Shown here: positions 1 through 64,000 of the stretch, piece after piece
Numbering within the stretch: the first letter of the stretch is position 1
Layout of the letters: each line of letters starts with the position of its first letter
From: a phage
Length of the DNA: 64,000 bases
Reading direction: 5' to 3' (one strand)
NCBI GenBank assembly: GCA_037574385.1
Contig: GCA_037574385.1_4529.1
Made by a program: the position numbers and the translations under genes
The notes under the pieces: generated by a model
What the model was told of the DNA's origin: nothing
What the model saw: only the letters and a program-made list of their open reading frames with translations
Databases searched by the model: none

Positions 1-234
1 ACTAATACGACCATTGGTACCTCTGTTTCTAAATGTCCTGACAATACACCGATAAAAATTTGATCAGTGTGCTCAGGGTCACGAAAGTTTTTAAGAGGTT
101 CCATAGCAATATGGAATGCACCTGGGAATACTCGATTCAATTCGTCAATCACAGCTTCGTTAAAAACATCATCTGCCGGGATAACATCTTCAACTACTAG
201 TTCTTGACCATTAAAGCGAAGCATAGATTTCATA
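1..234 (-). CDS. Hypothetical protein, 5' part only (continues beyond window start)
   Basis: ATG near 234 preceded by SD GAGGAAA and an early-promoter module; open frame runs to position 1 (MKSMLRFNGQELVVEDVIPADD...). Not in ORF track because no stop in window. Confidence 0.5.
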
Positions 235-262
235 ACGTTTTCCTCATGTTGTTGATGGGATG

Positions 263-292
263 ATAGTATCACACATCCATGTGTTTGTAAAC
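263..292 (-). promoter_or_regulatory. Early promoter module (PeSL-like): -35 GTTTAC, 18-nt spacer, -10 TACTAT
   Basis: - strand reads GTTTACAAACACATGGATGTGTGATACTATCATCCCATCAACAACATGAGGAAAACGTTATG. Confidence 0.55.
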
Positions 293-2379
293 TATCCTTG
301 GACAAATTTAAACGGAACCGATTCCAAATCCATTAAAGATGCTAACAGTTTCAATCCTTTAGGTGCACTGTTTATTTCTACGAATGAGGCAAAAGATACC
401 GGCTCATCTGATTCGATTTCACCCGTCATAGCAACCACCTCGCCTGTTTCCATGAGAACATCACCGTCGTAAATGACTGCTTCATCCAACTGGTCAGAGG
501 ACATGACTTCGGCTTGAATAAATTTAAGGTTGGATTCTAAACCTGCACCAGTGTCAGATGACGCATCTGTAATTTTATTTATCTGCAAGAGAATGCCTCT
601 AGGCAAAATAATTTCTTGCTCATTAGGGTGATTACTCAACTGTCCTGGATAAATCACGTTAACTTTATGAGCACCATCAATAGCCCATCCAACGTTAACA
701 CGGATTTGTTCTGGTGCATGCATAGCTGTTCTTACTTGACTAGGAGAAATAGTAACACCTTCGTCATTATTGTCAATGTTAAGCTCTTTGCGAACTTCTT
801 CAGGAGCAAGTCCAAGGGCAACGTTTTCTTTAAACCCGCCAAAAATAATAGGAGCTAATGAAGTAGAAACATAGTTTCTGAAGTAGAATACCTTATTTTT
901 AACCATTGCTTCATAAATAGGCATTCTGATAGACTGAGCTCTATACAACGTTAGTCCTTCAGGTAAACGGTCTCCGTTTAAAAACGCTGAATCAAGACCA
1001 TCAATAGCGCGTTTAACTTCATCTTCATCTGCAACATCGTAAAAATCTGGTTTATAACGTCCTAACAACATATTATTGATATCGGTATACGCAGAAGAGG
1101 CATATTCACGAATAGCTCGTTTTTCAGCAACAGAGTATTGTTTAGGGTCCCGATTCATTGTTATATTAAAGGTGCCTCTAGCCGATTCTCGTGCATAAGT
1201 ATACATCACATTAGACAAGAACGCTGATTTACGTTGTTTCCAAGTTTTTTCAGATACTTCAGCTAAAACGTCGTCAGCCAGTTGGAAATTATCTCGTCTA
1301 AAATCTTCAAACCATTCGTCTTTAATAGAGTCTGCAATTTCGTTTGCAGCTTCAACAAAAGCAGCTAATGCTTTAACAGATGTTGTTTTTTCGGTTTTAA
1401 TTTTCTTAGCAAACTTTTCTAAAGTTGGCTTAATAACACTACCATAAGAAACTTCATCAGCAAATCTAAAGGATTCATCAATACGATTATAAATCTTATT
1501 TTCGATATCAGCAACTAAAGTGCCTTTTGCTGTGGATGATGCTTGGGCTAGTACGATTTCATATGCTTCAGGAAGTAATTCGGCTGTAGCTGGGCCACTA
1601 ACTTCTTTAGCAGAATTTTCGTATTTCTGGAATAACTCACCTTCTTGGCGGTCAGCTTCTAAAGATTGGCTTGCTGCAATAGCACGACGAGAAATTTTAG
1701 TATGAGCAATAACAGGCTTATCTTTACGTTTTTCTTCTACAGCAGCAATAGAACCAGCGATAGCAGTTTCTTTGGTGACCGTTTCGCCGGTCTTTTTACT
1801 CACATAAACTTCGCCAACATCAGAATCTACTTTCGTGTACAACTCTGTGTTAATGTTAGGGATGCCTTTAATATCTTCAATGTTGGCATTTTTACGAACC
1901 ATCATCACATAGGTGTGTTTACCTGTGAATTGATACATTGCAGACAATACTTTAAAACGACCACCAGTTTTAGTAGAAACTAAACGAGCAAGAAGAGTTT
2001 GAAGCTGCTGACCACGTCCTTTCAATTTCTTGGTAGGGAATCGGAACAGAACTGCATCCATACGAAGAGCTTTAACCTGTTCATATACTGTATTGAAAAT
2101 GGTGTTGATTGCATCAATAGGAGCAGGACCAAGGCCATTTTTCAATTCAGCGAGATTACCCTTTTCAGACAGACTCATAATAACAACATGAGCATATTTA
2201 TCGCCAAGTTTAACTTGTTTTACAGCGTCGCCTTCAGAAAGGTAAGAGAATAAGCGAACTACGATGTTTGTATCGATATCACCAATTTTCCAGACTTGTG
2301 GAACTTTAGCTTTAGGGTTCAAATTGACGACAGGAAGACTGCCTTCAGATTCAAACACTTCATTTAATTGTTCAGACAT
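292..2379 (-). CDS. alt: Alt-like ADP-ribosyltransferase (packaged internal head protein)
   Basis: 695 aa; size and sequence character match T4 Alt (682 aa); lies immediately downstream of DNA ligase as in T4. Confidence 0.8.
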   Translation of the reverse strand: MSEQLNEVFESEGSLPVVNLNPKAKVPQVWKIGDIDTNIVVRLFSYLSEGDAVKQVKLGDKYAHVVIMSLSEKGNLAELKNGLGPAPIDAINTIFNTVYEQVKALRMDAVLFRFPTKKLKGRGQQLQTLLARLVSTKTGGRFKVLSAMYQFTGKHTYVMMVRKNANIEDIKGIPNINTELYTKVDSDVGEVYVSKKTGETVTKETAIAGSIAAVEEKRKDKPVIAHTKISRRAIAASQSLEADRQEGELFQKYENSAKEVSGPATAELLPEAYEIVLAQASSTAKGTLVADIENKIYNRIDESFRFADEVSYGSVIKPTLEKFAKKIKTEKTTSVKALAAFVEAANEIADSIKDEWFEDFRRDNFQLADDVLAEVSEKTWKQRKSAFLSNVMYTYARESARGTFNITMNRDPKQYSVAEKRAIREYASSAYTDINNMLLGRYKPDFYDVADEDEVKRAIDGLDSAFLNGDRLPEGLTLYRAQSIRMPIYEAMVKNKVFYFRNYVSTSLAPIIFGGFKENVALGLAPEEVRKELNIDNNDEGVTISPSQVRTAMHAPEQIRVNVGWAIDGAHKVNVIYPGQLSNHPNEQEIILPRGILLQINKITDASSDTGAGLESNLKFIQAEVMSSDQLDEAVIYDGDVLMETGEVVAMTGEIESDEPVSFASFVEINSAPKGLKLLASLMDLESVPFKFVQG

Positions 2380-2419
2380 AGTGTTTTCCTTTTAGTAATA
2401 ATTTATATTTATGCCAAAA

Positions 2420-2435
2420 AGAGCCCGAAGGCTCT
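2420..2435 (-). terminator. UUCG-tetraloop hairpin (AGAGCC-UUCG-GGCUCU)
   Basis: Perfect 6-bp stem with UUCG loop on the - strand transcript, just after an ORF stop. Confidence 0.5.
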
Positions 2436-2644
2436 TAATCCACAATCGGGAGCAAAGTACGATAAACTTCAAAATTAGGGCCTTTTTCGTACCCATTAAC
2501 GTTATCTACGAAAACCCGATACGAATTTTCATTAGGAAAATCTAATATAATCTGAGAGCAAGAGGTGGAAACATCTCCACCATCCTTCTTAGCTACAATA
2601 ACTGTTTCTAAATAAGCTTTCATTATAAACCTGTCTGGGACCAC
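2435..2644 (-). CDS. Hypothetical small protein
   Basis: 69-aa ORF between ligase and alt; start probably an internal Met (MKAYLE) because the tracked start overlaps the ligase 3' end. Confidence 0.4.
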   Translation of the reverse strand: MVPDRFIMKAYLETVIVAKKDGGDVSTSCSQIILDFPNENSYRVFVDNVNGYEKGPNFEVYRTLLPIVD

Positions 2645-4116
2645 GGTCCAAATACGTCTTCAAACGAATCCGCTTCTGTTTTATCAAAACGGAACCCTTT
2701 AATAATTGGAAGGAAAATACCTACAGTACCTTCACGGCCTTTAGAATGAACCCAACCATTACATTCGCAATCAGCAATACGTCCGATCAATTTACCTTCA
2801 CGAGCTTCGGTCATTAATCGTTCACGGTCTAAATCATGACGCTCGTCTAAAGGAATAAGAACCTTTACACCGTCAACTGTTTTATGAGTTGTATCTTTAA
2901 AACCTGAACCACAATCGGTTGTAATACGACGACAACGTGATACGAGTTCGACACCGCCTAATTTGTTAGGGTCTTTAGAGTGTTCATAGTATCCTACAAC
3001 TTCTAAAGCGATATCAATAACTTCTTTAAATTTAATTAGGTTCTTAGAGCGTTTGTTTTCCCAATATGAATCACGGTTTTTAAGGATAATACCTTCAAGA
3101 CCTTGGTCAACATATTTTTTATAAACCACTTTAGCTTCATCAAGATTACGAACTAACTGGTTTTCGATAGGTTCAATTCGTTTAAAGCCTTCAGCCATAT
3201 TTTCAAGAGCAGCAAAACGAACATCGTATTTCTGACCTTTAATTTTGCCATCAGAATAGACTTCATCTAAAGGAACATAGTCCCAGGCTTGAAGAACCAT
3301 ACCTTCCGCTTCTTTAGGAGAAATAGTCCCTTGAAGAGATTTATTTGCTAAACCATTTGAAGTGCTACGGTCTGCAACTTGTACTTCTTCGGATTCTTCA
3401 TTATCACCAAATAAGAACGACAGGTCATTTCCTGAGCTCACAGCCTTTTTAATATCAAATGAATGATAAACTAATTCACCATCAATTAAAACCCCATTAG
3501 GGTGTCTTTCACGAGCTTCTTTAGTCATTTCCATTAGTTCATCTGCTAATAGGGTAAGACCATGGTATTCGTTACCGGCGCGAGAAAAGAATTGAACACC
3601 ATCATCGCGAACTTCAGCGAAACAACGAGCACCATCTGCTTTTAATTGGGCAAATGCGGGCCATTTAATATTTTTAGTAATCAATTTCTCATCATATGCA
3701 GATGCTAACATCTGTGGTTGCAATTGAATAAGACCAGGCCACACCTTATTCGCGATAGACACTGAAGCACCTACTTCAAGGTCGCGCATCATTACACGAC
3801 GAAGGACTTCTACATCATCAGGTTTACCATCAGCGATATAACCCATGAGCTCTTTAATTGCAGCATTACCAGTGAGTTTACGAGTGGCTAATGTGAACTC
3901 AATAAAATCCAACATGTCATCTAATTCAAGAAGACCATATGCTTGGGACCTTTCACCTGGTCCTGGCCATTTCTTAATATAATACTGGATACCACGTGCA
4001 TATGTTAAACGATACACACGTTCAAGTAATTTGTTGTCCTTATTTTTCTTAAGGATTTCCTGTTTTGTTTTAGTAGAACCGATCGCAGCTATTTGGTTTA
4101 AAATATCTAAAATCAT
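2623..4116 (-). CDS. 30: ATP-dependent DNA ligase
   Basis: 497 aa; adenylation motif KADGAR (KxDG); strong overall resemblance to T4 gp30 (487 aa). Confidence 0.85.
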   Translation of the reverse strand: MILDILNQIAAIGSTKTKQEILKKNKDNKLLERVYRLTYARGIQYYIKKWPGPGERSQAYGLLELDDMLDFIEFTLATRKLTGNAAIKELMGYIADGKPDDVEVLRRVMMRDLEVGASVSIANKVWPGLIQLQPQMLASAYDEKLITKNIKWPAFAQLKADGARCFAEVRDDGVQFFSRAGNEYHGLTLLADELMEMTKEARERHPNGVLIDGELVYHSFDIKKAVSSGNDLSFLFGDNEESEEVQVADRSTSNGLANKSLQGTISPKEAEGMVLQAWDYVPLDEVYSDGKIKGQKYDVRFAALENMAEGFKRIEPIENQLVRNLDEAKVVYKKYVDQGLEGIILKNRDSYWENKRSKNLIKFKEVIDIALEVVGYYEHSKDPNKLGGVELVSRCRRITTDCGSGFKDTTHKTVDGVKVLIPLDERHDLDRERLMTEAREGKLIGRIADCECNGWVHSKGREGTVGIFLPIIKGFRFDKTEADSFEDVFGPWSQTGL

Positions 4117-4382
4117 TTGATGTCCTCGATTTTGGTTACGGTTCTATTATAAGCCACTTCATCTAGAAGCGATTTCAGCGTTTTCTGATAAGTGGTAATC
4201 CGTTTACCGAGTCCTTCAACATAATATTCTGAAATGTAGATAAACCCTTGTTCAACACACTCTTTAAATATTTCTGCGTCTTTTACTGAACGAAACAACG
4301 GCCAGTCTCGAAAGAACATGTTAACGTGACCGTAGTCACGTATGGTATTTTTGCCATCTGTAATATCATGAACTACAAACAT
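4113..4382 (-). CDS. Hypothetical protein
   Basis: 89-aa ORF overlapping ligase start by 4 nt (translational coupling). Confidence 0.5.
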   Translation of the reverse strand: MFVVHDITDGKNTIRDYGHVNMFFRDWPLFRSVKDAEIFKECVEQGFIYISEYYVEGLGKRITTYQKTLKSLLDEVAYNRTVTKIEDIK

Positions 4383-4391
4383 AATTAACCC

Positions 4392-5210
4392 TTAACAATT
4401 TATAGTCCATTTAGACGAATCTAAAGGAAAGTTTTGAATCGTCCACCATGGCTGCATATCGGTTGGTCCTGGGGTTCGCCAGGTATATGGAGTACGTGTT
4501 GTCGAGGGGCCACCAATTTGATTAGGCCATGCACCTGGACTTGTTGCACCAGATTCTTTAAGCAAATCCGCCAATCGTTTTAAAAGGTCTTCACGATCTG
4601 AATCCGAATTATGCTCGGGTGGAACCAAACGAGATTCAATATCATCCCACGTGTGTACACGTTGTGCAGTACGAGGAATATCATCACGTTCACCACGGGC
4701 CAACCAATAAATCGGTACATTAAGAATTTCTGCCGCATGGTCACAATGATGAGCTAAATCGTCAACGTAACAAATTACGTTATATTTTGTTTTAGCTAGT
4801 TCGAATAATTGTTCCTTTGAAGAATCATGACCACACATCATTACTTCAGAGAAAGCGCCTGGGAACAAAGCATTCAAATTAAATTGTCTATTCAATCGAG
4901 CATCAATTGAATCACCTAACGCCGTTACGGCTACAAAATTATAGTCTTCTTTTAGTTTATTGATAACTCGAAGAGCATCCGAATAAGGCGCTAAGTAACG
5001 AATAAAATCAGAGCGATTATATTTTTCTATTAATTGTTTACCAAGGTTATCGTCGGTATTGAATAGTTTACCAGGAGAAATAAATTTTTCGTCCTGAATC
5101 ATTTTTAAAATATGTTCTAATGGAAGATTATATTTTTGGGCAAAATAAGGAAGTCCAGATTGCCAGCTTAAACATACACCATCAATATCAGTCAAAATAG
5201 TAGGCTTCAT
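4392..5210 (-). CDS. HAD-superfamily phosphatase-like protein with Pro/Trp/Thr-rich C-terminal tail
   Basis: 272 aa; HAD motif I ILTDIDGV near N-terminus and a DD motif (ICYVDDLAHH); 4-nt overlap with the downstream NADAR-like gene. Confidence 0.6.
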   Translation of the reverse strand: MKPTILTDIDGVCLSWQSGLPYFAQKYNLPLEHILKMIQDEKFISPGKLFNTDDNLGKQLIEKYNRSDFIRYLAPYSDALRVINKLKEDYNFVAVTALGDSIDARLNRQFNLNALFPGAFSEVMMCGHDSSKEQLFELAKTKYNVICYVDDLAHHCDHAAEILNVPIYWLARGERDDIPRTAQRVHTWDDIESRLVPPEHNSDSDREDLLKRLADLLKESGATSPGAWPNQIGGPSTTRTPYTWRTPGPTDMQPWWTIQNFPLDSSKWTINC

Positions 5211-5674
5211 AAAGAGTCTCTTAATAGGTTTAACACATCAATAAATTCAGCTTCAGTTAGTATTGTATCATCTTTTGTTAGGTGGCTGGCCATGCTATGC
5301 TTCAAAATTTTTCCTTTAGAGGCTTGTAAGGCATCGCGAAACCCCTTGTTTTGGATCGCTGCTTCAAAATATGCATTTGTGTATAATTCTTTCCACGCTT
5401 CAGAGTATCTTGAAAATGGAACTCCTAACCAGAAGAGAGTCCCATAGTCCTGAGCTCTTGCATAAGACCTTCCAGCTTGCTGTGCAGCCAATCCAGACAA
5501 CCCAAATATACGTCTTTGATGTTCAACATTTTTCACCTTACATCCTTGGAGAAATCCTTCAAGACCTCCGAATTGAATACCATCCATGACAAAAGGCCAT
5601 TGGGCGAAATTACTTAATGCACATGACGGCCATTTGAAATTACTTCTTATTTCTAATTCAGACATCTTTAACAC
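5207..5674 (-). CDS. NADAR / YbiA-like (DUF1768) domain protein
   Basis: 155 aa; LSNFAQWPFVMDGIQFGGLEGFLQGCKV aligns with E. coli YbiA FSNFAAWPIKVDGKTWPTSEHYFQAQKF; further matches downstream (RRIFGLSGLAAQQAGR). Confidence 0.65.
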   Translation of the reverse strand: MLKMSELEIRSNFKWPSCALSNFAQWPFVMDGIQFGGLEGFLQGCKVKNVEHQRRIFGLSGLAAQQAGRSYARAQDYGTLFWLGVPFSRYSEAWKELYTNAYFEAAIQNKGFRDALQASKGKILKHSMASHLTKDDTILTEAEFIDVLNLLRDSL

Positions 5675-5864
5675 TTATAATTTCAACATCAGCCCAATGA
5701 CCATAACCAGGTATACGGTCTTCGATAGATAAATTTCCGTCATTTTTAGGCATTTTAATTGACGTAATGTATGGTTCTAAACGGTTTTCTGCATAATATG
5801 GAAAAACGTCTGTTACACGATAAGTAACTTCAATCATTTCCGTACCAAACAATTTCTTAAGCAT
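5658..5864 (-). CDS. Hypothetical protein
   Basis: 68-aa ORF in gene-dense - strand array. Confidence 0.45.
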   Translation of the reverse strand: MLKKLFGTEMIEVTYRVTDVFPYYAENRLEPYITSIKMPKNDGNLSIEDRIPGYGHWADVEIISVKDV

Positions 5865-5868
5865 TTTA

Positions 5869-6156
5869 TTAGAACCTCATCTGAAAGCCATGTGATTTAA
5901 CATTACCGCCGCCAATATCAGAAATGTTAATTTCACTTGCAATCGAAGGATCGATGTCAATTTCACGATTAAGTTTAGTGATAGCTAAAGTATCATGCCC
6001 ATTTACTGTACGAAACTCCAAAGGACATACTACGTTGACATAGTGTTTAATTGACTCGCTAGTAGGTTGCAAATGGGCCGGAAGGTCTTTAGGTGCTTTA
6101 GAGAAAACAACTTCACAAAAGTTTTTGCGGGTATCAAAATAAGTGGTCATAAACAT
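5869..6156 (-). CDS. Hypothetical protein
   Basis: 95-aa ORF; SD GAGGAAA upstream; UUCG hairpin just upstream of its RBS. Confidence 0.5.
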   Translation of the reverse strand: MFMTTYFDTRKNFCEVVFSKAPKDLPAHLQPTSESIKHYVNVVCPLEFRTVNGHDTLAITKLNREIDIDPSIASEINISDIGGGNVKSHGFQMRF

Positions 6157-6173
6157 AATATTTTCCTCAATAG

Positions 6174-6189
6174 GGAGCCGAAGCTCCCA
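6174..6189 (-). terminator. UUCG-tetraloop hairpin (GGGAGC-UUCG-GCUCCC)
   Basis: Perfect 6-bp stem, immediately followed by the SD of the next gene. Confidence 0.5.
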
Positions 6190-6195
6190 GTTAAA

Positions 6196-6561
6196 TTAGA
6201 TATCGAATTCATTAAGAACTACATCAAAGATTGCTTCGAGATGTTCAGGTTTAGCTCGGTTACTCAGGATATGACGAATCCAAGTTTTAACCAAAAGTTT
6301 ACGATTGACACCGTTCCAGCAAGGATGAGTACCTAAATCACGCTGACGGAAATCATCATCTAATGCAATTTTGAAGTTGGAACCTTCCATCGTGATTGAA
6401 ACCGTGATGCCATTTTCAAATCGCATATAAACGTAATTAGGAGTCATGCACTGTTCGATTTCACAAACTGTACCGTTTTTGTGTTTCCATAAGCAAATAA
6501 CTTCAGAAGAACCAGCGATACCGTTAGAAACATATTTACGTTCGAAGTTGATGTAGTTCAT
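6196..6561 (-). CDS. Hypothetical protein
   Basis: 121-aa ORF with own PeSL-type early promoter and SD GGAGAATAAAATG. Confidence 0.55.
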   Translation of the reverse strand: MNYINFERKYVSNGIAGSSEVICLWKHKNGTVCEIEQCMTPNYVYMRFENGITVSITMEGSNFKIALDDDFRQRDLGTHPCWNGVNRKLLVKTWIRHILSNRAKPEHLEAIFDVVLNEFDI

Positions 6562-6602
6562 TTTATTCTCCAGATGTTTAAGTTGTTTGTTGGTACAGGT
6601 CT

Positions 6603-6631
6603 ATAATAACATAACCTGTACCAAAGTAAAC
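6603..6631 (-). promoter_or_regulatory. Early promoter module with 9-bp inverted repeat flanking -10
   Basis: GTTTAC-N17-TATTAT; arms GGTACAGGT / ACCTGTACC on either side of the -10; SD GGAGAATAAAATG downstream. Confidence 0.55.
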
Positions 6632-6635
6632 TGTT

Positions 6636-7004
6636 TTATGCAACTTTAATCCAATTGTCTAAATTTAAAACACCTTTGGCTTTCATTTTTTCGATAAGGT
6701 TATCTGCTGTAATGCGTCCATTTTGATACCATGTAACATCTTCAGAGTAACCAGTTTCTTCGTCAACATATGTTTCTGAACGAATTTTACCGGTAATAAT
6801 AGTTTTTAATTCGTATGTGTCACCTGTGAAAAAGTTTGCTAACACAATTTTCCAAGAGAAATCATTTGAAGGACCTTCAGGGGTCATACAACCTACGATC
6901 TCAAATTGCTCTTTGTATAACATCCATTGGAATTCTTTAATTTCGATAGCTTTATAACCGTCGTGGTCTTTACATTCGATGTATGAGTTCAGATTGATTT
7001 TCAT
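6636..7004 (-). CDS. Hypothetical protein
   Basis: 122-aa ORF with own PeSL-type promoter and SD GGAGAATAAAATG. Confidence 0.55.
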   Translation of the reverse strand: MKINLNSYIECKDHDGYKAIEIKEFQWMLYKEQFEIVGCMTPEGPSNDFSWKIVLANFFTGDTYELKTIITGKIRSETYVDEETGYSEDVTWYQNGRITADNLIEKMKAKGVLNLDNWIKVA

Positions 7005-7045
7005 TTTATTCTCCAGTTTGTTTTATTGATTAGGTGGTACAAGTC

Positions 7046-7075
7046 TATAGTAACACATCCTACAGGAGAGTAAAC
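7046..7075 (-). promoter_or_regulatory. Early promoter module (PeSL-like)
   Basis: GTTTAC-N18-TACTAT followed by AGAC and SD. Confidence 0.5.
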
Positions 7076-7110
7076 ATCTTTTTAAACTTTTTCTGCCCTA
7101 AACACACAAA

Positions 7111-7130
7111 AGGGAGACCGAAGTCTCCCT
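7111..7130 (-). terminator. UUCG-tetraloop hairpin (AGGGAGAC-UUCG-GUCUCCCU)
   Basis: Perfect 8-bp stem after the small basic protein gene. Confidence 0.5.
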
Positions 7131-7134
7131 AAAA

Positions 7135-7311
7135 TTATGCAACAACCTTTCCAAAACGAGAAGCATCATCTCGAAGAACTGCACGTGCTCTGCGCATGAT
7201 CTTCTCAACTGTTTGATTAATACGAGAGTTCGACCCACGCTTGTATCCAGCGCGTTTAGAATCACCGACTTTCTTTTCAACTGCTTTCTTTGCTTTAGTT
7301 TGTTTTGCCAT
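7135..7311 (-). CDS. Small lysine/arginine-rich basic protein (58 aa)
   Basis: Hand-called: MAKQTKAKKAVEKKVGDSKRAGYKRGSNSRINQTVEKIMRRARAVLRDDASRFGKVVA; followed by UUCG hairpin. Preferred over overlapping track ORFs 7098..7280(-) and 7213..7398(+). Confidence 0.5.
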   Translation of the reverse strand: MAKQTKAKKAVEKKVGDSKRAGYKRGSNSRINQTVEKIMRRARAVLRDDASRFGKVVA

Positions 7312-7683
7312 TATAAATTCTCTTTAAATGAAAATGCAGGACTTATTGACATTGCCTGCTCAAGCCCTCAAGGGGAACATAGGTTTTTGGATATTTAACG
7401 ACCAGGATAACCATAAACCCGTCATCATACCTTATAGCTCTTATCTGTTGCACACCGTTAGCTTAAAGGTTCCGGGTTCGATTTCTCGAGGATAAGATAT
7501 ATACTGATGGATATATAGGCCTTGAGGCGTACTCCCGATTAGCCATCACCTCGGGGTAGCATGCACTTACCGCTATAAGAACAACATTCAAGAGGTACAC
7601 CGTAAAATTGTCGGGGCGGTACTTCTAAAACATACCGATTCGCAAATCGATAATCAGACAATTCGACGGCTCCTCGATTTAAC

Positions 7684-7932
7684 TTACTTCAGGGTAATAA
7701 CAAAATGACGAACTGCTTTACGAGCTGCTGAAGCCAGAGGCTTAGCATATTTCAATTCATCTTTCTGAGCCAGGATATCACGAAGATCGGCCTGTGCTGG
7801 ATTCAGATGTTTGAAATATCGCAGGATTTCCAGTGCTTCGGCTTCAACATCAATTGACGCGCCGTAGTTTTCGTGGCCATTATTCCATGCATGGCGTTGC
7901 AGTTCAAGAGCGTGTTGTAATTGTTTAATCAT
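7684..7932 (-). CDS. rIII: rIII lysis-inhibition accessory protein
   Basis: 82 aa, same length as T4 rIII; adjacent to gene 31 as in T4. Confidence 0.7.
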   Translation of the reverse strand: MIKQLQHALELQRHAWNNGHENYGASIDVEAEALEILRYFKHLNPAQADLRDILAQKDELKYAKPLASAARKAVRHFVITLK

Positions 7933-8048
7933 TTTAAATTCTCAATTCGAGATAATATTTAGTAGCCACGTTCGTCTGAATTTCACCTTCTTTCGACAGG
8001 TCTCTCAGTTGTAGGCTACCGCTTAGAAGAGTGTTCTCTTCATATAGT

Positions 8049-8056
8049 TATTTATA
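8049..8056 (-). promoter_or_regulatory. Candidate late promoter (TATAAATA) upstream of rIII
   Basis: Exact TATAAATA on - strand, but about 115 nt from the rIII start. Confidence 0.3.
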
Positions 8057-8389
8057 TCACTTATAAAGACACGGAATAGCTTTATAGTGGCATGTTACGA
8101 ATTTCTGTTTAATTTCTTTAGGTTGTTTAAGACCTAAAGCCACAAATGGATGTGGAACATTTCGAATTTGTCCAACTGGTAGTGGAGTCAAATCACCGAC
8201 TTCAACAAAACCTTCAGGAACATCAGGACCTACAGAATGAACTACACATAGTTCAGGAACTTCACCTTGAACACGTTTACCAATCACAAGTCCTGATTCG
8301 GTAACTTCTTCATCACCTGCTTGAGCGGGTTCAGAAACCAGAATGACATATTCACCAACAGCACGAATTGGGAGTTGTACTTCAGACAT
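8057..8389 (-). CDS. 31: Gp31 co-chaperonin (GroES analogue) for capsid protein folding
   Basis: 110 aa; near-identical in character to T4 gp31 ([33 protein letters not shown]). Confidence 0.85.
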
Positions 8390-8399
8390 CTTATTTCCT

Positions 8400-8435
8400 T
8401 GTTGTTTGACGATAGATTAATAATACCATACTATT
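8400..8435 (-). promoter_or_regulatory. Candidate MotA-dependent middle promoter for gene 31
   Basis: - strand ATATGCTTTACAAATAGTATGGTATTAT: MotA-box-like TGCTTTA about 11 nt upstream of -10 TATTAT. Confidence 0.4.
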
Positions 8436-8446
8436 TGTAAAGCATA

Positions 8447-8743
8447 TTACATAAGAAGCAAACGTTCCACCGGAGTACCATCAACCGAAATTACTTTATC
8501 AAGGCGGAAAGAACGCCACTGACCTAACTTGGTATCGAATGCTCGAACTGATTCACGAGGTTCATAACGAACTTCTGTTGCCGGATTGTTATTTTCGTAT
8601 TTGACTTCAAGTTCGTCGCGCGAAGCAAACATCGTACGAACATCACCGTTAGCCTTTTCAAATACAACACAATGAACGCCTACAGACAGAATAGTTTTAA
8701 TACGTTCACGAAGAACCATAGTTTCTTGTTCAGTTAAAATCAT
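8447..8743 (-). CDS. Hypothetical protein
   Basis: Tracked ORF 8447..8755 starts with GTG; likely true start is ATG at about 8743 (MILTEQET), 2 nt after the cd stop. Confidence 0.45.
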   Translation of the reverse strand: MILTEQETMVLRERIKTILSVGVHCVVFEKANGDVRTMFASRDELEVKYENNNPATEVRYEPRESVRAFDTKLGQWRSFRLDKVISVDGTPVERLLLM

Positions 8744-8744
8744 A

Positions 8745-9326
8745 TTATTCACCACAAAAGTTTCGGATTTGTTCCCAATTCAGAGAACGAAGATTATTAC
8801 GAGAGTACTGAATTACTTCAATACCAGCTTGTTTTAGAATATCTGCCCAATTTTCAGGAGATCTGTCATATAATTCTGCGTATACAACCTTTTTAATACC
8901 TGACTGCGTAATAGCTTTAGTGCAATCAGGACACGGAGAAAGCGTCGTATATAACGTAGCACCTTCAATAGAATTACCTTTACGAGCGGCAAACAAAATT
9001 GCATTCAATTCTGCGTGGATTTCATTATTAGCAGACCATGCACTATGAGCAGCTCGATGTTCTTTAGCTAAAACAAAATTATCTACCCGTCCAAATGCTG
9101 TAGTGCCTTCTTTATGACCAGCAATGATGACAGGACTCGGCTTGTTCTTCAACCAACCTTGTTCAGTAGCATGGTCACAACAGTTTATACCACCTGCCGG
9201 GCTACCGTTATACCCAGTAGAAATGATACGTCCATCTTTTTCAATGACGGCACCTACTTTCCATGAACAACATTTTGATTCTTGAGAAATCAGATATGCA
9301 ATCTGAAGGTATGTGCTAGCTTTCAT
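8745..9326 (-). CDS. cd: dCMP deaminase
   Basis: 193 aa (T4 Cd 193 aa); zinc-binding motifs HAELNAI and SPCPDC. Confidence 0.85.
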   Translation of the reverse strand: MKASTYLQIAYLISQESKCCSWKVGAVIEKDGRIISTGYNGSPAGGINCCDHATEQGWLKNKPSPVIIAGHKEGTTAFGRVDNFVLAKEHRAAHSAWSANNEIHAELNAILFAARKGNSIEGATLYTTLSPCPDCTKAITQSGIKKVVYAELYDRSPENWADILKQAGIEVIQYSRNNLRSLNWEQIRNFCGE

Positions 9327-10318
9327 TATTGAACCTTATTAATATAAGTTAACAGCTCTTTAGTTTGTTCCCAACTGATGCACGCATCGGTAACGGAAAC
9401 GCCATAGGACATATTATCAGAAATTTTTTGATTTCCTTCATGTAGGAACGATTCTATCATAATTCCTTTGACCAAATCATTAGCTGCTAAATTTTTACCA
9501 ATACCAATTTGATTGCTATAATGCCCATCAGCGTTTGCATGGCTACAGTCAACCATCACATAATGATTCAGACCTACTGCCCTTGCTTTGTTAGAAGCTT
9601 CTTGAATATCAGAAGAATGATAGTTCGGGCCGTTGGTCCCGCCACGCAATACGATATGCGTATTCTGATTACCTTCAGCTTCAACAATGCCTACAGTACC
9701 ATCGACGTCCATACCCATATACCGATGAGGCCAGGCGGCACTATACATCGCGTCTGTAGCTACTTTAATAGAACCATTGGTTGCGTTCTTAAAGCCTACG
9801 CACATCGGTAGACCTGAAGCAATTTCACGATGTGTCTGACTTTCAGTCGTACGGGCGCCAATAGCAACCCATGAGAAAATACCAGAAAGATACTTAATCG
9901 TGAATGGGTCTAATACTTCAGTTGCTAATGGAAGTCCCATACGTAGAAGTTTACGACACAATGTTCGTGCAACTATAAGACCGTGGTTCATATCAAAACT
10001 TCCGTCAAGATATGGATCATTTACAAGACCTTTCCAACCTACGGTAGTTCGAGGCTTTTCAAAATAAACGCGCATCACTAACAGAACATTAGGAAGACGA
10101 GTTTGAAGTTCAGCCAGACGTTTGCCGTATTCAACAGCAGCAATAGGGTCATGAATTGAACAAGGACCTACAACAATAAGTTTGCGTGGGTCTTCACCGT
10201 TCATAATCGAATTAACTTGTTCGCGATGAGAAGCCACTTGTGATGCGTAAGCTTCCGACAAAGGAATAATCTCAGCCAGTTCTTTTGGAGAAATAAGTTT
10301 TCCGACGACAGGTAACAT
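9326..10318 (-). CDS. 3-deoxy-D-arabino-heptulosonate-7-phosphate (DAHP) synthase, class I AroG-like
   Basis: 330 aa; long colinear matches to E. coli AroG: VVGPCSIHDP, VMRVYFEKPRTTVGWKGLVNDP, IGARTTESQTHRE, GFKNATNGSIKVA, ESFLHEGNQ, ITDACI. Confidence 0.8.
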   Translation of the reverse strand: MLPVVGKLISPKELAEIIPLSEAYASQVASHREQVNSIMNGEDPRKLIVVGPCSIHDPIAAVEYGKRLAELQTRLPNVLLVMRVYFEKPRTTVGWKGLVNDPYLDGSFDMNHGLIVARTLCRKLLRMGLPLATEVLDPFTIKYLSGIFSWVAIGARTTESQTHREIASGLPMCVGFKNATNGSIKVATDAMYSAAWPHRYMGMDVDGTVGIVEAEGNQNTHIVLRGGTNGPNYHSSDIQEASNKARAVGLNHYVMVDCSHANADGHYSNQIGIGKNLAANDLVKGIMIESFLHEGNQKISDNMSYGVSVTDACISWEQTKELLTYINKVQ

Positions 10319-10438
10319 AACAATCCTTAGGAGATATAAACAGATTCTGATTCAACAATACCTTTAACCGGATTAGACAGGTTAAGTTGGTAGTGCTCAG
10401 ATTTATGACCATTCTCGATAGTAATGAGATAGCTCTCA

Positions 10439-10675
10439 TTATAGTGTTCCATATACTCGAGTTGCTTCAACAAGACCATCACTGCCTAATTTAAGATTAG
10501 TAATTTGGTCACCATCTTTAGGATTAACGATTATGAGAAAAGAACGTGGAGATTCTTGAATAACTCGTAATGTTGCATCCTGGAAACGTTCAGACACTTT
10601 ATTGATGAGTGCTTGAGCAAATTCTTTTACTTTAATCTGAAATTCGTGTACTGTAATTGGATTTTCACTTAGCAT
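10439..10675 (-). CDS. Hypothetical protein
   Basis: 78-aa ORF; SD GAGGAAATTGAAATG. Confidence 0.5.
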   Translation of the reverse strand: MLSENPITVHEFQIKVKEFAQALINKVSERFQDATLRVIQESPRSFLIIVNPKDGDQITNLKLGSDGLVEATRVYGTL

Positions 10676-10702
10676 TTCAATTTCCTCATTGTTGGTAGAG
10701 TC

Positions 10703-10732
10703 ATCATATCACAACTCTACGGTGTTGTAAAC
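10703..10732 (-). promoter_or_regulatory. Early promoter module with inverted repeat around -10
   Basis: GTTTAC-N18-TATGAT; arms GTAGAGT / ACTCTAC; leader CAACAATGAGGAAATTGAAATG. Confidence 0.5.
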
Positions 10733-11008
10733 TTAAATTGCAAAACATTTAATTTCTTGTGAATCGAAATCAACTTCACACTGAATTACTAGTTCAGCAT
10801 CAAGACCAAACACAACAATCACATGAGCCGAGCTGGGCAACAATGTAACAGACACAGAATCCACTTGGTCAGGCACTAGTGTATTCAAAACGTAGAGTAG
10901 TTCAGAGTGGACCTTAAGCTCGGTAGCAGTATCCAGCTTATCAAAGAAATGATTTGCGATAATCTGACTAAAAACGACCTTTACAATTTCAGAATATTTA
11001 GGGAACAT
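10733..11008 (-). CDS. Hypothetical protein
   Basis: 91-aa ORF in cd-pseT hyperplastic region. Confidence 0.45.
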   Translation of the reverse strand: MFPKYSEIVKVVFSQIIANHFFDKLDTATELKVHSELLYVLNTLVPDQVDSVSVTLLPSSAHVIVVFGLDAELVIQCEVDFDSQEIKCFAI

Positions 11009-11015
11009 AATTACC

Positions 11016-11240
11016 TCAGTGTACAGTATTTACTTTAACTCGAACAACAAATTGCTCGGTCGGTTCGCCTACAGGAACAAACTCTATATGATATTCGCCT
11101 TTGTAACGAGTATTCAGGTCGTTACGAATTTCGGTAAGCTTGTTGATTAATGTAGAACTCATATTAAGTCCTACTAGTTTACGAAGCATTTTGTATGCTT
11201 CATCTTCGATTTCATGATGTTTATCGTACATAATTTTCAT
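11016..11240 (-). CDS. Hypothetical protein
   Basis: 74-aa ORF. Confidence 0.45.
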   Translation of the reverse strand: MKIMYDKHHEIEDEAYKMLRKLVGLNMSSTLINKLTEIRNDLNTRYKGEYHIEFVPVGEPTEQFVVRVKVNTVH

Positions 11241-11411
11241 TTAACCATTCAATTGTCTGGTCGACGTTATCAAATATACCACCGTCCAAACGTTCTTCAT
11301 GCTCATAGTCCAGCACATCAATACCGAACTGTCCATTTACTAAAGGCCAGGCTACAAACAAATATTCTTTATGCTGTTCGATGGCCTCAATCACTTCATA
11401 TAATCGTTTCA

Positions 11412-11412
<1 letters not shown>
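11221..11412 (-). CDS. Hypothetical protein
   Basis: 63-aa ORF abutting pseT stop. Confidence 0.4.
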
Positions 11413-12498
<1,086 letters not shown>

Positions 12499-12499
<1 letters not shown>

Positions 12500-12798
12500 T
12501 ATTTTATTCCTAAGAAAGCTTCAAGAATACGAATGTTATGTTCGCGCCGGTCTTTATTAATTTCAGCAACGTTTTTATTAATTGACGTACTTCTAACGTT
12601 TGAAGAAATAAATTTAATCATATGACTTTTGAGTTGTTGCAAATCCAACCCTTTTTCTTTAGCAGCTTTACGAAGAGCTTTACCTGCTTCGTCTAGGGCC
12701 TTTGCTGCATCTTTATCATAATTGACAAGTGACATTCCACGGCAGATATCAATATACTCATCTGACCGTTTGATATAATTCTCTAGTAATGTTTTCAT
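12499..12798 (-). CDS. Hypothetical protein
   Basis: 99-aa ORF with PeSL-type early promoter (GTTTAC-N18-TATAAT) directly upstream. Confidence 0.5.
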
Positions 12799-12826
12799 TT
12801 AGATTTCCTCAATTATCCATAGGAGC

Positions 12827-12856
12827 ATTATACTCTGCTCCCGAGAGTTTGTAAAC
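12827..12856 (-). promoter_or_regulatory. Early promoter module
   Basis: GTTTACAAACTCTCGGGAGCAGAGTATAATGCTCC; near-identical to the module upstream of ndd. Confidence 0.55.
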
Positions 12857-13080
12857 TATTTTACTAAAGATTCAATATACTCATGAAGAGCTTTAGTCGC
12901 TACTGCCCACTTGTTCTGATATTCATTTTTCAGATTAGCACGAGACTGAACTAACAAGCGGTCGTTAGTCGGAGGCAAAGATTCTAATCGTTGAATCTGA
13001 CGGCCATAAATCATAGCCGCCATTTCAGAGTCATAGATAAGTCCTTTAAGGTATTCATGCTGTTCTTTAGTCATTGACAT
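12856..13080 (-). CDS. Hypothetical protein
   Basis: 74-aa ORF. Confidence 0.45.
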   Translation of the reverse strand: MSMTKEQHEYLKGLIYDSEMAAMIYGRQIQRLESLPPTNDRLLVQSRANLKNEYQNKWAVATKALHEYIESLVK

Positions 13081-13361
13081 TTTTCCTCTTTTAAACCACT
13101 ACGATAATAACATAACATAGTCTTCTGGTCATGTACATATCTTTTTACGTCGTTTAACCAGATACGAAATTCTTGAGAGTCTTCAAATGGCATTCCAACC
13201 CATGGATTACCATCAATAACCTTTACCTGCCATTTCTGGTTATATTCAACAATAGATTCAGGCCATTGCGGATGTAAAGTTTCTTTAGGGCTTAAGGGCA
13301 CATCTTGGGCACATCCAGCCAAAATGCCAATAGATAATACAACTGCGGTTAATTTAATCAT
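13071..13361 (-). CDS. Outer-membrane lipoprotein, o-spanin candidate (Rz1 equivalent)
   Basis: 96 aa; signal peptide with lipobox LAGC; immediately downstream of and 4-nt overlapping the i-spanin candidate; T4 spanins (pseT.3/pseT.2) map to this neighbourhood. Confidence 0.55.
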   Translation of the reverse strand: MIKLTAVVLSIGILAGCAQDVPLSPKETLHPQWPESIVEYNQKWQVKVIDGNPWVGMPFEDSQEFRIWLNDVKRYVHDQKTMLCYYRSGLKEEKCQ

Positions 13362-13714
13362 TCTGAGAGCTTCCTGAGGTCTTCTGCAAAGGAATCGAAG
13401 GACCTGTTGATTTGTTTTTCAACCAATCCTGGTTTACTTGCCACCACGTTCTTCTTCTTCGAATCCTTACGGAGCTTTTCATTTTCAGCCTTAAGTTGGT
13501 CAACTAAAACACGGTTCTTATAAGTCATTTCTTCGATTGACTGATATTGAACTTTGAAGTCGTCTAATACTTTAGCATTGTTTTTAGCAGTCTCTTTAAC
13601 AGAAGCCAATTCAGTATTCAACGAATCAACTTTGTTGTTTAAGACAACTATTGTTACAGTAGAAACTAGAGCAAAAGCTGCTACTATAGCATAAATCGGA
13701 TTTACTTTAAGCAT
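13358..13714 (-). CDS. Inner-membrane-anchored coiled-coil protein, i-spanin candidate (Rz equivalent)
   Basis: 118 aa; N-terminal TM segment (IYAIVAAFALVSTVTIVVL) followed by charged coiled-coil-like periplasmic region. Confidence 0.55.
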   Translation of the reverse strand: MLKVNPIYAIVAAFALVSTVTIVVLNNKVDSLNTELASVKETAKNNAKVLDDFKVQYQSIEEMTYKNRVLVDQLKAENEKLRKDSKKKNVVASKPGLVEKQINRSFDSFAEDLRKLSE

Positions 13715-14202
13715 GTTTTAATAATCTCAATGATTTCATCTCGGGATAATCCATTGATAAGAACGGTTTTCAAACCATCACACTGGATTTTGTACGATTC
13801 AAACAATACACACAACTCTTCTGCTGTATGATACGGGCTTGAAATTCCGAGGCGGTTGAATTTGTCGGTAAGAGGGTCGCAAATAATGTAGAATTTTATA
13901 CCTGCGATATGTACGTTTGGTTGACTAATATTAATGAACACATTAGCGTCATATTTAGTCAAATTGTTTTGAAGAAATTCTACCATGGCATTAACTGCTT
14001 CCGGCATCGCTTCGCGTTTCTCTTCGGCGTATCGAGTGGAATACTCTTTTTGTTTTACTTTCTTTTTAAGATTTTTGGCCAGTGTAACACGGAGGTCAGT
14101 AAGATAACCAACTGGACGTCCTTTCTTAAAGACTCGGATTCCGTCAGTTGTGTCTCCAAAAGCGGTTACGACCATATCGTTAGTAATCAATTGCATATTC
14201 AT
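13702..14202 (-). CDS. Hypothetical protein; positional candidate for Alc (host transcription terminator)
   Basis: Tracked ORF 13702..14265 runs through the gene 63-proximal promoter; probable start is MNMQL at about 14202 after SD GAGGAGAAAATT, giving 166 aa (T4 Alc 167 aa). Identity rests on size and position only. Confidence 0.4.
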   Translation of the reverse strand: MNMQLITNDMVVTAFGDTTDGIRVFKKGRPVGYLTDLRVTLAKNLKKKVKQKEYSTRYAEEKREAMPEAVNAMVEFLQNNLTKYDANVFINISQPNVHIAGIKFYIICDPLTDKFNRLGISSPYHTAEELCVLFESYKIQCDGLKTVLINGLSRDEIIEIIKTCLK

Positions 14203-14233
14203 AATTTTCTCCTCGTGTTGTTGATAAAAGCCA

Positions 14234-14262
14234 TAGTAACACCTTCCTTGGTGTTTGTAAAC
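14234..14262 (-). promoter_or_regulatory. Early promoter module
   Basis: GTTTAC-N17-TACTAT then ATCAACAACACGAGGAGAAAATTATG. Confidence 0.5.
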
Positions 14263-14264
14263 CA

Positions 14265-15398
<1,134 letters not shown>

Positions 15399-15399
15399 T

Positions 15400-15445
15400 C
15401 AGTTAGTTTTTTTAAATTGTACCACAATCCTTGTGGTATGTAAAC
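15400..15445 (-). promoter_or_regulatory. Early promoter module upstream of gene 63 (coordinates approximate)
   Basis: GTTTACATACCACAAGGATTGTGGTACAAT with palindrome CCACAAGGATTGTGG in the spacer. Confidence 0.5.
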
Positions 15446-15855
15446 TACTTTTTCTTATGTTGGATATTCCAAGGCGGGTTGAACTTTTTGATAAAAAGTG
15501 GTTCTTCAAGGTCCATTGTTGCGATGGTCATTGAACCAAGTTCATTGGTGACTGAAAGGTCAAAACATTGGCGGGCCCAGAATTCAACCTTTTTGCCTTG
15601 CATTAAGGCATCCAAAATCATAAGTGATTTTCTTGAATCTGAAGTCTGGTCTTTTCGATTTATGGCTGTTCGATAATAGTTAATGCGTTTCTTTAAATTC
15701 TTGGTTTTACCAATATACACAAGTTCGTCATCTATAGCAATAGCGTATATGACATTTTTCTTATTAGGGGCATCAATGGTTTTAATTGTTGCATCTTCTA
15801 ATAGCTCCAATTCTATATATTTAATAAAGGAATATTCGGCGGCAATATCTTTCAT
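15445..15855 (-). CDS. denA: Endonuclease II (GIY-YIG family)
   Basis: 136 aa, same as T4 EndoII; GIY-YIG-like motif YAIAIDDELVYIGKTKNLKKRINYY; located between gene 63 and nrdB as in T4. Confidence 0.8.
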   Translation of the reverse strand: MKDIAAEYSFIKYIELELLEDATIKTIDAPNKKNVIYAIAIDDELVYIGKTKNLKKRINYYRTAINRKDQTSDSRKSLMILDALMQGKKVEFWARQCFDLSVTNELGSMTIATMDLEEPLFIKKFNPPWNIQHKKK

Positions 15856-15863
15856 AATAAAGT

Positions 15864-15877
15864 GGGACCGAAGTCCC
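15864..15877 (-). terminator. UUCG-tetraloop hairpin between nrdB and denA
   Basis: GGGAC-UUCG-GUCCC. Confidence 0.45.
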
Positions 15878-15881
15878 GTCC

Positions 15882-17057
15882 TTAGAAATATTTTTTGTAT
15901 GAATTGATTACATTTTGGTCTACATCATTATCAATTTGTGCAACAAGATAAGAACTGATTTCAACTTCCTGAGGAGCTGCTTGAACTAAATCAGAGTTCA
16001 GATATTCACGAATCCAAGGATACGGATGTTTGGTCGGAGCATCAGTAATTGGACACGGCAAACCACACTGTTTCATACGAGACACAGTCAAGTAATCAAC
16101 AAAAGCACACATACTCTGTGTATTGATACCTGGACATGTACCGTCTTTAAAGAGGTGCGCAGCCCATTCCTTCTCTTGACTATTTACTTCCATAAAAATG
16201 TCAACTGCTTCTTGTTCACATTCTTTAGCAATTTGAACCCACTCATCGCCGTCAGTACCAGATTGAAGTTGACGGATAATGTACTGAGTACCCTTAAGGT
16301 GGAGTTGTTCGTCACGAGCAATGAACTTCATAATCTTTGCATTGCCTTCCATAATTTCCATATTTTTATGGAAGTTGAAAGTACATGCAAATGATACGTA
16401 AAAACGAATAGCTTCTAAGGCGTTGATAACGTGCAAACAGAGATAAAGAGATTTCATTAGCTCACGCTTGGCGTTAAACATTATTTCTTCGTACATCTCA
16501 ATATCATTCTGCTGGCATGAGCCTAGTGAATACTCATAATTTTCCTTAGCATTTTCCCAATGGCGAGTCTTGACTAGAACATCATCATAATATTTACCTA
16601 TTGATTCAGCTCGTTTCATGATTGCTTCGTCTAATACAATTTCATCAAATACCTTAGATGGATCGGTATAAAGATTTCGCATAATATGAGTATATGAACG
16701 AGAGTGAATAGTTTCACTGAATGTCCATGTTGCAACCCATGTATCTAATGAAGGGTCAGAAATAAGTGCCATAAGTACCGCAGATGGGGCCCTGCCTTGT
16801 ATAGAATCTAATAATGATTGATACTTAAGATTGTTTGTAAAGATGTCCTGTTGGAACTGAGGAAGCTTATTGAACTGCGCAGAGTCCAACATCAAGTTTA
16901 CCTCTTCTGGGCGCCAGAAAAACGACAATTGCTTTTCAATAAGTTCTTCGAAAACTTTATGACGCTGAATATCATACCGTGCGAGGCCAAGACCAGAACC
17001 AAAGAACATCGGTTCATTCAAAACATCGACTTGTTGCGTGTTAAAAACTGTACTCAT
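15882..17057 (-). CDS. nrdB: Ribonucleotide reductase class Ia beta subunit (uninterrupted)
   Basis: 391 aa; contiguous ORF with no intron; position and size match T4 NrdB. Confidence 0.85.
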   Translation of the reverse strand: MSTVFNTQQVDVLNEPMFFGSGLGLARYDIQRHKVFEELIEKQLSFFWRPEEVNLMLDSAQFNKLPQFQQDIFTNNLKYQSLLDSIQGRAPSAVLMALISDPSLDTWVATWTFSETIHSRSYTHIMRNLYTDPSKVFDEIVLDEAIMKRAESIGKYYDDVLVKTRHWENAKENYEYSLGSCQQNDIEMYEEIMFNAKRELMKSLYLCLHVINALEAIRFYVSFACTFNFHKNMEIMEGNAKIMKFIARDEQLHLKGTQYIIRQLQSGTDGDEWVQIAKECEQEAVDIFMEVNSQEKEWAAHLFKDGTCPGINTQSMCAFVDYLTVSRMKQCGLPCPITDAPTKHPYPWIREYLNSDLVQAAPQEVEISSYLVAQIDNDVDQNVINSYKKYF

Positions 17058-17112
17058 TATATTTTCTCACTTAGTTATTAACTCATCCATGAGTAAATTA
17101 TAATCAAAAGTC

Positions 17113-19368
17113 TTAAAGCTTACAAGCAGAGCAATCTTCGGCTTTAGGTGTTTCTAATTCATAGTCATCTGTACCTGACCCATCACGAGTGTTATGATAG
17201 TAGAGATTTTTTCCGCCAAAGTACCAGAAGTAAAGCAGATCGTCAAGCATTACTGACATTGGCACTTTACCTTTCTCAAATACTGTCGGGTCATAGTAAG
17301 TATTAGCAGAAGCAGATTGGCACACCCATTTCAACATGATAGCAACTTGGGTCAAATAAGGTTTATTACCTTTCTTAGCAAGTTTCCACGCGTAGTCGTA
17401 AAGACTCATGTTATGTTCGATATTAGGAACAACCTGACGGAAGTTGCCTTCTTTAGATTCTTTAATACTTACAGGTCCACGAGGTGGTTCTATACCGTTT
17501 GTGCTATTTGAGACTTGACTGCTTGATTCGCATGGCATGAGAGCACTAAGTGTACTGTTACGAATTCCATGTTCTTTGAGTTCAGCTCGAAGTTCTTCCC
17601 AGTCACAGACGTAGTTCGGGGCTGCGATTTGGTCAATCTTTTTATTGTACCAGTCGATAGGTAATTCGCCTCTAGACCATTTAGTGTCTGAATAATACTC
17701 ACAAGGTCCTTTTTCTTTGGCGAGTTTGATTGAAGCTTTGATAAGGCCATATTGCAATCTCTCAAACAATTCATGAGTCAAATCGTTAGCGTCTTCATAT
17801 GAAGCAAAGTTAGAAGCTAACCATGCAGCATAGTTCGTCACACCAACACCGAGATTTCGACGCTTTTTAGCTTTTAAAGCTTCTGGAACCGGATAATCTT
17901 GATAGTCTAACAGGTTATCAAGTGCACGTACTTGTACTTCAGCAAGTTCATTAATTTTATCTTGGTCTTGCCAATCAAATTTATCTAATACAAAAGCAGA
18001 TAACGTGCATAAACCAATTTCAGCATCAGGACCATTCACATCATTAGTTGGAATAGCGATTTCACAGCATAAGTTACTCTGACGAATTGGAGCTTTTTCA
18101 CGAATAAACGGAGTGTAGTTATTCGTGTTATCAACAAACTGTGGATAAATTCGAGCAGTACCAGAACGTTCAGTCATGAACAATTCAAAGAGTTCTAGTG
18201 CTTTGATTCTTTTCTTTCTGATTGTTGGGTCTTTTTCAGCTTTCTCATAAAGCTCACGGAATTTATCTTGATCTTCAAAGAATGAGTAATATAGTTCGCC
18301 TGACATTTCGTGAGGGCTAAATAAAGTAATATAATCATTTTTACCAAGGCGTTCCATCATAAGGTCATTAATCTGAATTCCGTAGTCCATATGTCGAATA
18401 CGGTTTTCATCCACACCTTTGTTATTTTTCAGAACCAACAGGTTCTCTACTTCTAAGTGCCACATCGGATAATACGCCGTAGCAGCACCACCACGAATAC
18501 CACCTTGAGAACAAGATTTTACTGCAGTTTGGAAATGTTTCCAGAACGGAATAACACCCGTATGTCGAACTTCACCCATACCGATCTTAGAACCTTCTGC
18601 ACGAAGCATACCAACGTTGATACCGATACCAGCTCGTTTAGAAATATATTCAATAATTGATGCTGAAGTTTTGTTAATAGATTTTAATGAATCACCGGCT
18701 TCAATAACTACGCAACTAGAGAACTGGCGAGTTGGAGTACGAGCACCTGCCATAATTGGGGTTGGCAATGAAACTTGATGAGTAGAAACAGCATCATAAA
18801 AACGAATAATATGTTTCAAACGGTCATGAGTTTCGTCTTGATGTAAGGCCATACCAATAGCCATGATAGCAAACTGTGGAGTTTCATAAATCTTCCCAGT
18901 TGTTTTATCTTTAACTAGGTATTTTTCTTTAAGCTGCATAGCACCAGCATAAGTCAGATCAAAATCTCGCTCATGTCTAATCCGAGAATCAAGATAAATG
19001 ATTTCTTCTGCAGAATATCTAGACAACAACTCAGGATCGTATTTGCCTTCATTAACACAATACGAGATATGGTCGATAAAAGCAGGAGGTTCAAACTGTC
19101 CGTATACATCTTTACGAAGCGCAAACATTAATCCTTTAGCGGCAACATATTGATAATCAGGTTCTTCAACAGAAATCGAGTTAGCTGCAACTTTAATACA
19201 AATCTTCTGGATATCTTTAGTGCTCATCCCATCAACCAGATGAGTCTTAATTTCTTCATATAATTCGTATGGGTCTATTTGTGTTCCTTCACATTGCCAA
19301 GTTAATACTTGAATAATTTTCTGTGCATCAAAATTTTGGGATACCCCACTGCTCTTAGTTACTTGCAT
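17113..19368 (-). CDS. nrdA: Ribonucleotide reductase class Ia alpha subunit
   Basis: 751 aa; ATP-cone N-terminus, conserved catalytic core; position matches T4 NrdA. Confidence 0.9.
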   Translation of the reverse strand: MQVTKSSGVSQNFDAQKIIQVLTWQCEGTQIDPYELYEEIKTHLVDGMSTKDIQKICIKVAANSISVEEPDYQYVAAKGLMFALRKDVYGQFEPPAFIDHISYCVNEGKYDPELLSRYSAEEIIYLDSRIRHERDFDLTYAGAMQLKEKYLVKDKTTGKIYETPQFAIMAIGMALHQDETHDRLKHIIRFYDAVSTHQVSLPTPIMAGARTPTRQFSSCVVIEAGDSLKSINKTSASIIEYISKRAGIGINVGMLRAEGSKIGMGEVRHTGVIPFWKHFQTAVKSCSQGGIRGGAATAYYPMWHLEVENLLVLKNNKGVDENRIRHMDYGIQINDLMMERLGKNDYITLFSPHEMSGELYYSFFEDQDKFRELYEKAEKDPTIRKKRIKALELFELFMTERSGTARIYPQFVDNTNNYTPFIREKAPIRQSNLCCEIAIPTNDVNGPDAEIGLCTLSAFVLDKFDWQDQDKINELAEVQVRALDNLLDYQDYPVPEALKAKKRRNLGVGVTNYAAWLASNFASYEDANDLTHELFERLQYGLIKASIKLAKEKGPCEYYSDTKWSRGELPIDWYNKKIDQIAAPNYVCDWEELRAELKEHGIRNSTLSALMPCESSSQVSNSTNGIEPPRGPVSIKESKEGNFRQVVPNIEHNMSLYDYAWKLAKKGNKPYLTQVAIMLKWVCQSASANTYYDPTVFEKGKVPMSVMLDDLLYFWYFGGKNLYYHNTRDGSGTDDYELETPKAEDCSACKL

Positions 19369-19394
19369 ATATTCCTCAGTATAGGTTGATAGAC

Positions 19395-19425
19395 ATTACT
19401 CCAAACGGGATAGTATTTATCCCGT
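19395..19425 (-). promoter_or_regulatory. 9-bp perfect inverted repeat in nrdA leader
   Basis: AACGGGATA-AATAC-TATCCCGTT between a TATAAT-like element and the nrdA SD. Confidence 0.4.
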
Positions 19426-19455
19426 TAATTTATTATACACTTTTAAACTGAAGCG

Positions 19456-19710
19456 TTAATTATTCTTAGCAATAATTTCTTTGTATTCTTTAGGTGTCAA
19501 GACCGTGATATTGAAATAAACCAACGGTTCTTTTTCCATACCGTAACCACCACAAAATTCACGATATTCATAAATTCGTTCATGTGAATAACAAACGAAT
19601 CGTTCACCTTTAACTGTGATTTCACTATTTGGTGAAGGGATATCCAGTTCACTTGGATTTTTCATTTCAAAAATTGTGGTGCCATATGAATTAATAAAAC
19701 GTAAAATCAT
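19456..19710 (-). CDS. Hypothetical protein
   Basis: 84-aa ORF between td and nrdA. Confidence 0.45.
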   Translation of the reverse strand: MILRFINSYGTTIFEMKNPSELDIPSPNSEITVKGERFVCYSHERIYEYREFCGGYGMEKEPLVYFNITVLTPKEYKEIIAKNN

Positions 19711-19711
19711 T

Positions 19712-20572
19712 TTATACCGCCATTTTAGCTTTGATAGCTGGATGTGATTCGTAATTTTTAAGAATAAAGTCTTTAGGACGAAGTTTTAATACGTATTCGA
19801 TTTGTTCTTCGGTTGATAGATGTCTAAATTTGTATGGTAATCCGTTAATAACTAATTCACACAACTCTTTAGGTTCACGACGTAAAACTTCTTTGCATTG
19901 CTCTACGTGGTTGCTGTAGATATGCGTATTGCCGCCTGAGAACACTAAATCACCCGGGATAAGGTTACACATCTTCGCTACAATATGCGTCAAGGCAGCG
20001 TACGAGGCAATGTTGAACGGCAAGCCCAAGAAAACATCAACACTTCTCTGGTACCATTGTAAATCAAGATAACCATTACGCACATTGAACTGATAGAACA
20101 TATGGCAAGGAGGAAGAGCCATTTGATTTATTTCGGCCGGATTCCAGGCAGAAACAATTTGACGACGATCAGTTGGTAATTTTTTAATACGGTCGATTGT
20201 TTCAACTAATTGGTCCACACCACCGAAATCACGCCATTGTTTACCATATATAGGACCAAGTTCACCACTATGATAACCAAGGTCTTTTGCCTGATTTTCG
20301 TAATTATCGTCCCAAATAGTTTTACCTTCAATTAGACTACCATGAGTACGAAGACGTAATTCATTAACATTAGTAGAACCTGACATGAACCACAGTAACT
20401 CGGCAATACAAGCTTTCCATGCTAATTTCTTAGTTGTTACTGCAGGGAATCCTTTAGTCAGATCCCAACGTAATTTAGTTCCGAACAGGGCAATTGTTCC
20501 TGTGCCTGTACGGTCGTCTGTTTCGTAGCCATTTTCTAGGATATCATTAATCAGGTATTGGTATTGTTTCAT
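19712..20572 (-). CDS. td: Thymidylate synthase (uninterrupted)
   Basis: 286 aa in one ORF (T4 td is split by a group I intron); ThyA-like motifs and close match to T4 Td. Confidence 0.9.
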   Translation of the reverse strand: MKQYQYLINDILENGYETDDRTGTGTIALFGTKLRWDLTKGFPAVTTKKLAWKACIAELLWFMSGSTNVNELRLRTHGSLIEGKTIWDDNYENQAKDLGYHSGELGPIYGKQWRDFGGVDQLVETIDRIKKLPTDRRQIVSAWNPAEINQMALPPCHMFYQFNVRNGYLDLQWYQRSVDVFLGLPFNIASYAALTHIVAKMCNLIPGDLVFSGGNTHIYSNHVEQCKEVLRREPKELCELVINGLPYKFRHLSTEEQIEYVLKLRPKDFILKNYESHPAIKAKMAV

Positions 20573-21156
20573 TTATATACGCTCTCAGTAATTTCGGTGA
20601 GTTCATCGATTCTGTAGTAATGAGATTCTACCATAGAACGTTGAAGCATAATATCTTGGATGAAATCTTTATCAAGTTGAACGTCTGAATTAACACGACA
20701 TTTCTTAATGATTTTAGTCATAACAATTTCATCAGCATAAGGCAATGCTTGTTTAAGTAGAGCAGGACCGCCGATAACCGAGACATCGACATGTTCAGTA
20801 GAAAGTTTAAACGGTACGTCGGTTGAAGGGCTTAACAAGTTAATTTCACTACCCATTACCAAGGTAATAAATTCTGCTTGGGTGATATAGAACCGTGCAA
20901 GTTCATCAGTTTTAGTCCTAGGCAGTTTTCTGGCCATATCAGTGACAACCACATGAGTACGATCTGGTAGTAGACGAGGTAATGATGCAAAAGTCTTAGC
21001 ACCCATAACCAATACAGTGTTTTTAGTGCGAGCAACAAAGTTACTCATATCTTGTTTGATATGCTTCCATGGAAGTCCATCACCTAATCCAAAAGCATAT
21101 TCCAGATTATCATCAACTGTTTTAGTCGGAGCACACGCGAATACTAATTTAAGCAT
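20569..21156 (-). CDS. frd: Dihydrofolate reductase
   Basis: 195 aa; 4-nt overlap with td; position as in T4. Confidence 0.8.
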   Translation of the reverse strand: MLKLVFACAPTKTVDDNLEYAFGLGDGLPWKHIKQDMSNFVARTKNTVLVMGAKTFASLPRLLPDRTHVVVTDMARKLPRTKTDELARFYITQAEFITLVMGSEINLLSPSTDVPFKLSTEHVDVSVIGGPALLKQALPYADEIVMTKIIKKCRVNSDVQLDKDFIQDIMLQRSMVESHYYRIDELTEITESVYK

Positions 21157-21158
21157 TT

Positions 21159-21407
21159 TTATTTCCTCAGATTTTTCTTAACAACTTTCCAATCAGCTTT
21201 AAACAATTCAACGTCAGAGTGGTGAATCCAGAATCCTGCACTTTCGCCGTCTTCGTAGAGTGGACATCCGTCACATTCTTCGTTCCAACCCATTTCACGT
21301 AAAGCTTCTTCAGCTTGTTCAAGGAGTTCAGCATCTTTACCAACGACGTTGAAGTACCATTTACCTTTAACTTCAGAATCTTTGATGCTCTGACGTTGTA
21401 ATCTCAT
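21159..21407 (-). CDS. Hypothetical protein
   Basis: Tracked ORF 21159..21470 starts with GTG and covers a promoter; probable ATG start (MRLQRQS) at about 21407 after SD GAAGGAGAA. Confidence 0.45.
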   Translation of the reverse strand: MRLQRQSIKDSEVKGKWYFNVVGKDAELLEQAEEALREMGWNEECDGCPLYEDGESAGFWIHHSDVELFKADWKVVKKNLRK

Positions 21408-21469
21408 TTTATTCTCCTTCACTTTTGATTTGATAGGGCTACTATAACATAACCCTATCTGATTATACA

Positions 21470-21862
21470 CTACTTTTTAAAAGTTTTTTGCAAAAGTTTG
21501 ATGATTTCGTCGACGTTGGTTTCATCTACGATACAATGGATTTTTGTTACACCTAAAGTTATACCTTCGTTAGTAGGTTGAGGCTTTACTAAATCTACCT
21601 CAGTAAAGTATTTGAACTCGTCAGGATAAATCTCAAAATAAGTTTCAATTTCACCACCGGCAGAACATACAGTACCATCTTCCATAGTTACACTTACTAC
21701 GTTTGGCGTATCATTATCATAATCAGGTTCCATTCCGTTTACAACAAAACTAGGCCCATGGAGTTCAATCAATTTTAACATCTTAGCGTTATTGTGTGGT
21801 GCTTCTTGAACAAAGTCGTCTTTAAATAAAGGGTTAATGATATAAGATTTTCCGATTTCCAT
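21470..21862 (-). CDS. Hypothetical protein
   Basis: 130-aa ORF with PeSL-type promoter and SD upstream. Confidence 0.5.
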   Translation of the reverse strand: MEIGKSYIINPLFKDDFVQEAPHNNAKMLKLIELHGPSFVVNGMEPDYDNDTPNVVSVTMEDGTVCSAGGEIETYFEIYPDEFKYFTEVDLVKPQPTNEGITLGVTKIHCIVDETNVDEIIKLLQKTFKK

Positions 21863-21890
21863 TTTGATTTCCTCATGTTGTTGATAAGTC

Positions 21891-21920
21891 TATACTAACA
21901 CATCCAGGGAAGAAGTAAAC
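21891..21920 (-). promoter_or_regulatory. Early promoter module
   Basis: GTTTAC-N17-TAGTAT-AGAC...CAACAACATGAGGAAATCAAAATG. Confidence 0.45.
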
Positions 21921-21951
21921 AACTTTTTCGGTAATTTACAGATACTCAAAA

Positions 21952-21969
21952 GGGAGACCGAAGTCTCCC
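21952..21969 (-). terminator. UUCG-tetraloop hairpin after gene 32
   Basis: GGGAGAC-UUCG-GUCUCCC directly after the gp32 stop. Confidence 0.55.
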
Positions 21970-21975
21970 GATTTA

Positions 21976-22878
21976 TTATAGACCGGCTAACAGGTCATCG
22001 AGGTCACCATCATCAGAGGATGAGGTAGAGCTCATGAAGTCATCTTCAGTTTTTGCAGAACTAAAGGCTTCCATGTCTTTATCAAAATCGTCAAGGTCAG
22101 AAGCAACTTTATCTGCAACAGAAGCTGCTGCGGCTGCTGCACCACCAAGAGCGGCAGTACCAAGAACCTTAGCGAAAGATTCATTTAATTTTTCAAAAGA
22201 TTTGAACTGGTCTTTAGCCGTCAAAGTAGTAAGGTCTACCATCTGGTCATACAGTTCTTTCTGGAATGCTTCGTCATTAATACGAGGAATTTCAGATTGA
22301 CCCAAGAATTTAGATTCGTCATAGTTGCTAAAACCGGAAACCTGCTTAGCTTTCAGAACGAAGTTAGCACCTTCAAACGGACAAGTAACATCAACTGGAG
22401 TTTCACCCATTTCGGTATCAACAGCAATCATTGCATTGATTTTGTCCCAAATCTTTTTACCGAAACGATATTTAAATACTTTACCTTCGTTATCTGGAGC
22501 TTGAGGGTCTTTAACAACCAGAATATTAGCCCAATAGGAAGTTTTACGTTTCAGTTGAGAATATTCAGTTTTGTTGGTATTGTACAGGTCATTTTTACTA
22601 ATGTACTGACATACAGGACAAGAGTCGTAATCACCATGTGTAGAAGAGCAATTTTCAATATACCATTTACCATTTTTCTTGAAACCGTGGTTAACAAGAA
22701 TTGCAAATGGTAGTGCATCATCAGTTTTTGCTGGCAAGAAACGAATTACCGCTTGACCATTACCTGATGCATCTAGCTTCAGCTTCCATTCGCCTTTATC
22801 TTCTGAAGAGAAACCTTTGTTACCGTTCAGTTTAGCCATTTGAGCAGCGAGGTCAGCAGTAGATTTACGTTTAAACAT
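21976..22878 (-). CDS. 32: Single-stranded DNA-binding protein gp32
   Basis: 300 aa; near-identity to T4 gp32 N-terminus ([35 protein letters not shown]) and acidic C-terminal tail. Confidence 0.95.
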
Positions 22879-22994
22879 TATATTTACCTTTATTTAGATT
22901 ATTTAATTTATTTACAGTTGGTTGCTACGACACTTATACCTCGTAGCTGGTATGATTTATTTATAAAGTAATTTTAACACACAAGAAATAAAGC
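22879..22994 (-). promoter_or_regulatory. Gene 32 leader/regulatory region: late promoter TATAAATA, hairpin and AU-rich unstructured leader
   Basis: - strand TATAAATA at about 22958..22965; inverted repeat GCTACGA/TCGTAGC; long A/U-rich tract before the start codon, consistent with the known gp32 translational autoregulation site. Confidence 0.45.
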
Positions 22995-23648
22995 TTAATA
23001 CTTACATGATTTGATTGTTTCTATGAACAATTTCTTAGCAGCATTTCCATCGATTTGAAGTATTTTTCGATATGCCTTTAATTTGGTAGAATAATTTTGC
23101 CAGACTAAATTGTCAGTAAGTTCGTCATGCTTATCTATAATATTCAAGAATGAATCCAACAACAAGAAGGTTTCAAACGAAATTATATTGCTTTGTAGCA
23201 ATTTAAATATGTAGCTCGACTGAACTTTATTATTATAATCAAATATCTCTTGAAGCGCACTAACTTCCACTTTCTTACTGAAATAGTAGATGTTACGTAC
23301 ATCTTCAGCAAACGTCTCCTTGGCCTGTTTGAGACGTCCAATATATTCCCTATAGAAAACTAATGCATCAGCGTCTGATATCTCACCAATCCATGCATCT
23401 TGGTTAGCAACTAAGTTACTGATGAATATCAAAGTGAGTTCCTTTAACTTATATTTCTCTGCTAGTTTCTCAAAGAAATATTTATCTCGGCGTTTTTGAT
23501 ACGCATTATCCGAAACACGCATGCACCAGTTATATTTGATTACGTCATACCGACCATTAAAATGTTGTTTGCACATCAAGTATAGTTTGTATACCGATTT
23601 TCCGTTAATATAACGTTCTCCATCAGGAGGCATGCGTATTTTAATCAT
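22995..23648 (-). CDS. 59: Helicase loader gp59
   Basis: 217 aa, same as T4 gp59; close match throughout (YKLYLM.KQH.NG.YDVIKYNWCMRVSD). Confidence 0.9.
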   Translation of the reverse strand: MIKIRMPPDGERYINGKSVYKLYLMCKQHFNGRYDVIKYNWCMRVSDNAYQKRRDKYFFEKLAEKYKLKELTLIFISNLVANQDAWIGEISDADALVFYREYIGRLKQAKETFAEDVRNIYYFSKKVEVSALQEIFDYNNKVQSSYIFKLLQSNIISFETFLLLDSFLNIIDKHDELTDNLVWQNYSTKLKAYRKILQIDGNAAKKLFIETIKSCKY

Positions 23649-23983
23649 AATAAGAAATCTAACGTATTAGTTTTTTCACCACGAGCAACTGATGGGCGAA
23701 GCATGTTTTCGTCAATTGCTTCACTTGTAATTTTTTCAACAATTCCTGTAGGAATAAATTTAGCAAATTGTGTTTCTGGAATAGAATTTTCTTCCAAGAA
23801 AGCAGTTGTTGCTTCTAAATAAGACATACCAAATTGTTCAACCATGGATTCGATAATGAATCCGTTTTCTTGACGGTCAAGCAATTTAGCGATATCATCT
23901 TTATCGTGTTTTACTGCTAATTCTTGTTCAGATAAACCGGCCTCATCAACCGGTTTAATATCACTTAGTGAAAACTGTGTCAT
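23645..23983 (-). CDS. 33: Late transcription co-activator gp33
   Basis: 112 aa, same as T4 gp33; position between 59 and dsbA. Confidence 0.6.
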   Translation of the reverse strand: MTQFSLSDIKPVDEAGLSEQELAVKHDKDDIAKLLDRQENGFIIESMVEQFGMSYLEATTAFLEENSIPETQFAKFIPTGIVEKITSEAIDENMLRPSVARGEKTNTLDFLL

Positions 23984-24248
23984 AAAGCTCGACTACCTCT
24001 TCGTTTTCAGCTTCAAATTGGTCACGAGCATCTTTATGATAAAGAGCTAACAAACGATTAAACATTTTTCCATCGACGCCAAGCTCTTCTTTAGCACGAG
24101 TACGAATGTCTTTAATCAGTTCATTATAACCAGAAATTTTAAGTTTGTTATCGGAAGCTTCCTTGACTAGTTTAGCCAGTTCTTCACCATGCACATCTTG
24201 ATTAAATTCAACTGCTTCTTTCTTAGCCATGTTTACCTCAGAATTCAT
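23961..24248 (-). CDS. dsbA: dsDNA-binding protein DsbA (late transcription enhancer)
   Basis: 95 aa; position between 33 and rnh as in T4. Confidence 0.5.
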   Translation of the reverse strand: MNSEVNMAKKEAVEFNQDVHGEELAKLVKEASDNKLKISGYNELIKDIRTRAKEELGVDGKMFNRLLALYHKDARDQFEAENEEVVELYDTVFTK

Positions 24249-25155
24249 TAATTACACTTGTTAATTTAGAAAGTCCAGATTTTACAAAGTACGAATAAAT
24301 CTTGCCTTTAGGTTGTGGTTTATATGAGTTATAATACTCTATAATGGTTGAAGCAATATTATCAGGGATATAATCAAAATCAATTAGAACCAAATTTTCT
24401 TGGTACCGTTTATATTCTTCTGCACTTAATAATACTTCAGCTTGAGAACGGTCATTAGCAATTGCTTCAATAATCGTTGTTTTCATGCTTGGAGTTCGTT
24501 CGCCTTCAACTCGAGTAAACCAGAAATCACCACGAACTCGAACAGACGCAACACCATCTTTACGGTCGCCTTTAAGAATTTTAGTCATGCAATCAATTTC
24601 GGCAGAACCATTCTTAATTTTAACCCATTTTTTCTGCGGTGGCGACCACTGTTTAACGTTAGGGTATTTGTGTAATTGTGTAAAGTCACCATCTGATGCA
24701 ACAATACACACCTTATGACCGGCTAATGACAAATATTTAGTTAATACACCGATATGGTCATCTGCTTCGTATTTGTCAATATCCATTACAACGTATGGCA
24801 TATATTTCTTAATCTCATCAACGACTTGATGGAGTGCAGTAAAATATCCTTCCCAATCCCACTTTGAAGCTTCACGATCGGTTTTACGATTTTTCTTATA
24901 ATAGTAAGCAAAGTCGCGTCGCCAATACCCAGAAGTAGCGTTATCCATGCACAATACAAATTTTGTATAACCTTGCTTACGGAACATCACTACGTTTTTA
25001 CGAATTGAATTCAAGATTACATGGCGAACCATCGGAACAGTAATTTTATCACCGTCTTCAAAGTTGTTTAATGCAGCTGCTAATGCAATGTTACTAAAGT
25101 CTGCAAGTGCAATACCTTCTTTGTAATCTTCATCCAACATCATTTCTAAATCCAT
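24238..25155 (-). CDS. rnh: RNase H / 5'-3' flap exonuclease
   Basis: 305 aa, same as T4 RNase H; divergently oriented from gene 34 as in T4. Confidence 0.8.
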   Translation of the reverse strand: MDLEMMLDEDYKEGIALADFSNIALAAALNNFEDGDKITVPMVRHVILNSIRKNVVMFRKQGYTKFVLCMDNATSGYWRRDFAYYYKKNRKTDREASKWDWEGYFTALHQVVDEIKKYMPYVVMDIDKYEADDHIGVLTKYLSLAGHKVCIVASDGDFTQLHKYPNVKQWSPPQKKWVKIKNGSAEIDCMTKILKGDRKDGVASVRVRGDFWFTRVEGERTPSMKTTIIEAIANDRSQAEVLLSAEEYKRYQENLVLIDFDYIPDNIASTIIEYYNSYKPQPKGKIYSYFVKSGLSKLTSVINEF

Positions 25156-25188
25156 ATGAACCTCTTGTTCAGTTAGTCAACTTGGACT

Positions 25189-25217
25189 ATAGTAACATAC
25201 TAGTTCGAAAGCGTAAA
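25189..25217 (-). promoter_or_regulatory. Early promoter for rnh (divergent from gene 34 late promoter)
   Basis: ATTTACG-N18-TACTAT-AGTCC on - strand in the rnh/34 divergent intergenic region. Confidence 0.4.
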
Positions 25218-25243
25218 TAGTCTTTTACTCATTTATAAATAGT

Positions 25244-25251
25244 AAAATAGA
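25244..25251 (+). promoter_or_regulatory. Late promoter (TATAAATA) for gene 34 operon
   Basis: Exact TATAAATA about 25 nt upstream of gene 34 ATG, followed by SD AAGAGGA. Confidence 0.6.
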
Positions 25252-25275
25252 ACACATAATGATAAGAGGACTACC

Positions 25276-28200
25276 ATGGTTGACATCAAACGTAAGTTCA
25301 GGGCCGAAGATGGTCTTGACGCAGGCGGTGATAAGATAGTTAACGTTGCGCTTGCTGACCGCACAGTTGGCACCGATGGCGTGAACGTTGACTTTTTGGT
25401 GCAAGAAAACACCGTACAGAATTATGACGAGACGCGCGCGTATACAAAAGATTTTATTGTTCTTTATGATAATCGTTTTTATCAAGCTTTAAACGATATT
25501 CCAGCTCCGGCAGGCCCTTTCTCTTTGGCTAAATGGAAGGCAACTCGTACAGATGCAGAATGGATTACAGTTCAAGGCGGAGATTTCCAATTATCAGTAG
25601 GTAACTCTATCGCGGTTGATACTTCAGCTGGCACTGATATTAATTTCACTTTGCCTCAAAATCCTTTAGATGGCGATACAGTTATTTTGTCTGATATTGG
25701 TGGTAGAGTAGGCTATGTAAAAGTTCAAATTACTGCAGAGGCTCAAAGTATTGTAAACTTTAGAGGACAACAGGTTCGTTCAGTTTTAATGACGCACCCA
25801 AAATCTAAAATGGTCTTCATTTTTAGCAACCGCCTATGGCAAATGTATGTTTCTGATTACGAACGTAATGCAGTCACAGTAACTCCTGCTAAGCCATATC
25901 AGGCGCAACCTAATGATTTTATCATTCGACGTTTTACATCAGCCGCTCCTATTAATATTACATTGCCTCGTAATGCTAATAATGGCGATATTATTAATTT
26001 AGTTGATTTAGACAAATTAAACCCATTATATCACACAATTGTCAAAACTTACGATGAAACAACTTCTATACGAGAAGCTGGTGTTCATGTAGCAGAAGGA
26101 CGTAATACTGCGGAAGCATTCTTTGTTTATGATTCTGCTAATAGCTTATGGCGTGTTTGGGAAGGTGACCAGAAATCTCGTTTACGTATAGTTCGTAATG
26201 ATACTGATTTACACCCTAATGAAGAAGTTCTTGTTTTTGGAACTAATAATGATACAATCTCGACGGTAAATCTTACTTTGCCTACAGATATTTTGTCTGG
26301 CGATACTGTTAAAATATCGTTGAATTATATGCGTAAAGGGCAAACTGTAAAAATTAAAGCTGCTGAAGGCGATACAATTGCTAGCAGTATTTCTTTATTA
26401 CAGTTCCCAAAACGTTCGGAGTATCCACCTGATGCACAATGGGTTTCTGTTAGTGAGCTGGAATTTAATGGTGATACTTCGTATGTACCTGTACTTGAGT
26501 TAGCTTATATAGAAGATTATTCATCTGAAACAAAATATTGGGTAGTTCAACAAAACACCGTAACCGTCGAACGAGTCGATGCATCGAGCAATACAACTAG
26601 AGCTCGTTTAGGTGTTATTGCGCTTGCTTCTCAAGCGCAAGCAAATGTTGATTTAGAAAATGCTCCTGGTAAAGAACTGGCTATTACTCCGGAAACATTA
26701 GCAAATCGTACAGCAACTGAAACTCGTCGTGGTATTGCTCGTATTGCAACAACTGCACAAGTTAACCAGAATACCGATTTTGCATTCCAAGACGACTTGA
26801 TTATTTCTCCTAAGAAATTGAACGAACGTACAGCAACTGAAACCCGTAGAGGTGTTGCTGAAGTTGCAACTCAGGCTGAAACTAATGCTGGCATAGATGA
26901 TACCACTATTATTACTCCTAAGAAATTGGATGCCCGTCAAGGTTCTGAAGTTTTATCTGGTATTGTAAAATACACATCTACGACTGGTACTACAGCTGCT
27001 ACTATTCGTGGTAATGCTGGGACTAACGTTTATAACAAAGCTGTAGATAATTTAACTATTTCTCCAAAGGCTCTTGACCAGTATAAAGCTACCCCTACTC
27101 AACAGGGCGCAGTAATTCTTGCTATTGAAAGTGAAGTTATCGCTGGCGAATCACAAGCTGGTTGGGCTAATGCTGTAGTGACCCCTGAAACTCTGCATAA
27201 GAAAACTTCTACTGATGGGCGTATTGGTTTAATTGAAATTGCTACGCAAGCAGAAACTAACACTGGAATTGATTATACTAGAGCAGTAACGCCTAAGACG
27301 TTAAATGATAGGAAAGCTACGGAAGGATTATCCGGCATAGCCGAAATTGCTACGCAAGTTGAATTTGATACTGGAACTGACGATACTCGTATCTCGTCTC
27401 CACTGAAAATTAAAACTCATTTTGATTCTTCTGACCGTACCAGTGTTAATTCTGATTCCGGACTTATTGAAGAAGGAACCTTGTGGAACCATTATACTCT
27501 TGATATTTCTAAAGCAAATGAAACACAACGTGGTACACTTCGCGTAGCAACCCAAGCAGAATCTAATGCAGGAACTTTAGATGATGTTCTTATTACTCCT
27601 AAAAAGCTTTTAGGGACTAAGTCCACTGAAACGTCTGAAGGCGTAATTAAGGTTGCTACTCAGGCTGAAACTGTAACAGGAACTTCTGCTAATACTGCTG
27701 TATCTCCTAAGAATTTAAAATGGATTGTCCAGAATGAACCAACATGGGCTGCTACTACTGCAATAAGAGGTTTTGTTAAAACTTCATCAGGTTCAATTAC
27801 ATTCGTTGGTAATGATACAGTTGGTTCAACACAACCTTTAGAATCATATGAAAAAAATAGCTATGCGGTGTCACCATATGAATTAAACCGTGTACTTGCT
27901 AACTATTTGCCATTGAAAGCTAAAGCCGTAGATAGTAATCTGTTAGATGGTCTAGATTCTCTTCAGTTCATCCGTAGAGACATCGACCAGACGGTTAATG
28001 GTTCTTTAAGTCTTACTAAGCAGACCAACCTGAGTGCTCCTTTAGTATCTACAAGCACTGCTTCTTTTGGGTCCGAAGCATCTGTTACTCGTAGATTAAC
28101 TCTTAACGACTCTAGCGGTTCTGAAATAGTTTTCACTAAAGGAACCCAATCTCTTAGTAATAAAGAGAATTTCGTTGTTAGAGCATGGGGTAATAGCGCT

Positions 28201-29109
28201 ACAGATGGTGCCCGTGATACAGTATTTGAAGCGGGTGACGAAACAGGATACCATTTCTATTCTCAGCGCGCTTCTGATAATAAAGTATCATTTAATATTA
28301 ATGGAACACTTTATTCAACAGGCATTGTTTCTACAAATGGATTAAATGTTACAGGTGTTTCTACCTTTACCGGGCCTATTAGTGCTACAGGCGAAATTGT
28401 TTCTAGTTCTCCTATTGCATTCAGAGCTATTAACGGTAACTATGGTGTTATGCTTTATAATGCTGGTGACAGTTCTTATATTGCATTAACTAACTCAGGT
28501 GACCAGACCGGGACGTTTAATAACTTACGCCCGATCACGATTAACAATGCCACAGGATTAGTTCGTCTTGACAATGGTGTTCAAATCACAAGTGGTGCAA
28601 CAATAACTACCGGTGGGTTAACTGTAAATAACAGAATTATTTCTAACGGCGTTAAAACTGCCACGGTTTATACCGATAAACCAACAGCTTCTACTGTAGG
28701 TTTTTGGTCTATTGACATTAACGATTCTGCTGTATATAGCCAATTCCCTGGATATTGGACGCGTGATAACAAAGGTAACCGTGACCAAGAAATTAAATAT
28801 CCTGGTACTTTGACTCAATTTGGTAATAGCTTAGATTCGCTTTATCAGGATTGGATTTGTTATCCTACTGGTGCAAATGGTGGTAGTATTCGATATACTC
28901 GTACCTGGCAGAAAAATAAAGATGCTTGGACCTCATTTGCAATGGTATTTGATAGTGGCAACCCACCTTCACCTAGCGATGTCGGTGCTATCCCATCCGA
29001 TAATGCTGTGATTGGAAACCTTACTGTTCGAGACTTCTTACAATTAGGAAATGTGAGAATTGTTCCAGACCCGGTTAACAAAACCGTTAAATTTATATGG
29101 GTTGAATAA
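25276..29109 (+). CDS. 34: Long tail fibre proximal subunit gp34
   Basis: 1277 aa; internal tandem about 40-aa repeats (TATETRRG-A-IAT-AQ/E..); first gene of the + strand fibre operon with late promoter TATAAATA upstream. Confidence 0.85.
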   Translation: MVDIKRKFRAEDGLDAGGDKIVNVALADRTVGTDGVNVDFLVQENTVQNYDETRAYTKDFIVLYDNRFYQALNDIPAPAGPFSLAKWKATRTDAEWITVQGGDFQLSVGNSIAVDTSAGTDINFTLPQNPLDGDTVILSDIGGRVGYVKVQITAEAQSIVNFRGQQVRSVLMTHPKSKMVFIFSNRLWQMYVSDYERNAVTVTPAKPYQAQPNDFIIRRFTSAAPINITLPRNANNGDIINLVDLDKLNPLYHTIVKTYDETTSIREAGVHVAEGRNTAEAFFVYDSANSLWRVWEGDQKSRLRIVRNDTDLHPNEEVLVFGTNNDTISTVNLTLPTDILSGDTVKISLNYMRKGQTVKIKAAEGDTIASSISLLQFPKRSEYPPDAQWVSVSELEFNGDTSYVPVLELAYIEDYSSETKYWVVQQNTVTVERVDASSNTTRARLGVIALASQAQANVDLENAPGKELAITPETLANRTATETRRGIARIATTAQVNQNTDFAFQDDLIISPKKLNERTATETRRGVAEVATQAETNAGIDDTTIITPKKLDARQGSEVLSGIVKYTSTTGTTAATIRGNAGTNVYNKAVDNLTISPKALDQYKATPTQQGAVILAIESEVIAGESQAGWANAVVTPETLHKKTSTDGRIGLIEIATQAETNTGIDYTRAVTPKTLNDRKATEGLSGIAEIATQVEFDTGTDDTRISSPLKIKTHFDSSDRTSVNSDSGLIEEGTLWNHYTLDISKANETQRGTLRVATQAESNAGTLDDVLITPKKLLGTKSTETSEGVIKVATQAETVTGTSANTAVSPKNLKWIVQNEPTWAATTAIRGFVKTSSGSITFVGNDTVGSTQPLESYEKNSYAVSPYELNRVLANYLPLKAKAVDSNLLDGLDSLQFIRRDIDQTVNGSLSLTKQTNLSAPLVSTSTASFGSEASVTRRLTLNDSSGSEIVFTKGTQSLSNKENFVVRAWGNSATDGARDTVFEAGDETGYHFYSQRASDNKVSFNINGTLYSTGIVSTNGLNVTGVSTFTGPISATGEIVSSSPIAFRAINGNYGVMLYNAGDSSYIALTNSGDQTGTFNNLRPITINNATGLVRLDNGVQITSGATITTGGLTVNNRIISNGVKTATVYTDKPTASTVGFWSIDINDSAVYSQFPGYWTRDNKGNRDQEIKYPGTLTQFGNSLDSLYQDWICYPTGANGGSIRYTRTWQKNKDAWTSFAMVFDSGNPPSPSDVGAIPSDNAVIGNLTVRDFLQLGNVRIVPDPVNKTVKFIWVE
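26690..27720 (+). repeat. In-frame tandem repeats (about 40 aa / 120 nt unit) inside gene 34
   Basis: Protein motif TATETRRG(I/V)A-(I/V)AT-A(Q/E)-N-(G/T)-D recurs at least six times with ITPKKL-type linkers. Confidence 0.6.
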
Positions 29110-29117
29110 GAGGTTAT

Positions 29118-30242
29118 ATGGAAAAATTTATGGCAAGGTTTGGACAGGGATACGTCCAAACGCCATTTTTATCGGAAAGCAATTCAGTTAGATTTAAACT
29201 AAGTATAGCGGGTTCATGCCCGCTTTCAACAACTAATCCGTATATTTTGTTCCAAAATGAGCCTTTAGGGTTGCAGTCTTTTGGTATTGGACTAAATGTT
29301 AGGGTAATAAATCCGGAAAATGGAACTATAGTTGATAGTAAATTATACAATTTTGCGCCTACAAATAATGCAACTTCAGCTGCATTTATTTCGTTTGTTA
29401 ATACATACGCAGATAATTTCATTTTCGCATTTATTTCTAATAACAAATTTAATTTGCCGCCAGAAATAATTGAATGGTTTAAAGCTGCTGGGAGTTCAGT
29501 TATACCGTCAATTGAAGTTGCTAGTCTTGTTGATATTTCATATTCAGCGTTTTATGTTTCAGGTAAAAATACTATTGCATTAGAACACATAAAATACAGT
29601 AATAAGAAAACAATTTCGGATTACTCAACTCCATTAGATATTGTATATGACTCTATTGCTGATATAGGTGCTACCGGCTATCCTAGACGTACATATGAAG
29701 CTCTAGAAACGTTTTTATCTCCTGTTGGAGGAACTAACAATGAAATAAAAAGGGTGCCTACATCATCCCTTGTTACTCCTATCGCAAACTATGGATTAAA
29801 GCCTACAGATTTTCTTTATTTGAAATTTCAATTAATGGCTGATGAAGCATTACTAGAGGAAGGAACCACAAGACTTTCAATTCGTTTCTTTAAGTCTCCA
29901 TCTAGCTCTCCTATATCGTCTAAAGATATAAACTTTGACGGAACTGCTGGTGAATGGAAGCTATATGAAGAATACGTTGAAATACCAGCTGAAGCCGATG
30001 GCTTTACAGTATATTGTTACCGTACGGCCCCAGTCGGTCAAGGTGGACTAAGAAATGTTATTTTTACTGAAGTATCATGTAACGGAAGTATAGCAAAACC
30101 TGCCGAGTTTGGCCTAAATGGTATTCGTGCTAATTACATCGATGAATCATTAACCGGTAATGATATAATGGACTTGCCTACTCAGTTATCTAACGACACA
30201 GGTAAGGTATTTGGGCAGGAATTTAAAGAGTACACAGAATAA
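29118..30242 (+). CDS. 35: Long tail fibre hinge protein gp35
   Basis: 374 aa; position and size as T4 gp35. Confidence 0.75.
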   Translation: MEKFMARFGQGYVQTPFLSESNSVRFKLSIAGSCPLSTTNPYILFQNEPLGLQSFGIGLNVRVINPENGTIVDSKLYNFAPTNNATSAAFISFVNTYADNFIFAFISNNKFNLPPEIIEWFKAAGSSVIPSIEVASLVDISYSAFYVSGKNTIALEHIKYSNKKTISDYSTPLDIVYDSIADIGATGYPRRTYEALETFLSPVGGTNNEIKRVPTSSLVTPIANYGLKPTDFLYLKFQLMADEALLEEGTTRLSIRFFKSPSSSPISSKDINFDGTAGEWKLYEEYVEIPAEADGFTVYCYRTAPVGQGGLRNVIFTEVSCNGSIAKPAEFGLNGIRANYIDESLTGNDIMDLPTQLSNDTGKVFGQEFKEYTE

Positions 30243-30265
30243 AGGAGGCTTCGGTCTCCTTTTCG
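30243..30265 (+). terminator. Intrinsic terminator-like hairpin after gene 35
   Basis: + strand GGAGGC-UUCG-GUCUCC followed by UUUUCG. Confidence 0.5.
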
Positions 30266-30267
30266 CG

Positions 30268-30275
30268 TATAAATA
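30268..30275 (+). promoter_or_regulatory. Late promoter (TATAAATA) for gene 36
   Basis: Exact TATAAATA about 27 nt upstream of gene 36 ATG, after the gene 35 terminator hairpin. Confidence 0.6.
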
Positions 30276-30301
30276 CTTTAATATTAATAAGGAGACACGA
30301 A

Positions 30302-30958
30302 ATGGCCGATTTAAAAGCCGGAAGTACAGTTGGTGGTTCCGTCATATGGCATCAAGGCAATTTTCCTTTAATGCCAGCTGGCGATGACATCCTATATAAA
30401 ACATTTAAATTATACACTGAATATAACAAGCCAAAAGCGGCTGATAACGATTTCGTATCTAAAGCAAACGGCGGGACATATCTCAAAAAGGTAATCTTTA
30501 ACGAAGGTGTTGCAGTCAAAACAGCTGATGACCAAACGAATGGTATTTTTTCTGGTGGTGGTGACGCCGCGACATTCGACCAAACAAACATGGATATTGT
30601 TTCGTGGTATGGTATTGGGTTTAAATCATCTCAAGGTACCGGTGAAAGAACTGTTGTAATTGATACTCGCACCGGTAATATAAGTTCTAAAGGCGTTATT
30701 GAAGCATCTCAATTCAGAGCCACAACGTTAGCACCTTTAAATAATTACGACCTTACTCGCAAAGATTATGTTGATAGTCAAATAAATACAGTTAATGCTA
30801 ATGCAAACAGTCGTGTACTCCGTTCAGGAGATACGATGACCGGCGCGCTAACAGCCCCAAACTTTTTCTCACAGAATCCTGCATCTCAACCCGCGCATGT
30901 TCCACGATTTGACCAAATTGTTATTAAGGATTCTGTTCAAGATTTCGGCTATTATTAA
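30302..30958 (+). CDS. 36: Long tail fibre distal connector gp36
   Basis: 218 aa; preceded by TATAAATA late promoter and SD AAGGAGA. Confidence 0.75.
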   Translation: MADLKAGSTVGGSVIWHQGNFPLMPAGDDILYKTFKLYTEYNKPKAADNDFVSKANGGTYLKKVIFNEGVAVKTADDQTNGIFSGGGDAATFDQTNMDIVSWYGIGFKSSQGTGERTVVIDTRTGNISSKGVIEASQFRATTLAPLNNYDLTRKDYVDSQINTVNANANSRVLRSGDTMTGALTAPNFFSQNPASQPAHVPRFDQIVIKDSVQDFGYY

Positions 30959-30966
30959 GAGGACTT

Positions 30967-33900
30967 ATGGCTACTTTAAAACAAATACAATTTAAAAGAA
31001 GCAAAACTGCAGGAGCACGTCCTGCCGCTTCAGTATTAGCCGAAGGTGAATTGGCTATAAACTTAAAAGACCGTGTACTTTTTACCAAAGATGACCAAGG
31101 AAATATTATTGATCTAGGTTTTGCTAAAGGCGGTAGTATTGACGGGAATGTTATTCATACAGGCAATTATAACCAAACCGGCGATTATACTTTAAATGGC
31201 GTCTTCACTCAGACTGGTAATTTTAATTTAACTGGTATTGCTCGAGTAACTCGTGATATTATCGCCGCTGGGCAGATTATGACTGAAGGCGGAGAACTTA
31301 TTACAAAAAGTTCAGGTACAGCACATGTTCGTTTTTTCGATAACAATAGCCGCGAACGTGGAATCATTTATGCCCCGGCTAATGATGGTTTAACTACACA
31401 AGTACTTAATATCAGGGTTCAAGACTACGCCGCTGGTGATGAAAGCACCTATGCATTTTCGGGCAGTGGACTATTTACTTCACCTGAAGTATCAGCATGG
31501 AAATCTATTTCGTCTCCACAAATTCTGACCGACAAAGTTATTACAAATGGGAAGAAGACAGGCGATTATGACATCTATTCATTATCAAATAACACTCCAT
31601 TGGCAGAAAGCGAAACGGCTATTAACCACCTCCGTGTTATGCGAAATGCTGTAGGAGCAGGTATTTTCCACGAAGTTAATGTTAATGACGGAATAACCTG
31701 GTATTCCGGAGATGGCTTAGACACTTATCTTTGGTCGTTTACCTGGTCCGGTGGATTGAAAGCCGGTCATTCTATCGCTGTAGGTCTTCCAGGCGGTCCA
31801 AAAGGATATTCTGAATTAGGAACGGCCTCAATTGTTCTTGGTGATAATGATACCGGATTTAAGTGGCATCAGGATGGATATTTCCATACAGTAAACAACG
31901 GAACAAAAACTTTCATTTACGGTCCTGCGGAAACACAAAGCCTTAGAAAAATGGTTATGGGTTATTCTCCAGATGGGCTTCTTATGACAACGCCACCGAC
32001 AGAAAACTATGCTTTGGCCACTGTTGTTACTTACCATGATAATAACGCATACGGCGACGGTCAAACTCTTTTAGGTTATTACCAAGGTGGTAATTATCAT
32101 CATTATTTCCGCGGTAAGGGTACTACAAACATTAATACTCACGGCGGTTTGTTGGTTACTCCTGGTAATATTGACGTTATTGGCGGTTCTGTTAATATAG
32201 ATGGTAGAAATAATTCTTCTACACTAATGTTTAGAGGCAACACAACAGGATACAGCTCGGTTGATAATATGGATATTAAAGTTTGGGGTAATACGTTTGT
32301 TGATCCAAGCGGAGGTACCCGTAAAAACATTATGGAAATTTCTGATGCAACTAGCTGGATGAGCTATATTCAAAGACTTACTACTGGCGAAGTAGAAATG
32401 AACGTTAATGGTTCATTTGAATCATCTGGTGTTACTGCTGGAGATAGAGGAGTTCACACAACAGGTGAAATTTCATCTGGAGCAGTGAATGCTCTTCGTA
32501 TTTGGAACGCAGATTATGGAGCCATTTTTAGACGTTCAGAAGGCAGTCTTCATATTATTCCAACTGCTTATGGTGAAGGTAAACACGGTGATATCGGTCC
32601 ACTTCGCCCGTTTAGTATGGCTTTAGATACTGGTAAAGTTACTATTCCAGATTTACAATCAAGTTACAATACGTTTGCTGCGAATGGCTATATTAAATTT
32701 GTTGGTCATGGAGCAGGCGCTGGTGGTTATGATATTCAATATGTTCAAGCAGCTCCTATTTTCCAGGAAATTGACGATGATGCTATAAACAAATATTATC
32801 CTATTGTTAAACAGAAGTTTTTAAACAGTAAAGCTGTTTGGTCTTTAGGTACTGAAATTAATTCGGGTACATTTGTTTTACACCATATCAAAGAAGATGG
32901 TTCACAAGGCCATACATCAAGATTTAACGCTGACGGTACAGTTAACTTCCCGGATAACGTTCAAGTCGGTGGCGGTGAAGCTACTATTGCTCGCAATGGT
33001 AATATCTGGTCTGATATCTGGAAAACGTTTACTTCTGCCGGTGATACTACAAATATTCGCGATGCTATTGCGACTCGTGTTTCGAAAGAAGGCGACACGA
33101 TGACCGGCAAATTGACTTTATCTGCAGGTAACGATGCCCTTGTTTTAACTGCAGGTGCTGGTGCTTCATCACATATCCGTAGTGATGTAGGTGGTACAGG
33201 TAATTGGTATATAGGCAAAGGCGGTGCCGACAATGGTCTAGGTTTTTACAGTTACATTACACAAGGCGGTGTATACATAACAAATACCGGTGAAATATCG
33301 CTTTCTCCTCAAGGACAAGGAACATTTAATTTTAATAGAGACCGCCTTTATATAAATGCTAGTCAATGGGTTGCACATAAATCTGGCGCTTGGGGCGACC
33401 AATGGGGCTTAGAAGCTCCTGTATTTGTGGATTTTGGCTACGTCGGTAATGATAGTTATTATCCTATTATCAAAGGAAAATCAGTTATTACTAATGAAGG
33501 ATTTGTATCAGGCGTTGATTTTGGTATGCGCCGTACCCCTAATATGTGGGCACAAGGTATTATCCGTGTAGGCAACCAGGAAAACGGTTCAGACCCACAA
33601 GCCATCTATGAATTCCACAGTAACGGTACTTTTTATGCCCCTAGCCTACTTAAGAGCAATAGAGTATCAGCAGGTGGCGGTGACCCCGTATGGGCCGGGC
33701 CATGTATTGTTCTTGGCGATAATGACACAGGTCTAGTTTGGGAAGCAGATGGTATTTTCAACGCATACGCAAACGGACAAGGCGTGTTTAGTTTTAGAGC
33801 TGGTCTCGCACAAACATTTGGTAACGTATCTTTAAACGTTAACGCAGGTATGTATGTTCGTGATAACATTGATGTTAACGACGTTTATATCCGTTCTGAT

Positions 33901-34215
33901 ATTCGCTGTAAGTCAGAAATTAAGCTTATTAAGAACGCTCAAGAGAAATCTAAACTCTTAGGCGGCTATACTTATCTGCTTAAAAACTCTGTTACAGACG
34001 AAGTTAAACCATCTGCAGGTTTAATTGCTCAGGAAGTTCAAGAAGTATTGCCTGAACTTGTTTCTGAAGATAAAGAGACCGGACTGCTTCGTTTGAACTA
34101 TAACGGTATTATTGGTTTAAATACTGCCACTATCAACGAGCATACTGACGAAATCAAGGAATTGAAATCTGAAATTGCTGAGTTGAAAGCATTAATTAAA
34201 TCATTGATAAAATAA
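30967..34215 (+). CDS. 37: Long tail fibre distal subunit gp37 with C-terminal intramolecular chaperone domain
   Basis: 1082 aa; C-terminus carries the SD-R-K auto-cleaving chaperone-type motif (SDIRCKSEIK ... GLIAQEVQEVLPELV ... coiled-coil tail). Confidence 0.8.
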   Translation: MATLKQIQFKRSKTAGARPAASVLAEGELAINLKDRVLFTKDDQGNIIDLGFAKGGSIDGNVIHTGNYNQTGDYTLNGVFTQTGNFNLTGIARVTRDIIAAGQIMTEGGELITKSSGTAHVRFFDNNSRERGIIYAPANDGLTTQVLNIRVQDYAAGDESTYAFSGSGLFTSPEVSAWKSISSPQILTDKVITNGKKTGDYDIYSLSNNTPLAESETAINHLRVMRNAVGAGIFHEVNVNDGITWYSGDGLDTYLWSFTWSGGLKAGHSIAVGLPGGPKGYSELGTASIVLGDNDTGFKWHQDGYFHTVNNGTKTFIYGPAETQSLRKMVMGYSPDGLLMTTPPTENYALATVVTYHDNNAYGDGQTLLGYYQGGNYHHYFRGKGTTNINTHGGLLVTPGNIDVIGGSVNIDGRNNSSTLMFRGNTTGYSSVDNMDIKVWGNTFVDPSGGTRKNIMEISDATSWMSYIQRLTTGEVEMNVNGSFESSGVTAGDRGVHTTGEISSGAVNALRIWNADYGAIFRRSEGSLHIIPTAYGEGKHGDIGPLRPFSMALDTGKVTIPDLQSSYNTFAANGYIKFVGHGAGAGGYDIQYVQAAPIFQEIDDDAINKYYPIVKQKFLNSKAVWSLGTEINSGTFVLHHIKEDGSQGHTSRFNADGTVNFPDNVQVGGGEATIARNGNIWSDIWKTFTSAGDTTNIRDAIATRVSKEGDTMTGKLTLSAGNDALVLTAGAGASSHIRSDVGGTGNWYIGKGGADNGLGFYSYITQGGVYITNTGEISLSPQGQGTFNFNRDRLYINASQWVAHKSGAWGDQWGLEAPVFVDFGYVGNDSYYPIIKGKSVITNEGFVSGVDFGMRRTPNMWAQGIIRVGNQENGSDPQAIYEFHSNGTFYAPSLLKSNRVSAGGGDPVWAGPCIVLGDNDTGLVWEADGIFNAYANGQGVFSFRAGLAQTFGNVSLNVNAGMYVRDNIDVNDVYIRSDIRCKSEIKLIKNAQEKSKLLGGYTYLLKNSVTDEVKPSAGLIAQEVQEVLPELVSEDKETGLLRLNYNGIIGLNTATINEHTDEIKELKSEIAELKALIKSLIK

Positions 34216-34220
34216 TAAAA

Positions 34221-34240
34221 GGGCCTTCGGGCCCTGGAGG
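34221..34240 (+). terminator. UUCG-tetraloop hairpin after gene 37
   Basis: + strand GGGCC-UUCG-GGCCC, followed by SD GGAGG of gene 38. Confidence 0.5.
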
Positions 34241-34245
34241 TTTTT

Positions 34246-35025
34246 ATGGCAGTAGTAGGAATACCTGGTTGGATTGGAACATCAGCAGTGGCTGAAACAG
34301 GTCAACGTTGGATGTCAGCAGCTTCTAGAGAATTACGTCTAGGGAACCCATCTTGGATGTCACAATTCGCTGGACGTTCAAGAGAAATTATTCACACTCT
34401 TGGAGCAGACCATAACTTTAATGGTCAATGGTTCCGTGACCGCTGTTTTGAAGCCGGTGGCGCTCCTATAGTGTTTAATATCACAGGCAACTTAGTATCA
34501 TATTCTAAAGACGTTCCTTTATTCTTCATGTATGGTGATACTCCTAACGAATATGTTACTTTGAATATTCATGGTGGTGTTCATATGTGGGGCCGAGGTG
34601 GTAATGGTAGCGTAAATGGAAGCCCAGGCACTAATGGCGGCGACGTAATCCAAAATGATATTGGTGGACGACTTCGCATTTGGAACTATGGCGTTATTGC
34701 ATCAGGTGGCGGTGGCGGGGGTGCAGTGTCGTTAAAGAATAGCTGGGATGCGTATGCTACAGCTGGTGGTGGCGGTGGCAGGCCATTTGGTCTTGGCGGC
34801 GGCGGTGTTAATTGGCCTGGTGGCAATGCTAGTTATGACGGTCCAGGTGGTGGCGGTAATACAAGTCAATTTGGTGGCGGCAATGGCGGTGATGCTGGGG
34901 GTGCTGGTGGTGACGGATGGGGCAGTCACTTATCTAGATCTGGGGGTGGTGCTCCTGGTAGAGCAGTATTCGGAAGTTCACCTTCATGGGGTGCTACAGG
35001 CACAATCTACGGCTCCTGGATTTAA
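34246..35025 (+). CDS. 38: Tail fibre tip adhesin gp38 (T2-type, glycine-rich motifs)
   Basis: 259 aa; multiple poly-Gly blocks (GGGGGG, GGGGG, GGGG) separating short variable segments, as in T2-family gp38 adhesins. Confidence 0.75.
34660..34960 (+). repeat. Glycine-codon-rich low-complexity segments in gene 38 (GGTGGCGG-type repeats)
   Basis: Poly-Gly runs encoded by repeated GGT/GGC; this also explains the spurious overlapping ORFs on both strands here. Confidence 0.6.
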
Positions 35026-35044
35026 ACGATAATACCTCTCAATT

Positions 35045-35052
35045 ATAAATAT
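35045..35052 (+). promoter_or_regulatory. Late promoter (TATAAATA) for holin t
   Basis: Exact TATAAATA immediately upstream of SD GGGAGG and the t start codon. Confidence 0.6.
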
Positions 35053-35058
35053 TGATAA

Positions 35059-35730
35059 ATGGGAGGTAATATGGCAGCACCAAAAGTATCATTTTCGCCT
35101 AGTGATATTTTATTTGGGTTGCTAGACCGCATTTTCAAAGATAACGCCTCTGGAAATATTCTTATTTCCAGAGTTGCTGTTGTAGTTCTTTTGTTCCTAA
35201 TGGCACTAATATGGTACAAAGGGAGTATTTTTATGGATTATTACGTGAGGTCGAAATATGATACTTACACAGAAGTAATTCAAAAAGAAAGAAATACACG
35301 ATTTGAATCTGCGGCTTTAGAACAACTACAAATAGTCCACGTCACATCAAGGGCGGATTTTAGTTCGGTGTATTCTTTCAGACCTAAAAATCTAAATTAT
35401 TTCGTCGACCTTATTGCGTATGAAGGTAAGTTACCTAGCACAGTAACTGAAAAATCTATGGGAGGATTTCCTGTCGATAAAACTACAGCAGAATATTCGG
35501 TCCATTTAAGTGGACTTCACTTTACTTCTAAAACAGATTTTGCTTTCTTACCTACCAAATCAAAAACTCCGGAACTGGCATATATGTATAGTTGTCCTTA
35601 CTTCAATTTGGATAACATATATGCTGGAACTGTTTCTATGTATTGGTATAAGGGGTCGGATGTGTTAAATGAAGAACGCTTGGCAGCAATATGCAACCAA
35701 GCAGCAAGGATATTAGGGCGGGCTAAATAA
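35059..35730 (+). CDS. t: Holin T
   Basis: 223 aa; close match to T4 T holin (SFSPSDILFG.LDR.FKDNA.G, YMYSCPYFNLDNIYAGT, AARILGRAK). Confidence 0.9.
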   Translation: MGGNMAAPKVSFSPSDILFGLLDRIFKDNASGNILISRVAVVVLLFLMALIWYKGSIFMDYYVRSKYDTYTEVIQKERNTRFESAALEQLQIVHVTSRADFSSVYSFRPKNLNYFVDLIAYEGKLPSTVTEKSMGGFPVDKTTAEYSVHLSGLHFTSKTDFAFLPTKSKTPELAYMYSCPYFNLDNIYAGTVSMYWYKGSDVLNEERLAAICNQAARILGRAK

Positions 35731-36003
35731 TTAGTTGTTAGAATACATCGTCAAATGGCGATAAATATTTTCAAAACCTTCATTGAATTCACTAATCAGT
35801 GTTTTCTTTTCTTCGGCAGTTAAATTTGTAATTAGTTTTCTGAACGAATTCTGATTTAGCTGCCGACCATCTTTTTTAATTCCAATCTCATTCAAGAATC
35901 CGATGAAATTTGCTCGGTCTTCAACAATATCTTCCCTAGAGAATTTAATCAAAATAGAAGCAATAGTAATAATTTCACGTACGATTTCAATGTCTTTATT
36001 CAT
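35731..36003 (-). CDS. asiA: Anti-sigma-70 factor AsiA
   Basis: 90 aa, same as T4 AsiA; near-identical sequence (VREIIT.ASILIKFSREDIVE.RANFI.FLNEIG). Confidence 0.9.
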   Translation of the reverse strand: MNKDIEIVREIITIASILIKFSREDIVEDRANFIGFLNEIGIKKDGRQLNQNSFRKLITNLTAEEKKTLISEFNEGFENIYRHLTMYSNN

Positions 36004-36009
36004 AACGTT

Positions 36010-36065
36010 TTATTCATTCCATTTGGTTGATACGAGTATAGTACCATTATCAGTGTTGATTGTAA
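36010..36065 (-). promoter_or_regulatory. Early promoter module upstream of asiA
   Basis: GTTTACAATCAACACTGATAATGGTACTATACTCGTATCAACC...ATG. Confidence 0.5.
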
Positions 36066-36250
36066 ACAGCTTTTTCTACACTTTTAACGTAATCAATGTA
36101 GTCTTCCTGTTCATACGAGTGTAAGGCCAAGAACGTGGCTAATAGTTCATTATAGACTAAAGCCTCACGCTCACGTTCTGCCTCTACTACGTTCTGAAGA
36201 TTATGGCTCATATCATTCCTTATAACTATCAATGTAGTCCTGTATGTCAA
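36050..36250 (-). CDS. Hypothetical protein
   Basis: 66-aa ORF between asiA and the arn candidate. Confidence 0.4.
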   Translation of the reverse strand: MTYRTTLIVIRNDMSHNLQNVVEAEREREALVYNELLATFLALHSYEQEDYIDYVKSVEKAVYNQH

Positions 36251-36500
36251 AGAATGACATTTCGTATTCTAGGACATTAAGAGCCCGTTCTTCAGTATAG
36301 TCAGAACCAAAGACGATAGTGATTTCACCAGGCTTCATATGATTGAAATCGACACTAAAAGGAATACGAGAACATACTTCGTCTGCCATATCTGCAACAA
36401 CACTACGATATACTTCTCGGTTAACCTGATAAAGCTCTGCAAGTTCTTCACAACGAATAACAAGTTCAGTGGCAGGATTTTCTTTGATTTTAGTAAGCAT
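36213..36500 (-). CDS. Acidic small protein; positional candidate for Arn (anti-restriction, McrBC inhibitor)
   Basis: 95 aa (T4 Arn 92 aa), strongly acidic; lies between asiA and motA as arn does in T4. Identity unverified. Confidence 0.4.
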   Translation of the reverse strand: MLTKIKENPATELVIRCEELAELYQVNREVYRSVVADMADEVCSRIPFSVDFNHMKPGEITIVFGSDYTEERALNVLEYEMSFFDIQDYIDSYKE

Positions 36501-36574
36501 AGTCTTTACCCTTATGTTTTTGTTTGCGTTTAGATTGAAGTTCTGATTTCTTCTTGTCCTTATGGACAGAAGCC

Positions 36575-36802
36575 TTATTGAAATCGTGTTTTGCTACAAG
36601 ATTGTTCATAATGATTTATAACCTCATTTAAACATTTATCGGTAAAAGAAAACTTTTTAGCCACAGAACATTCGATAATGTGCTCTTTCAAATCTTTAGG
36701 GTCGGTATAACCCATCTCAGTAATAAAGTGGCGAATTAAAGCTTTATTCTTATCATTAACAGAATTAAAATAATCTGCTTTAGAATCAATTATTCTCATC
36801 AT
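36575..36802 (-). CDS. Hypothetical protein
   Basis: 75-aa ORF. Confidence 0.45.
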   Translation of the reverse strand: MMRIIDSKADYFNSVNDKNKALIRHFITEMGYTDPKDLKEHIIECSVAKKFSFTDKCLNEVINHYEQSCSKTRFQ

Positions 36803-37067
36803 CTAATTTCCTTAATTGATATTGCAGCGAGCTAATAATTTCTTCGTTCATTTTAATATACATGTCACGCAAGAAAGGTTTTAACCCTTCACGAATAATT
36901 GCTAATGTGTCACCTTTACATAGATTGACCAAATAAGGGTGATCTAAAGCGTCCCAACCAGGCTGATTAGCATACATGCCATAGTTTTCTTCCATCATAT
37001 GATTAAGACGTTTGATATCTTGGATACGTGATTCAATAGCATCTTTCTGGAGTTGTTTAATATTCAT
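36786..37067 (-). CDS. Hypothetical protein
   Basis: 93-aa ORF. Confidence 0.45.
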   Translation of the reverse strand: MNIKQLQKDAIESRIQDIKRLNHMMEENYGMYANQPGWDALDHPYLVNLCKGDTLAIIREGLKPFLRDMYIKMNEEIISSLQYQLRKLDDENN

Positions 37068-37528
37068 TAATAAAGGTCCTCTGAATAAAGTTCTTTCTCA
37101 CTTCCACCACGTTCAATACGTACCTGTCCAGCATACGTTGCAATAATCATTGCTTCTTCACGAGTCCAGTAATTAGAGTATTGGTCAATAAAGCCTTGGT
37201 CGTCGCCACAAACTTGTTGCGAGACTAATTGAGGACCAACTATATCAAGTACTTCAGCCATATCTTTAGAGTAATGACGAACTCCAGGAATAACCAGAGT
37301 TCCACCACTCTTCAATTTAAACCTATTAGCTGCACATACTATAACACGTTGAACTTTTTGGTCATTGTTCCAATAGCACGTTTGCCAACAGATTTCAGGA
37401 ACTTCATTCATTATATCATCAGCAGAATAATTATAACCGTAGGACTGGAATTTTTCTGCTAGACTTTCAGGAGTCTCACGAGACAAGGCTAAATCTAATA
37501 GCTCTAAGCGTTCTTTAAATGATTTCAT
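37067..37528 (-). CDS. Hypothetical protein
   Basis: 153-aa ORF, Cys-containing (CWQTCYWNN ... VCAAN ... VCGDD). Confidence 0.5.
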
Positions 37529-37854
37529 TTAAACCATTCCTTAATACGTTGCCAAATAGATTTTTGTGCTTGTTTATTTACACCAATCGAACGAATAACC
37601 GGTTGTGACTGCTGATATTCTTTATAATCTTCTTTATAGATTTCGTAAGCTGCATCAACAAATGAACTGATCGCTGCCATGTAGTTTTTACGAAGGCCAA
37701 ATGGCGCATCATTATTTTCACGAATAACCATATATTGGCCTGCTTTAATCTTTACAATTGTCCCTAAATAAGCCCCGTGGTACCAAATATCCCATCCTTC
37801 CTGAGTAGGTTCTGCACATTTACGAAGTTCGTTAATAATATTCAGCTTATTCAT
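37525..37854 (-). CDS. Hypothetical protein
   Basis: 109-aa ORF, 4-nt overlap with downstream gene. Confidence 0.5.
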
Positions 37855-37864
37855 TATGTATTCC

Positions 37865-38497
37865 TCACAGTACGTTAGTTACAAGGGTAATGATTTCTTT
37901 GGACACATTAGGGAAGTCAATGTAAGTATATTTACCACCGATCTTAATCTTAACATCATTTTCAAGAGAAGTAAACAGCTTTGATTCAGCTTCTGACATG
38001 TTGTATGCAAAGATTCTAAGAGCGCCATCTCGTCGAATTTCAATTTGGCGAATACCTAGAACTCGTTTTGCAAATCGAACTTCCAAGTTACTACGGTTTT
38101 CACCAATTTCTTTAACTTCAACTTTATCTTTAATATTTTCAAAAACAAAGTTTGCTAATTCATGCATTTCAGGAGTAACTCCACGTGCTTTTCTAGTGTT
38201 ACGTTTCTGAAGAAGTTCTGGAGCATTTTCTTGAGCAAATAGGTCTGCAGCTTTTTGGATAATATCCATTGCTTCGCCGGTTGCCACAAGTCCATCACCG
38301 GATTTTTCGACTAAACCTTTCTTAATCAATACACCAATGTTAGAGTTAACAACTGATGCGTTGTATTCTGCTTCCAGAGCTTCACGGACATTGGCAGCAG
38401 TGGTGAAGTTGTTCTTAATGATATAAACCATTATTGCCGCAGTTTTTTCATTCAGAGCGTTTTCAGAAGCTTTGATGATGTAAGTAACTTTAGACAT
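37865..38497 (-). CDS. motA: Middle-transcription activator MotA
   Basis: 210 aa (T4 MotA 211 aa); N-terminus MSKVTYIIKAS..LNEKTA and NSNIGVLIKKGLVEKSGDGL match T4 MotA. Confidence 0.8.
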   Translation of the reverse strand: MSKVTYIIKASENALNEKTAAIMVYIIKNNFTTAANVREALEAEYNASVVNSNIGVLIKKGLVEKSGDGLVATGEAMDIIQKAADLFAQENAPELLQKRNTRKARGVTPEMHELANFVFENIKDKVEVKEIGENRSNLEVRFAKRVLGIRQIEIRRDGALRIFAYNMSEAESKLFTSLENDVKIKIGGKYTYIDFPNVSKEIITLVTNVL

Positions 38498-38536
38498 TTT
38501 ATTTCTCCAATTTGGTTGTTTTGTTTTGATAGGTCT

Positions 38537-38565
38537 ATAATATCACGTTTGAAGCACGTGTAAAC
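38537..38565 (-). promoter_or_regulatory. Early promoter module upstream of motA
   Basis: GTTTACACGTGCTTCAAACGTGATATTATAGACCTATC; inverted repeat CACGTG..ACGTG in spacer. Confidence 0.5.
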
Positions 38566-38574
38566 TGTTTTATG

Positions 38575-38609
38575 AGAAAAAAAAATGCACAAAAGGGAGC
38601 TTCGGCTCC
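38575..38609 (-). terminator. Intrinsic terminator after gene 52 (hairpin plus U-tract)
   Basis: - strand GGGAGC-CGAA-GCUCCC followed by UUUUGUGCAUUUUUUUUUUCUC. Confidence 0.55.
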
Positions 38610-38686
38610 CTAATCGTGATTGTCCAACCAATACAGCCAAATCACTAGTGCAGCTATTGCACCGAGAAATCCTAAGGCTAAGGCAC

Positions 38687-40012
38687 TCAAAGTGCCTCCA
38701 AGTCTTTAGTGTACTCTGTCACAACATCGGTAGACTTCCAATACTCATTTTCTTCTTTCTTAGCTTTAGCTTCTTCTGCTAGTTTACGTGCTTCATCGGA
38801 AGTGATATGGAAGATGTTAAGACCTACCAGTTTATCAACATGTTCTTTATACATTTCGATTTGTGCTAGCTCTTCAGTCAAAGCTTTACGAGTCTTGCCC
38901 TGAATCACAATTTCACCACTGATAACTTTTTTGATGAAGTGTGCCTTAGCAAAAGCAAGTTTAAATGCTTTTTCAGATTCAAGGATTTTGTTGTCAATAC
39001 GTTTCTGAACGTAAGTCTTACGGACTTCAACAAAATCTTTGATTAAGTCTACTACATTATCGTAGACCGCTAATTTACCTTTTTCATTAATCACTGTGAT
39101 GTTTTGTGAACGACGTTCGATGAGACTAAAATCTTTCATGATTTTTTCATGACGTAGCTCTTCATCGTCTGGAAGCGAGTACTCTTTACGGAACTTCACC
39201 TTAAACCCAAATCCATGTTCACCACAATCATCTTCCCATGAGATTAGACCTTTATCTTCTAATGGGTCAAGAACCTTACTCACATACGTTTCACGGTCGA
39301 ATTTATATGGGATTTCAGTTATCTGCATTTGAGTACGAGATGTGAACTTATATGTTCCGTGAATCTCATAACGCCCATCAACTTCATGTACTTCACCACG
39401 GAATTCCGGGAATTCAACTTTTGGCTTAGTGACATTTTTACCTTGAAGAGCTTGTAATACAGCCTTTTTGACTGATTTAAAACTATGAGGCAGAATATTT
39501 GTTGCATAACCGGTTGCAATACCGGAGACACCATTCAAAAGAACTGTCGGAATAATAGGAAGATAGAATTTTGGTGGAATATGTTCTTTATCTTCATGAG
39601 TTGGAGCATATTCGGTATCTTTATAGACATTATAGAAATTTTTGCTTACACGAGCAAAAATATAACGAGATGCCGCAGCTTTTTGGACTGTTCTAGAACC
39701 AAAGTTGCCTTGGCCATCTAACAGTGGATAGTTGTTGTTCCATGTGTTAGCCATTAATGCACCTGCATCTTGTGCAGAAGATTCACCATGGTGATAACCT
39801 AAATCTGCAACACCACCCGCAATTGACGCAAGTTTATGAAATTTTTCTTTATTACCACGAGCCAAATCTAACGCACGATGGACCACAAAACGTTGAACCG
39901 GCTTAAATCCATCAATCATGTTTGGGATTGCACGGTTTTCAACGGTGTACATCGCATATGCTAAGGCTTCGTTATCAATAATACTTTTTAGATTACGAGA
40001 ATTCAATTGCAT
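38687..40012 (-). CDS. 52: DNA topoisomerase II medium subunit gp52 (GyrA-like)
   Basis: 441 aa (T4 gp52 442 aa); GyrA-like N-terminal region; position next to motA. Confidence 0.8.
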   Translation of the reverse strand: MQLNSRNLKSIIDNEALAYAMYTVENRAIPNMIDGFKPVQRFVVHRALDLARGNKEKFHKLASIAGGVADLGYHHGESSAQDAGALMANTWNNNYPLLDGQGNFGSRTVQKAAASRYIFARVSKNFYNVYKDTEYAPTHEDKEHIPPKFYLPIIPTVLLNGVSGIATGYATNILPHSFKSVKKAVLQALQGKNVTKPKVEFPEFRGEVHEVDGRYEIHGTYKFTSRTQMQITEIPYKFDRETYVSKVLDPLEDKGLISWEDDCGEHGFGFKVKFRKEYSLPDDEELRHEKIMKDFSLIERRSQNITVINEKGKLAVYDNVVDLIKDFVEVRKTYVQKRIDNKILESEKAFKLAFAKAHFIKKVISGEIVIQGKTRKALTEELAQIEMYKEHVDKLVGLNIFHITSDEARKLAEEAKAKKEENEYWKSTDVVTEYTKDLEAL

Positions 40013-40016
40013 ATTT

Positions 40017-40157
40017 TCACCATATTAATGAACGAATAACCATTATAACATCTGAAATGAAAAGCACTACTTGGATTAGTCCAAACATCACACCGTAGTA
40101 CAGAACCGTAAGCAACAACAAGAGCCCGAAGGCTCCTGTTAAGATTTTCTTAATCAT
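40017..40157 (-). CDS. Small hydrophobic membrane peptide (46 aa)
   Basis: Hand-called: MIKKILTGAFGLLLLLTVLYYGVMFGLIQVVLFISDVIMVIRSLIW; start overlaps stop of the upstream small ORF (TAATG). It contains a UUCG hairpin in its coding sequence, so it may instead be non-coding. Confidence 0.35.
   Translation of the reverse strand: MIKKILTGAFGLLLLLTVLYYGVMFGLIQVVLFISDVIMVIRSLIW
40122..40135 (-). terminator. UUCG-tetraloop hairpin (lies within candidate small ORF)
   Basis: GAGCC-UUCG-GGCUC on - strand. Confidence 0.35.
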
Positions 40158-40303
40158 TACTCGCCTTTTAATACGTTAAGAAGAGCTAAGACTGCTAAGG
40201 TACCTTGTGATACGGCCTGTTGAAATACTGTTGTTTCGCCCGTAACTAAAGTGTTAACGAATAAAAACGACCAACACAGCAATGCAATAATCCATGCTAC
40301 CAT
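40157..40303 (-). CDS. Small hydrophobic membrane protein (48 aa), ac-like by size and position
   Basis: Hand-called: MVAWIIALLCWSFLFVNTLVTGETTVFQQAVSQGTLAVLALLNVLKGE; SD GAGGT upstream; T4 has the small membrane gene ac between ndd and 52. Confidence 0.45.
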   Translation of the reverse strand: MVAWIIALLCWSFLFVNTLVTGETTVFQQAVSQGTLAVLALLNVLKGE

Positions 40304-40355
40304 TTTAATTACCTCAAAAATAAATTAAAGGCCTAACTTAATAGGTCCGTATAAA

Positions 40356-40802
40356 TTAGTAACTCTGCAGAATGAATTTGAAATTATCAGCCAGAAGACG
40401 GTTCATTTCAGTGAGTGTTTGATATTCTGACGTATGGTTGCGAGTGAATGCCAGAGCCAATTGACCTTTACCATAACCAGTGGTCAGTGGTTTCATGTTC
40501 TTAGCTGCAACAAAGATTACATCATATTCAATATTGTTAGTGCCCATGGTACGGGCTAGTTGCGAACGGCCTTGACGAATGTGAGAAAGAATTGCATCCA
40601 ACCCTTGTTTAGAACGTTGACGTCCTACAAAGAATCGTGCTGCTACTTGACGCCAATCAGATGAACCTTTAACAAAGAAGTAAAAACCTTCACGAGAACG
40701 AAACTCTTTAGAAACTTCAGAACCATATTCACCATTACGAACTACTGCAACAACTTCACCGCCAACTGCCAGAAGGTCTTTACGAGTTAAATATTTGGTC
40801 AT
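40356..40802 (-). CDS. ndd: Nucleoid disruption protein Ndd
   Basis: 148 aa (T4 Ndd about 151 aa); C-terminal region ([28 protein letters not shown]) matches recollection of T4 Ndd; position near gene 52. Confidence 0.65.
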
Positions 40803-40846
40803 GCTAATTTCCTCAATTGATTAATGTTTTTGTAATCCATGAGAGC

Positions 40847-40876
40847 ATTATACTCTGCTCTCAAGAGTTTGTACAA
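40847..40876 (-). promoter_or_regulatory. Early promoter module upstream of ndd
   Basis: TTGTACAAACTCTTGAGAGCAGAGTATAATGCTCTC; GAGAGC/GCTCTC flank the -10. Confidence 0.55.
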
Positions 40877-40878
40877 TT

Positions 40879-41078
40879 TTATTCGGTCATATCAGAACGT
40901 TCAAAAAGCTCTTCAACAGTTAAACATTCGGTGTCATCCTCAATAAAGAATCGGGTCCAACACGTTGGGGCGATGCAGTTATGAGTTTGTCCAGCTATAG
41001 AAGCTACACGAATAAGCTGCTGACCATTATTCAGGACAAATTTTTCACCAATTTCAACATCTTTAAAAAGCTTAGCCA
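40879..41078 (-). CDS. Hypothetical protein
   Basis: Tracked ORF 40879..41139 uses a TTG start through the promoter; probable start MAKLFKDVEIG after SD GAGGAA (about 66 aa). Confidence 0.4.
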
Positions 41079-41139
41079 TTTTGTATTCCTCATGTTTAAG
41101 TAGGACTACTATACCATAATCATACCGTGATGTAAACAA

Positions 41140-41250
41140 TTAAATTACATTAAAATATGTTAAAGCCAACCATGTTCCAGTGAACGAACATGCAATGTAA
41201 AAAACCGTATCACAAATTGTTTTTAGTACAATAAGAAGTGCATTTTTCAT
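41140..41250 (-). CDS. Small hydrophobic peptide (36 aa)
   Basis: Hand-called: MKNALLIVLKTICDTVFYIACSFTGTWLALTYFNVI; start overlaps upstream stop (ATGA coupling). Confidence 0.4.
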   Translation of the reverse strand: MKNALLIVLKTICDTVFYIACSFTGTWLALTYFNVI

Positions 41251-41333
41251 AAGTACCTCAATGCAATTGAAAATATTATACAAATCATAGGGATACTAAG
41301 CAACCATATTCCGATCCACATTTTAGAGCTCAT
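41247..41333 (-). CDS. Small hydrophobic peptide (28 aa)
   Basis: Hand-called: MSSKMWIGIWLLSIPMICIIFSIALRYL; ATG overlaps stop of 41330..41593 (ATGA coupling). Confidence 0.4.
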   Translation of the reverse strand: MSSKMWIGIWLLSIPMICIIFSIALRYL

Positions 41334-41593
41334 ATCTCAACTTCCGCGAGTTCCATATATCCTTTGCTGATAACCTCTTTAAGGTCTTTAGAAAGAATAA
41401 CATCAAAATGGTCGTTCATATGTCCATTAACCAGACGAGTTATTTCGGCTTCAGATGACATATAAGGCACGTCTGAGTCCCAATGAGATAGACCTAAATG
41501 GGTATAAATCATCCCTTCGTCGTCTGCGGTGTTGTACATTGAAACAAACTCACCTGTCACTTTATGTTTTGCGTAGAAAAATTTAAATTTCAT
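41330..41593 (-). CDS. Hypothetical protein
   Basis: 87-aa ORF. Confidence 0.5.
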   Translation of the reverse strand: MKFKFFYAKHKVTGEFVSMYNTADDEGMIYTHLGLSHWDSDVPYMSSEAEITRLVNGHMNDHFDVILSKDLKEVISKGYMELAEVEI

Positions 41594-41661
41594 GATGTTA
41601 TCCTCTTTTAGATAGGACTACTGTATCATAGTCCTACTTAGTTGTAAACACTTTTATGAAA

Positions 41662-42282
41662 TTAAAGTTGAAGATACCACCCGTTGTAGTTGCTCTTGCG
41701 GACGATTTTCTTTAGGTCTTCATGGTCTCCCACGAACTTTATAGAATAAGAGAAGACGTCAGGTGAGGTTTCTTTGACATTCAATATAATAATACAGTCT
41801 GCAACTCGATGATTCAGGAATGGCCCTATGTTGATTCCGTTGCCACCCGGATAATCACCACTGTATCCTGTGGTAACAGAAATCCATTTAGAATCCATCT
41901 GATGTGTCTTGACTTCTACACGAATTCCACAATATTTAGGATGGGCTAACACGTCCCATGCATATGTGTACGGGTCTTCTACGTCTTCATTACCTTTATT
42001 AACATATCCGTCTAGCCAATTTGCTACTACATACTCTGCAAAGACTGCAACCTTACAACGTCGAACTACATCTTCTTTGTTTTGGTCTGGATTTTGGCTC
42101 AATGAATATCGAGCAGTGTCAGCAATCTTCACCTTCATTTCACTAGTCAAAAACTCATTCGACAGGATAAATGTCGGAAGATTCTTCAGTCTCAATAGTC
42201 CCAAGTTCGTCTTTACCATAGATACCTCTGATGTGTAGTTCGCCAAAATAAATGCGGTCTCCTTCTTCAAGATAGTTAGCAT
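41662..42282 (-). CDS. Putative PD-(D/E)xK-type nuclease; positional candidate for endonuclease IV (denB)
   Basis: Contains D...EVK (AWDVLAHPKYCGIRVEVKTH); sits between ndd and rIIB where T4 has denB. Start uncertain: the tracked start overlaps the upstream gene and internal Mets are possible. Confidence 0.4.
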   Translation of the reverse strand: MLTILKKETAFILANYTSEVSMVKTNLGLLRLKNLPTFILSNEFLTSEMKVKIADTARYSLSQNPDQNKEDVVRRCKVAVFAEYVVANWLDGYVNKGNEDVEDPYTYAWDVLAHPKYCGIRVEVKTHQMDSKWISVTTGYSGDYPGGNGINIGPFLNHRVADCIIILNVKETSPDVFSYSIKFVGDHEDLKKIVRKSNYNGWYLQL

Positions 42283-42442
42283 CTACCGGCGGGATTTCAA
42301 TAACAACTTCGTCGCATTCTAACCAGCCGTAGTGTGCATCACCAGGATGTTTTACCAATTTAGCACAATAAACTGATTTACACTTATGATGACCACGAAG
42401 ATTAGCAATTTTGGATTCTGATACGTCAAATGGATGAATCAT
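42155..42442 (-). CDS. Hypothetical protein
   Basis: Tracked ORF 42155..42493 probably starts at internal ATG (MIHPFDV) just after the rIIB terminator hairpin. Confidence 0.45.
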   Translation of the reverse strand: MIHPFDVSESKIANLRGHHKCKSVYCAKLVKHPGDAHYGWLECDEVVIEIPPVDANYLEEGDRIYFGELHIRGIYGKDELGTIETEESSDIYPVE

Positions 42443-42461
42443 AATTACCCCTAAAGAAAAA

Positions 42462-42477
42462 GGGGACCGAAGTCCCC
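42462..42477 (-). terminator. UUCG-tetraloop hairpin after rIIB
   Basis: GGGGAC-UUCG-GUCCCC just after the rIIB stop. Confidence 0.55.
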
Positions 42478-42482
42478 AATTA

Positions 42483-43418
42483 TTATTCTGCAAACAATTC
42501 AGTAACGTCTGAAATTACTTCATAACGACAAGTACGCATCTTAGCATCACCATAGTCAACTGGGATGGATACAACATCACGTGGATGAACTTTAACCTTA
42601 ACAACTTTATCTGAGCTTGAACCAAAGTGGCGAATATAAGATTTAGCACAAACGTGGAGACCACGAGAACAGGTTTGAGTATCATCGTCGTTAACTCGAG
42701 TACGAGGCATTGAAACAACTTTACCTGGGGAGTTATCAAATGTACCACTATAGCAGTCTAAATAGTCCTTACGAACTACTTTCCACGCGTAGAAATGCCC
42801 ATCTTCAGTGATTTCAATATCATTTGCAACCAAGAAGTCGAATAAACGTTGTACAGCTTTTTCGCTCGGGTTTTCTAACAGGTTTTCAAGGAACGGCAGA
42901 TAGAATTTAAAGTCTTCGCCTTTTTCCATGGAATCAATAATACGATTAACCAGACCTGAACGAATTTCTATACCTTGATAAAATAAACTACCACCTTCAA
43001 TAGTAACATTACCGTCAACAAACTTAGTAATAGCTTTCTTGACGTTAATAAGTTCAACAGCTTTACTAAGGTTTCCTGCGACCAGATTAGCTTTAATTTC
43101 TTCAAAATTTGCATGACTTGATGGGGTCGCATTGTATGCTACGCGTCCTTCAATGATTGAAATAAATTTAGATGACGCGTTCCATACGATTTCTGGACGA
43201 TGTCCGCCGATAATAGGTTCATCATTTTCTGGGATCTGTTCTTCGTCTTCAAATTCAGCTGCTTTCTCTTCAGCTTTAAAATTCTTAACAATCTTACGAA
43301 GAGTATCTGTTGAAATGTCGAAGTAATCGGCAATTTCTTTACGAGTCCATTTGCCCGATTCAACCAGGCCGTAAGCTTCTAACTGTTCTTCTTGGGACAA
43401 GCATTTAATATTGTACAT
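42483..43418 (-). CDS. rIIB: rIIB membrane-associated protein
   Basis: 311 aa (T4 rIIB 312 aa); N-terminus MYNIKCL as in T4; followed by rIIA. Confidence 0.85.
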   Translation of the reverse strand: MYNIKCLSQEEQLEAYGLVESGKWTRKEIADYFDISTDTLRKIVKNFKAEEKAAEFEDEEQIPENDEPIIGGHRPEIVWNASSKFISIIEGRVAYNATPSSHANFEEIKANLVAGNLSKAVELINVKKAITKFVDGNVTIEGGSLFYQGIEIRSGLVNRIIDSMEKGEDFKFYLPFLENLLENPSEKAVQRLFDFLVANDIEITEDGHFYAWKVVRKDYLDCYSGTFDNSPGKVVSMPRTRVNDDDTQTCSRGLHVCAKSYIRHFGSSSDKVVKVKVHPRDVVSIPVDYGDAKMRTCRYEVISDVTELFAE

Positions 43419-43427
43419 AATGTTTCC

Positions 43428-45641
43428 TTATTTGGCCGCTTCCACGGCCTTCATGAATTTAACGATTTGAGCGACTTGTTCTTTAGAAAGAGTACCACGT
43501 CGTCCCATGTATTCTGACACAATATGATAATTGGTTTCGAATTCAATAACCATTTTATCATCATTATCGTAAGCATTATCTTTAAGCTTATCGAAAATTT
43601 TAGCACACAATTCTAACTTTTTATTCAGTTCTCTGTTAGTAGCACCTGAGAATCGATTCCATCCCCAACGATTATTTACCGTTGAGAGTTTTGCAAAATC
43701 TTTACTGATTTCTTTGTTTTTAGAGCTAAAATACTTACTAAGGAAGTTAAGCTCTTCGTTACGAGTAATATGATTCAAATAAGGCTGTGCTCTACGACTT
43801 GGTGATACATACTCATCATAATCCACTTTATCAATTAGCGTAATATAGTCATTAATTGATTTTTCGAACAAGCATTCTACTTCGCCAAGTTTACGAACTT
43901 TCTTAGCAATCTGTGGACGAACTACAGTGAACTCTTTAATACCTGACAAATCAGCAATACGGGTCAAGAAATTGGAGTCATAGTTCAACCAACCTTTATC
44001 TGCGTCAAGACATTCAGCATTAGAACGATTACGAACTATAGCATAACCTTGGATTTCATCTGCTTCACTTGCTGGAATAAAGAGGTCTTCTGATACCCAA
44101 ACATCGTTTTCATTCTTAAAGAATCGATGAGCACTTGGCGATTTAGGACGAGGCTCATTAGTCCGTTTCCTGACTTCAATCCATGGCTTAACGATTTGTA
44201 AAAGCTCTGAAGTCTTGTACATGTTAATGTTGTCGCCGTCAAAGATAACTTTAAGGCGTTCCAGAAGTTTCATTGCATCTTCGTCTGTAGGGTCAACGAA
44301 TAGTACGCTTTTACCAAAACCGCGTGGAACTTTACCGGTTAATTTAACCTCGTCTTTAGACATTTCAATTGAATTAAGAGCTCGCATTAATGGAACGCGT
44401 CCCTTAACGTCGTCAATAACAATTTCAACGTTTTTAATGTTAATGCCAATCAGGCTGTTAATTGAAATAGTTGATGATGAGCTACCACTTTCACGAATAC
44501 GACGAAGACGAGGGGATTCAACGATATCGTATACGACGCCAAGATTACACCACTCAGGCCCCATTTTAAAACGTTTATACAACTCAGAATAAGTTAGTTG
44601 TTCTTTAGAGTATTTCAGTGATTCAATATTAGACCCAGCCTTTTCCATGTATTTACGAGCGGTATAGCCAAGAGAATCAATTTCACGGAACACATGACGT
44701 GGGTATTTACAATCAATCCATTTCTTAGAATCTTCAGCGAACAATTTAGCATCGATTTCTGCAACGCGTTTATGGATATTTGCTACTGTACGTTTATCAA
44801 ACGACAATGCTTCACGAGACGGAGCTACATCTAGTTCACCCATAGGGAATTTAATATAAGCTGTAGTGCATCGTGTCATCATCCATGTTTGTTCTTTAAT
44901 AACACTTCCGATTGGATAAACAATACCACCATAAACAGCCATGATATTACCACGTTCACCCCGTGGAGCTTCCTTGGCCAAATATACATCGTCAAATTCT
45001 GGGAAGTATTTAATATCTTTAACACCACGAACTTCTGCTATATCACCTAAAGGACGCATAACATATGCAATTTCAGATGCGAACTTTTCAAAATCTTCTG
45101 GGTTAACCGGTACGACTACTTCTACACCCGTACGGTCATCAGGACCCATCTTATCTACAAAGGTTGGCTTAATTTGAGGACCCGTGTCATCTTGGTAGAT
45201 TACGTAACCACGAACTTCACCGTTGTGATAAGACGTAAGGTTAAACGTATCGGTATATGCTAGCGGAGCTTTAGAGCCGAGCCCGAATCCACCAATGAAA
45301 TCGTTGCTCGATGTTTTAGTTGAAGCAAAATATGAGTTATAGATTCCTGGCTCTTCGTCATTACCTCGAATAGTGAAATCACTCATACCAGGACCAAAGT
45401 CTCGAACTACAAAACGTGGGTCTAAACGACCTGGAGCCTGAACAATAAACTTATCAGTGCAACCGTTAAGAATTTGTCCATCAATACAGTTTGTGATTAA
45501 TTCACGTACACAAGCCAATTCTTTGTTTGTATAAAGGTCATTAGACAAAATCTTATAAACTTTGCTATTGCCTTGAATAGTGAATGCTGTACTCTTACCG
45601 CCTGAACCAATAATCGTTTCTTTAGCCGTTTCAATAATCAT
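43428..45641 (-). CDS. rIIA: rIIA protein (GHKL ATPase-like)
   Basis: 737 aa (T4 rIIA 725 aa); adjacent to rIIB. Confidence 0.85.
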   Translation of the reverse strand: MIIETAKETIIGSGGKSTAFTIQGNSKVYKILSNDLYTNKELACVRELITNCIDGQILNGCTDKFIVQAPGRLDPRFVVRDFGPGMSDFTIRGNDEEPGIYNSYFASTKTSSNDFIGGFGLGSKAPLAYTDTFNLTSYHNGEVRGYVIYQDDTGPQIKPTFVDKMGPDDRTGVEVVVPVNPEDFEKFASEIAYVMRPLGDIAEVRGVKDIKYFPEFDDVYLAKEAPRGERGNIMAVYGGIVYPIGSVIKEQTWMMTRCTTAYIKFPMGELDVAPSREALSFDKRTVANIHKRVAEIDAKLFAEDSKKWIDCKYPRHVFREIDSLGYTARKYMEKAGSNIESLKYSKEQLTYSELYKRFKMGPEWCNLGVVYDIVESPRLRRIRESGSSSSTISINSLIGINIKNVEIVIDDVKGRVPLMRALNSIEMSKDEVKLTGKVPRGFGKSVLFVDPTDEDAMKLLERLKVIFDGDNINMYKTSELLQIVKPWIEVRKRTNEPRPKSPSAHRFFKNENDVWVSEDLFIPASEADEIQGYAIVRNRSNAECLDADKGWLNYDSNFLTRIADLSGIKEFTVVRPQIAKKVRKLGEVECLFEKSINDYITLIDKVDYDEYVSPSRRAQPYLNHITRNEELNFLSKYFSSKNKEISKDFAKLSTVNNRWGWNRFSGATNRELNKKLELCAKIFDKLKDNAYDNDDKMVIEFETNYHIVSEYMGRRGTLSKEQVAQIVKFMKAVEAAK

Positions 45642-45653
45642 ATTTTTCTCTCA

Positions 45654-45854
45654 TCACAAGTTACGTTTAAAAATTTCTGCTACTTCAAGAAGTTCTTCTT
45701 TAGTAGCTGTATCGGTTTGTATTTTATATCGAATTTCTTTAAAGCGTTCTTTAAAGGACTCTGCTGACTCGATATCAAAAAATCTTTGGATAAGCCGGAA
45801 TTCCCGGAGCACTGCTTTATCAAAAAGTTCCAAGTCCACGTTATATGTTCTCAT
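45654..45854 (-). CDS. Hypothetical protein (rIIA.1 position)
   Basis: 66-aa ORF immediately upstream of rIIA. Confidence 0.5.
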   Translation of the reverse strand: MRTYNVDLELFDKAVLREFRLIQRFFDIESAESFKERFKEIRYKIQTDTATKEELLEVAEIFKRNL

Positions 45855-45879
45855 AATATTCTCTTCAGTAGATTCCTAG

Positions 45880-45930
45880 GGCACTATTACTAAAGACCAT
45901 ATAATCTATCATCTTATGTGTAATAGTGCC
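45880..45930 (-). other. 11-bp perfect inverted repeat (GGCACTATTAC / GTAATAGTGCC) separated by about 29 nt
   Basis: Lies between the glycosyltransferase stop and the rIIA.1 start; loop contains a TATAAT-like element. Confidence 0.45.
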
Positions 45931-45946
45931 TCAGGCGATTCAGGAT

Positions 45947-47047
45947 TTACGCTGTGAAGATTTTATCCCACATTGCAACAACTGCATCTCGGTTATACTT
46001 CTTCCATACTGCTTCAGCACGTTTAACTCGAGCTTCGTATGTGTCAGTGAATTCTAATACAGCTTTTGTGTAAAGCGCAACTACTTCTTTCTTAGGAGTA
46101 GAGGAATCAATTTCTACACGCACAGTATCTGGGTCATATTCGAATGTCGCATGCGGATAATCCTTAAAAACTAACTGAATTACAGGGACACCTTTAGAAA
46201 TGGCTTCAATAGAACTATTCTCTACCGTACCTGTGTCAGGACACGTATTAATAAGTGCTTTAGCTGTTTTAAGACGTTCCATAATTTCACTGTGTGGAGC
46301 ATCAATAATAACAGGATACTTAGCCGGTGGTGCCCATTTACTAGGACAGTATCCTGCGCCATTTTCGCCTAGTGCTTTAATCGCTTCAAGAGCAACATCA
46401 GTACGACGCATTTTAGTGTCATAACGTTGTGCACTAATAATCAGATCAGTCGCCGGAAGAACTTCAGGTTTCTCATTCAAACAAATAACCGGATAATCTT
46501 CGGCTTCAAACAACGGATTTGCTCGCCAATAATCATAATCAATTTTGTCAGTCAGACCTGAAGTCATATAACAATATTTGCGTTCAAATTCACGGAAGGC
46601 TTTAGTAGGAGCATAACTCTTACCACCGTTCTTATGAATTTGAATAGTCTGGTCCCAAATTTGAACAATGCCACGAGATACCGGCTCAAACGGTGTTGCC
46701 ATAAAATTCTTATGAACTTTAGAGAGACCTGCGTCTTTAATTGCCTGAACGGTTAGTTTAGTCGGTTCCATTGTAACAACGAAATCGTACTCATTAATGC
46801 CGGCTAGTTCAACAATCTTACGAGCCATAGTATAACTCATACCTAGACTGAATTTAGTCAGATGACCAACAGGATGATGATTAACCTTCCAATCACCAAA
46901 CGTGTCATTATCAAAGCCGATATAATCAATATCAGCACCGATGGACACAAGATATTTCAACACATTTAAATGTACTGCTTCAAGACCACCTTGTACACGT
47001 TCTGGGTTAAACGGGACTGCGCGAGATGGGATAAACATAACTTTCAT
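45947..47047 (-). CDS. GT-B fold glycosyltransferase (GT4-like); candidate DNA hypermodification enzyme
   Basis: 366 aa; N-terminal MKVMFIPSRAVPFNPERVQGGLE and C-terminal TCPDTGTVENSSIEAISKGVPVI resemble GT4 donor-binding motifs; sits where T4 carries gene 60/mobA. Confidence 0.6.
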   Translation of the reverse strand: MKVMFIPSRAVPFNPERVQGGLEAVHLNVLKYLVSIGADIDYIGFDNDTFGDWKVNHHPVGHLTKFSLGMSYTMARKIVELAGINEYDFVVTMEPTKLTVQAIKDAGLSKVHKNFMATPFEPVSRGIVQIWDQTIQIHKNGGKSYAPTKAFREFERKYCYMTSGLTDKIDYDYWRANPLFEAEDYPVICLNEKPEVLPATDLIISAQRYDTKMRRTDVALEAIKALGENGAGYCPSKWAPPAKYPVIIDAPHSEIMERLKTAKALINTCPDTGTVENSSIEAISKGVPVIQLVFKDYPHATFEYDPDTVRVEIDSSTPKKEVVALYTKAVLEFTDTYEARVKRAEAVWKKYNRDAVVAMWDKIFTA

Positions 47048-47074
47048 AATTAAGCCTTATTAAAATTAAAATGA

Positions 47075-47090
47075 AGCTCCCGAAGGAGCT
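47075..47090 (-). terminator. UUCG-tetraloop hairpin after gene 39
   Basis: AGCUCC-UUCG-GGAGCU overlapping the gp39 stop. Confidence 0.5.
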
Positions 47091-48907
47091 TAGGACATCC
47101 ATTCTTTACGAAGTTCTGAATCATCACCCAACAACATTTCAAAGAGTTCTTTCCAATTTTCAGGAAGTTTAACTACGTCGTACACAGGGTTTTGAATCAT
47201 TTCACGATATTCTGACTTTTCAAGGGAGCCCAATCCCTTGATGTATCGAATACTATGCTTAGGCAGTGTATCTTTAGCTTCTTCATACTCAGCTACAGTA
47301 TAAAACCATTTTTGAGTTTTGCCGATTTGTGCAATAATTACAGGTGTTTTAACAAAGCGAATACGTCCTTGTTCAAACAATTCAGGCCAATTACTAAAGA
47401 AAGCAAGCAAAGCCGGATAGATACTTCCAAGACCGTCATGATCGGCATCGGTCATAATTGCAATATTACGATAGTTCGTATTCTCTGCCTTTTCACCAAG
47501 AATAAGACCTGTGATAGCACAGATATCAAAGAGCTCTTTGTTCTTCATCATATCGGCATATGACATACCCCAGCTATTCATCACCTTACCACGTAATGGG
47601 AATCCGCCGTGTAGTTCACGGTCACGAACATCAATGAGATATCCAATTGCCGAATCACCTTCTGTTAAAAACAATGTCGTATCTGCATCTTTACCGCATT
47701 GGTTAGCTTTAATATGCTTATGAACCTTAGCTTTAGTTGCCTTTTTAGCTGCTTTAGTTTCTGCAGCCTTTTCTGCTGCCAATTTACGAGCTAATGCTGC
47801 TTCAACAATAGGCATAATCAAGGCTTCGTTTTTAAGAAGTGCCTGAGCAATTTTCTTAGCATCTAATTGGATATGATTACGAATATCACCATACGTTGAC
47901 GTTAAACGTTCTTTAGTCTGAGAATCAAAACGCATGTTGCTCATGTCTCTAATAAACATCAACATTGTGAGACATTCTTTAACACGAGCTTTAGTGACTT
48001 CAATACCCTTATATTTCTTTTTAATACCCGGCAAAAGATGTTCGCAAATATCATCCATTACACATTCAACATGATGACCACCATTTTTAGTATGGATGTT
48101 ATTCACATAAGTTAAATGACGGAAGCCATCCGGTGATGTTGTGAATGCTATAGAGACTTTATCATTTTCTTGAATGATGTTATCTTCACCAAATTGTTTA
48201 GCAAATCGTTTAAAATTGCCATCAACCTTTTTACCATTAAATGTGAACTTGATATCAGGATAAACGACTGCCAATGTTTGAAGTCGGTCTAAAGTAATAT
48301 CTAAATAAATTTGAGATAAATTATGCTCTTCAAATGAAGTGAAATCAGGAGTGAAGATTACTTTAGTGCCTTTACCTTTAGATTTCTTAGAAGACCATGA
48401 TTTGTTTTCCATTCCGTTTGAACAGTTAACAGTGATTTCATTTTCGCCATCTGACGTGATGCCTGTAAACAACGTAGAGAAGATATTAGTTAAACTACTC
48501 CCGACGCCGTTCATACCACCTGTCTTGCGTTCAGAGTCGTCACCAAAGTTACCACCGGCCTTTGGAATAGTCCAGGCTGCTACAGGCCCAGGAATTTGTT
48601 CACCCGTTTGGTCGGTAACTAAACCTTGAGGAATACCACGTCCGTTATCTTCCACTGAAACTTGATTATTTTTAATTTGCACATCAATTTTATTTGCAAA
48701 CTTAAATGATGTACGAATAGCTTCATCAACCGAGTTGTCAATAATCTCATCGATTAATTTAACCAGACCAGGAACATATTCAACTTGTTGATATTTACCA
48801 AACAAAAAACGCTCATGTGCTTCTTTAGCTGAAGAACCAATATACATACCACTACGTTTCTTAATATGTTCTACATCTGACAGTACCTTAATTTCATTTT
48901 TAATCAT
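47090..48907 (-). CDS. 39: DNA topoisomerase II large subunit, fused gp39+gp60 (GyrB-like)
   Basis: 605 aa in one ORF; GHKL ATPase N-terminus (DNSVDEA, GRGIP) plus Toprim region; T4 splits this into 39 (516 aa) and 60 with a translational bypass. Confidence 0.85.
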   Translation of the reverse strand: MIKNEIKVLSDVEHIKKRSGMYIGSSAKEAHERFLFGKYQQVEYVPGLVKLIDEIIDNSVDEAIRTSFKFANKIDVQIKNNQVSVEDNGRGIPQGLVTDQTGEQIPGPVAAWTIPKAGGNFGDDSERKTGGMNGVGSSLTNIFSTLFTGITSDGENEITVNCSNGMENKSWSSKKSKGKGTKVIFTPDFTSFEEHNLSQIYLDITLDRLQTLAVVYPDIKFTFNGKKVDGNFKRFAKQFGEDNIIQENDKVSIAFTTSPDGFRHLTYVNNIHTKNGGHHVECVMDDICEHLLPGIKKKYKGIEVTKARVKECLTMLMFIRDMSNMRFDSQTKERLTSTYGDIRNHIQLDAKKIAQALLKNEALIMPIVEAALARKLAAEKAAETKAAKKATKAKVHKHIKANQCGKDADTTLFLTEGDSAIGYLIDVRDRELHGGFPLRGKVMNSWGMSYADMMKNKELFDICAITGLILGEKAENTNYRNIAIMTDADHDGLGSIYPALLAFFSNWPELFEQGRIRFVKTPVIIAQIGKTQKWFYTVAEYEEAKDTLPKHSIRYIKGLGSLEKSEYREMIQNPVYDVVKLPENWKELFEMLLGDDSELRKEWMS

Positions 48908-48956
48908 GTTGTCTCCTCGTTATGAAGGTATTCTATCATCCGAAATCTAAAGCAAA

Positions 48957-48972
48957 AAGGGCCGAAGCCCTT
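48957..48972 (-). terminator. UUCG-tetraloop hairpin
   Basis: AAGGGC-UUCG-GCCCUU. Confidence 0.45.
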
Positions 48973-49396
48973 ATTTAAATTTAATTTTCTGAAGTGCATC
49001 AATTGCAGCCAAACGCCCTTGTTCACTTTTAACTGTAATGACCACATCGCCTGATACGATCACCGAACCATCAACAAATTCTATAGAGTCTTTTTTGAAA
49101 TCGACAGCTGTATCTGGTTCCGGAACTTCTTCAAAGAATTTAAATTCTGCACCATAAATCAGAATATCACCTTGCATACTATGAATAGTTCGGCCATAAT
49201 CGCCTACGGCTTCTACAGCAATCATTGAAACACCGTAACCAATCATCTCTTCCACAATAAAATCTTTAGACAATAAAGTAGTATGCAGATTAGTATTAAG
49301 ACGTTTACCAGTCGTATTAAGAATTCTCAAGAAATTATCTTCCTGTCCTTTGATAATACGGTATTTCTTGCCAATTTCAAAACCTTTAAAAGCCAT
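48971..49396 (-). CDS. Hypothetical protein
   Basis: 141-aa ORF. Confidence 0.5.
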   Translation of the reverse strand: MAFKGFEIGKKYRIIKGQEDNFLRILNTTGKRLNTNLHTTLLSKDFIVEEMIGYGVSMIAVEAVGDYGRTIHSMQGDILIYGAEFKFFEEVPEPDTAVDFKKDSIEFVDGSVIVSGDVVITVKSEQGRLAAIDALQKIKFK

Positions 49397-49401
49397 AATT
49401 A

Positions 49402-49578
49402 TCCCTTCTTAAGTAAGTCGTAAAAACCACCGTTCACATGTTTAGGAGCAGAAACCCGACGAGTAGACAGACGATGACATTCAGGGCAAACATCGTTTTC
49501 TCGTTCAGAAATCCTTTTAATTTTTTCATATTCATGACCACAATCTTCAGATTGACATTTATAGTCGTATAACGGCAT
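49402..49578 (-). CDS. FmdB-family zinc-ribbon protein (58 aa)
   Basis: Hand-called: MPLYDYKCQSEDCGHEYEKIKRISERENDVCPECHRLSTRRVSAPKHVNGGFYDLLKKG; CxxxC...CxxC pattern; SD AGGAAT upstream. Confidence 0.55.
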
Positions 49579-49580
49579 TA

Positions 49581-50009
49581 TTATTCCTTAAAATGTGTTT
49601 TCAACATTTGATACAAAGACCATGCCTGGTCGTTATTTTCGATAGTAATCGTCATCACCGGAAATTCGGTCAATTCATCAAGTTCTTCAGAGTCTTGCTC
49701 TTCAGACGCTTGATATGGATTTCCAACTTCATCAAAAAACTCTGCTTCACTAGTAGAGAGCCAGATAAAGTTTTCATCAAGAATATCACCACCAGTTGCG
49801 TATCCAACCATGCCAGTAGATGTCACAATTTTAGTAGGTCGACCAAGATGGTCAACATCTAATACTTTAAATGGTTCCATGCCAAGACGTCGTGCATAAA
49901 TCCCATTATCAGTGTGGTTTTTAATAAACTCTTCTTGGACACGTTTATCTTTAAATTGGTACCATGAGTTAACGCGGAATTTATTAGCCATTAGTAAGTT
50001 TCCTTCCAA
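49581..50009 (-). CDS. Hypothetical protein
   Basis: 142-aa ORF. Confidence 0.5.
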
Positions 50010-50263
50010 TAAGTTGTACCATTTTCAGTGATTTCACGGAAGATACCATAGATAGGCATTTCATCACCGAGTTTTTCGTAAACGTAAACCACTTCAGTGT
50101 AGCATAAAAATTCAGTCCAGTTTTTCTGTACAACAACTAAATCAGGATTAAACAGAACATCTTCAAACTCATCGATGTTTGAATCAGTAGTTACGTTTTT
50201 AATGATTTGACGTTTCATAATATTCTCCTCTTGTTTTGATAGGTCTATAGTATCATAGACCAT
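49991..50263 (-). CDS. Hypothetical protein
   Basis: 90-aa ORF with PeSL-type promoter upstream. Confidence 0.5.
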
Positions 50264-50275
50264 AGTTGTTGTACA

Positions 50276-50800
50276 TCATTTTAGCAAAATAAAATCAACT
50301 TGTTCTGCCAATGAACGTCTGAACATTAATTGACAACTTCCGAGGATGAAATCAGGTGCTTCATAGACCGCGATGTAGTATCCTTTAGCTTTCAAGAGTT
50401 CAACATCTACCTGGTCATCAAACCATGCATAAACCGCGTCAACACTTTCAAATCCAAAATAGAACCCTTGAGCCCAATCTTCACTCAATTCAAATGTGTG
50501 CTCAATTCTATAGTATCTTAAGATATTTTGTTCAAGGAGTTTATCTTCATTTACTGTAGGACGATTAGGGACATTATAGTTGTCGCCGTGATGGTAGAAA
50601 TTACCTGAGAGTATTCCATGTTTATCAAGGAACTCCCATGTTTCTTCAGAGTTGTCGGTGCCCGACCAACCGTAAGGTGAGCGAGGTTCTTTATTCCAAG
50701 AGGTTTCCCAAATTCTGACGGCTTTACCGTCTTCGATGGCAATTCCTGGTAATGATTCACGTTGAGTACAAAAACTACGTTCTACGCGGTAAACTAACAT
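50276..50800 (-). CDS. Hypothetical protein
   Basis: 174-aa ORF with PeSL-type promoter upstream. Confidence 0.5.
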   Translation of the reverse strand: MLVYRVERSFCTQRESLPGIAIEDGKAVRIWETSWNKEPRSPYGWSGTDNSEETWEFLDKHGILSGNFYHHGDNYNVPNRPTVNEDKLLEQNILRYYRIEHTFELSEDWAQGFYFGFESVDAVYAWFDDQVDVELLKAKGYYIAVYEAPDFILGSCQLMFRRSLAEQVDFILLK

Positions 50801-50859
50801 ATTATTCTCCTCTGGTTGATACGGTTATAATATCAAAACCAGAGGAGAAGTAAACAACT
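50801..50859 (-). promoter_or_regulatory. Early promoter module with 11-bp inverted repeat pairing spacer to SD region
   Basis: GTTTACTTCTCCTCTGGTTTTGATATTATAACCGTATCAACCAGAGGAGAATATAATG; arms CTCCTCTGGTT / AACCAGAGGAG. Confidence 0.5.
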
Positions 50860-51279
50860 TTATGCGAAAGCAGCCGGGCTATATTTTTTAATTTGGAATT
50901 CAGGAACTACCATGAACTGACCAGCGAAAACGATGTTATAAAGCTTAACACCATCTTCTACCCAACGGTCGCTAATAAATCCGGCGATTTGCTTAGTTTT
51001 CCATGGCGTTCCATCGGTTGCCGCAGCAATAGTGAATTCGTGGTCTTTTTCAACAGAAACTGATCTGCATAGTCCCCATTTGAACGCTTTTTCTTCTGGT
51101 TCAATGAATTGGCTTGAGACGTAGCCAATGTTGCCATCAGCATCACGAACTTTAACTTGATGTGGACTAAAGAGTCCACAACTTACAGAAAGAACTTCAA
51201 CCAACTTCCCAGCAACTTTAGAGCGAGAAGCAACAGATACATATACGTAATCACCAATAGAGAGATTTGCAATATTCAT
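50860..51279 (-). CDS. Hypothetical protein, paralog family member 1
   Basis: 139 aa; shares N-terminal SRSKVAGKLVEV and C-terminal GFISDRWVEDGVKLYNIVFAGQFMVVPE with the next two genes. Confidence 0.55.
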   Translation of the reverse strand: MNIANLSIGDYVYVSVASRSKVAGKLVEVLSVSCGLFSPHQVKVRDADGNIGYVSSQFIEPEEKAFKWGLCRSVSVEKDHEFTIAAATDGTPWKTKQIAGFISDRWVEDGVKLYNIVFAGQFMVVPEFQIKKYSPAAFA

Positions 51280-51288
51280 AATAATTCC

Positions 51289-51774
51289 TTAAGCTTTACG
51301 AGGAGACACATAACGAGTGATTTCGGATTCTTTAACAACTCTGAAGTCACCTAAGAATACGATATTGTATAACTTTTCACCATCTTCAACCCATTGGTCA
51401 CTAATGAAGCCACACATAGTATCAGTTTTGCTTGGATAACCGTATTCATCGATGAAGTCAAATTCTTTATCAGTCTGGAATTCAACGCCTTTGCAAAGGG
51501 CCCATTTGAACTGTACATTATGCTCTGTGGATTCAACTTTTTCTCTTGAAGCAAAAGCACTACTCACAGGCGTTTCCAAGAACTTTGCACGAACATAAGC
51601 AAATTTGGTTTCCTGTGTCCCAAAACTAGGAATAATACGAACCTTTACCTCAGAATCTTCATCTTTAACGCCTTCTTTAAGTTGAATACTTACAACTTCG
51701 ACCAATTTTCCTGCGGCTTTAGAACGAGATTTGTTAGATACGCGAACGATTTCACCAATAATACCAAGATTCAT
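51289..51774 (-). CDS. Hypothetical protein, paralog family member 2
   Basis: Tracked ORF 51289..51837 over-extended; probable start MNLGIIGE at about 51774; shares SRSKAAGKLVEV and GFISDQWVEDGEKLYNIVFLGDFRVVKE. Confidence 0.5.
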   Translation of the reverse strand: MNLGIIGEIVRVSNKSRSKAAGKLVEVVSIQLKEGVKDEDSEVKVRIIPSFGTQETKFAYVRAKFLETPVSSAFASREKVESTEHNVQFKWALCKGVEFQTDKEFDFIDEYGYPSKTDTMCGFISDQWVEDGEKLYNIVFLGDFRVVKESEITRYVSPRKA

Positions 51775-51836
51775 AATTTCTCTCTCTTTGTTTAAATTGA
51801 ATTCATTATACTCCATCCATCCTTGGATGTACAACA

Positions 51837-52331
51837 TTAATTAAGGATATTAACCACAGCACTACGTGGAACTACACTAAAATCACCTGCATGAACAACG
51901 TTCAGAAGTTCAACACCGTCTTCAATCCACTGGTCAGTTACCCATCCATTTACTGGACCTGCGAAAGGACGTCGAATTGAAACATATTTACACAGCAAAT
52001 CAGTAGGCTCAATAGGCTTAATCAGAGTACCGTACATACAAGCGATATCCATATCAATACAGATGTCTTTAACGGGTTCTACTTCTTCAATCAACAGTTC
52101 AAAGTCTGTGCTTGGAAGGGCGGTAGTGGAAATTGTACCATATGAATTTTTAATTTCTAAGAATAACCAAGGGCCTTCAGCTTGTTTGATGAAGTTAACA
52201 ATAGTGAAACTATTGCCTTGAGTGGCACCTAAAATTTCACAAAACTTTTCGTAAGCTCGCACTGAAGCACTGTACCAGTTGATTTGTTTTTCGTCTTTCA
52301 GGATGTAAGTAGCCGTAGTATTGATATTCAT
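51837..52331 (-). CDS. Hypothetical protein, paralog family member 3 (divergent)
   Basis: 164 aa; C-terminal GWVTDQWIEDGVELLNVVHAGDFSVVPR aligns with members 1 and 2. Confidence 0.5.
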   Translation of the reverse strand: MNINTTATYILKDEKQINWYSASVRAYEKFCEILGATQGNSFTIVNFIKQAEGPWLFLEIKNSYGTISTTALPSTDFELLIEEVEPVKDICIDMDIACMYGTLIKPIEPTDLLCKYVSIRRPFAGPVNGWVTDQWIEDGVELLNVVHAGDFSVVPRSAVVNILN

Positions 52332-52397
52332 AATGTTTTTCCTGTTTGGTTAAGATAGAAAGATTATACTCCAACCATCCTTGGTTGTAAACTGATT

Positions 52398-53075
52398 TTA
52401 TCGCTGTTTTACACTTAACGGGTCAGGATTCTCAGGGACATCTTCAAGGCCAAGCGCATAACGCTGAGCATATTTTAACATCAAAATATCTTTAGCACAA
52501 TCATGAATACTATCATGGGCAATGAATCCTTTTAGCGTACCCATAGGTAATGGACACATACTTAATCCTCGCGTCAACGAGTAAGCTTCGATTGCCGTAC
52601 GAATATCGCGTTGAGCCCAGAATTTAACCGGTTCTAATTTATCAGTATCAATATCTGGTTCAAGAACACCTTCATCACGATAGAGGTCACGAATCAAATC
52701 GACCAAGATCGGGAAGTCAAAGCTCATACCACGGCACCACATCTGTGATTTCCATTGGTCAACTTTATTAGCTCGACAATAATCTAAAAAGATTTTAATG
52801 CCTTCAAGCGTAGTGACATCGTCTTCAGACGGAGCCAGGTTTTTACGTGCTTCTGCTGATTGTTCTTTCCACCATTTCATAGTGGATTTAGCGAAAACTC
52901 GCTTCCCTTTTTGAGAAGCTAAATTAAATTTAATTCGCTTACCTCGTTGAACAAGTTCTTCAAATGTTTCAACAACTTCAGGGTCCGAATTATATGCAAT
53001 AACCGCAAGGTCAATAACAGCCGCTTTTGATGTATTGCCGAATGTTTCAAAATCTATAATAACATCAGTGCTCAT
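52398..53075 (-). CDS. dexA: Exonuclease A (DEDD 3'-5' exonuclease)
   Basis: 225 aa (T4 DexA 227 aa); Exo I motif VIIDFETFG; immediately upstream of dda as in T4. Confidence 0.7.
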   Translation of the reverse strand: MSTDVIIDFETFGNTSKAAVIDLAVIAYNSDPEVVETFEELVQRGKRIKFNLASQKGKRVFAKSTMKWWKEQSAEARKNLAPSEDDVTTLEGIKIFLDYCRANKVDQWKSQMWCRGMSFDFPILVDLIRDLYRDEGVLEPDIDTDKLEPVKFWAQRDIRTAIEAYSLTRGLSMCPLPMGTLKGFIAHDSIHDCAKDILMLKYAQRYALGLEDVPENPDPLSVKQR

Positions 53076-53084
53076 AATTTTCTC

Positions 53085-54398
53085 TCAAATAAAATGGACG
53101 TCAAAACGACCACGAGTCGTGCCGACATACAATAACTGTTTAGCTAATTCTGAATCGGCATAATGGATACAAGGTGTATAAACAAAGGCTGTGTCAACAG
53201 ACATACCCTGAGCCTTATGGAAGGTTGATACTGGTAGTGCCTTCACCTTAGTGAACATACGTTTAGCATCCCAGAATTCGCTCCATGGAGCTTTACCACC
53301 TTTATTCCAGAATTTGTATGTTTCTGCAGTCTTAGCCAAAAACAAATTGAATTTATAAAGCTCTTCTTCAGAAGAAATAACCTTTATATCTTCGCGGATG
53401 TATTCTTCATCATCCCCATATGTTTCTACTGTAAGATTCCAGTATCGTATCATATACTCGCCAGAAACACCACGTGCTTTAACGAATGTAGACGTTTCTA
53501 CAGCATCTCGAATACGAACGAATTGCCCGTTATTGAAAAGCATTTCGGTCATATTTTTGCCATCTAGCTTATATGTCTTAGTAAATGGCTCTTGTAGAAC
53601 AATGACCTCGTCTTTAATAAATGGCTTTTCTGTTTCAAGAAGTTTTCGGCGAATAATTGAATTCAACTTATCCACCGACTTATTTGTGAATGCCATCATT
53701 CGATTTTCGAAAAGGTCTTCAGGAGTTTTAACGACGTTAAAATAGTTCATCATATACGATTTAAGGTCTGTATATCCATGAACACCGTGCCCATCAACTA
53801 CTTTATCATAAATCCATTTGCCATTACGAATATCGGTCGCAACATCAATAATTGGTGCATTGCTACGTTTAACTTCTGTAAGGTTGCATTGCACGAAGTC
53901 TTTGTGAGTGAAGAAAGGACTTAGATACGCAGTTGATTCGCCGGGGTCCACTGGACGAATCTGACATCGGTCACCAATTCCAATTACTGTACACCATTTA
54001 GGGATACTAGCTAACATTATTTTAAACAGAGAACGGTCACACATTGACGCTTCATCAAATAACAGTACACGACACAAGGCTAAGTCGGGAACCTTTTTCT
54101 GTTCAAATAATACGTTTTCTTCGTATGTAGTTGGGTTGATTTTAAGAATGCTATGAATAGTCGATGCTTCTTGTCCAGCAAGTTTGCTTAGAACCTTTTT
54201 AGCAGCGTGTGTTGGTGCTGCTAAAATAATACCTGATTCTCCAGAAGAAATAAGGGCTTCAACGATGAATCTAGTAAGGGTTGTTTTACCTGTACCCGCA
54301 GGTCCATTAATAGTTACGTGATGTTTCTTTTCTTTAATAGCTTTCATAACAACGTTGAAGGCGTTTTTCTGGCCTTCAGTCAAGTCATCAAATGTCAT
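53085..54398 (-). CDS. dda: Dda DNA helicase (SF1B)
   Basis: 437 aa (T4 Dda 439 aa); Walker A GPAGTGKTT; near-identical N-terminus MTFDDLTEGQKNAFN.VMKAIKEKKHHVTINGPAGTGKTTLT. Confidence 0.9.
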   Translation of the reverse strand: MTFDDLTEGQKNAFNVVMKAIKEKKHHVTINGPAGTGKTTLTRFIVEALISSGESGIILAAPTHAAKKVLSKLAGQEASTIHSILKINPTTYEENVLFEQKKVPDLALCRVLLFDEASMCDRSLFKIMLASIPKWCTVIGIGDRCQIRPVDPGESTAYLSPFFTHKDFVQCNLTEVKRSNAPIIDVATDIRNGKWIYDKVVDGHGVHGYTDLKSYMMNYFNVVKTPEDLFENRMMAFTNKSVDKLNSIIRRKLLETEKPFIKDEVIVLQEPFTKTYKLDGKNMTEMLFNNGQFVRIRDAVETSTFVKARGVSGEYMIRYWNLTVETYGDDEEYIREDIKVISSEEELYKFNLFLAKTAETYKFWNKGGKAPWSEFWDAKRMFTKVKALPVSTFHKAQGMSVDTAFVYTPCIHYADSELAKQLLYVGTTRGRFDVHFI

Positions 54399-54706
54399 CG
54401 TAAAGTCCCTGCAATTGGAATACTAACAATACGGCCAGTATCTAGAATTCGTTGATACAATCTTTGCGTCTCTGCATCTAGTTTAACGTGTTTCATTTCA
54501 AGCTTATTAAACCAGAACTTACGCGGAGTTTCGACCATTCTTAGAACTCCCATTTTTAAATCTGTTTTATACTGTGTTTTCAAAGTATCGAAAACTTTAT
54601 CTGCAATATCCTTTCTAAAAAATACTGCAGGACGATATTCATCAAGAGGAACCGGGACAGTAAATCCTTCCATATCTCGATAAACTATTGCATATACATA
54701 AACCAT
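54395..54706 (-). CDS. Hypothetical protein (dda.1 position)
   Basis: 103-aa ORF, 4-nt overlap with dda. Confidence 0.5.
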   Translation of the reverse strand: MVYVYAIVYRDMEGFTVPVPLDEYRPAVFFRKDIADKVFDTLKTQYKTDLKMGVLRMVETPRKFWFNKLEMKHVKLDAETQRLYQRILDTGRIVSIPIAGTLR

Positions 54707-54708
54707 AA

Positions 54709-55455
54709 TTAACCTTTAACCAATTGGAATAATGATGCGCTAAGTGGTAAGCCACGTTTCAATTTTAATTTACCAATGAAACCAATCTTTTCAAAACGTT
54801 GCAAACCTTGGATAACTTTATCATATGTATCGAAAAGCGATTCAGCGTCAGTTAATTTAGTTTTAGTTTTCCAGTCAGAGCCTTTAAGAAGAACGTTGAG
54901 TTTAGTAAGTTCATGGCCTTCTGCTTGGTGTGAACCATTAATGCGTGCTTTCAAAGCAACAATTCTAAGTTTAGATTCGTTAGATAAAGGTTGATTTTTC
55001 ATCATGTTCGCCATATGCTTAACACGATTTTCACGTTTTGCTCGGATTTTTAAAATAGTACCATAAACCTTTTTAATTTGGGCCCATTTCTTCTCGTCGA
55101 GATTAAGTTTCTCTACTTTACGGACAGAAGGATTAGCGATACGTCTTGCAATGGCATCACGTTTCTCAATAAGTTCTTCTAATGTTAAATCAGAACGAGC
55201 CGTGTTATATTTTTTCTTAACTGGGATAACATTACCTTTAATGTAGCCGATATCGTTATCAAAACGTTCTAAGGATAATTTCTCACCTTCAACAGAGTTA
55301 TTGAAAGATTCACCTGAGTAAGCGCAGACCTTTTGATCAAGAATGTTTTTAAGGTAATTAAAGTCTAAGTTAAAATCCTTAGAGCGTCTCTTCGCAGAAG
55401 CTCTGGTGTGGTCAAGACGACGATTGATTTTGTTAATTTTATTATTTGATAACAT
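54709..55455 (-). CDS. Hypothetical basic protein; positional candidate for Srd
   Basis: 248 aa; lies between dda and the Mod ADP-ribosyltransferase where T4 has srd; contains a Cys/His-bearing segment (CAYSGESF ... ERFDNDIGYIKGNV). Identity by position only. Confidence 0.35.
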   Translation of the reverse strand: MLSNNKINKINRRLDHTRASAKRRSKDFNLDFNYLKNILDQKVCAYSGESFNNSVEGEKLSLERFDNDIGYIKGNVIPVKKKYNTARSDLTLEELIEKRDAIARRIANPSVRKVEKLNLDEKKWAQIKKVYGTILKIRAKRENRVKHMANMMKNQPLSNESKLRIVALKARINGSHQAEGHELTKLNVLLKGSDWKTKTKLTDAESLFDTYDKVIQGLQRFEKIGFIGKLKLKRGLPLSASLFQLVKG

Positions 55456-55608
55456 AATATTTTCCTCTGTCTTACGGACGTTAGGTCATTTAGCTGATAA
55501 GCTTATAATATCATGCCCTCAGGTAGTGTACACTCTTTTTTTCGTAAAATGCTTTAATTTTTTATGTGTTATAATGGTTCTGAGTTCCATCCGGTTATTC
55601 CAATCCAG

Positions 55609-56217
55609 TCAGTAACTGACAATAGTCAGATTCCAGATTGTATAATTTCCATCTTGAATAATAGAATCTACACGCAGTGTAGTCCCTATAGGGAGCATAA
55701 ATTCACATTCGTCAGATATAAGTCTAGCATTAGACCGTCTTGTCGCTTCAGGGAAAGCTCCATTGAACTCACAAGACGGCGCAGCCAGAATCATATTAAG
55801 CATATGTTCACGGAAGTTGAAAGCAAATGGTGCATCTTTGATGCAGAACATATTAAATGTTCCATAAAAATTATATGAAGCAAAGTTACGTGCTACACCG
55901 AACACCGGGCTGAAGCTCATTACTCTGTCAAATTTAATAATACTACCAACGCCTTTATCATCAAGTGTGGCCATAGTTTTCTTAGAGATTCCACGATACA
56001 TTGTCTCAGGAACAGAAGACGACCAATTTCTACGAACAATTGCACTTAAATCTTGTTGGATGCTATCAGGCTTGTTTTCCATACACTGCCACAGTATACT
56101 TTGTTCAATGTCGCTGAATTGACTATCAATTTCGTACTGCAATACATCTTGATATTCGGGGTTTTGAGCACGACGAACCATTTCTTCAATTTCACACTCG
56201 TTATACGGCATAAACAT
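55609..56217 (-). CDS. Mod-type ADP-ribosyltransferase (ModA/ModB family)
   Basis: 202 aa (T4 ModA 200 aa, ModB 207 aa); ART R-S-E signature: YRGIS, SFSPVFG, and E-x-E (DECEF). Only one copy is present. Confidence 0.7.
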   Translation of the reverse strand: MFMPYNECEIEEMVRRAQNPEYQDVLQYEIDSQFSDIEQSILWQCMENKPDSIQQDLSAIVRRNWSSSVPETMYRGISKKTMATLDDKGVGSIIKFDRVMSFSPVFGVARNFASYNFYGTFNMFCIKDAPFAFNFREHMLNMILAAPSCEFNGAFPEATRRSNARLISDECEFMLPIGTTLRVDSIIQDGNYTIWNLTIVSY

Positions 56218-56274
56218 TTAGGTTTCTCCTGTGGTTGATAAAGGTATAGTATCATCGTCGGTAGAGTTTGTACA

Positions 56275-56409
56275 CTAAAAATTCAACATTTTCAAATGAA
56301 TGATTTTGTATAATCGAGATAAAGGGTCATATTCTAAGTCTTCAATTTCCACAATCTCAAATCTAGAGATACTTGAGACCATGTACTCTTGTTCAGATTG
56401 ACATGTCAT
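56275..56409 (-). CDS. Small protein (44 aa)
   Basis: Hand-called: MTCQSEQEYMVSSISRFEIVEIEDLEYDPLSRLYKIIHLKMLNF; strong SD TGGAGGT and PeSL-type promoter (GTTTAC-N17-TATGAT) directly upstream. Confidence 0.45.
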   Translation of the reverse strand: MTCQSEQEYMVSSISRFEIVEIEDLEYDPLSRLYKIIHLKMLNF

Positions 56410-56419
56410 GATAGACCTC

Positions 56420-56466
56420 CATTTAAAGATAAGCCTATCATAACACGAGAGGAGGGAATGTAAACT
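56420..56466 (-). promoter_or_regulatory. Early promoter module upstream of 44-aa ORF
   Basis: GTTTACATTCCCTCCTCTCGTGTTATGATAGGC...GGAGGTCTATCATG. Confidence 0.45.
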
Positions 56467-56629
56467 ACTTTTTAAGCTTTCCGACTAAAGGTCCATCAGG
56501 GCCAGGTTGTTCTAACATGAATGGTGATGCTTTAAGAAGCAATGCCAACCCTTTCACCATTCGATACCATATCTCAAAGTCCTTTTTCTTGGTTTCCACT
56601 AAGAATTGCTCTTTCAAATGCTCTTTCAT
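56462..56629 (-). CDS. Small protein (55 aa)
   Basis: Hand-called: MKEHLKEQFLVETKKKDFEIWYRMVKGLALLLKASPFMLEQPGPDGPLVGKLKK; ATGA overlap with upstream ORF stop; SD GGAG. Confidence 0.4.
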
Positions 56630-56817
56630 TTCCAAGGACTCCACGGTGGTGGGTCGTCATAATAAGAGGCAAGGTCTTTCAGGGCTTCAACAGGTAAACT
56701 AAAGCCATGTCGTTGTATAATACTATCTAGTTCATCAACAAGTTCACTACGATGCACTTTAGGAGCCTCAACTTCAGGCTCATCAAACATACTCATCAAG
56801 TCCATATTATTCACCAA
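56626..56817 (-). CDS. Hypothetical protein
   Basis: 63-aa acidic ORF. Confidence 0.45.
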   Translation of the reverse strand: MVNNMDLMSMFDEPEVEAPKVHRSELVDELDSIIQRHGFSLPVEALKDLASYYDDPPPWSPWK

Positions 56818-57271
56818 GATAAAAACTAGCCGGTTCAGAGAATGTTTCTAGTGCTACACCTTTTGTCTTAAAAAATTTCCAAATAGCTCGTTGCAAATGG
56901 GTTAAATCTGCTAATGATGTAATAAAGTATTTTTTGGCAAAATACTTATGGTCTCGCTTTTCAAACAGGTCTAAACGCTTTTCAGGATTCACATAAACGG
57001 CATTTTCTGTAGATTCATACCCTAAATCCTTTATGCCTTCTTCAAGACTAAACGGAGAATTTTTAGAATGAGTAATAGCTCCAACTCGCTCTACACGAAT
57101 TTTGTAACCTTTAGGAATCTGCAATTTGCAGAATTCTTCTACGATATATTGCGGATTATTTAGACTTTTGTTAATGAGAATAGCTATTTCTAGCGGAGTC
57201 TTATCTTCTACTGGTATATGTTTAAACGACTTGGCTTCAAGCAAATACATTTTAAATAGCATAGCATCCAT
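56807..57271 (-). CDS. Hypothetical protein
   Basis: 154-aa ORF in the mod-soc interval. Confidence 0.5.
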   Translation of the reverse strand: MDAMLFKMYLLEAKSFKHIPVEDKTPLEIAILINKSLNNPQYIVEEFCKLQIPKGYKIRVERVGAITHSKNSPFSLEEGIKDLGYESTENAVYVNPEKRLDLFEKRDHKYFAKKYFITSLADLTHLQRAIWKFFKTKGVALETFSEPASFYLGE

Positions 57272-57477
57272 TATAATTTCCTCAATGGTTCACCCATATA
57301 AAGTTTTACAATACGTTCGCCTTCATCTTCGACGAGCTTTTCTTCATGTTTCTGGAATTCTTTAGCCATATTCTCTTCAAGAACATCCAGCCAATCTTCT
57401 GGACCGACTCCATCATTCAAGCTTTTAAACCATTTTACTATTCTGTTCATTCGCAGCTCCCTGAGCTTGAACCACAA
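57271..57477 (-). CDS. Hypothetical protein
   Basis: 68-aa tracked ORF; true start may be internal Met (MNRIVKWF) at about 57450. Confidence 0.4.
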   Translation of the reverse strand: MWFKLRELRMNRIVKWFKSLNDGVGPEDWLDVLEENMAKEFQKHEEKLVEDEGERIVKLYMGEPLRKL

Positions 57478-57770
57478 TCAGAATAACTTGACCCAGAATC
57501 ACCAGGCCAAGACGATACGTATGAATGATTATAACTTGAAGAGCTTGAAGCATTAACCTGTTTTGTTTTTGGACGAATAACTTCTTCCATCATTCCGTCA
57601 CCGATATATTCCCAACTTTTTTCGTGTGTATCAGGAATAGGCATCATACCTTCGCCTGGTTTAACAGCAAATAACTTCTTCAGTATCGTAAGCATTAATT
57701 GTTCCTCGAACAAAACGAACACCACCATCATCCCAACGGATTTCGGCATTAAATTTGACGTCTTCACCAT
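57447..57770 (-). CDS. Hypothetical Ser-rich protein
   Basis: Tracked 107-aa ORF overlaps 57661..57888; likely starts at an internal Met (about 57647). C-terminus is Ser-rich (SSSSSYNHSYVSSWPGDSGSSYSDCGSSSGSCE). Confidence 0.35.
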   Translation of the reverse strand: MVKTSNLMPKSVGMMVVFVLFEEQLMLTILKKLFAVKPGEGMMPIPDTHEKSWEYIGDGMMEEVIRPKTKQVNASSSSSYNHSYVSSWPGDSGSSYSDCGSSSGSCE

Positions 57771-57888
57771 CCATCATGAATGAGTGTACGACTACATCAT
57801 CGTAATATCCAAGACCGTATTTCAACGAAACTTCTTGAGCAATCAAAGCACCTAATGTGTTATTAGGTTTAATCCAACGATTTAACAT
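57661..57888 (-). CDS. Hypothetical protein
   Basis: 75-aa ORF with PeSL-type promoter and SD AGAGGAGAA upstream. Confidence 0.5.
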   Translation of the reverse strand: MLNRWIKPNNTLGALIAQEVSLKYGLGYYDDVVVHSFMMDGEDVKFNAEIRWDDGGVRFVRGTINAYDTEEVICC

Positions 57889-57954
57889 ATTGTTCTCCTC
57901 TTGAGTAGGTAAGAATATCTTAACACAGTTTTTAGTGGTTGTAAACTCTAGAAA

Positions 57955-57985
57955 CGAAAAAAAAAAGGAATCCCGAAGGATTCCT
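57955..57985 (-). terminator. Strong intrinsic terminator after soc
   Basis: AGGAAUCC-UUCG-GGAUUCCU (8-bp stem) followed by a 10-nt U-tract. Confidence 0.7.
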
Positions 57986-57993
57986 TAAATTAT

Positions 57994-58230
57994 TTAACCG
58001 CTTACTGGTGTAGGGGTAAACATTGCGGCGTTCTTAGTTTTCCAAGTTGCTGCATCAGAAACGACATCAGAATAAGCTGCCTTTTCTGATGGAAAGATTT
58101 GGTAATGAGAATCTGCAATCCGATGTTCGTTTGAATAAATCTCAAACGGAACAGAAACTTCCATACCTTTAACTTCTTTACCTTCACCAGCTGGATGCGT
58201 GAAGGTTTTGATATTAACGAAACCACCCAT
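57994..58230 (-). CDS. soc: Small outer capsid protein Soc
   Basis: 78 aa (T4 Soc 80 aa); GFVNIKTF, HYQ.FPSEKAAYS match T4 Soc; followed by strong intrinsic terminator. Confidence 0.75.
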   Translation of the reverse strand: MGGFVNIKTFTHPAGEGKEVKGMEVSVPFEIYSNEHRIADSHYQIFPSEKAAYSDVVSDAATWKTKNAAMFTPTPVSG

Positions 58231-58271
58231 AATAAACTCCTTTGTTGTTTAATTACAGGTGTATTTATAAC

Positions 58272-58553
58272 TTACAATTTAGCAGCTTGGACTGCTTTAT
58301 TGGCTTCAGTCATTTTAGCTAGATTTTCAGCAGTAGGATTAGCAATGTATTCGGCTGTAGCTTGAGCAAAAACATTATGAGTTTCGATTACATTTTTAGC
58401 ATTTTCAGTATTCATATCAATTTCTTGTTTAGATAAATTTTTTAGTTGATTGGCTAAGAGTTCTACAAAGATTTCAACATTAGCGTTTTCAATTATAGCA
58501 TTAATATGCTTCTTACGAGCTTTCTTAAGCTGACGTTTATTTAAACGAGACAT
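58272..58553 (-). CDS. Hypothetical basic/alpha-helical protein
   Basis: 93-aa ORF abutting gene 56. Confidence 0.45.
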   Translation of the reverse strand: MSRLNKRQLKKARKKHINAIIENANVEIFVELLANQLKNLSKQEIDMNTENAKNVIETHNVFAQATAEYIANPTAENLAKMTEANKAVQAAKL

Positions 58554-59089
58554 TAATAACCTCGGTCCTGACGAGCAAAGTTCTCGGCGTTTTTCAGGTA
58601 ATACAGTTTAAAGATTTCTTCTGCAGTCAGTCCAAGGCCATGGAACATATTCAGAACAAAGTGGAGGATATCAATCATTTCGAATTTAATTTCGAGCTGG
58701 TCTTCAGGAGACAACTCATCAATACGACGATTACGGAATTCAGCATGTTGTACTTTCCAAGGCTTCCATACACTGCTGGCAGCTTTTTCACCATTGCTCA
58801 TACCACCAAGTGAAGTCAGCAGTTCACGGAATTCATCATCAATATAATCTTTCTGATTACGCAGCCAATCAACAACATCGCCAGCAGTGGCCAATTCATC
58901 AGGATGTTTGTTATGTTCAGGCTTGTCATTTGCCAGACGAACCTGTAAAGATTTCTGCATATCAAGCATAACTTGCAGTGGGTCTTTATCTTCGTGAATC
59001 AGAGCATTAAAATAAGCTTCTTCTGCTTTATCAACACCAGAAATAAGTTGTGAACATTCGTTAAAGTGTGCCATTATTTTTCCTTTCAA
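58553..59089 (-). CDS. 56: dCTPase/dUTPase gp56 (MazG-like nucleotide pyrophosphohydrolase)
   Basis: 178 aa (T4 gp56 171 aa); MAHFNEC, DPLQVMLDMQ, DELATAGDVV, SPEDQLEIKFE, IFKLYYLKN, NFARQDRGY match T4 gp56. Confidence 0.85.
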   Translation of the reverse strand: MKGKIMAHFNECSQLISGVDKAEEAYFNALIHEDKDPLQVMLDMQKSLQVRLANDKPEHNKHPDELATAGDVVDWLRNQKDYIDDEFRELLTSLGGMSNGEKAASSVWKPWKVQHAEFRNRRIDELSPEDQLEIKFEMIDILHFVLNMFHGLGLTAEEIFKLYYLKNAENFARQDRGY

Positions 59090-59163
59090 TTCAGTAATAA
59101 GTGAGTTAATTCTAACATTAATTTTATAAAGCGTAATAAATAATAGGTAACTAAGGAGATATT

Positions 59164-59361
59164 ATGTTTAAACTTCCATCGTTAATCAACGCTATTAAAG
59201 GCAATAAAAAGAAAACTGCTATCGCTGCAATAGTTGTAGGCGGCATTATTTCATGGAACTTCGGGATTGCACCATTGTTAGTTGCCCATGGTGTTATAGT
59301 TCCTTCTGTTCCATTGGATACTGTAGTTGATTTGGCCTTTGCTATTATAGGGCTTGTTTAA
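59164..59361 (+). CDS. Small membrane protein (65 aa), + strand
   Basis: Strong SD AAGGAGAT 5 nt before ATG; two hydrophobic segments; convergent with and 4-nt overlapping the gene 61 stop; occupies the 56-61 interval where T-even phages carry dam. Confidence 0.5.
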   Translation: MFKLPSLINAIKGNKKKTAIAAIVVGGIISWNFGIAPLLVAHGVIVPSVPLDTVVDLAFAIIGLV

Positions 59362-60380
59362 ATCTTCGAATAACGAGATAATCTCATTTTAGCATGCAAC
59401 CCACTTGAAATATTCTGTTTCATATATTCTAAAATTTCTTGTGGTGTTGCATTTTCTTTCATTACCATATCATTCACATCCTTTGATCTCCATGGAGCTC
59501 TATCCCAGAACATAACACGTTCGCCTGCATCTACTAATCGCTTCATACGAGCTATAGTATCCGGATGCCTAGGTTCATTATCCATTACCCATACCCGACG
59601 TTCTTTAAATGGTACCACATCTAAATCTATTGAGCCGCCTGTAATAGCGATTGCATTGGGTATGAATAAACTATCAATAGGGCCTTCCATTACCCAGACG
59701 TCTCCTTCCTTAACACGTTCAACACCATAAATTTTTGTTGCAGACTCAAACGCTTTAATAGTGATATATTTCTGAGGAGCATCTTTACGAAGTGCACGTC
59801 CTTGGAATGACTCGGCCTTCCCGTCTTTATTAAAAATAGGAATCACTAAACGTGGTTCAGGAATCTCTTTCTTATACGTACCAGGTTGAATTTTGTTAAC
59901 CAATTTAGGCCATTCTAATGTGAACCATAATCTGTTCCACGATTCTTTAGGAATACACCGAGACTTAACATATTTCACAATAGGATGCTCTTCAGGCAGC
60001 TTGTCCAGACGAGAACAAGACGGCAAAGAATTTATAGTCTTTTTCTCCGGTTCTGGTTTATGTTCAGGAACCTTTTCAATCTTTGGTTCCATTCTAGCTT
60101 TTTCTTTACGAACTTCCATTAGATATTCACGATAAAGATCTTCGTCATACTCTTTTAAGTATCCGGAAATTGTATTATGATATTGACAGTTATAGCAATG
60201 CACATTACCTGGAGTACCGCCATAATACCATCCGCGAGCTTTCATTGCATCTGTCTGAGAGTCGCCACAAACTGGACAACGAAACGTTAATTTAAATGTG
60301 CTTGAATTATTGATTTGTCTAAAACGAGGTAGGTGAGAAAACGCACGATAAGCAAATTCATTATCTATCCATTCAGCCAT
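59358..60380 (-). CDS. 61: DNA primase gp61
   Basis: 340 aa (T4 gp61 342 aa); N-terminal zinc ribbon CPVCGDS...CYNCQYH; Toprim-like core. Confidence 0.85.
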   Translation of the reverse strand: MAEWIDNEFAYRAFSHLPRFRQINNSSTFKLTFRCPVCGDSQTDAMKARGWYYGGTPGNVHCYNCQYHNTISGYLKEYDEDLYREYLMEVRKEKARMEPKIEKVPEHKPEPEKKTINSLPSCSRLDKLPEEHPIVKYVKSRCIPKESWNRLWFTLEWPKLVNKIQPGTYKKEIPEPRLVIPIFNKDGKAESFQGRALRKDAPQKYITIKAFESATKIYGVERVKEGDVWVMEGPIDSLFIPNAIAITGGSIDLDVVPFKERRVWVMDNEPRHPDTIARMKRLVDAGERVMFWDRAPWRSKDVNDMVMKENATPQEILEYMKQNISSGLHAKMRLSRYSKI

Positions 60381-60419
60381 AGTATTCTCCAGAGGCCTTA
60401 AATTAATAAGGCCATCATA

Positions 60420-60914
60420 TCACAACTTATTGATATTTACTTTAATTCGCTTTCTTTTCTTGGAAGGAATTTGTTCTGGACCTTTATTTACGACTGCACC
60501 TGTAGTTGTTCCTGATGCAATAGCTTGAGGACTGCCACCTGAATCACCAGCCACCATATCCTCAAATAAAGGGAGTTCTTTAAATATTTCTTTCTGCTGT
60601 TCTTCTGTAATGTTATAGCGGGATGCTACAGCACTCCAGGCAGACATCATTGAGGCCATTCCATTAAGACCCGGAACAGTGCTCATCATTCGCTTCATTG
60701 AACGAACTGAAGCATGAAAAGGTGTATAAGCCGCTTTCTCTTCAGGAGTGGAAGGACGTTTAAGAACACTTCCACGTTCGTCGATGATTTTGGCTTCATA
60801 CGCTTTCCATTCGGTAAAAGGTTTTTGCATTAGACGAATAAACTTATATGCATAAACTGAATCTATTGCAGTGTTAATAATACCCATAGGTACCTCCTGA
60901 GTATATTTAATCAA
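60420..60914 (-). CDS. Hypothetical protein (61.1 position)
   Basis: 164-aa ORF downstream of primase. Confidence 0.5.
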   Translation of the reverse strand: MIKYTQEVPMGIINTAIDSVYAYKFIRLMQKPFTEWKAYEAKIIDERGSVLKRPSTPEEKAAYTPFHASVRSMKRMMSTVPGLNGMASMMSAWSAVASRYNITEEQQKEIFKELPLFEDMVAGDSGGSPQAIASGTTTGAVVNKGPEQIPSKKRKRIKVNINKL

Positions 60915-61104
60915 TCACAAAGATCGCTTTATCACCGTTCGCATCTGTGACTTCATATGTAGTGTCTTCATAGTGTGGAATATTCCAAATTACACCGTCA
61001 TTAGCTTTTACGCTAATATGACATTGGTGTTTTGAAACAACTTCATAATCTTCAAAACTTGTAAAAACACTAATTTTAGAACCAGTGCAAATTGCAGTAG
61101 TCAT
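60907..61104 (-). CDS. Hypothetical protein
   Basis: 65-aa ORF. Confidence 0.4.
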   Translation of the reverse strand: MTTAICTGSKISVFTSFEDYEVVSKHQCHISVKANDGVIWNIPHYEDTTYEVTDANGDKAIFVID

Positions 61105-61105
61105 T

Positions 61106-61765
61106 TTAACCTCGATTCATAAATGCATTAAATATTTGGTCATCAACAGAAATTTCTAATTCGACTTCAATTGCTTCAGCCTTTTCTTCAGGTGGTAATT
61201 CGTATCCACACACTACAATTTTTTCATCGATATCAAAATATACAGAAGCAATATGATTAATGTTATTTTCAGTTAAGTCTAAATCAACATCAACATCTTT
61301 TTGACCTACACTTAAAGGATAACTAATACGGGTTATTTTATTATCTTTAACAAAGAGTCCACCAACATACTCTGTACTACGTTTGAAGTTTACACGTTTC
61401 CGAATTGAAAGATATGATGCATCTTTACCGTGAGCTCGGCTCATAGGACATAATGAATAACTAGAATAAGAGATATCAAATCCTACGCCTTCAACATGTG
61501 CCAGAGTATCATGAGTAAACCAATTATAGTCGTATGCCAAATCCATTAAATTATAATATGTGAACGGAACTGGATTAACGTCATACGTTGTACCTTTAAA
61601 ATCTGCCCAGGCAACGATTTCGTTATCTTTAACAATTACAAAAATTACACCAATATGGTATCCGTTATTATTTTCATTCGGCGTTATATTATAACATTGT
61701 GCATTAGGAAATTTACCATATTTAAATGGCGCGTTTTTGTGCATATAATAAATCATATTATTCAC
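61106..61765 (-). CDS. Hypothetical protein
   Basis: 219-aa ORF. Confidence 0.5.
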   Translation of the reverse strand: MNNMIYYMHKNAPFKYGKFPNAQCYNITPNENNNGYHIGVIFVIVKDNEIVAWADFKGTTYDVNPVPFTYYNLMDLAYDYNWFTHDTLAHVEGVGFDISYSSYSLCPMSRAHGKDASYLSIRKRVNFKRSTEYVGGLFVKDNKITRISYPLSVGQKDVDVDLDLTENNINHIASVYFDIDEKIVVCGYELPPEEKAEAIEVELEISVDDQIFNAFMNRG

Positions 61766-62051
61766 CTGTGATTTCGGTTACGATATCTTTGTTATCGAAA
61801 TTAGGGTCACAATACAAAACATAGTTGTACTGCATGATACCGCCAGACTTAAGTTGTTCAACAACTTTATTAACCATATTAGGACGGTCTCGTTTAGTGA
61901 TGTTCATGATATCAGAGAAGATTTGTTGTTCAACATCTTCTTGATTTGCAGTCATTGACCACTCACAGAGGTCTTTATCATAACCTGCTGTAACTGGAGC
62001 TGGTGCACATGATACTGCAAGTAAGATTGCTGCCAATGATAACTTTTTCAT
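61758..62051 (-). CDS. sp: Spackle periplasmic protein (gp5 lysozyme inhibitor, superinfection exclusion)
   Basis: 97 aa, same as T4 Sp; signal peptide; AGYDKDLCEWSMTA, DIMNI.KRDRP, LKSGG.MQYNYVLYCD match T4 Sp. Confidence 0.7.
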   Translation of the reverse strand: MKKLSLAAILLAVSCAPAPVTAGYDKDLCEWSMTANQEDVEQQIFSDIMNITKRDRPNMVNKVVEQLKSGGIMQYNYVLYCDPNFDNKDIVTEITGE

Positions 62052-62114
62052 TTTAACTCCTTAGTTGATTTGATAGGACTACTATACTATAGTCCATCTA
62101 TAATGTAAACAAGT

Positions 62115-62363
62115 TTATTCTTTTTCGCGAATAATAATTACTTGTTGAGGCTGCTGAGCAGATTTCTTTTCGGCAACGATAGACCAAATTAAAGTTCCAA
62201 TCCAACCAACCATCGTCCAGTTAAAGAGCAAAGATACAAAGAAGATTGCTGTTGTGCTTTTTGTGCCACGAATAAGTGCGATTACCCAAGGCAACATGTA
62301 AATGATGATTGAACCAATACCTGCGATTAAAACTGCTACTGAACTAGCTACGAATAATTCCAT
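62115..62363 (-). CDS. Two-TM inner-membrane protein
   Basis: 82 aa with two long hydrophobic segments and charged C-terminus; directly next to sp. Confidence 0.5.
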   Translation of the reverse strand: MELFVASSVAVLIAGIGSIIIYMLPWVIALIRGTKSTTAIFFVSLLFNWTMVGWIGTLIWSIVAEKKSAQQPQQVIIIREKE

Positions 62364-62424
62364 GTTAATTTCCTCTTGATTTGTTATGTTTATAGTATCT
62401 TGTTTTAACTTTGGCGTAAACCAA

Positions 62425-62793
62425 TTAATTAAATTTGTTTAAACGTTCAATACACTGGACGTAGTTATTCGCGATTTGTTTCTGGGTAGGCTCTTTACCA
62501 GTTGTTTCAATATAGCGAATGAATGCGATTTCAGTAGCCTGTAAGCAATGTTCTTTAACGCGTTGTTCTTTTGTCAATGCTACAGTATCAGAATCACGAT
62601 AACGTTGAGCATGGGCATCAGCTTGAATCATTCGATTACCTACAGTAACCGGGTCTTCCACTTCAACTTTAGGTTGGTTGTACTGTTTAACATTCGGGTT
62701 ATAAATCAATTGGCCAACATTATTAGGGATAAAGCCGTGAGCACCACATCCAGTTAATCCGAATACCATTGCTAAAGCGATTAATTTTTTCAT
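62425..62793 (-). CDS. Putative lipoprotein
   Basis: 122 aa; signal peptide with lipobox LTGC. Confidence 0.55.
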   Translation of the reverse strand: MKKLIALAMVFGLTGCGAHGFIPNNVGQLIYNPNVKQYNQPKVEVEDPVTVGNRMIQADAHAQRYRDSDTVALTKEQRVKEHCLQATEIAFIRYIETTGKEPTQKQIANNYVQCIERLNKFN

Positions 62794-62864
62794 TTCAATT
62801 TCCTCTGTAGTTGATAAAAAGATAGTAACACAGTATGTGGTGCTTGTAAACAGTTATTTTAAAA

Positions 62865-63074
62865 TTATCGAAAATCAGCTTCAAAAACTTTCTCGTCATT
62901 AATAAATGCTTTAACAAGTGCACTGTTCACTTCGGCGAGTTGTACCGCAACCCACTCGATTTCTTCACGATCACCTGATAACATGATATCTTTAGTGAAC
63001 ATCTCACCACTTTTAAACCAGCCAATAAAAGTAATTTTAGTTAATTTGCTCATATTTCCTCGCAAAATGCCCAT
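62865..63074 (-). CDS. Hypothetical small protein; weak positional candidate for Dmd (RnlA/LsoA antitoxin)
   Basis: 69-aa tracked ORF (about 62 aa from internal Met MSKLTKITFIGWF); size near T4 Dmd (60 aa) and in the 61-41 interval; identity unverified. Confidence 0.3.
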   Translation of the reverse strand: MGILRGNMSKLTKITFIGWFKSGEMFTKDIMLSGDREEIEWVAVQLAEVNSALVKAFINDEKVFEADFR

Positions 63075-63367
63075 TCAGCGTGATAAACTGTAGCACCTTT
63101 AGTATCGTTCATTTGAACTACGTCTACCGGAGAAATTACTCGATAGAGACGTGGTTCACCTCCATAAGAGCGTGCTGCTCGTCCTGCATAAATCTTTGCT
63201 AAACCGATATCTTCAGTAAAGAATACACGATTCAAGTTTTTCTTACGTCCAGTTTCAGACAGAACTCCTGTTTCTTCAGGAGGACAAAGCATGTTTTCGA
63301 TGTTAGCTGAACTACTTGAACCGTGATAAAAAATCTTAAATTCTGCTTTACAATCGATGGTTTTCAT
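63050..63367 (-). CDS. Hypothetical protein with H-G-S / Y / E pattern
   Basis: 105 aa; FYHGSSS, KIYAG and YHAEW elements occur in the order seen in H-Y-E class ADP-ribosyltransferase folds, but the protein is short; tentative. Confidence 0.4.
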   Translation of the reverse strand: MKTIDCKAEFKIFYHGSSSSANIENMLCPPEETGVLSETGRKKNLNRVFFTEDIGLAKIYAGRAARSYGGEPRLYRVISPVDVVQMNDTKGATVYHAEWAFCEEI

Positions 63368-63422
63368 TTTGTTCTCCAGTAGTTGATAGGTCTATAATAA
63401 CACAACTACTGGAGAAGTAAAC
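63368..63422 (-). promoter_or_regulatory. Early promoter module with 14-bp inverted repeat pairing spacer to SD region
   Basis: GTTTACTTCTCCAGTAGTTGTGTTATTATAGACCTATCAACTACTGGAGAACAAAATG; arms TTCTCCAGTAGTTG / CAACTACTGGAGAA. Confidence 0.5.
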
Positions 63423-63797
63423 TTAAAAACGTAATTTAGATATATCTGCGTTGATTTCGTTTTGGTTTGCGTCGTATGCAATTAAACGAACCGCTTTAGA
63501 TGGGTCATTCAATGCATAGAAATGATGGAACATTGCTCGAACGATATCACCATTTACGAGTTCTACCTGGATAGGAGAACCTTTTTCTAGTTGGAAATGT
63601 TCATAAGCTTTGATGGTTCGCAGATAATCAAGTTTTTGATTTCCGGCTCCAACAATTTGTACGATACGTTTGCCCATGTTTTCCATACGAGATACAATAG
63701 TTTTAGGAGCAAGAATAACGTAGGTTGCCAACGGAGAAACTACTTCAACAGTTGTGTTTTCGGTGATTGCAGTAAAAATTGCTTGAGACATATTCAT
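63423..63797 (-). CDS. Hypothetical protein
   Basis: 124-aa ORF with PeSL-type promoter upstream and UUCG hairpin after the gene 41 stop. Confidence 0.5.
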   Translation of the reverse strand: MNMSQAIFTAITENTTVEVVSPLATYVILAPKTIVSRMENMGKRIVQIVGAGNQKLDYLRTIKAYEHFQLEKGSPIQVELVNGDIVRAMFHHFYALNDPSKAVRLIAYDANQNEINADISKLRF

Positions 63798-63862
63798 AAT
63801 GTTTTCCTCTTGGTTGGTGTAAGTACATCATATCATGCCTAGAGGAAGATGTAAACCCCGAA

Positions 63863-63880
63863 AGGAGACCGAAGTCTCCT
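63863..63880 (-). terminator. UUCG-tetraloop hairpin after gene 41
   Basis: AGGAGAC-UUCG-GUCUCCU just after the candidate gp41 stop. Confidence 0.5.
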
Positions 63881-63893
63881 TTTTATTAAAATT

Positions 63894-64000
63894 TTAACTC
63901 ATTGGCTAAGCTATCTAGGTCAGCACGTGTTGCTTTGGCTTTACCTACGCGTTCCGTACGATTCACCTCTGCCTGACGCATCTGAGCACCTGCGTTTTCA
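63894..64000 (-). CDS. 41: Replicative DNA helicase gp41, 3' end only (continues beyond window)
   Basis: Open frame ending ...RADLDSLANELKF-stop at about 63894; identity inferred from synteny (61 cluster then 41). Confidence 0.45.

Follow-up and report, generated by a model that had tools for sequence, protein, structure and literature searches.

Gene organization at the rIIA-gene 39 junction

The analysed window is a 64-kb stretch of phage DNA whose source is a Mosigvirus, i.e., a RB69-like phage. One ORF of this window, located between rIIA.1 and gene 39, was studied together with its surroundings and with one distant gene of nucleotide metabolism, and the relevant features are the following:

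43428..45641, rIIA, on the same flank of the transferase ORF as rIIA.1
45654..45854, minus strand, rIIA.1, the downstream neighbour (Pfam T4_RIIA1, E 2.1e-30)
45875..45935, minus strand, extended hairpin with an 11-bp perfect stem (GGCACUAUUAC/GUAAUAGUGCC) plus outer pairs
45947..47047, minus strand, GT-B glycosyltransferase coding sequence, 366 aa, 41.3 kDa, pI 6.3, ATG start
47055..47058, minus strand, Shine-Dalgarno-like AAGG, 7 nt 5' of the ATG at 47047, read from the sequence
47074..47091, minus strand, UUCG-tetraloop hairpin AAGCUCC-UUCG-GGAGCUU, a terminator-like scan match overlapping the gene 39 stop codon
47090..48907, minus strand, gene 39, the upstream neighbour (Pfam DNA_gyraseB, HATPase_c, Toprim, TOPRIM_C)
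58553..59074, minus strand, dCTPase (T4 gp56 homolog, equivalent of RB69p028; tblastn with T4 gp56: 69% identity, E 4e-79)

The 366-aa ORF that an earlier note on this DNA had claimed at 45947-47047 is real, with these exact coordinates, on the minus strand and ATG-initiated. A chance reading frame is excluded, since the ORF is conserved across phages and a near-identical protein has a crystal structure. Upstream, the gene 39 product (605 aa) corresponds to an unsplit large subunit of DNA topoisomerase II, with the equivalents of T4 genes 39 and 60 fused and the GyrB, HATPase, Toprim and TOPRIM_C domains in a single ORF, as the note had also proposed. In the T4 map, the split topoisomerase gene contains 60.1 and mobA, and only 54 bp separate rIIA.1 from gene 60; therefore, the transferase ORF constitutes an insertion relative to T4. 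Its assignment to the slot where T4 carries gene 60 and mobA is thus imprecise, since the insertion lies between rIIA.1 and the 3' end of the intact topoisomerase gene and not at the position of mobA.

The hairpin between gene 39 and the transferase is followed by a U-rich tract and folds at -10.5 kcal/mol, a value indistinguishable from shuffles at such length (z -0.76); it resembles an intrinsic terminator or an mRNA-stabilising element. The extended hairpin falls within the 92 nt that separate the transferase stop codon from rIIA.1, with a minimum free energy of -28.5 kcal/mol (z -4.47) that none of 200 shuffles equalled, and it may act as a terminator or processing element. At this latter position, a terminator or promoter is annotated in some related records.

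Identity, distribution and fold of the transferase

The encoded enzyme is not new, as it corresponds to the already published RB69 ORF003c/gp3. A comparison with RB69-type genomes, suggested in the earlier note, retrieved RB69 gp3 (NP_861693.1), a protein of the same length and 99.2% identity (3 substitutions: E16D, N85H and T327I) that is likewise encoded between rIIA.1 and gene 39; it is the sister-phage version of this gene, with no difference of substance. This protein was proposed to be an arabinosyltransferase in 2018 (PMC6024577). In the BASEL phage Bas47, the gene is annotated as 'putative hmC-arabinosyltransferase'. The NicPhage protein shares 99.7% identity with the window ORF, PHROG 8302 is matched over residues 1-366 (E 1.6e-222), and the chain of PDB entries 9IQZ (apo) and 9IR0 (UDP complex), a glycosyltransferase of phage HY126 released on 2025-07-16, is ~98% identical. 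The HY126 enzyme reportedly belongs to a study of the 'Afh' arabinofuranosylation pathway by He et al. in Nat Chem Biol 2026. The window protein is homologous over its full length to the family formed by RB69 gp3, the HY126 glycosyltransferase and gp76-77 of Acinetobacter phage DLP3. The gene, the family, the structure and the proposed role have all been published before, so that our scan contributes a correct annotation and not a discovery.

In 156 phage records the ORF has counterparts with 95-100% amino-acid identity, and homologs with ~42% identity over the full length are found in 55 records of Acinetobacter phages; the whole family comprises 212 phage records, restricted to Mosigvirus, Acinetobacter phages and one Tegunavirus with a divergent homolog. 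This is a very small family, with 11 clusters in an exhaustive search of 1.84 billion representatives, and word-indexed searches of 5.8 billion proteins revealed almost no wider family. One metagenomic homolog bears the automatic name 'glycosyltransferase involved in cell wall biosynthesis'. The 'interrupted' copy of Shigella phage JK45 was considered as a natural knockout and discarded, for the gene is intact there and is accompanied by a partial 3' duplicate.

The closest characterized homologs outside Mosigvirus are DLP3 gp77 and gp76 (43.1 and 41.2% identity to the window protein over the full length), which share with it the invariant GG loop, QRxD...R, TGTVE.xSxEA and HATxExDP. The two DLP3 paralogs share 57% identity and are encoded within the arabinosylation cluster, and in Acinetobacter phages the homologs are arranged in tandem at the end of the cluster, whereas the single Mosigvirus copy is located ~21 kb away from the cluster, in phages whose DNA goes no further than two arabinoses. 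The window protein branches outside the gp76/gp77 duplication and is co-orthologous to both paralogs. Between RB69 and DLP3, identity is 41-43% for this family, 46-48% for the first arabinosyltransferase of the pathway and 46% for the kinase-like gene, values that match a co-divergence of the three genes. The GC content is 0.399 for the transferase gene and 0.378 for the window. A recent horizontal acquisition at the rIIA-39 junction was rejected as the simplest reading, given the pathway-like divergence and a GC content near that of the surroundings.

The GT-B fold of the transferase is confirmed, with two Rossmann-like alpha/beta domains and a C-terminal domain that binds the nucleotide-sugar. 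In the structure comparison, the neighbours were GT4-like bacterial GT-B enzymes (e.g., PimA, WaaG, BshA, MshA, GtfA and a tetrahydrobiopterin glycosyltransferase), and not the T4 alpha- or beta-glucosyltransferase. An AF2 model built from a 5-sequence alignment (pLDDT 61.5), adequate for the fold and not for residue-level mechanism, superposed moderately on the HY126 structure (TM 0.52), which reflects the poor model and not a different protein.

At the sequence level, scans of the window protein with Pfam and NCBIfam gave no match even at E<=1 (including PF00534, PF13692 and PF13439), divergent family members displayed only sub-threshold PF20706 GT4-conflict matches (E 0.003-0.07), and the domain scan did not bear out the name 'Glycosyltransferase subfamily 4-like N-terminal domain-containing protein' given by the PDB depositors; therefore, the 'GT4 motif' claim of the earlier note is unsupported by sequence models. 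By eye, the family-invariant stretches are the G20-G21 loop (N-terminal), Q-R208-Y-D...R214 and T-G-T-V-E276-N-S-S-I-E281-A-I-S-K-G-V-P-V. The motif of GT4 enzymes is E-x7-E in the C-terminal domain; here, E281-A282 is invariant and the position 8 residues upstream is an equally invariant glycine, G273, while the invariant E276 yields E-x4-E in place of E-x7-E, all as judged by inspection of the sequence. Thus, the GT4-like character holds for the fold and the structural neighbours, but the sequence models are blank and the first Glu of E-x7-E is absent. With respect to the bacterial GT4-type enzymes (PimA, MshA, BshA, WaaG, GtfA), the window protein is 8-16% identical, lacks this first Glu, and has a glycan on DNA as its proposed acceptor.

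The T4 alpha- and beta-glucosyltransferases constitute CAZy families GT72 and GT63. They resemble the proposed enzyme in outline, being phage GT-B proteins that use a UDP-sugar to modify cytosines of duplex DNA after replication, with an anti-restriction function. No sequence homology of the window protein to either enzyme was detected, and hhalign of the family profile against both, as well as against the first arabinosyltransferase, revealed no relationship, although the single-sequence templates confer low sensitivity; these results are consistent with a non-T4 transferase.

Proposed role as second DNA arabinosyltransferase

The modified base of Mosigvirus is arabinosylated 5-hydroxycytosine and not hydroxymethylcytosine (PMC13326640, PMC13390438). 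RB69 DNA contains mono- and di-arabinosyl-5-hydroxycytosine, for which the NMR structure beta-D-Araf-3-alpha-D-Araf-5hodC was obtained (PMC13326640), and in NicPhage DNA the mono- and di-arabinosyl forms occur at 1:4 (PMC13390438). According to Mahler 2025, as cited in PMC12923530 and PMC13216743, Bas46 and Bas47 are double-arabinosylated, and deletion of 'the arabinosyltransferase Aat', possibly this gene, in Bas46 is viable and sensitises the phage to a defence system. Thanatos, with mono-arabinosylated DNA, encodes only a gp46:47-type transferase, while the lineages with gp3-family members are those reported to be di- or tri-arabinosylated (PMC13326640). In both main studies the gp3 gene was assigned as second arabinosyltransferase (PMC13326640, PMC13390438), and the role of RB69 gp3 ('beta-arabinosyltransferase 2') is marked in one of them as a proposal, not experimentally confirmed (PMC13326640). 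In vitro, DLP3 gp76 and gp77 jointly convert RB69 DNA into the tri-arabinosyl form with UDP-arabinofuranose as donor; each is inactive alone, and activity was shown only for the third arabinose addition (PMC13326640). Hence, we infer the function of the single-copy Mosigvirus enzyme from these paralogs, which share with it the pathway and the UDP-Araf donor.

We propose that the window ORF encodes an accessory, second DNA arabinosyltransferase of Mosigvirus, a soluble two-domain GT-B enzyme with the UDP-sugar in its C-terminal domain, a reading to which we assign a probability of about 0.8. This role is suggested because the core enzyme of the pathway is a different and far more widespread protein, RB69 gp46:47 (349 phage records from many host genera); because the gp3 family is confined to lineages with di- or tri-arabinosylated DNA; because the Acinetobacter homologs lie within the arabinosylation cluster; and because DLP3 gp76 and gp77 lengthen arabinose chains on DNA in vitro. 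A lineage-specific sugar transferase acting in DNA hypermodification, as anticipated by the earlier note, is supported by RB69 gp3, the HY126 structure with UDP, the DLP3 homologs and the negative sequence comparison with the T4 enzymes; from its comparison with RB69-type arabinose enzymes, the sugar and the non-T4 transferase were right, but not the hydroxymethylcytosine, the base being 5-hydroxycytosine.

In the proposed pathway, following published work on close relatives, dCMP would be replaced by 5-hydroxy-dCMP through a flavin-dependent homolog of thymidylate synthase, and UDP-D-arabinofuranose would be made from ribulose-5-phosphate by a phage isomerase, a kinase/uridylyltransferase and a phosphatase. 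The first and unrelated transferase, RB69 gp46:47, would place alpha-D-Araf on the 5-oxygen of cytosine, and the window enzyme, acting on DNA, would add a second D-arabinofuranose, donated by UDP-Araf, at O3 of the arabinose already in place. The predicted product, beta-D-Araf-(1-3)-alpha-D-Araf-O5-cytosine, is the major species in Mosigvirus DNA, and the longer glycan would shield the phage DNA more broadly from host nucleases and other defences. We infer the second addition by the window protein and the beta-1,3 linkage, each as the most likely assignment.

Regarding the remaining pathway, the dCTPase is the only other gene of cytosine replacement found in the window, and its RB69 equivalent, RB69p028, is listed as a pathway member (PMC13326640). 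No match to RB69 p045-p055 was found within the 64-kb window; the window does not reach the genes for arabinose activation, for 5-hydroxy-dCMP synthase or for the first transferase, and RB69 synteny would place the start of the arabinosylation cluster ~3 kb beyond the window end. Near-identical genomes, including ATK47, JS09, p000v, AlbertHofmann and others, carry both a gp3-type gene and the first transferase, and it is from genomes such as ATK47 that the rest of the pathway is predicted to be present in the source phage.

Counted against the main reading is the stereochemistry, as the GT4 enzymes closest to it in structure retain the anomeric configuration and a beta product is predicted after an alpha one from the same donor. 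If both arabinoses (alpha, then beta-1,3) derive from the same UDP-D-Araf, one of the two GT-B transferases retains and the other inverts. Anomeric kinases usually give the alpha-anomer for D-sugars; were the phage UDP-D-Araf the alpha-anomer, the window enzyme would be inverting on a scaffold whose GT4 relatives are retaining, an arrangement that we regard as possible, if somewhat doubtful. Two features would fit an inverting reaction, namely the missing first Glu of E-x7-E and an invariant glutamate in the N-terminal domain, E94, as a candidate base.

Other functions were weighed against the second-transferase role. The window enzyme could instead be the first, base-proximal transferase on the modified cytosine, with gp46:47 doing something else, as in the 2018 proposal (Thomas et al.) and the Bas47 annotation, as the earlier note also implied, and in agreement with purified DLP3 transferases being inactive on 5hoC-DNA (PMC13326640). 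However, ~137 phage records contain a gp46:47-type enzyme plus the remaining cluster genes but no gp3-family member, mono-arabinosylated Thanatos has only the gp46:47-type enzyme, gp76 and gp77 use already arabinosylated DNA, and the base is 5-hydroxycytosine rather than hmC, all of which makes a base-proximal role very unlikely. An acceptor other than DNA, such as host lipopolysaccharide, a cell-wall precursor, a protein or a small molecule, would be in line with the acceptors of the top structural neighbours (lipids, polysaccharides, proteins or small molecules), with the cell-wall name of the metagenomic homolog, and with a protein that is not basic (pI 6.3). Nevertheless, the T4 alpha-glucosyltransferase is likewise acidic (pI 6.1), the family is restricted to T4-like phages equipped with the 5-hydroxycytosine arabinosylation pathway, it is embedded in the arabinosylation cluster of Acinetobacter phages, and its homologs modify DNA in vitro; we thus consider a non-DNA substrate highly improbable.

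Closer to the second-transferase role, and a refinement of it rather than an alternative, is a chain extender that needs a partner (gp46:47 or a homo-oligomer), is processive, or is relaxed in linkage specificity. It is suggested by the joint activity of DLP3 gp76 and gp77, by the co-orthology of the Mosigvirus enzyme to both paralogs, and by the several chains of the HY126 sequence in the PDB entries; set against these is the single copy in Mosigvirus, where DNA ends at two arabinoses, and we deem such behaviour unlikely.

Significance for phage DNA hypermodification

Arabinosylated 5-hydroxycytosine is a recently defined DNA hypermodification of phages, which blocks many restriction enzymes and CRISPR-Cas systems and is recognised by some type IV systems, and the number of arabinoses alters which defences are evaded. 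The transferase gene is likely the determinant of the second arabinose in Mosigvirus, and thus its presence predicts di-arabinosylated DNA in the source phage. Such a prediction may be of use for annotation, for the choice of therapeutic phages and for foreseeing sequencing or cloning problems, and the enzyme is a possible enzymatic tool.

Genomic setting of the putative arabinosyltransferase gene

The 366-aa ORF singled out in the earlier note was recovered exactly, with an ATG start preceded at 7 nt by a ribosome-binding site (AAGG). Its GC content (0.399 vs 0.378 for the window) and base composition are ordinary, and the DNA of this region is 98-99% identical to that of many Mosigvirus (RB69-like) coliphages, e.g., ATK47, Shf125875 and NicPhage, the NicPhage protein being 99.7% identical to the one encoded here. 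In the RB69 reference, the same slot is occupied by a product of equal length, RB69p003 ("RB69ORF003c hypothetical protein"), from which the window protein differs at 3 residues. The features considered are the following:

45947..47047, minus: GT-B glycosyltransferase ORF, 366 aa, ATG start
45654..45854: rIIA.1, downstream in the sense of transcription (Pfam T4_RIIA1, E 2e-30)
43428..45641: rIIA, downstream
47090..48907: topoisomerase II large subunit (unsplit equivalent of T4 genes 39 and 60), upstream (Pfam GyrB, HATPase, Toprim, TOPRIM_C)
45875-45935, minus: stable extended hairpin (folding vs shuffles), in the 92 nt that separate rIIA.1 from the transferase stop codon
47074-47091, minus: UUCG-tetraloop hairpin overlapping the gene 39 stop codon
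58553..59074, minus: dCTPase, 69% identical to its homolog T4 gp56

The upstream gene encodes a single 605-aa topoisomerase subunit with all four domains, matching the fused gene 39 described previously. The transferase had also been assigned to the slot of T4 gene 60 and mobA; however, it does not occupy the mobA position, because T4 genes 60.1 and mobA constitute an insertion splitting the topoisomerase gene (order rIIA.1, 60, 60.1, mobA, 39) and the gap from rIIA.1 to gene 60 is just 54 bp. Relative to T4, the ORF is thus an additional gene, placed after the 3' end of an unbroken topoisomerase gene and before rIIA.1.

The hairpin at 45875-45935 displays a perfect 11-bp stem (GGCACUAUUAC/GUAAUAGUGCC) and a structured 29-nt loop, with a folding energy of -28.5 kcal/mol (z -4.5) equalled in 0 of 200 shuffles; no U-tract follows it, and some related records carry a terminator or promoter annotation at the equivalent site. 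The scan gave five terminator-like sites where 2.1 would be expected. Short GC-rich UUCG-type tetraloop hairpins lie at the end of gene 39 (47074-47091) and of its upstream gene (48957-48972), the latter being legible as a hairpin on either strand. Immediately downstream of rIIB, two minus-strand ORFs share 128 nt in different frames; one has 206 aa (41662..42282), and the other, with a TTG start, has 112 aa (42155..42493).

Glycosyltransferase fold and extent of the family

Scans of the window protein against NCBIfam and current Pfam (hmmscan) gave no match even at E<=1, either to a GT4 N-terminal domain or to any other, and its only PHROGs match was family 8302, of "unknown function". A profile search of PDB sequences returned one match, full-length and near-identical, to the crystal structures 9IQZ (apo) and 9IR0 (with UDP), released on 2025-07-16. 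Foldseek lists these entries at 98% identity as "phage HY126 glycosyltransferase" and "phage HY126 glycosyltransferase with UDP"; the fold question is settled by structure.

Alignment of 10 family members (35-43% identity) revealed invariant residues in the N-terminal domain (G20-G21-L22, E94), at the start of the C-terminal domain (Q207-R208-x-D210...R214), and further along (T272-G-T-V-E276-x-x-S-x-E281-A-I...G286-x-P-V), together with a family-specific H299-A-T-x-E-x-D-P. The elements that bind the donor in GT4 enzymes have their counterparts here in the GG loop, the Arg pair and the Glu-Ala...Gly-x-Pro-Val helix. The canonical GT4 E-x7-E lacks its first Glu in the window protein, with G273 in its place. 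The protein is thus GT4-like in fold, yet falls outside GT4 by sequence tests. The PDB molecule name of the 98%-identical protein, [quoted passage not shown], apparently derives from more permissive automatic annotation.

The family is very small. A word-indexed search of 5.8 billion proteins yielded five 90%-identity clusters, and 11 clusters, 8 of them complete or almost complete in length, came from an exhaustive profile search with HMMER over 1.84 billion representatives at 50% identity, the next glycosyltransferase standing well apart at E 6e-4. On the one metagenomic contig inspected, T4-type DNA ligase and DsbA genes adjoin the family member. Among 50,697 phage records, 212 carry the family: 156 Mosigvirus-type genomes (at least 95% identity), 55 Acinetobacter T4-like phages (~42% identity, two copies each) and a single record named Tegunavirus with a divergent homolog (<60%), with no members at 60%-95% identity. 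In Shigella phage JK45 (MK962757.1, 1594-2004), classed as Tequatrovirus and Mosigvirus-like in sequence at this locus, the gene is intact, but its 3' end recurs behind it as a partial copy of 136 aa that carries its own hypothetical-protein annotation; this may reflect a true partial duplication in tandem or, so close to the end of the genome, an artefact of assembly.

Proposed role in addition of the second arabinose

The finding is not new: a name was given in 2018, the assignment was revised in 2025-2026, and a crystal structure dates from 2025. Arabinose was detected in RB69 DNA by Thomas et al. (Viruses 2018, PMC6024577), who relied on custom HMMs, HHpred and Phyre2 to propose ORF003c as the arabinosyltransferase. 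The chemistry was later revised (Lee et al., NAR 2026, PMC13326640): the base is 5-hydroxycytosine, with 5-hydroxy-dCMP made by a flavin-containing thymidylate-synthase homolog, and RB69 DNA carries mono- and di-arabinosylated forms, the disaccharide being beta-D-Araf-(1-3)-alpha-D-Araf on cytosine O5. Their table gives RB69p003 the name "beta-arabinosyltransferase 2" and makes gp46:47 the first transferase, in each case as a proposal, since the footnote gives experimental confirmation only to other entries; DLP3 gp76 and gp77, tandem homologs of the window protein from an Acinetobacter phage, jointly but not singly turned RB69 DNA tri-arabinosyl with UDP-arabinofuranose, and Thanatos, which has only a first-type transferase, is mono-arabinosylated (PMC13326640). 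Independently, a 1:4 ratio of 5-ara-dC to 5-ara-ara-dC was reported for NicPhage (PMC13390438). Mahler et al. (2025) are cited for Bas46 and Bas47 as double-arabinosylated, and for Bas46 without "the arabinosyltransferase Aat" as sensitised to a defence system; He et al. (2026), from which 9IQZ/9IR0 presumably stem, are cited for rebuilding the HY126 "Afh" pathway biochemically, with a bifunctional Ara5P kinase/UDP-D-arabinose pyrophosphorylase and a phosphatase among its enzymes. The earlier reading, a GT-B enzyme specific to this lineage that transfers arabinose to DNA, was right in kind; the hydroxymethylcytosine base is outdated, and the acceptor thereby implied is probably wrong.

The window protein shares full-length identity with gp77 (43.1%) and gp76 (41.2%), and no similarity to the first transferase (RB69 gp46:47, DLP3 gp79) by BLAST or hhalign. 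In a neighbour-joining tree, the Mosigvirus enzyme falls outside the clade of gp76-like and gp77-like proteins (57% identical to each other), which makes it a co-ortholog of the two chain extenders that were tested; by this topology, the gp76/gp77 duplication belongs to the Acinetobacter-phage lineage. We infer that the enzyme most likely performs the second arabinose addition. Acting on duplex DNA after replication, it would convert UDP-D-Araf and alpha-D-Araf-O5-cytosine to beta-D-Araf-(1-3)-alpha-D-Araf-O5-cytosine and UDP, its C-terminal domain holding UDP, by analogy, through R208, R214, E281 and the G-x-P-V helix, and its interdomain cleft receiving the DNA-borne arabinose. Others have shown by experiment the structure of the product in RB69, that the near-identical HY126 enzyme binds UDP, and that homologs extend chains on DNA. 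An alpha linkage is followed by a beta one, so that use of a single donor would require inversion by one of the two transferases; the nearest structural relatives of the window enzyme are retaining enzymes, and its E-x7-E is degenerate.

Pathway context and origin

Within the window, the only other hypermodification-pathway gene is that of the dCTPase, whose removal of dCTP allows complete replacement of C by modified cytosine. None of RB69 p045-p055 lies in these 64 kb; by synteny, the cluster would start ~3 kb past the right end. In RB69 it sits between uvsX and gene 43, where T4 has beta-gt and gene 42, with the chain extender ~21 kb away at the rIIA end. In DLP1 and DLP3, two homologs in tandem end the cluster (isomerase, kinase/uridylyltransferase, HAD phosphatase, 5hodCMP synthase, first transferase, kinase-like gene, two transferases). 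The RB69 reference (NC_004928) presents the first transferase (24597-25497, p046/p047) and the kinase/uridylyltransferase (28094-29780, p052/p053) as two ORFs each, whose halves align to single Acinetobacter-phage proteins; in the literature, these splits are explained by sequencing errors of the 2003 entry.

The first transferase occurs in 349 phage records, with hosts including Escherichia, Klebsiella, Serratia, Enterobacter, Proteus, Yersinia (six records), Kosakonia, Erwinia and Providencia, among others. Given this broad spread, against 212 records in three lineages, the window-protein family is accessory to a widespread core pathway. Between RB69 and DLP3, the window-type enzyme (41-43% identity) has diverged about as much as the first transferase (46-48%), the kinase-like gene (46%) and the neighbouring gp40 (37%), and the sugar-activating enzymes are more conserved (52-70%). 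Since its divergence is close to that of other pathway genes, the comparison speaks for a long-standing member of the pathway that was moved, or lost elsewhere, rather than for a gene newly acquired from a foreign source. As an annotation, the ORF is useful in that it predicts di-arabinosylated 5-hydroxycytosine DNA in the source phage.

Follow-up and report, generated by a model that had tools for sequence, protein, structure and literature searches.

An uninterrupted gene 39 for the large subunit of DNA topoisomerase II, lacking the mobA and gene 60 bypass cassette, in an RB69-type Mosigvirus

The 64,000-nucleotide stretch of phage DNA analysed here (contig GCA_037574385.1_4529.1, hereafter the window) carries on its minus strand a gene 39 in one piece, framed by two short, G+C-rich UUCG-tetraloop hairpins and preceded by a promoter-like motif (Table 1). 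Both the ORF list and a scan of the frame give 605 codons from an ATG start with zero in-frame stops, and the single uninterrupted 605-aa ORF described by the initial annotation agrees exactly with the ORF list. The genes around it follow the order of the RB69 reference, which is rIIA, rIIA.1, ORF003c, 39, ORF005c, 39.2 (FmdB-like) and goF. A similarity search with the 3.9-kb region around the gene 39 ORF retrieved 146 phage records at 95-99% DNA identity; coverage of this query reaches 80% or more in 151 records. The closest match is Escherichia phage FP43 (98.3%), the top matches also including APCEc01, Shf125875 and Mosigvirus mar005P1, and most of the matches listed annotate the ORF as DNA topoisomerase (II) large subunit. 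Judging from its approximately 98% DNA identity to annotated genomes that have the same gene order, the window is from a T4-like phage, an RB69-type Mosigvirus. The 141-aa ORF located upstream of gene 39 weakly resembles the C-terminal end of goF (PHROG 13003, E 5.7e-6). Since the goF homolog itself is found two genes further on, this ORF may be a diverged goF paralog.

Table 1. Features at and around gene 39, with positions in the window.
Feature	Position	Strand	Basis and remarks
Gene 52, GyrA-like DNA-cleavage subunit, gp39 partner, 441 aa	38687..40012	-	Pfam DNA_topoisoIV, E 4.5e-78
rIIA	43428-45641		PHROG 612
rIIA.1	45654-45854		Pfam T4_RIIA1
366-aa GT-B/GT4-like glycosyltransferase, homolog of RB69 ORF003c (gp3)	45947..47047	-	RB69 comparison, PDB, PHROG 8302
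Downstream UUCG-tetraloop hairpin AAGCTCCTTCGGGAGCTT	47091-47074	-	includes the final two bases of the gene 39 TAA; followed by CATTTTAATTTT
Unsplit gene 39 ('60plus39' type), 605-aa large ATPase/Toprim subunit of phage type IIA DNA topoisomerase	47090..48907	-	ORF list, Pfam, PHROG, PDB
Uninvaded MobA target segment, codon A474 to G492	47432..47488	-	alignments; matches the insertion coordinates in bioRxiv 10.1101/2022.08.31.505936
Toprim metal-binding motif DADHDG, aa 487-492	47449-47432	-	motif scan
Toprim metal-binding motif EGDSA, aa 416-420	47662-47648	-	motif scan
Transducer-domain QTK loop, aa 330-332	47912..47920	-	motif scan; inside Pfam DNA_gyraseB (aa 249-385)
GHKL motif GGMNGVG, aa 130-136	48520-48500	-	motif scan
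GHKL motif DNGRGIP, aa 87-93	48649-48629	-	motif scan
GHKL N-box EIIDNSVDE, aa 54-62	48748-48722	-	motif scan
Gene 39 Shine-Dalgarno GAGGAG	48918-48913	-	before the ATG at 48907
Middle-promoter-like motif: MotA-box TGCTTTA, 12-nt spacer, TAGAAT -10	48954-48930	-	pattern scan
Upstream UUCG-tetraloop hairpin AAGGGCTTCGGCCCTT	48972-48957	-	directly after the stop of the 141-aa ORF; followed by U-tract TTTTGCTTT
141-aa ORF upstream of gene 39, RB69 ORF005c type	48971-49396	-	PHROG 622
Zinc-ribbon 39.2 homolog	49399-49578		Pfam and PHROG searches
goF homolog	49581-50009	-	RB69 gene order, PHROG

The product of gene 39 falls in PHROG 543, 'DNA topoisomerase II large subunit' (E 7.7e-287), and contains the Pfam domains HATPase_c (aa 47-190, E 3e-11), DNA_gyraseB (E 2.7e-14) and TOPRIM_C. 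The best matches among solved structures, found by searching PDB sequences, are T6 Topo II (8ylu, a full-length match with E 0) and the T4 gp39-gp60 fusion (8yo3); the chains of bacterial GyrB and ParE are far weaker (E 1e-37 to 1e-48). The protein has the features of a B-type subunit of a type IIA enzyme, namely a GHKL ATPase domain, a transducer domain with its QTK loop and a Toprim domain with the E...DxD residues. In the alignment, E416, D487 and D489 of the window protein are the equivalents of E415, D486 and D488 of T6, which constitute the metal site of T6 Topo II (PMC11461880). The two Toprim motifs thus lie on one chain here, whereas they are distributed over two polypeptides (gp39 and gp60) in T4. 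Furthermore, the same genome encodes, according to Pfam, the GyrA-like cleavage subunit gp52.

The hairpins that the initial annotation had reported on both sides of the ORF were both found, and both are identical in RB69. The downstream hairpin folds at -11.1 kcal/mol (z -2.6) and the upstream one at -9.4 kcal/mol (z -1.5). Both are real, each being only modestly better than shuffled sequence, and the 4.2-kb region as a whole has 8 terminator-like sites, compared with 2.4 +/- 1.5 in shuffles. The hairpins belong to no known RNA family, since an Rfam scan of 45500-49500 (E <= 1) returned one match only, a chance snoRNA at 18 bits for a gathering score of 44 bits. The upstream hairpin is shared with T4, which possesses a homologous one (AAAGGCCTTCGGGCCTTT) at the same place before gene 39. 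As matches to the terminator consensus, these hairpins, which the initial annotation called terminators, could act as such; the U-tract of the downstream one is weak (CAUUUUAAUUUU), and this hairpin may instead stabilise transcripts or terminate transcription only in part.

The promoter-like motif begins at the end of the U-tract of the upstream hairpin, where the MotA-box is located, and its -10 element lies further downstream. T4 has the related arrangement AGCTTTA-12 nt-TATAAT at the same place upstream of its gene 39. From its match to the MotA-box/-10 consensus of T4 middle promoters, 48930-48954 is a candidate middle promoter. For the more general pattern TGCTTNA-N11-13-TANNNT, the window has 12 matches where 3.5 +/- 1.8 are expected, and 0 of 100 shuffles reach 12. 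Copies are found for instance at 8420-8444, 20625-20648, 24331-24355, 27491-27516 and 57528-57552, in addition to the one before gene 39, and most of them lie on the minus strand, in the same orientation as the early and middle genes.

Two other parts of the window deserve a mention in their own right. Three tandem ORFs on the minus strand (50860-52331; 139, 182 and 164 aa) have a common C-terminal motif in their translations (GFISDRWVEDGVKLYNIVFAGQFMVVPE, GFISDQWVEDGEKLYNIVFLGDFRVVKE and GWVTDQWIEDGVELLNVVHAGDFSVVPR) and appear to constitute a small paralogous family; the RB69 record calls their counterparts MotB-like. On the plus strand, a block of large ORFs (25276-35730; 1277, 374, 218, 1082, 259 and 223 aa) lies where the GC skew reverses; this block, surrounded by early genes of the minus strand, probably corresponds to the long tail fibre gene cluster.

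Comparison with T4 defines precisely which parts of the protein are shared. Residues 1-474 are 79% identical to T4 gp39 1-473 and residues 473-605 are 87% identical to T4 gp60 27-159 (E 2e-88), the gp60 query being made of its two exons joined over the annotated 50-nt gap (T4 2803-2852). No counterpart of T4 gp39 474-516 or of gp60 1-26 was found in the window protein by alignment. The lack of similarity to gp60 that would have refuted the initial reading is thus not seen. The proposal that the C-terminal 160 aa resemble gp60 holds as regards the similarity itself but not as regards its length: only 133 of the 160 residues of gp60 have a counterpart, because the first 26 residues of gp60, like the last 43 of gp39, are encoded by the T4 insertion. 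The alignment with T2 gp39 that had been suggested as a further check extends from end to end over its 605 aa, at 82% identity and with a single one-residue gap. More generally, gp39 of T2, T6 and RB14, phages that belong to a different genus (Tequatrovirus), is like the window protein an unsplit 605-aa chain, collinear over its full length and with all catalytic motifs kept. The window protein differs from these three by one extra Gly at position 301 and by the absence of the terminal Gln.

Within Mosigvirus, RB69 gp39 (RB69p004, NC_004928) and the products of APCEc01, Shf125875, FP43 and others correspond to the same gene, with the same length (605/606 aa) and the same neighbours. The RB69 protein is 96% identical to that of the window, and the reference sequence departs from it almost only at aa 14-47. 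In the corresponding DNA (RB69 NC_004928 5323-5483, window 48750-48907), indels of +2 and +1 nt shift and then restore the frame, which leads to 606 aa; here the window has the conserved IKKRSGMYIGSS motif in common with T2 and T4. The discrepancy looks like a sequencing error in the 2003-era RB69 record.

At the position where T4 carries its insertion, nothing interrupts the gene of the window. In T4, 1108 nt are inserted within the Toprim domain; they lengthen gp39 by 43 aa and gp60 by 26 aa and bring a mobA pseudogene, 60.1 and a 50-nt coding gap after Gly46 (GGA). In the target segment of the window, A474 is the last residue shared with T4 gp39 and G492 is the equivalent of the T4 gp60 Gly46 take-off codon. 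The codons at the bypass position are contiguous (ATG ACC GAT GCC GAT CAT GAC GGT CTT GGA AGT), whereas T4 reads GAT CAC GAT GGA, then the 50-nt gap, then TTA GGT TCT; neither a stop codon, nor a 50-nt gap, nor a GGA take-off codon occurs at 47432-47488. The DNA alignment is collinear at the MobA site and, in a six-way protein alignment, the sequences of the window, RB69, T2 and RB14 run without gaps over the junction (aa 440-520). The gene is thus a single ORF collinear with that of T2, with a gp60-like C-terminus and no insertion-derived residues at the MobA site.

The rest of the window gives the same picture. A search of the whole window with the 1108-nt insertion of T4 (blastn, word size 7) produced a single match of 45 nt (75.6%, 47477-47433), which is the parental sequence corresponding to the insert-borne HomR copy. 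T4 60.1, the mobA fragment, the C-terminal extension of gp39 (CTE) and the N-terminal extension of gp60 (NTE) have no significant tblastn match in the 64 kb, and the sequence of the T4 coding gap has no match in the window either. Likewise, the window contains no split Topo2L ORF, no gap of about 50 nt with matched GGA take-off and landing codons, stop and take-off stem-loop, and no HNH homing endonuclease MobA or remnant of one. The absence of both the bypass and mobA, which the initial annotation had deduced from the continuity of the ORF, is thus borne out at the DNA and protein levels.

The neighbouring gene does encode a glycosyltransferase, as had been proposed. Its 366-aa product gave no match in Pfam and was identified through a PDB sequence search and comparison with RB69: it is 99% identical to RB69p003 (ORF003c) and nearly identical to PDB 9iqz/9ir0, a solved fold named 'glycosyltransferase subfamily 4-like' (E 2.6e-248). 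ORF003c of RB69 is put forward as an arabinosyltransferase in PMC6024577, and PMC13326640 (2026) lists RB69 gp3 as putative beta-arabinosyltransferase 2 and reinterprets RB69 DNA as carrying arabinosylated 5-hydroxycytosine. By homology, the 366-aa protein is a putative DNA arabinosyltransferase that would act by transfer to modified cytosine. The remaining part of the arabinosylation pathway (RB69 gp45-55) should fall beyond the end of the window.

The idea that this gene occupies the neighbouring slot instead of mobA does not stand. The position of mobA is inside the topoisomerase frame, whereas the glycosyltransferase gene lies outside it, past the gene 39 stop and between 39 and rIIA.1, at a place occupied in T4 and T2 by a spacer of only 54 nt. 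Moreover, in T2 and RB14 rIIA.1 directly follows gene 39, without the glycosyltransferase gene that the window has. Since these two phages lack both mobA and the glycosyltransferase gene, the presence of one is independent of that of the other. The 92-nt spacer that separates the glycosyltransferase gene from rIIA.1 (45855-45946, minus strand) forms a long stem-loop with an 11-bp perfect stem (GGCACTATTAC/GTAATAGTGCC) and outer pairs (-28.5 kcal/mol, z -4.2; none of 200 shuffles reached this stability). In RB69 the stem-loop sequence is the same except for one A.C mismatch in the stem; the Rfam scan gave no match to it, and T4 and T2 have no equivalent. This structure may indicate where the glycosyltransferase insertion ends or may be a processing or stability element.

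Can the continuity of the gene be explained otherwise than by the lack of any invasion? The single ORF could be secondary, a MobA cassette having once split the gene and having then been precisely excised ('hit and run'). Such re-fusion after MobA has been described for a clade of Aeromonas phages (bioRxiv 10.1101/2022.08.31.505936). However, re-fused genes retain extra residues derived from the CTE or the NTE, and no extra residue is seen in the window, which is gap-free with respect to T2 and RB14 across aa 440-520 and has no tblastn match to either peptide. This scenario is therefore very improbable.

Even less credit can be given to the two remaining explanations. As the Pfam domains of the protein are common to GyrB and ParE, the ORF might be thought to be a captured bacterial gyrB or parE rather than an orthologue of gene 39. 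Capture from a host is refuted by the 82-96% identity to gp39 of T2 and RB69, by the conserved order rIIA - rIIA.1 - (glycosyltransferase) - 39 - 39.2 - goF and by the much weaker matches to bacterial chains, and its probability is negligible. An artefactual continuity, in which the assembly would have joined a gene that is split in the real phage, is equally implausible, and is excluded by the 146 independent records matching at 95-99%; among the matches listed, every one with a relevant annotation has a single topoisomerase gene.

The unsplit form is in fact the usual one. When the whole 39-mobA-60 segment of T4 was compared with the phage collection and the insertion was considered present at a query coverage of at least 80%, it was found in 42 of the 528 phage records that match the segment. 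Records sampled at even intervals along the ranking typically cover 61% of the query, in two pieces that span exactly 1818 nt (605 codons plus the stop); some of the unsplit records of this sample bear the annotation '60plus39'. The unsplit 1818-nt gene is thus the majority form, even within Tequatrovirus, and the split gene of T4 is the exception.

These data agree with what has been published. A single ancestral gene was divided when a mobile MobA element of about 1.1 kb entered it at aa 466-473, with its other end just past D490/G491, and this element independently invaded several clades, each of which has close relatives that are free of it (bioRxiv 10.1101/2022.08.31.505936). The same survey, which cites Bonocora et al. 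2011, lists six clades as invaded, RB69 not being mentioned, and indicates that the bypass gap shields the invaded genome from MobA (bioRxiv 10.1101/2022.08.31.505936). The Topo II of T2 and T6 is a gp39/gp52 heterotetramer, whereas the T4 enzyme is the only one of type IIA to consist of three subunits; about 70 inserted aa interrupt its Toprim domain and leave activity unaffected (PMC11461880). Solved structures are available for the two-subunit Topo II of T-even phages (PDB 8YLU for T6, 8YO1 and 9IMJ), and the notes of the GenBank records of T4 and RB69 already describe the unsplit gene 39 as opposed to the T4 split. Hence, the unsplit gene 39 of T2, T6, RB69 and most T4 relatives and the MobA-borne split of T4 are already established.

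Taken together, these observations indicate that 47090-48907 is almost certainly the ancestral, uninterrupted gene 39 of an RB69-type Mosigvirus, never invaded by MobA and encoding one of the two subunits of a gp39/gp52 type IIA topoisomerase. Its product is a GyrB/ParE-like chain in which a GHKL ATPase and a transducer domain are followed by an entire Toprim domain and a C-terminal tail. By homology with T6, it would pair with the GyrA-like gp52 encoded at 38687-40012 as a gp39(2)gp52(2) heterotetramer. From the 82% identity to T2 gp39 and the top PDB match to the T6 enzyme, which has been characterised biochemically, such an enzyme is predicted to use ATP to drive the passage of one duplex through a transient double-strand break in another and would in this way relax supercoils during phage replication. 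In T4, the MobA cassette splits the gene within the Toprim domain and carries the 50-nt coding gap with it. Translational bypass would not be needed in the phage of the window because the MobA homing-endonuclease cassette was, on this evidence, never inserted.

A more speculative view of 47432-47488, to which we give little credence, is that of a naive MobA homing site: RB69-type phages may have escaped the cassette because DNA with arabinosylated cytosine, and the barrier to recombination with T4-type phages that it would create, prevent nicking or homing by MobA. If this were true, the glycosyltransferase would be linked functionally, and not positionally, to the absence of the cassette in RB69-type phages. 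The window itself can be viewed as one more copy of the Mosigvirus gene 39, useful for the correct annotation of this gene and to illustrate a MobA target site that has not been invaded.

What the first reader, a model, noticed from the sequence alone, without database searches (positions are those of the whole stretch)
49402..49578. Unannotated FmdB-type zinc-ribbon protein (58 aa)
MPLYDYKCQSEDCGHEYE...CPECH is the classic CxxxC...CxxC putative-regulatory zinc-ribbon signature. It fills an otherwise unexplained 184-bp gap and has an SD. Small zinc ribbons in phages often act as transcription or translation regulators.
Basis: seen in the sequence. Interest (0 to 1): 0.45.

Follow-up and report, generated by a model that had tools for sequence, protein, structure and literature searches.

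The report
Known phage GroEL modulator, gene 39.2
The small zinc-ribbon gene is real, but it is the already-studied T4-family gene 39.2 (NwgI), whose product tunes the host GroEL protein-folding machine rather than regulating transcription, so the finding is ordinary.

Summary
The ORF exists: minus strand, 49399..49578 including the stop, 59 aa. It has an AAGGA Shine-Dalgarno and exactly fills the 184-bp gap. It passes the curated FmdB zinc-ribbon thresholds (PF09723 49.3 bits; TIGR02605 48.0 bits). dN/dS is 0.01-0.11, and all 146 family representatives that could be scored keep four metal ligands.

It is neither new nor generally unannotated. The window is a Mosigvirus (RB69-like T4-type phage). 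The protein is 100% identical to RB69 gp39.2 and about 82% identical to T4 gp39.2. It keeps the same place in the early gene cluster upstream of topoisomerase gene 39 across eight phage genera.

T4 gp39.2 (NwgI; Ang & Georgopoulos 2012) is a genetically and biochemically characterised modulator of GroEL/GroES. The "FmdB-like transcriptional regulator" product name has no experimental basis that I could find.

I found two supporting links. A clade of jumbo phages places a homologue directly upstream of GroES (13 of 13 loci). The other characterised family member, M. tuberculosis Ruc, is a zinc-dependent chaperone and is homologous over the whole length (hhalign 96.8%).

Verdict: observation confirmed, family call right, functional guess not supported, already known.

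The parts
49399..49578 (-). Gene 39.2 (nwgI orthologue): 59 codons plus a TAA stop. It encodes a minimal FmdB-family zinc-ribbon protein.
   Evidence: ORF list and sequence. PF09723 E=5e-13. TIGR02605 E=9e-13. 100% aa identity to RB69 NP_861696.1, with 3 synonymous nt differences. dN/dS 0.01-0.11.
49585..49589 (-). Shine-Dalgarno AAGGA, 6 nt upstream of the ATG. It lies inside the last codons of goF (goF stop TAA at 49581..49583), so translational coupling is likely.
   Evidence: Junction sequence AAGGAATAATAATG. The same arrangement is seen in T4, T2 and T4 GT7.
49540..49557 (-). Zinc knuckle 1, residues 8-13 (CQSEDC; ligands C8 and C13).
   Evidence: Read from the sequence. C8 is invariant. 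The second ligand is Cys or His in all relatives. C-x4-C spacing occurs in 41 of 146 representatives. It corresponds to Ruc C8/C11, which were shown to bind zinc (PMC7448276).
49477..49488 (-). Zinc knuckle 2, residues 31-34 (CPEC; ligands C31 and C34).
   Evidence: Read from the sequence. C34 is invariant and C31 is at least 90% conserved. It corresponds to Ruc C29/C32.
49417..49452 (-). Conserved C-terminal motif SAPKHVNGGFYD (residues 43-54). P45, G50, G51 and D54 are invariant among T4-type orthologues. It is a candidate partner-binding surface (inferred).
   Evidence: Alignment A2. It aligns with Ruc VVFKGTGFYRTD in hhalign. It is homologous to the bacterial SAPxxxFKGSGWYxxDY block. The AF2 model shows lower confidence here, with a short helix at 52-56.
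49581..49991 (-). goF (upstream neighbour, same transcription direction). Its 3' end carries the 39.2 SD.
   Evidence: Annotated in Shf125875 and RB69. phrog_622 E=3e-37.
48971..49396 (-). RB69 ORF005c-like gene (downstream neighbour). Its ATG lies 2 nt after the 39.2 stop, and its SD (AAGGGA) lies within the last codons of 39.2.
   Evidence: Junction AAGAAGGGATAATTATG. phrog_622 E=9e-22. Annotation.
48957..48972 (-). Terminator-like GC hairpin plus T-run, at the end of ORF005c and before gene 39. It is the likely 3' end of the transcription unit that contains 39.2.
   Evidence: Consensus scan. A 'terminator' feature is annotated under the 1.2-kb match (window 48900-50100) in the PhAPEC2 and NRG-P0074 records; its exact position was not checked. 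This is a pattern match only.
47090..48907 (-). Gene 39 (fused 60+39 topoisomerase II large subunit, 605 aa). It is the synteny anchor from which 39.2 takes its name.
   Evidence: phrog_543 E=8e-287. Annotation.
8057..8389 (-). Gene 31, the phage GroES-like co-chaperonin (110 aa). It is the phage-encoded partner of host GroEL in the pathway that gp39.2 modulates. It is functionally linked, not adjacent.
   Evidence: ORF. phrog_931 'head morphogenesis' E=5e-50. 96% identical to my recalled T4 gp31 sequence. Role of gp31 as described in PMC5649160.

Best explanation
This is gene 39.2 (nwgI) of a Mosigvirus, an RB69-like T4-type phage. It encodes a 59-aa, single-domain FmdB-family zinc ribbon. 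Four ligands (C8, C13, C31, C34) hold one zinc ion, and a conserved SAPK-x-V-x-GGFYD tail follows.

The gene is transcribed with the non-essential early genes upstream of topoisomerase gene 39, and it is translationally coupled to goF and ORF005c. Its product acts on the host GroEL/GroES chaperonin. It shifts GroEL towards the open state that accepts a co-chaperonin (host GroES or phage gp31). This safeguards GroEL-dependent folding of phage proteins such as the major capsid protein, on hosts whose GroEL works poorly for the phage.

Shown here: the ORF, family membership, identity to RB69 gp39.2, synteny, purifying selection, ligand conservation and the chaperonin-linked context of homologues.

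Shown in the literature for T4 gp39.2: GroEL/GroES modulation, and the host-specific block of a 39.2 deletion mutant.

Inferred: that this identical or near-identical protein does the same; that the zinc ribbon is the scaffold and the GGFYD tail the contact surface; and early timing from gene position.
For: - Orthology. The protein is 100% identical to RB69 gp39.2, with only 3 synonymous nt changes. It is 93% identical to T2 gp39.2 and 82.5% to T4. The Shf125875 record notes 'similar to RB69 39.2'.
- Synteny. The gene lies in the early gene cluster upstream of topoisomerase gene 39 (downstream of dda/dexA wherever these are annotated) in Tequatro-, Mosig-, Dhaka-, Gapriver-, Moon-, Krisch-, Pseudoteven- and Muldoonvirus.
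- Function of T4 gp39.2. [quoted passage not shown] PMC4396842 gives the same summary.
- Real protein under constraint. dN/dS is 0.01-0.11. M1, Y4, C8 and C34 are invariant, and P2, Y6, C31 and G51 are at least 90% conserved. All 146 scored representatives keep four ligands.
- Independent context. In Rak2/121Q/GAP32/CBB-type jumbo phages a homologue with the same C-x4-C knuckle sits 20-30 nt upstream of a Cpn10/GroES gene in 13 of 13 loci.
- Family-level consistency. M. tuberculosis Ruc (Rv0991c) belongs to the same TIGR02605/PF09723 family, and hhalign gives 96.8%, E=2e-10, over 60 columns. Ruc is a zinc-binding chaperone co-regulated with hsp60/hsp70, and its bacterial homologues neighbour dnaK, grpE, clpB and groES/groEL (PMC7448276).
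- Pathway partner. The phage co-chaperonin gene 31 is present in the same window.
Against: - No experiment was done on this phage's own copy, so the function is transferred by identity.
- The primary paper (Genetics 190:989, PMC3296260) is not held. The details rest on the senior author's later summary, on one citing paper, and on my recollection of the abstract.
- The molecular contact with GroEL is unknown. No solved structure of any family member was found.
- The AF2 model is only moderately confident: pLDDT is 84-86 for residues 1-40 and about 60 for the tail.
- The jumbo-phage adjacency comes from one clade and counts as a single evolutionary event.
- In T4-type phages 39.2 is not adjacent to gene 31.
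- The gene is disrupted in a few database records: the T4 RefSeq, vB_SsoM_113 and Manna. That is consistent with dispensability on ordinary hosts or with sequencing errors.
Confidence: 0.85

Rival explanations
1. It is a transcriptional or translational regulator, as the first reader suggested and as the product name 'FmdB-like transcriptional regulator' implies. The zinc ribbon would bind DNA, RNA polymerase or the ribosome.
For: - PHROG 1076 and many RefSeq records carry the name 'FmdB-like transcriptional regulator'.
- Weak, sub-threshold Pfam similarity to Ogr/Delta (E=0.012, 15.9 bits against a cut-off of 26.3).
- Non-significant Foldseek neighbours include RNAP-associated zinc ribbons such as RpoP/Rpb12 and RbpA (E of at least 0.38).
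- The neighbours goF, cef and motB are modifiers of RNA metabolism and transcription.
Against: - No experimental support for the FmdB label was found; the name looks like a legacy label.
- There is no DNA-binding domain beyond the ribbon itself.
- The fold hits are generic zinc ribbons and not significant.
- Direct genetics and biochemistry on T4 gp39.2 point to GroEL/GroES.
- The other characterised family member is a chaperone.
Confidence: 0.05
2. It is a Ruc-type redox-regulated holdase. The zinc-bound form would be inactive. Oxidation would release zinc, and the protein would then bind unfolded clients directly and hand them to DnaK or GroEL, rather than acting on GroEL itself.
For: - It belongs to the same curated family as Ruc, and homology spans all 59 residues including the GxGFY motif.
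- The ligand positions are equivalent to Ruc C8/C11/C29/C32.
- Ruc works with the Hsp70 system and is co-regulated with hsp60.
Against: - Ruc residues 1-49 alone have no holdase activity; the long disordered C-terminus is required. gp39.2 has only 5 residues after the GGFYD motif.
- The allele-specific interaction with groEL/groES mutants reported for T4 gp39.2 fits a direct effect on the chaperonin better (the allele specificity is also from my recollection of the 2012 abstract).
- Some orthologues replace the second Cys by His.
Confidence: 0.08
3. It is a chance ORF or degenerating remnant in an intergenic spacer, with no function.
For: - It is short (59 aa).
- It is left unannotated in some records, for example T4 GT7.
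- It is truncated or frameshifted in a few others.
Against: - dN/dS is 0.01-0.11 with synonymous sites saturated.
- It is found in 956 phage records, 913 of them with at least 80% coverage.
- It scores above the thresholds of two curated models.
- It has a well-placed SD and tight coupling to both neighbours.
- A T4 deletion mutant has a phenotype.
Confidence: 0.01

Closest known systems
Bacteriophage T4/RB69 gp39.2 = NwgI (Ang & Georgopoulos, Genetics 2012;190:989; summarised in PMC5153855)
   Same: It is the same gene. The protein is 100% identical to RB69 gp39.2 and 82.5% to T4. Size (57-59 aa), position upstream of gene 39, C-x4-C...C-x2-C ligands and GGFYDLL tail all match.
   Different: Nothing of substance. 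There are three synonymous nucleotide changes relative to RB69. Compared with T4 there is one extra C-terminal residue (KKG versus KG) and about 10 substitutions. In Mosigvirus the downstream neighbour is the 141-aa ORF005c, not 39.1.
Mycobacterium tuberculosis Ruc (Rv0991c), a redox-regulated molecular chaperone (PMC7448276)
   Same: It belongs to the same curated family, TIGR02605/PF09723. hhalign gives 96.8% probability over 60 columns. Both have the MPxYxYxC start, four ligands with a 17-residue spacer, and a GxGFY motif. Both are tied to the Hsp60/Hsp70 proteostasis network.
   Different: Ruc is 110 aa, with a roughly 55-residue serine-rich disordered tail that is required for holdase activity; gp39.2 lacks it. 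Ruc has a C-x2-C first knuckle. Pairwise identity is only 24% over 34 aa. Ruc is a cellular stress protein activated by oxidation, and gp39.2 is a viral modulator of GroEL. Membership of the family is met, but membership of the 'Ruc-type holdase' functional class is not supported.
Zinc-ribbon gene upstream of GroES in Rak2/121Q/GAP32/CBB-type jumbo phages (e.g. Yersinia phage fHe-Yen9-04 g260, Salmonella phage 7t3 0469)
   Same: PF09723 and TIGR02605 are both above threshold. It has the same C-x4-C first knuckle (CSIEEC) and an EKIxKIxxRE core, with 53% identity over the first 34-35 residues. It is linked to the chaperonin system through adjacency to Cpn10 in 13 of 13 loci.
   Different: It is 68-69 aa with a different tail (…YFRGNWFANTGGY). 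It is physically adjacent to the co-chaperonin gene, whereas T4-type phages keep 39.2 and gene 31 far apart. No experiments are known to me.
FmdB of Methylophilus methylotrophus, the name-giver of the family (putative regulator of formamidase expression; from my own knowledge of the Pfam/TIGRFAM descriptions, not checked here)
   Same: Same Pfam/TIGRFAM family, by definition of the models.
   Different: The 'regulatory' label was, to my knowledge, assigned from gene position only. I found no paper in the library that supports a regulatory mechanism.

Membership tests
FmdB-family zinc ribbon (Pfam PF09723 Zn_ribbon_8 / NCBIfam TIGR02605 CxxC_CxxC_SSSS) | Score above the curated whole-protein cut-offs of the family models | tested here: met
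   PF09723 49.3 bits against GA 34.4, E=5e-13. TIGR02605 48.0 bits against 31.3, E=9e-13.
FmdB-family zinc ribbon (Pfam PF09723 Zn_ribbon_8 / NCBIfam TIGR02605 CxxC_CxxC_SSSS) | The domain begins at the initiator Met with MPxYxYxC, and has two Cys knuckles separated by about 17 residues | tested here: met
   MPLYDYKC; C8-x4-C13, 17 residues, C31-x2-C34. The first knuckle is the C-x4-C variant, found in 41 of 146 representatives. Ruc is described as CxxC-N17-CxxC.
   C8 and C34 invariant, C31 at least 90% conserved, second ligand Cys or His. 146 of 146 representatives have two knuckles.
FmdB-family zinc ribbon (Pfam PF09723 Zn_ribbon_8 / NCBIfam TIGR02605 CxxC_CxxC_SSSS) | Zinc-ribbon fold (two beta-hairpins presenting the knuckles) | tested here: inconclusive
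   The AF2 model has strands at 3-8, 16-20, 28-30 and 37-40, with the knuckles at the hairpin turns, and pLDDT 84-86 for residues 1-40. Foldseek against the PDB finds only generic zinc ribbons at a non-significant E of at least 0.38. There is no sequence relative in the PDB. I could not read the model coordinates to measure S-S distances.
FmdB-family zinc ribbon (Pfam PF09723 Zn_ribbon_8 / NCBIfam TIGR02605 CxxC_CxxC_SSSS) | Stoichiometric zinc binding through the cysteines | not testable with these tools
   Shown for Ruc by ICP-MS and Cys-to-Ser variants (PMC7448276). Not known to me for gp39.2.
T4-type gp39.2 / NwgI orthologous group | High sequence identity to the characterised T4/RB69 protein over the full length | tested here: met
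   100% to RB69 NP_861696.1. 93% to T2 and 82.5% to T4 over 57 aa.
T4-type gp39.2 / NwgI orthologous group | Conserved position in the early cluster, upstream of topoisomerase gene 39 and downstream of goF/dexA | tested here: met
   Window order is goF-39.2-ORF005c-39. The same or an equivalent order is seen in RB69, Shf125875, T4, T2, JS10, VR7, Moon, ECD7, Miller and Muldoon.
T4-type gp39.2 / NwgI orthologous group | Modulates GroEL/GroES: suppresses groEL/groES mutant phenotypes, and is required on specific groEL mutant hosts | not testable with these tools
   Reported for T4 gp39.2 (PMC5153855; PMC4396842). Transferred here by sequence identity.
Ruc-type redox-regulated holdase chaperone | N-terminal zinc-ribbon domain homologous to Ruc residues 1-49 | tested here: met
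   hhalign 96.8%, E=2e-10. Both proteins are in TIGR02605.
Ruc-type redox-regulated holdase chaperone | Long intrinsically disordered hydrophilic C-terminal domain, required for anti-aggregation activity | tested here: not met
   gp39.2 ends 5 residues after the GGFYD motif. The Ruc N-terminal domain alone is inactive. Ruc carries about 55 further residues.
DNA-binding or RNAP-binding zinc-finger transcription factors (e.g. Ogr/Delta) | Significant match to a known DNA- or RNAP-binding domain model | tested here: not met
   Ogr_Delta scores 15.9 bits against a cut-off of 26.3, over 14 residues only. No other domain is found. Structural neighbours are not significant.

The most novel reading that the evidence does not exclude
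The FmdB family as a whole (PF09723/TIGR02605) would be a family of zinc-ribbon cofactors of the Hsp60/Hsp70 chaperone network, not a family of regulators. It is widely annotated as 'transcriptional regulator' in bacteria and phages.

On this reading, gp39.2 is a virus-borne, tail-less 'mini-Ruc'. It keeps only the zinc ribbon and the GxG[FW]Y motif in order to dock on GroEL. Its cysteine-zinc site might make GroEL modulation sensitive to the redox or zinc state of the infected cell.

Three independent lines converge on this: the T4 genetics (NwgI), the Ruc biochemistry and bacterial gene neighbourhoods, and the FmdB-GroES gene pair of jumbo phages. No paper in the searchable library mentions both Rv0991c and NwgI/gp39.2, and the Ruc paper never mentions phages.
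Probability: 0.3. Interest if true: 0.55.

Novelty: already known. Interest (0 to 1): 0.15.

Why it matters
For this window it matters little, because the gene is the known 39.2/nwgI of RB69-type phages. Its value is practical in three ways.

1. Most phage records call this protein 'hypothetical' or 'FmdB-like transcriptional regulator'. Yet the only experimental data for the phage protein and for a bacterial relative point to chaperone biology, so the product name misleads automated annotation and readers, including the first-stage reader.
2. The T4 reference genome carries a truncated 45-aa version that hides the conserved tail.
3. If the family-wide link to chaperones holds, a very large and broadly distributed family of small bacterial and viral proteins would gain a testable function. 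The Ruc authors report homologues in most bacterial phyla.

Tried and rejected
- **Primary paper.** PMC3296260 / doi 10.1534/genetics.111.135640 is not held. I relied on PMC5153855 and PMC4396842. Other citing papers only list the reference.
- **Word-indexed homologue search.** It returned only 8 close clusters. I replaced it with the exhaustive HMMER search.
- **PDB sequence search.** Only bL31 at E about 0.3, which is not meaningful.
- **Foldseek against the PDB.** Generic zinc ribbons, none significant.
- **Promoter scan.** 20 sites against 18.7 expected, so no information. The terminator-like hairpins are pattern matches only.
- **Literature on FmdB / PF09723 / TIGR02605 function.** Nothing functional apart from Ruc.
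- **The 10 more distant viral loci (L030-L039).** None has Cpn10 within 3 kb, so the GroES adjacency is clade-specific.
- **GroES mobile-loop mimicry, considered but not tested.** NGGFYDLL resembles the GroES mobile loop AGGIVLTG (GG followed by hydrophobic residues) and might occupy the GroEL apical groove. This is speculation from memory of the GroES sequence. No complex prediction tool was available, so it is not part of the claim.
- **Overlapping ORFs.** 49438..49572 (+) and 49434..49541 (-) were rejected as chance frames. The second is the frame into which the frameshifted database entries P0007 and P0008 run.

Full report
**1. The observation**

An ORF occupies window 49399..49578 on the minus strand: 59 codons plus TAA. 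Its product is MPLYDYKCQSEDCGHEYEKIKRISERENDVCPECHRLSTRRVSAPKHVNGGFYDLLKKG.

The 184-bp gap between the flanking genes is exact. The Shine-Dalgarno is real: AAGGA lies 6 nt before the ATG, inside the last codons of the upstream gene goF. In turn, the stop of the ORF lies 2 nt before the ATG of the downstream gene, whose SD lies in the ORF's last codons. The three genes are therefore tightly packed on one strand and probably translationally coupled.

The general sigma-70 promoter scan gives no signal above shuffles (20 sites against 18.7 expected). A terminator-like hairpin lies at 48957..48972, after the downstream gene.

**2. Is it a real gene?**

Yes.
- Pfam Zn_ribbon_8 (PF09723) matches residues 1-42 at 49.3 bits (cut-off 34.4).
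- NCBIfam TIGR02605 'FmdB family zinc ribbon protein' matches at 48.0 bits (cut-off 31.3).
- tblastn finds the protein in 956 phage records, 913 of them with at least 80% coverage.
- Nei-Gojobori dN/dS between the window, T2, T4 GT7, JS10 and VR7 is 0.01-0.11, with synonymous sites near or at saturation.
- The three nucleotide differences from RB69 are all synonymous.

**3. What it is**

The 1.2-kb neighbourhood is 97-99% identical to Mosigvirus genomes such as ESh27, Shf125875 and phiC120. Its product is 100% identical to RB69 NP_861696.1.

It is 93% identical to T2 gp39.2 and 82.5% identical to the T4 protein. The gene keeps its place in the early cluster upstream of topoisomerase gene 39 (downstream of dda/dexA wherever these are annotated), in eight genera that include the distant Krisch-, Pseudoteven- and Muldoonviruses. 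So this is gene 39.2, not an unknown ORF.

**4. What is known about gp39.2**

The primary paper (Ang & Georgopoulos, Genetics 2012;190:989) is not in the library.

Its senior author summarises it as follows. [quoted passage not shown] PMC4396842 states the same.

From my own recollection of the 2012 abstract, which I could not verify here:
- the gene first recovered in the selection was RB69 39.2, the very protein encoded in this window;
- the homologues of T4, RB43 and RB49 behaved alike;
- overproduction was lethal to the host.

T4-type phages need host GroEL plus their own co-chaperonin gp31 to fold the major capsid protein (PMC5649160). Gene 31 is present in this window at 8057..8389.

**5. 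Anatomy and conservation**

Among T4-type orthologues M1, Y4, Y6, C8, C34, P45, G50, G51 and D54 are invariant.

Across the wider family C8 and C34 are invariant and C31 is at least 90% conserved. The second ligand is Cys or His, and the knuckle spacing varies: CxxC 85, Cx4C 41, CxC 11 and C..H 9 of 146 representatives. All 146 retain two knuckles.

The AF2 model (33-sequence alignment, mean pLDDT 77) has four short strands with the knuckles at the two hairpins. The tail is less confident and holds a short helix at 52-56. There is no close solved structure.

The C-terminal SAPKHVNGGFYD block is not phage-specific. It is the counterpart of the bacterial SAPxxxFKGSGWYxxDY block.

**6. The wider family**

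I found no experimental support for the 'FmdB regulator' name.

The one characterised bacterial member is M. tuberculosis Rv0991c (Ruc). The paper (PMC7448276) reports that:
- it binds one zinc ion through C8/C11/C29/C32;
- it becomes an anti-aggregation chaperone on oxidation or zinc loss;
- it needs its disordered C-terminus for that activity;
- it cooperates with the Hsp70 system and is co-regulated with hsp60/hsp70;
- its homologues neighbour dnaK, grpE, clpB, hrcA and groES/groEL genes in several phyla.

I confirmed that the M. tuberculosis protein belongs to the same curated family (TIGR02605, 64 bits). It is 110 aa, is named 'conserved serine-rich protein', and has cysteines at exactly those positions. 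A profile of T4-type gp39.2 aligns to a profile of mycobacterial Ruc over 60 columns with 96.8% probability, and GGFYD falls on GTGFYRTD.

gp39.2 lacks the disordered tail that Ruc needs. It is a family member, but probably not a Ruc-type holdase.

**7. Independent context**

The weakest tblastn hits were to jumbo phages (fHe-Yen9-04 and 7t3). There a 68-69-aa PF09723 protein with the same C-x4-C knuckle lies directly upstream of a Cpn10/GroES gene (Pfam Cpn10 E=1e-16).

A scan of viral contigs found 13 full-length relatives, 61-100% identical, on contigs of up to 378 kb. All 13 have GroES 20-30 nt downstream. Ten more distant loci have none.

This is one clade and so one evolutionary event. 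It is nonetheless a second link between this zinc ribbon and the chaperonin system that does not depend on the literature.

**8. Mechanism and rivals**

Best explanation (0.85): an early, non-essential host-takeover protein that binds or otherwise acts on GroEL and biases it towards the co-chaperonin-accepting state. This secures GroEL/gp31-dependent folding of phage proteins on hosts with sub-optimal GroEL. The roles of the zinc ribbon (scaffold) and the GGFYD tail (contact) are inferences.

Rivals:
- transcription or translation regulator (0.05): name only, with no domain and no data;
- Ruc-like redox holdase (0.08): same family, but the required tail is missing;
- chance ORF (0.01): refuted.

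**9. Novelty**

Already known. The only mildly new points are at the family level. The phage NwgI, the bacterial Ruc and the jumbo-phage FmdB-GroES pair all point to chaperone biology. No paper in the searchable library holds both Rv0991c and NwgI/gp39.2. The widespread product name is therefore probably a misnomer.

Noticed in passing
L002 2703-2840 (T4 NC_000866.4 5702..5839); L004 1501-1677 (T4 GT7): The T4 RefSeq annotates 39.2 as a truncated 45-aa protein. Relative to T4 GT7, T2 and this window it has a 1-nt insertion (gcTtcc) and several G/A discrepancies within 180 nt. T4 GT7 has the intact 58-aa ORF but no CDS annotated there. The cause is likely old sequencing errors in the reference.
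   Followed up: partly
L013 2501-3017; L015 2501-2994; L017-L029 (about 3001-3516): In Rak2/121Q/GAP32/CBB-type jumbo phages an FmdB-family zinc-ribbon gene lies immediately upstream of a Cpn10/GroES gene in 13 of 13 loci. The zinc ribbon is annotated as 'hypothetical' or even 'type I antifreeze protein'.
   Followed up: partly
P0007 (Shigella phage vB_SsoM_113), P0008 (Salmonella phage Manna): These are frameshifted 47-aa versions of gp39.2 that run into the alternative frame (…NVIVCLLVGLLLLSM) after the second knuckle's first Cys. They are either sequencing errors or real inactivation of a dispensable gene.
   Followed up: no
window 48971-49396 (-) and 49581-49991 (-): 39.2 is sandwiched between two genes that both match PHROG 622 and the goF-like families (ORF005c and goF). 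They look like distant paralogues, since pairwise BLASTP gives only E=0.025. T4 has the unrelated 39.1 in place of ORF005c.
   Followed up: partly
window 8057-8389 (-): Gene 31, the phage GroES-like co-chaperonin (110 aa, phrog_931 E=5e-50), lies in the same window about 41 kb from 39.2.
   Followed up: yes
window 50860-51279, 51289-51837, 51837-52331 (all -): Three consecutive ORFs share a C-terminal motif (…ISD(R/Q)WVEDG.KLYN(I/V)V..G.F.VV…). Two of them are annotated as MotB-like and one as motB.1, so this is a tandem MotB-family paralogue array.
   Followed up: no
window 47090-48907 (-): The topoisomerase II large subunit is the fused 60+39 form (605 aa), as in RB69 and T2. It therefore lacks the T4 split, the mobA insertion and the gene 60 bypass.
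   Followed up: no
window 48957-48972: A perfect GC-rich hairpin (AAGGGCTTCGGCCCTT) has T-runs on both strands, which makes it a bidirectional terminator-like element between ORF005c and gene 39. The goF stop codon also overlaps a smaller hairpin at 49618-49631.
   Followed up: no
P0012 (449 aa), P0025 (828 aa), P0042 (792 aa), P0079, P0128: Long metagenomic proteins carry 4-6 separate matches to the gp39.2 zinc ribbon. These are tandem arrays of the domain in large proteins of unknown function.
   Followed up: no

Follow-up and report, generated by a model that had tools for sequence, protein, structure and literature searches.

Inverted repeats at the early promoters of a Mosigvirus and possible masking of translation initiation regions on read-through RNA at a minority of genes

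An intergenic site at positions 50801-50859 of a phage DNA stretch combines a promoter with an inverted repeat, one arm of which lies in the -35/-10 spacer and the other over the Shine-Dalgarno (SD) sequence of the gene that follows. A sequence-only reading had taken this site for one of a recurrent class and proposed dual control, in which the ribosome-binding site (RBS) is masked on RNA reading through from upstream and free on RNA initiated at the promoter itself. Is there such a class, are its repeats more than chance, and do they hide the RBS? The whole stretch of DNA that was analysed (64 kb, hereafter the window) belongs to a Mosigvirus, an RB69-like T-even phage, and its region 49000-53000 (dexA-motB-cef) is a ~98% match to Shigella phage ESh27, Escherichia phage phiC120, and Shigella phage Shf125875. 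Genes in the window lie mostly on the - strand, with a tail-fibre block at ~26-36 kb on the + strand. The cassette that raised the question, referred to as 50855, is composed as follows.

50850-50855, - strand: -35 element GTTTAC of the promoter of a motB.2-like gene
50837-50849, - strand: 5' arm TTCTCCTCTGGTT in the -35/-10 spacer, anti-SD-like, outside the predicted transcript of the gene's own promoter
50827-50832, - strand: -10 element TATTAT, preceded by TGa (extended -10), in the hairpin loop
50820, - strand: predicted transcription start, the A that is the 7th nucleotide after the -10 element
50805-50817, - strand: 3' arm AACCAGAGGAGAA, with the SD sequence GAGGAG at 50807-50812
50276-50800, - strand: motB.2-like ORF of 174 aa, ATG at 50800-50798, no Pfam family
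52363-52392, - strand: nearest upstream early promoter, the likely source of read-through into 50855

At least 15 sites with GTTTAC-N17/18-TAnnAT had been claimed for the - strand, and a motif search bears this out: 19 matches were found in the window, all on that strand, against 0.76 expected, and none of 100 shuffles reached 19. All but one (18/19) of these exact matches lie in tight intergenic gaps, the match at 37976 being intragenic, and a relaxed scan added some six promoters that deviate at one base (62110, 56275, 55533, 41649, 41137, and 25218), giving a total of ~23-25 stereotyped cassettes when variants are included. Their order is constant, namely stop codon, -35, -10, A at +7, SD, and ATG, with the stop codon of the upstream gene 2-16 nt 5' of the -35 element and, in most cassettes, the ATG 26-31 nt 3' of the -10 element. 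Downstream of the -10 element the consensus is A-G-n-C-Y-T-A-T-C-A-A-C, in which 19/23 cassettes have T at +6 and 20/23 have A at +7, a conservation that would fit a start site 7 nt past the -10 element. The full string AGAC..ATCAAC..GAGGA, which had also been assigned to at least 15 sites, did not survive, with AGAC after the -10 element in 4/23 cassettes (AGAC or AGTC in 8/23) and ATCAAC in 8/23, but its last part did, as GAGGA or GGAG is present in 20/23.

TGn (extended -10) ends the spacer in ~15/19 exact sites, A-rich tracts precede the -35 element, and orthologues of early genes (motB.2, modB, modA, srd, sp, 30.7, alc, and alt.-3) follow the cassettes in the same orientation. What recurs here is the ordinary sigma-70-dependent early promoter of T-even phages, located in ~60-bp gaps between early genes. 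With T4-type early promoters (the 'uber' UP/-35/TGn/-10 type) it shares the GTTTAC -35 element, the spacer of 17-18 bp, TGn in most cases, TAnnAT, the A-rich upstream region, the C-rich positions -3 to -1, the early strand, and a place directly before early genes, and at the promoter level no difference was found between the two. In RB69, 57 early promoters have been predicted (Nolan et al. 2006; PMC1524935). Neither the T4 early-promoter reviews nor Nolan 2006 mention promoter-straddling inverted repeats, and the T4 GenBank record has no promoter features in the corresponding region; judging from its coordinate, T4:8218 would be the classic early promoter 'P8.1'.

The four inverted repeats that had been quoted (50855, 63422, 6631, and 10732) are all exact and fold with z = -3.2 to -6.1 relative to shuffles. 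Such repeats had been said to occur in many cassettes, which was too broad: a perfect stem of at least 7 bp between a cassette's own spacer and its own leader is present in 6/23, and in ~9 once G.U pairing and stems overlapping the -10 element are tolerated. Even so, 6/23 compares with 22/506 for cross-pairings between cassettes (~1 expected) and with 2.2% for shuffled spacers. Permuting own pairings against cross-pairings gave p<5e-5 on two measures, mean stem length and duplex energy; the number of stems of at least 7 bp gave 3e-4 (2e-4 on a uniform cassette set). The six strongest promoter-straddling hairpins range from -11.9 to -24.2 kcal/mol (z -2.8 to -6.1). The expectation that inverted repeats exceed chance in related phages was likewise confirmed, since the excess was replicated in T4 (own -11.5 versus cross -6.8 kcal/mol, p<5e-5, where 8/20 cassettes reach -15 or lower) and in JS98 (p=0.004). 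The inverted repeats are real and confined to a minority of cassettes. Taken as a whole, the cassette set folds no better than random same-strand segments of the window (p=0.19), hairpins lying wholly within the spacer (CAC..GTG type) are marginal (p=0.066), and Rfam gave no match at gathering score in the whole window.

Masking of the translation initiation region (TIR, here the SD sequence plus the start codon) was assessed by folding pairs of RNAs, namely a read-through RNA beginning 30 nt 5' of the -35 element and a promoter-initiated RNA beginning at the predicted start. Only three sites, 50855, 63422, and 56465, are predicted to have their SD or AUG masked specifically on read-through RNA; the last two have the following parts.

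63372-63422, - strand: second SD-masking cassette, with the -35 element at 63417-63422, the -10 element at 63394-63399, the predicted start at 63387, and the ATG at 63367
63403-63416 and 63372-63385, - strand: 5' arm TTCTCCAGTAGTTG and 3' arm CAACTACTGGAGAA of the 63422 cassette
56404-56465, - strand: modB-promoter cassette (56465), predicted start at 56430
56431-56445, - strand: 5' arm TGTTATGATAGGCTT of the modB cassette, covering extended -10, -10, and discriminator
56404-56418, - strand: 3' arm AGGTCTATCATGACA of the modB cassette, covering the end of the SD and the AUG

Both the 50855 stem (TTCTCCTCTGGTT/AACCAGAGGAGAA, 13 bp) and the 63422 stem (TTCTCCAGTAGTTG/CAACTACTGGAGAA, 14 bp) include the SD sequence, for which the predicted pairing on read-through RNA is P=1.00 at 63422 and 50855, versus 0.21 and 0.42, respectively, on promoter-initiated RNA. 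The 56465 stem has 15 bp with three G.U pairs, and its 5' arm ends 1 nt before the predicted start; the distance from the end of the 5' arm to the start predicted from the -10 position is 1-17 nt. Fold z-scores cited for masking are -4.2 to -6.1. Inclusion of the RBS in the repeat is strong at two cassettes (50855 and 63422), takes the form of AUG masking at 56465, and is weak at 63856 (7 bp).

Sequestration of the RBS as a property of the whole class was rejected, as native cassettes behave like chimeras with swapped halves: pairing of the TIR with pre-start sequence is 0.415 in native cassettes versus 0.408 in chimeras (p=0.41), and native TIR masking in JS98 likewise does not exceed that of chimeras, whereas T4 shows a weak class-wide effect (p=0.019). 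Only 0.6% of chimeras reach a masking of 0.8, which gives p=0.0115 for the two outliers of the window. Spacers with 'TTCTCC' pair generically with any GGAGAA SD and mask most leaders. A chimeric cassette in phage phi25-307, described below, is an example of this generic TTCTCC/GGAGAA pairing. The proposal of dual control is well supported by sequence comparison for motB.2 (five lineages with co-varying arms) and modB (three genera), but does not hold for the cassettes as a class, in which native sequences equal chimeras and most -10-bracketing repeats never touch the SD.

Comparison among relatives carries most weight at motB.2. Within Mosigvirus the cassettes are almost invariant (ST0 has a C.A mismatch in the 50855 stem) and thus provide too little covariation signal. 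A single-protein search of viral contigs returned near-identical loci only, and divergent motB.2 loci were reached via alignments. In all five lineages with a motB.2 homologue, the TIR is predicted to be masked by an arm upstream of the predicted start, and the arms differ. The Mosigvirus pair TTCTCCTCTGGTT/AACCAGAGGAGAA is replaced by TTCTCCTCATG/CATGAGGAGAA in the Dhakavirus type and by a 17-bp bulged stem of TCCTCGGT.TAGTTGTGG with CCACCATAGCTACTGAGGA in the T4 type, in which the -10 element lies in the loop and two variants keep the pairing (G-C to G.U in L025, G.U to A-U in L028). In two distant lineages (46-49% protein identity), the -10/discriminator region pairs with SD plus AUG instead (ATGATGGCCTT with GGAGGTCATCAT and ATGCCTTCCTA with TAGGAGGGTAT). 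Among the three lineages of the spacer type, the first three stem positions beyond the SD/anti-SD core differ and stay paired (U-A, A-U, and G.U at one position; G-C, U-A, and G-C at another; G-C, G-C, and U-A at the third). RNAalifold, run on a MAFFT alignment of the motB.2 cassettes, found no pairs, as the register of the arms changes from lineage to lineage, and a lineage-swap duplex test was used in its place: own pairings give -17.8 versus -9.8 kcal/mol for cross-pairings, with the native arrangement ranking first among all 120 permutations.

The other two cassettes differ in how far their stems can be followed. At modB, the -10/discriminator region pairs with SD plus AUG in T4, JS98, and Mosigvirus alike. 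The long 63422 stem is specific to Mosigvirus, where one of its pairs is A-U in the window, G.U in HX01, and A.C in ST0, and its swap test (15/120) is not significant. In Dhakavirus-type genomes, the orthologue of the 63367 ORF directly follows the gene 41 terminator, and its repeat is limited to TCTCC/GGAGA. In the window, no terminator-like site was found between promoter 63856 and 63422. It is suggestive, as a single case, that the strong stem is present where an extra promoter-bearing gene upstream makes read-through certain.

Most of the remaining repeats bracket the -10 element tightly and stay clear of the SD.

6590-6631, - strand: promoter of gene 30.7 with a -10-bracketing hairpin, arms at 6613-6624 and 6590-6601, SD untouched
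10695-10732, - strand: promoter with a -10-bracketing hairpin, arms at 10711-10720 (GTAGAGTTGT) and 10695-10704 (ATGACTCTAC), no TIR involvement
41612-41649, - strand: promoter with a -10-bracketing hairpin, arms at 41628-41637 (GTAGGACTAT) and 41612-41621 (GTAGTCCTAT)
62076-62110, - strand: spackle (sp) promoter with the short -10-bracketing repeat GGACTA(T)/(G)TAGTCC
12821-12856, - strand: promoter with GGGAGCA/TGCTCCT around TATAAT
50242-50261, - strand: weaker cef promoter with the repeat GGTCTAT/ATAGACC around TACTAT

The 6631 repeat TTGGTACAGGT/ACCTGTACCAA has 11 bp (12 with one G.U), and the 10732 repeat GTAGAGT/ACTCTAC has 7 bp in perfect pairing (10 with G.U). The T4 motB cassette carries GGGACC/GGTCCC, a look-alike of the repeat at 12856. 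The repeats at 6631, 10732, 41649, 62110, and 12856 are part of the same excess, and their role is not explained by RBS masking, as these five and the cef repeat never reach the SD; a barrier at RNA 3' ends, an attenuator, and a role at the DNA level are all candidates.

For the cassettes that do mask, we consider the best explanation, with a probability of roughly 0.6, to be that they are early promoters at a minority of which the DNA preceding the start is complementary to the gene's own leader and masks the SD or AUG on read-through RNA. At these promoters the -35/-10 spacer or the -10/discriminator region would serve as one arm, and a polymerase coming from an upstream promoter would transcribe both arms. 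The resulting long RNA is predicted to fold (-21 to -24 kcal/mol) and to bury the SD and/or AUG of motB.2 (50855), modB (56465), and the 63367 ORF. Transcription from the own promoter would start ~7 nt past the -10 element, inside the loop or the 3' arm, and the short leader, lacking the 5' arm, should then be open to ribosomes and also to the nuclease RegB. What the data show is that the arms are present, occur beyond chance, and change in concert with the TIR at motB.2 and modB; the start positions (from the -10 spacing), the folding in vivo, and the effect on translation are inferred. According to the fold models, probably only RNA from the own promoter is translatable at motB.2, modB, and one small ORF, and read-through RNA is not. 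In T4, early transcripts extend through downstream genes and are subject to translation-dependent polarity (PMC2988021), and between promoter 52392 and 50855, as upstream of 63422, no terminator-like site was found; together, these observations make masking on read-through RNA the best-supported reading. Against it stand the class-wide equality of native cassettes and chimeras, the generic pairing of TTCTCC spacers, the absence of the 63422 stem outside Mosigvirus, and the substitutions in ST0 that break a pair at 50855 (C.A) and at 63422 (A.C).

The effect would likely be translational insulation, whereby the output of a gene follows its own immediate-early promoter and not the sum of all upstream promoters. 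A timing switch between early and middle expression via upstream MotA promoters was considered and dropped, since the MotA-type pattern is unenriched in the window (9 matches versus 11.8 expected) and no such middle promoter was found upstream of motB.2. For the latter reason, the physiological benefit of masking is conjecture; insulation of protein dosage is more economical than an early-to-middle switch, and as a benefit it is a conjecture too. It is a tentative idea, and one we would not bet on, that T-even phages generally use a promoter-embedded translational insulator, in which the untranscribed half of the promoter is the anti-TIR arm and a gene is translated from own-promoter RNA only. 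If the insulator were general, no protein would be made from read-through RNA, which would resist RegB and, for lack of translation, be exposed to Rho polarity; dosage and timing could be controlled gene by gene within tandem arrays of very strong promoters, and part of the attenuator activity of published stem-loops would be explained without a terminator.

These published stem-loops, the promoter early stem-loops (PeSLs) of T4-type phages, offer the alternative that survives best. Their subclasses include stems between -35 and -10 or overlapping -10 (PMC2839356), and PeSLs of T4 and PST have the promoter consensus TTTACW-N17-TAYWAT (PMC4122927), so that the term 'PeSL-like early-promoter cassette', introduced by the sequence-only reading, is apt; the layout of early promoter plus stem-loop, SD, and ATG is found in a subset, namely the 6/23 cassettes with perfect stems and the ~9 with G.U. 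According to the published model, the stem-loops are terminators or attenuators directed against read-through, and the cassettes serve mainly as recombination points for gene shuffling. One phi1 stem-loop lowered lacZ expression like a strong terminator (PMC2839356), although RBS masking plus polarity may produce such a drop as well. Layouts of a terminator followed by a promoter do occur in the window, where two cassettes have a terminator-like hairpin upstream.

57965-57986, - strand: true intrinsic-terminator-like hairpin plus U-run, just upstream of promoter 57946
63864-63879, - strand: hairpin GGAGAC-TTCG-GTCTCC followed by TTT, a partial terminator match, just upstream of promoter 63856

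The -10-bracketing stems, however, all lack a U-tract, and none gave a terminator-like call on the sense strand; without U-tracts they are not intrinsic terminators, and this interpretation was rejected on sequence. Termination also does not account for a 3' arm that follows the SD/AUG of motB.2 and modB from lineage to lineage while the 5' arm moves.

The shuffling part of the PeSL model has one clean case. In phi25-307, motB.2 was lost by recombination between the motB.2 and cef cassettes, which left a chimeric cassette that follows the motB.2 cassette through GTTTACTTCTCCTCT and then the cef cassette from TACTATAGACCTATCAAAACAAGAGGAGAATATT-ATG; the event matches the prediction of the model. 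T4 further carries near-identical cassettes at two unrelated places, before alc and alt.-3. Against this, of ~10 indels relative to HX01, ST0, and mar005P1, none is cassette-mediated. The indels at 62871 and 56390, which lie beside cassettes, were rejected as candidates because they are deletions at microhomologies of 5 and 9 bp: one removed a small ORF of 203 nt at an ATTTC repeat, and the other is an in-frame deletion of 438 nt inside modB at 9-bp repeats (AATCTGAAC). Microhomology deletions of this kind are documented for T4, which recombines readily at homologies of 6-10 bp (PMC9391042). The suggestion that cassettes mark recombination junctions has one clear case in phi25-307 and finds no further instance among the indels against the three close relatives. 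Overall, it is unlikely that termination and shuffling explain the cassettes and their repeats.

A function at the DNA level, in which the repeats tune the promoter via cruciform or hairpin extrusion and melting or are palindromic sites of a shut-off protein from phage or host, is in our view quite improbable. It would account for the single geometry of most non-TIR repeats, with the 5' arm immediately before the extended -10 element and the 3' arm beginning at most 3 nt from the end of the -10 element, and for the gene 30.7 hairpin, which is kept in every lineage sampled and whose core GGTACAGG/CCTGTACC is almost invariant across genera, like a protein site; the mechanism of early-promoter shut-off is moreover not understood (PMC3014915; PMC2988021). 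Yet arm sequences vary from promoter to promoter, so that no single protein could read all of them, and those of motB.2 and modB co-vary, shift relative to the hexamers, and stay matched to the TIR. Stability on the sense versus the antisense strand gave p=4e-4 at first and a pooled p=0.08 once random same-strand windows were used as control, after which T4 alone retained a difference (p=0.02, sense RNA more stable) and the window gave no signal; the long stems of the window, being perfect Watson-Crick palindromes, have the same stability on either strand, and this comparison therefore cannot separate action at the RNA level from action at the DNA level there. Stems rich in G.U pairs (T4 type, L018, L019, and 56465), which have A.C mismatches on the other strand, would favour action at the RNA level.

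A largely non-adaptive origin is very improbable. On this view, the match of a pyrimidine-rich spacer to a purine-rich SD is accidental, and the template-switch or microhomology events frequent in T4 give rise to short palindromes, make them uniform, and leave them in place because they do no harm. In its favour, native TIR masking equals that of chimeras across the class, TTCTCC spacers mask most leaders, the cassettes overall fold no better than random same-strand windows, T4 recombines readily at short homologies, and the kind of repeat differs between genera at the orthologous alc, alt.-3, and sp promoters and hence turns over fast. Against it, the own-versus-cross excess recurs in three genera, the motB.2 stems extend 3-12 bp past the SD/anti-SD core with lineage-specific sequences and, in their native arrangement, outrank every other one of the 120 permutations, the hairpin of gene 30.7 persists despite diverging flanks with a G-C to G.U change in L053 as the sole change in its arms, and two paralogous T4 cassettes (before mobD.2 and dmd) differ by two double compensatory and two wobble-compatible changes and by no disruptive one.

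Masking of the TIR on read-through RNA by the promoter's own upstream half is the reading that we retain as the most probable for motB.2, modB, and the 63367 ORF. Early promoters, PeSLs overlapping promoters, and RBS hairpins at late promoters were known already, and the early-promoter version at motB.2 and modB is apparently new: no description of a masking hairpin at these promoters was found in the open-access reviews and papers searched. If confirmed, it may explain how cumulative over-expression is avoided in tandem arrays of strong promoters in a classic model system, T4. It would also call for caution with the 'terminator' activity of PeSLs in reporters, which may in part be translational masking. 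For annotation, the cassettes are best regarded as ordinary early promoters, with an extra layer at a few only.

Compared with PeSLs (Arbiol 2010; Comeau 2014), the cassettes share the compact intergenic unit of early promoter, stem-loop, SD, and ATG, the placement of the stem between -35 and -10 or over -10, and, in one case here, gene-deleting recombination between cassettes. Published PeSL stems have been read as terminators or attenuators, with a G-run/C-run in phi1 and RB49 and a position upstream of the promoter in PST and T4, whereas the stems of the window lack a U-tract and, at motB.2, modB, and the 63367 ORF, have the SD/AUG as their 3' arm, which points to translational masking over termination.

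RegB provides a comparison of another kind, being a trans-acting nuclease and not a cis structure. It targets GG*AGRAYARAA in early SDs and cuts GGAG/GGAU (PMC3014915), and its consensus GGAGRAYARAA is matched by the leaders of 63422 (GGAGAACAAAA) and 6631/7075 (GGAGAATAAAA) and, with one mismatch, by that of 50855. Among intergenic GGAU sites, the SD of T4 motB.2 is one of only two at which cleavage in vivo is efficient (PMC1702504), which means that open leaders exist. RegB is blocked by structure, and T4 modB RNA resists it in vitro and is cut in vivo (PMC1702504), the resistance presumably being due to structure. Protection of read-through RNA by the hairpin would be expected on these grounds and, if masking is confirmed, it could give a structural reason for the contrast, at some GGAG/GGAU sites, between resistance to RegB in vitro and cleavage in vivo.

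The closest counterparts are the T4 genes e, soc, 49, and I-TevI, whose TIR-sequestering hairpins span the proximal promoter (PMC3014915). Shared with them are the burial of the SD/AUG on long read-through RNA (predicted here), a transcription start inside the structure that yields a short, translated RNA (with both start and translation putative here), and conservation of the structure among relatives (motB.2 and modB here). In those T4 genes, the proximal promoters are gp55-dependent late promoters and the arrangement acts as an early-off/late-on switch, whereas here an immediate-early sigma-70 promoter is the proximal one, with the 5' arm in the -35/-10 spacer or in the -10/discriminator region, and the likely purpose is insulation from upstream early transcription. 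If confirmed, the masking cassettes would represent an early-promoter version of the device known from e, soc, 49, and I-TevI.

Early leaders carrying GGAGAACAAAA and GGAGAATAAAA match exactly the strong consensus GG*AGRAYARAA for cleavage by RegB, the endoribonuclease that cuts early Shine-Dalgarno (SD) sequences. Because of this exact match, the early mRNAs that bear them are probably RegB targets. The leaders are located in the window as follows:

63372-63382, minus strand, leader with exact match to the RegB consensus
6566-6576, minus strand, leader with exact match to the RegB consensus
7009-7019, minus strand, leader with exact match to the RegB consensus

In the srd-type cassette (55533, named by its -35 coordinate; window 55451-55517, minus strand), the extended -10 region GGCATGATATT is able to pair with AATATTATGTT, which surrounds the start codon, across a loop of 45 nt. 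This pairing is AT-rich, includes G.U pairs, and may have arisen by chance. A perfect promoter match, GTTTAC-N18-TAAGAT, was also detected within an open reading frame (window 37947-37976, minus strand), with no SD or ATG close to it; it may represent a promoter internal to that frame, or else a relic or an accidental match.

Several length differences distinguish the window from its close relatives HX01, ST0, and mar005P1. Compared with all three, modB, which encodes an ADP-ribosyltransferase, has lost 438 nt in-frame (window 56275-56409, minus strand) between 9-bp direct repeats (AATCTGAAC), leaving a 44-codon remnant ORF whose upstream promoter and hairpin are still intact. Also absent, at around 62871 (minus strand), is a 203-nt segment containing a small ORF (about 70 aa), which in these relatives lies immediately 5' of the 62851 cassette; the deletion junction shows ATTTC microhomology. 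Two further differences, namely about 1.1 kb at 9328-10423 that mar005P1 lacks and about 670 nt by which HX01 is longer at 48.9 kb (window 48906-48921), where an HNH endonuclease is annotated, probably reflect gain or loss of mobile endonuclease genes.

The neighboring cassettes 6603-6631 and 7047-7075 (minus strand) both have leaders ending in CTGGAGAATAAAATGA and seem to be paralogs; the inverted repeat at 7075 is a degraded form of the one at 6631. In Shigella phage phi25-307 (L059 1746-1804), motB.2 has been precisely lost, leaving a chimeric promoter cassette composed of the 5' half of the motB.2 cassette and the 3' half of the cef cassette, in which the TTCTCCTCT / AGAGGAGAA pairing is retained. 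In the T4 record, the early-promoter cassette in front of alc (~136336) and the one in front of alt.-3 (~123093) are near-identical from the -35 element through the SD, with AAGTCCCTCGTGTT pairing with the SD region in both. Since these near-identical cassettes precede unrelated genes, their sequences suggest cassette copying.
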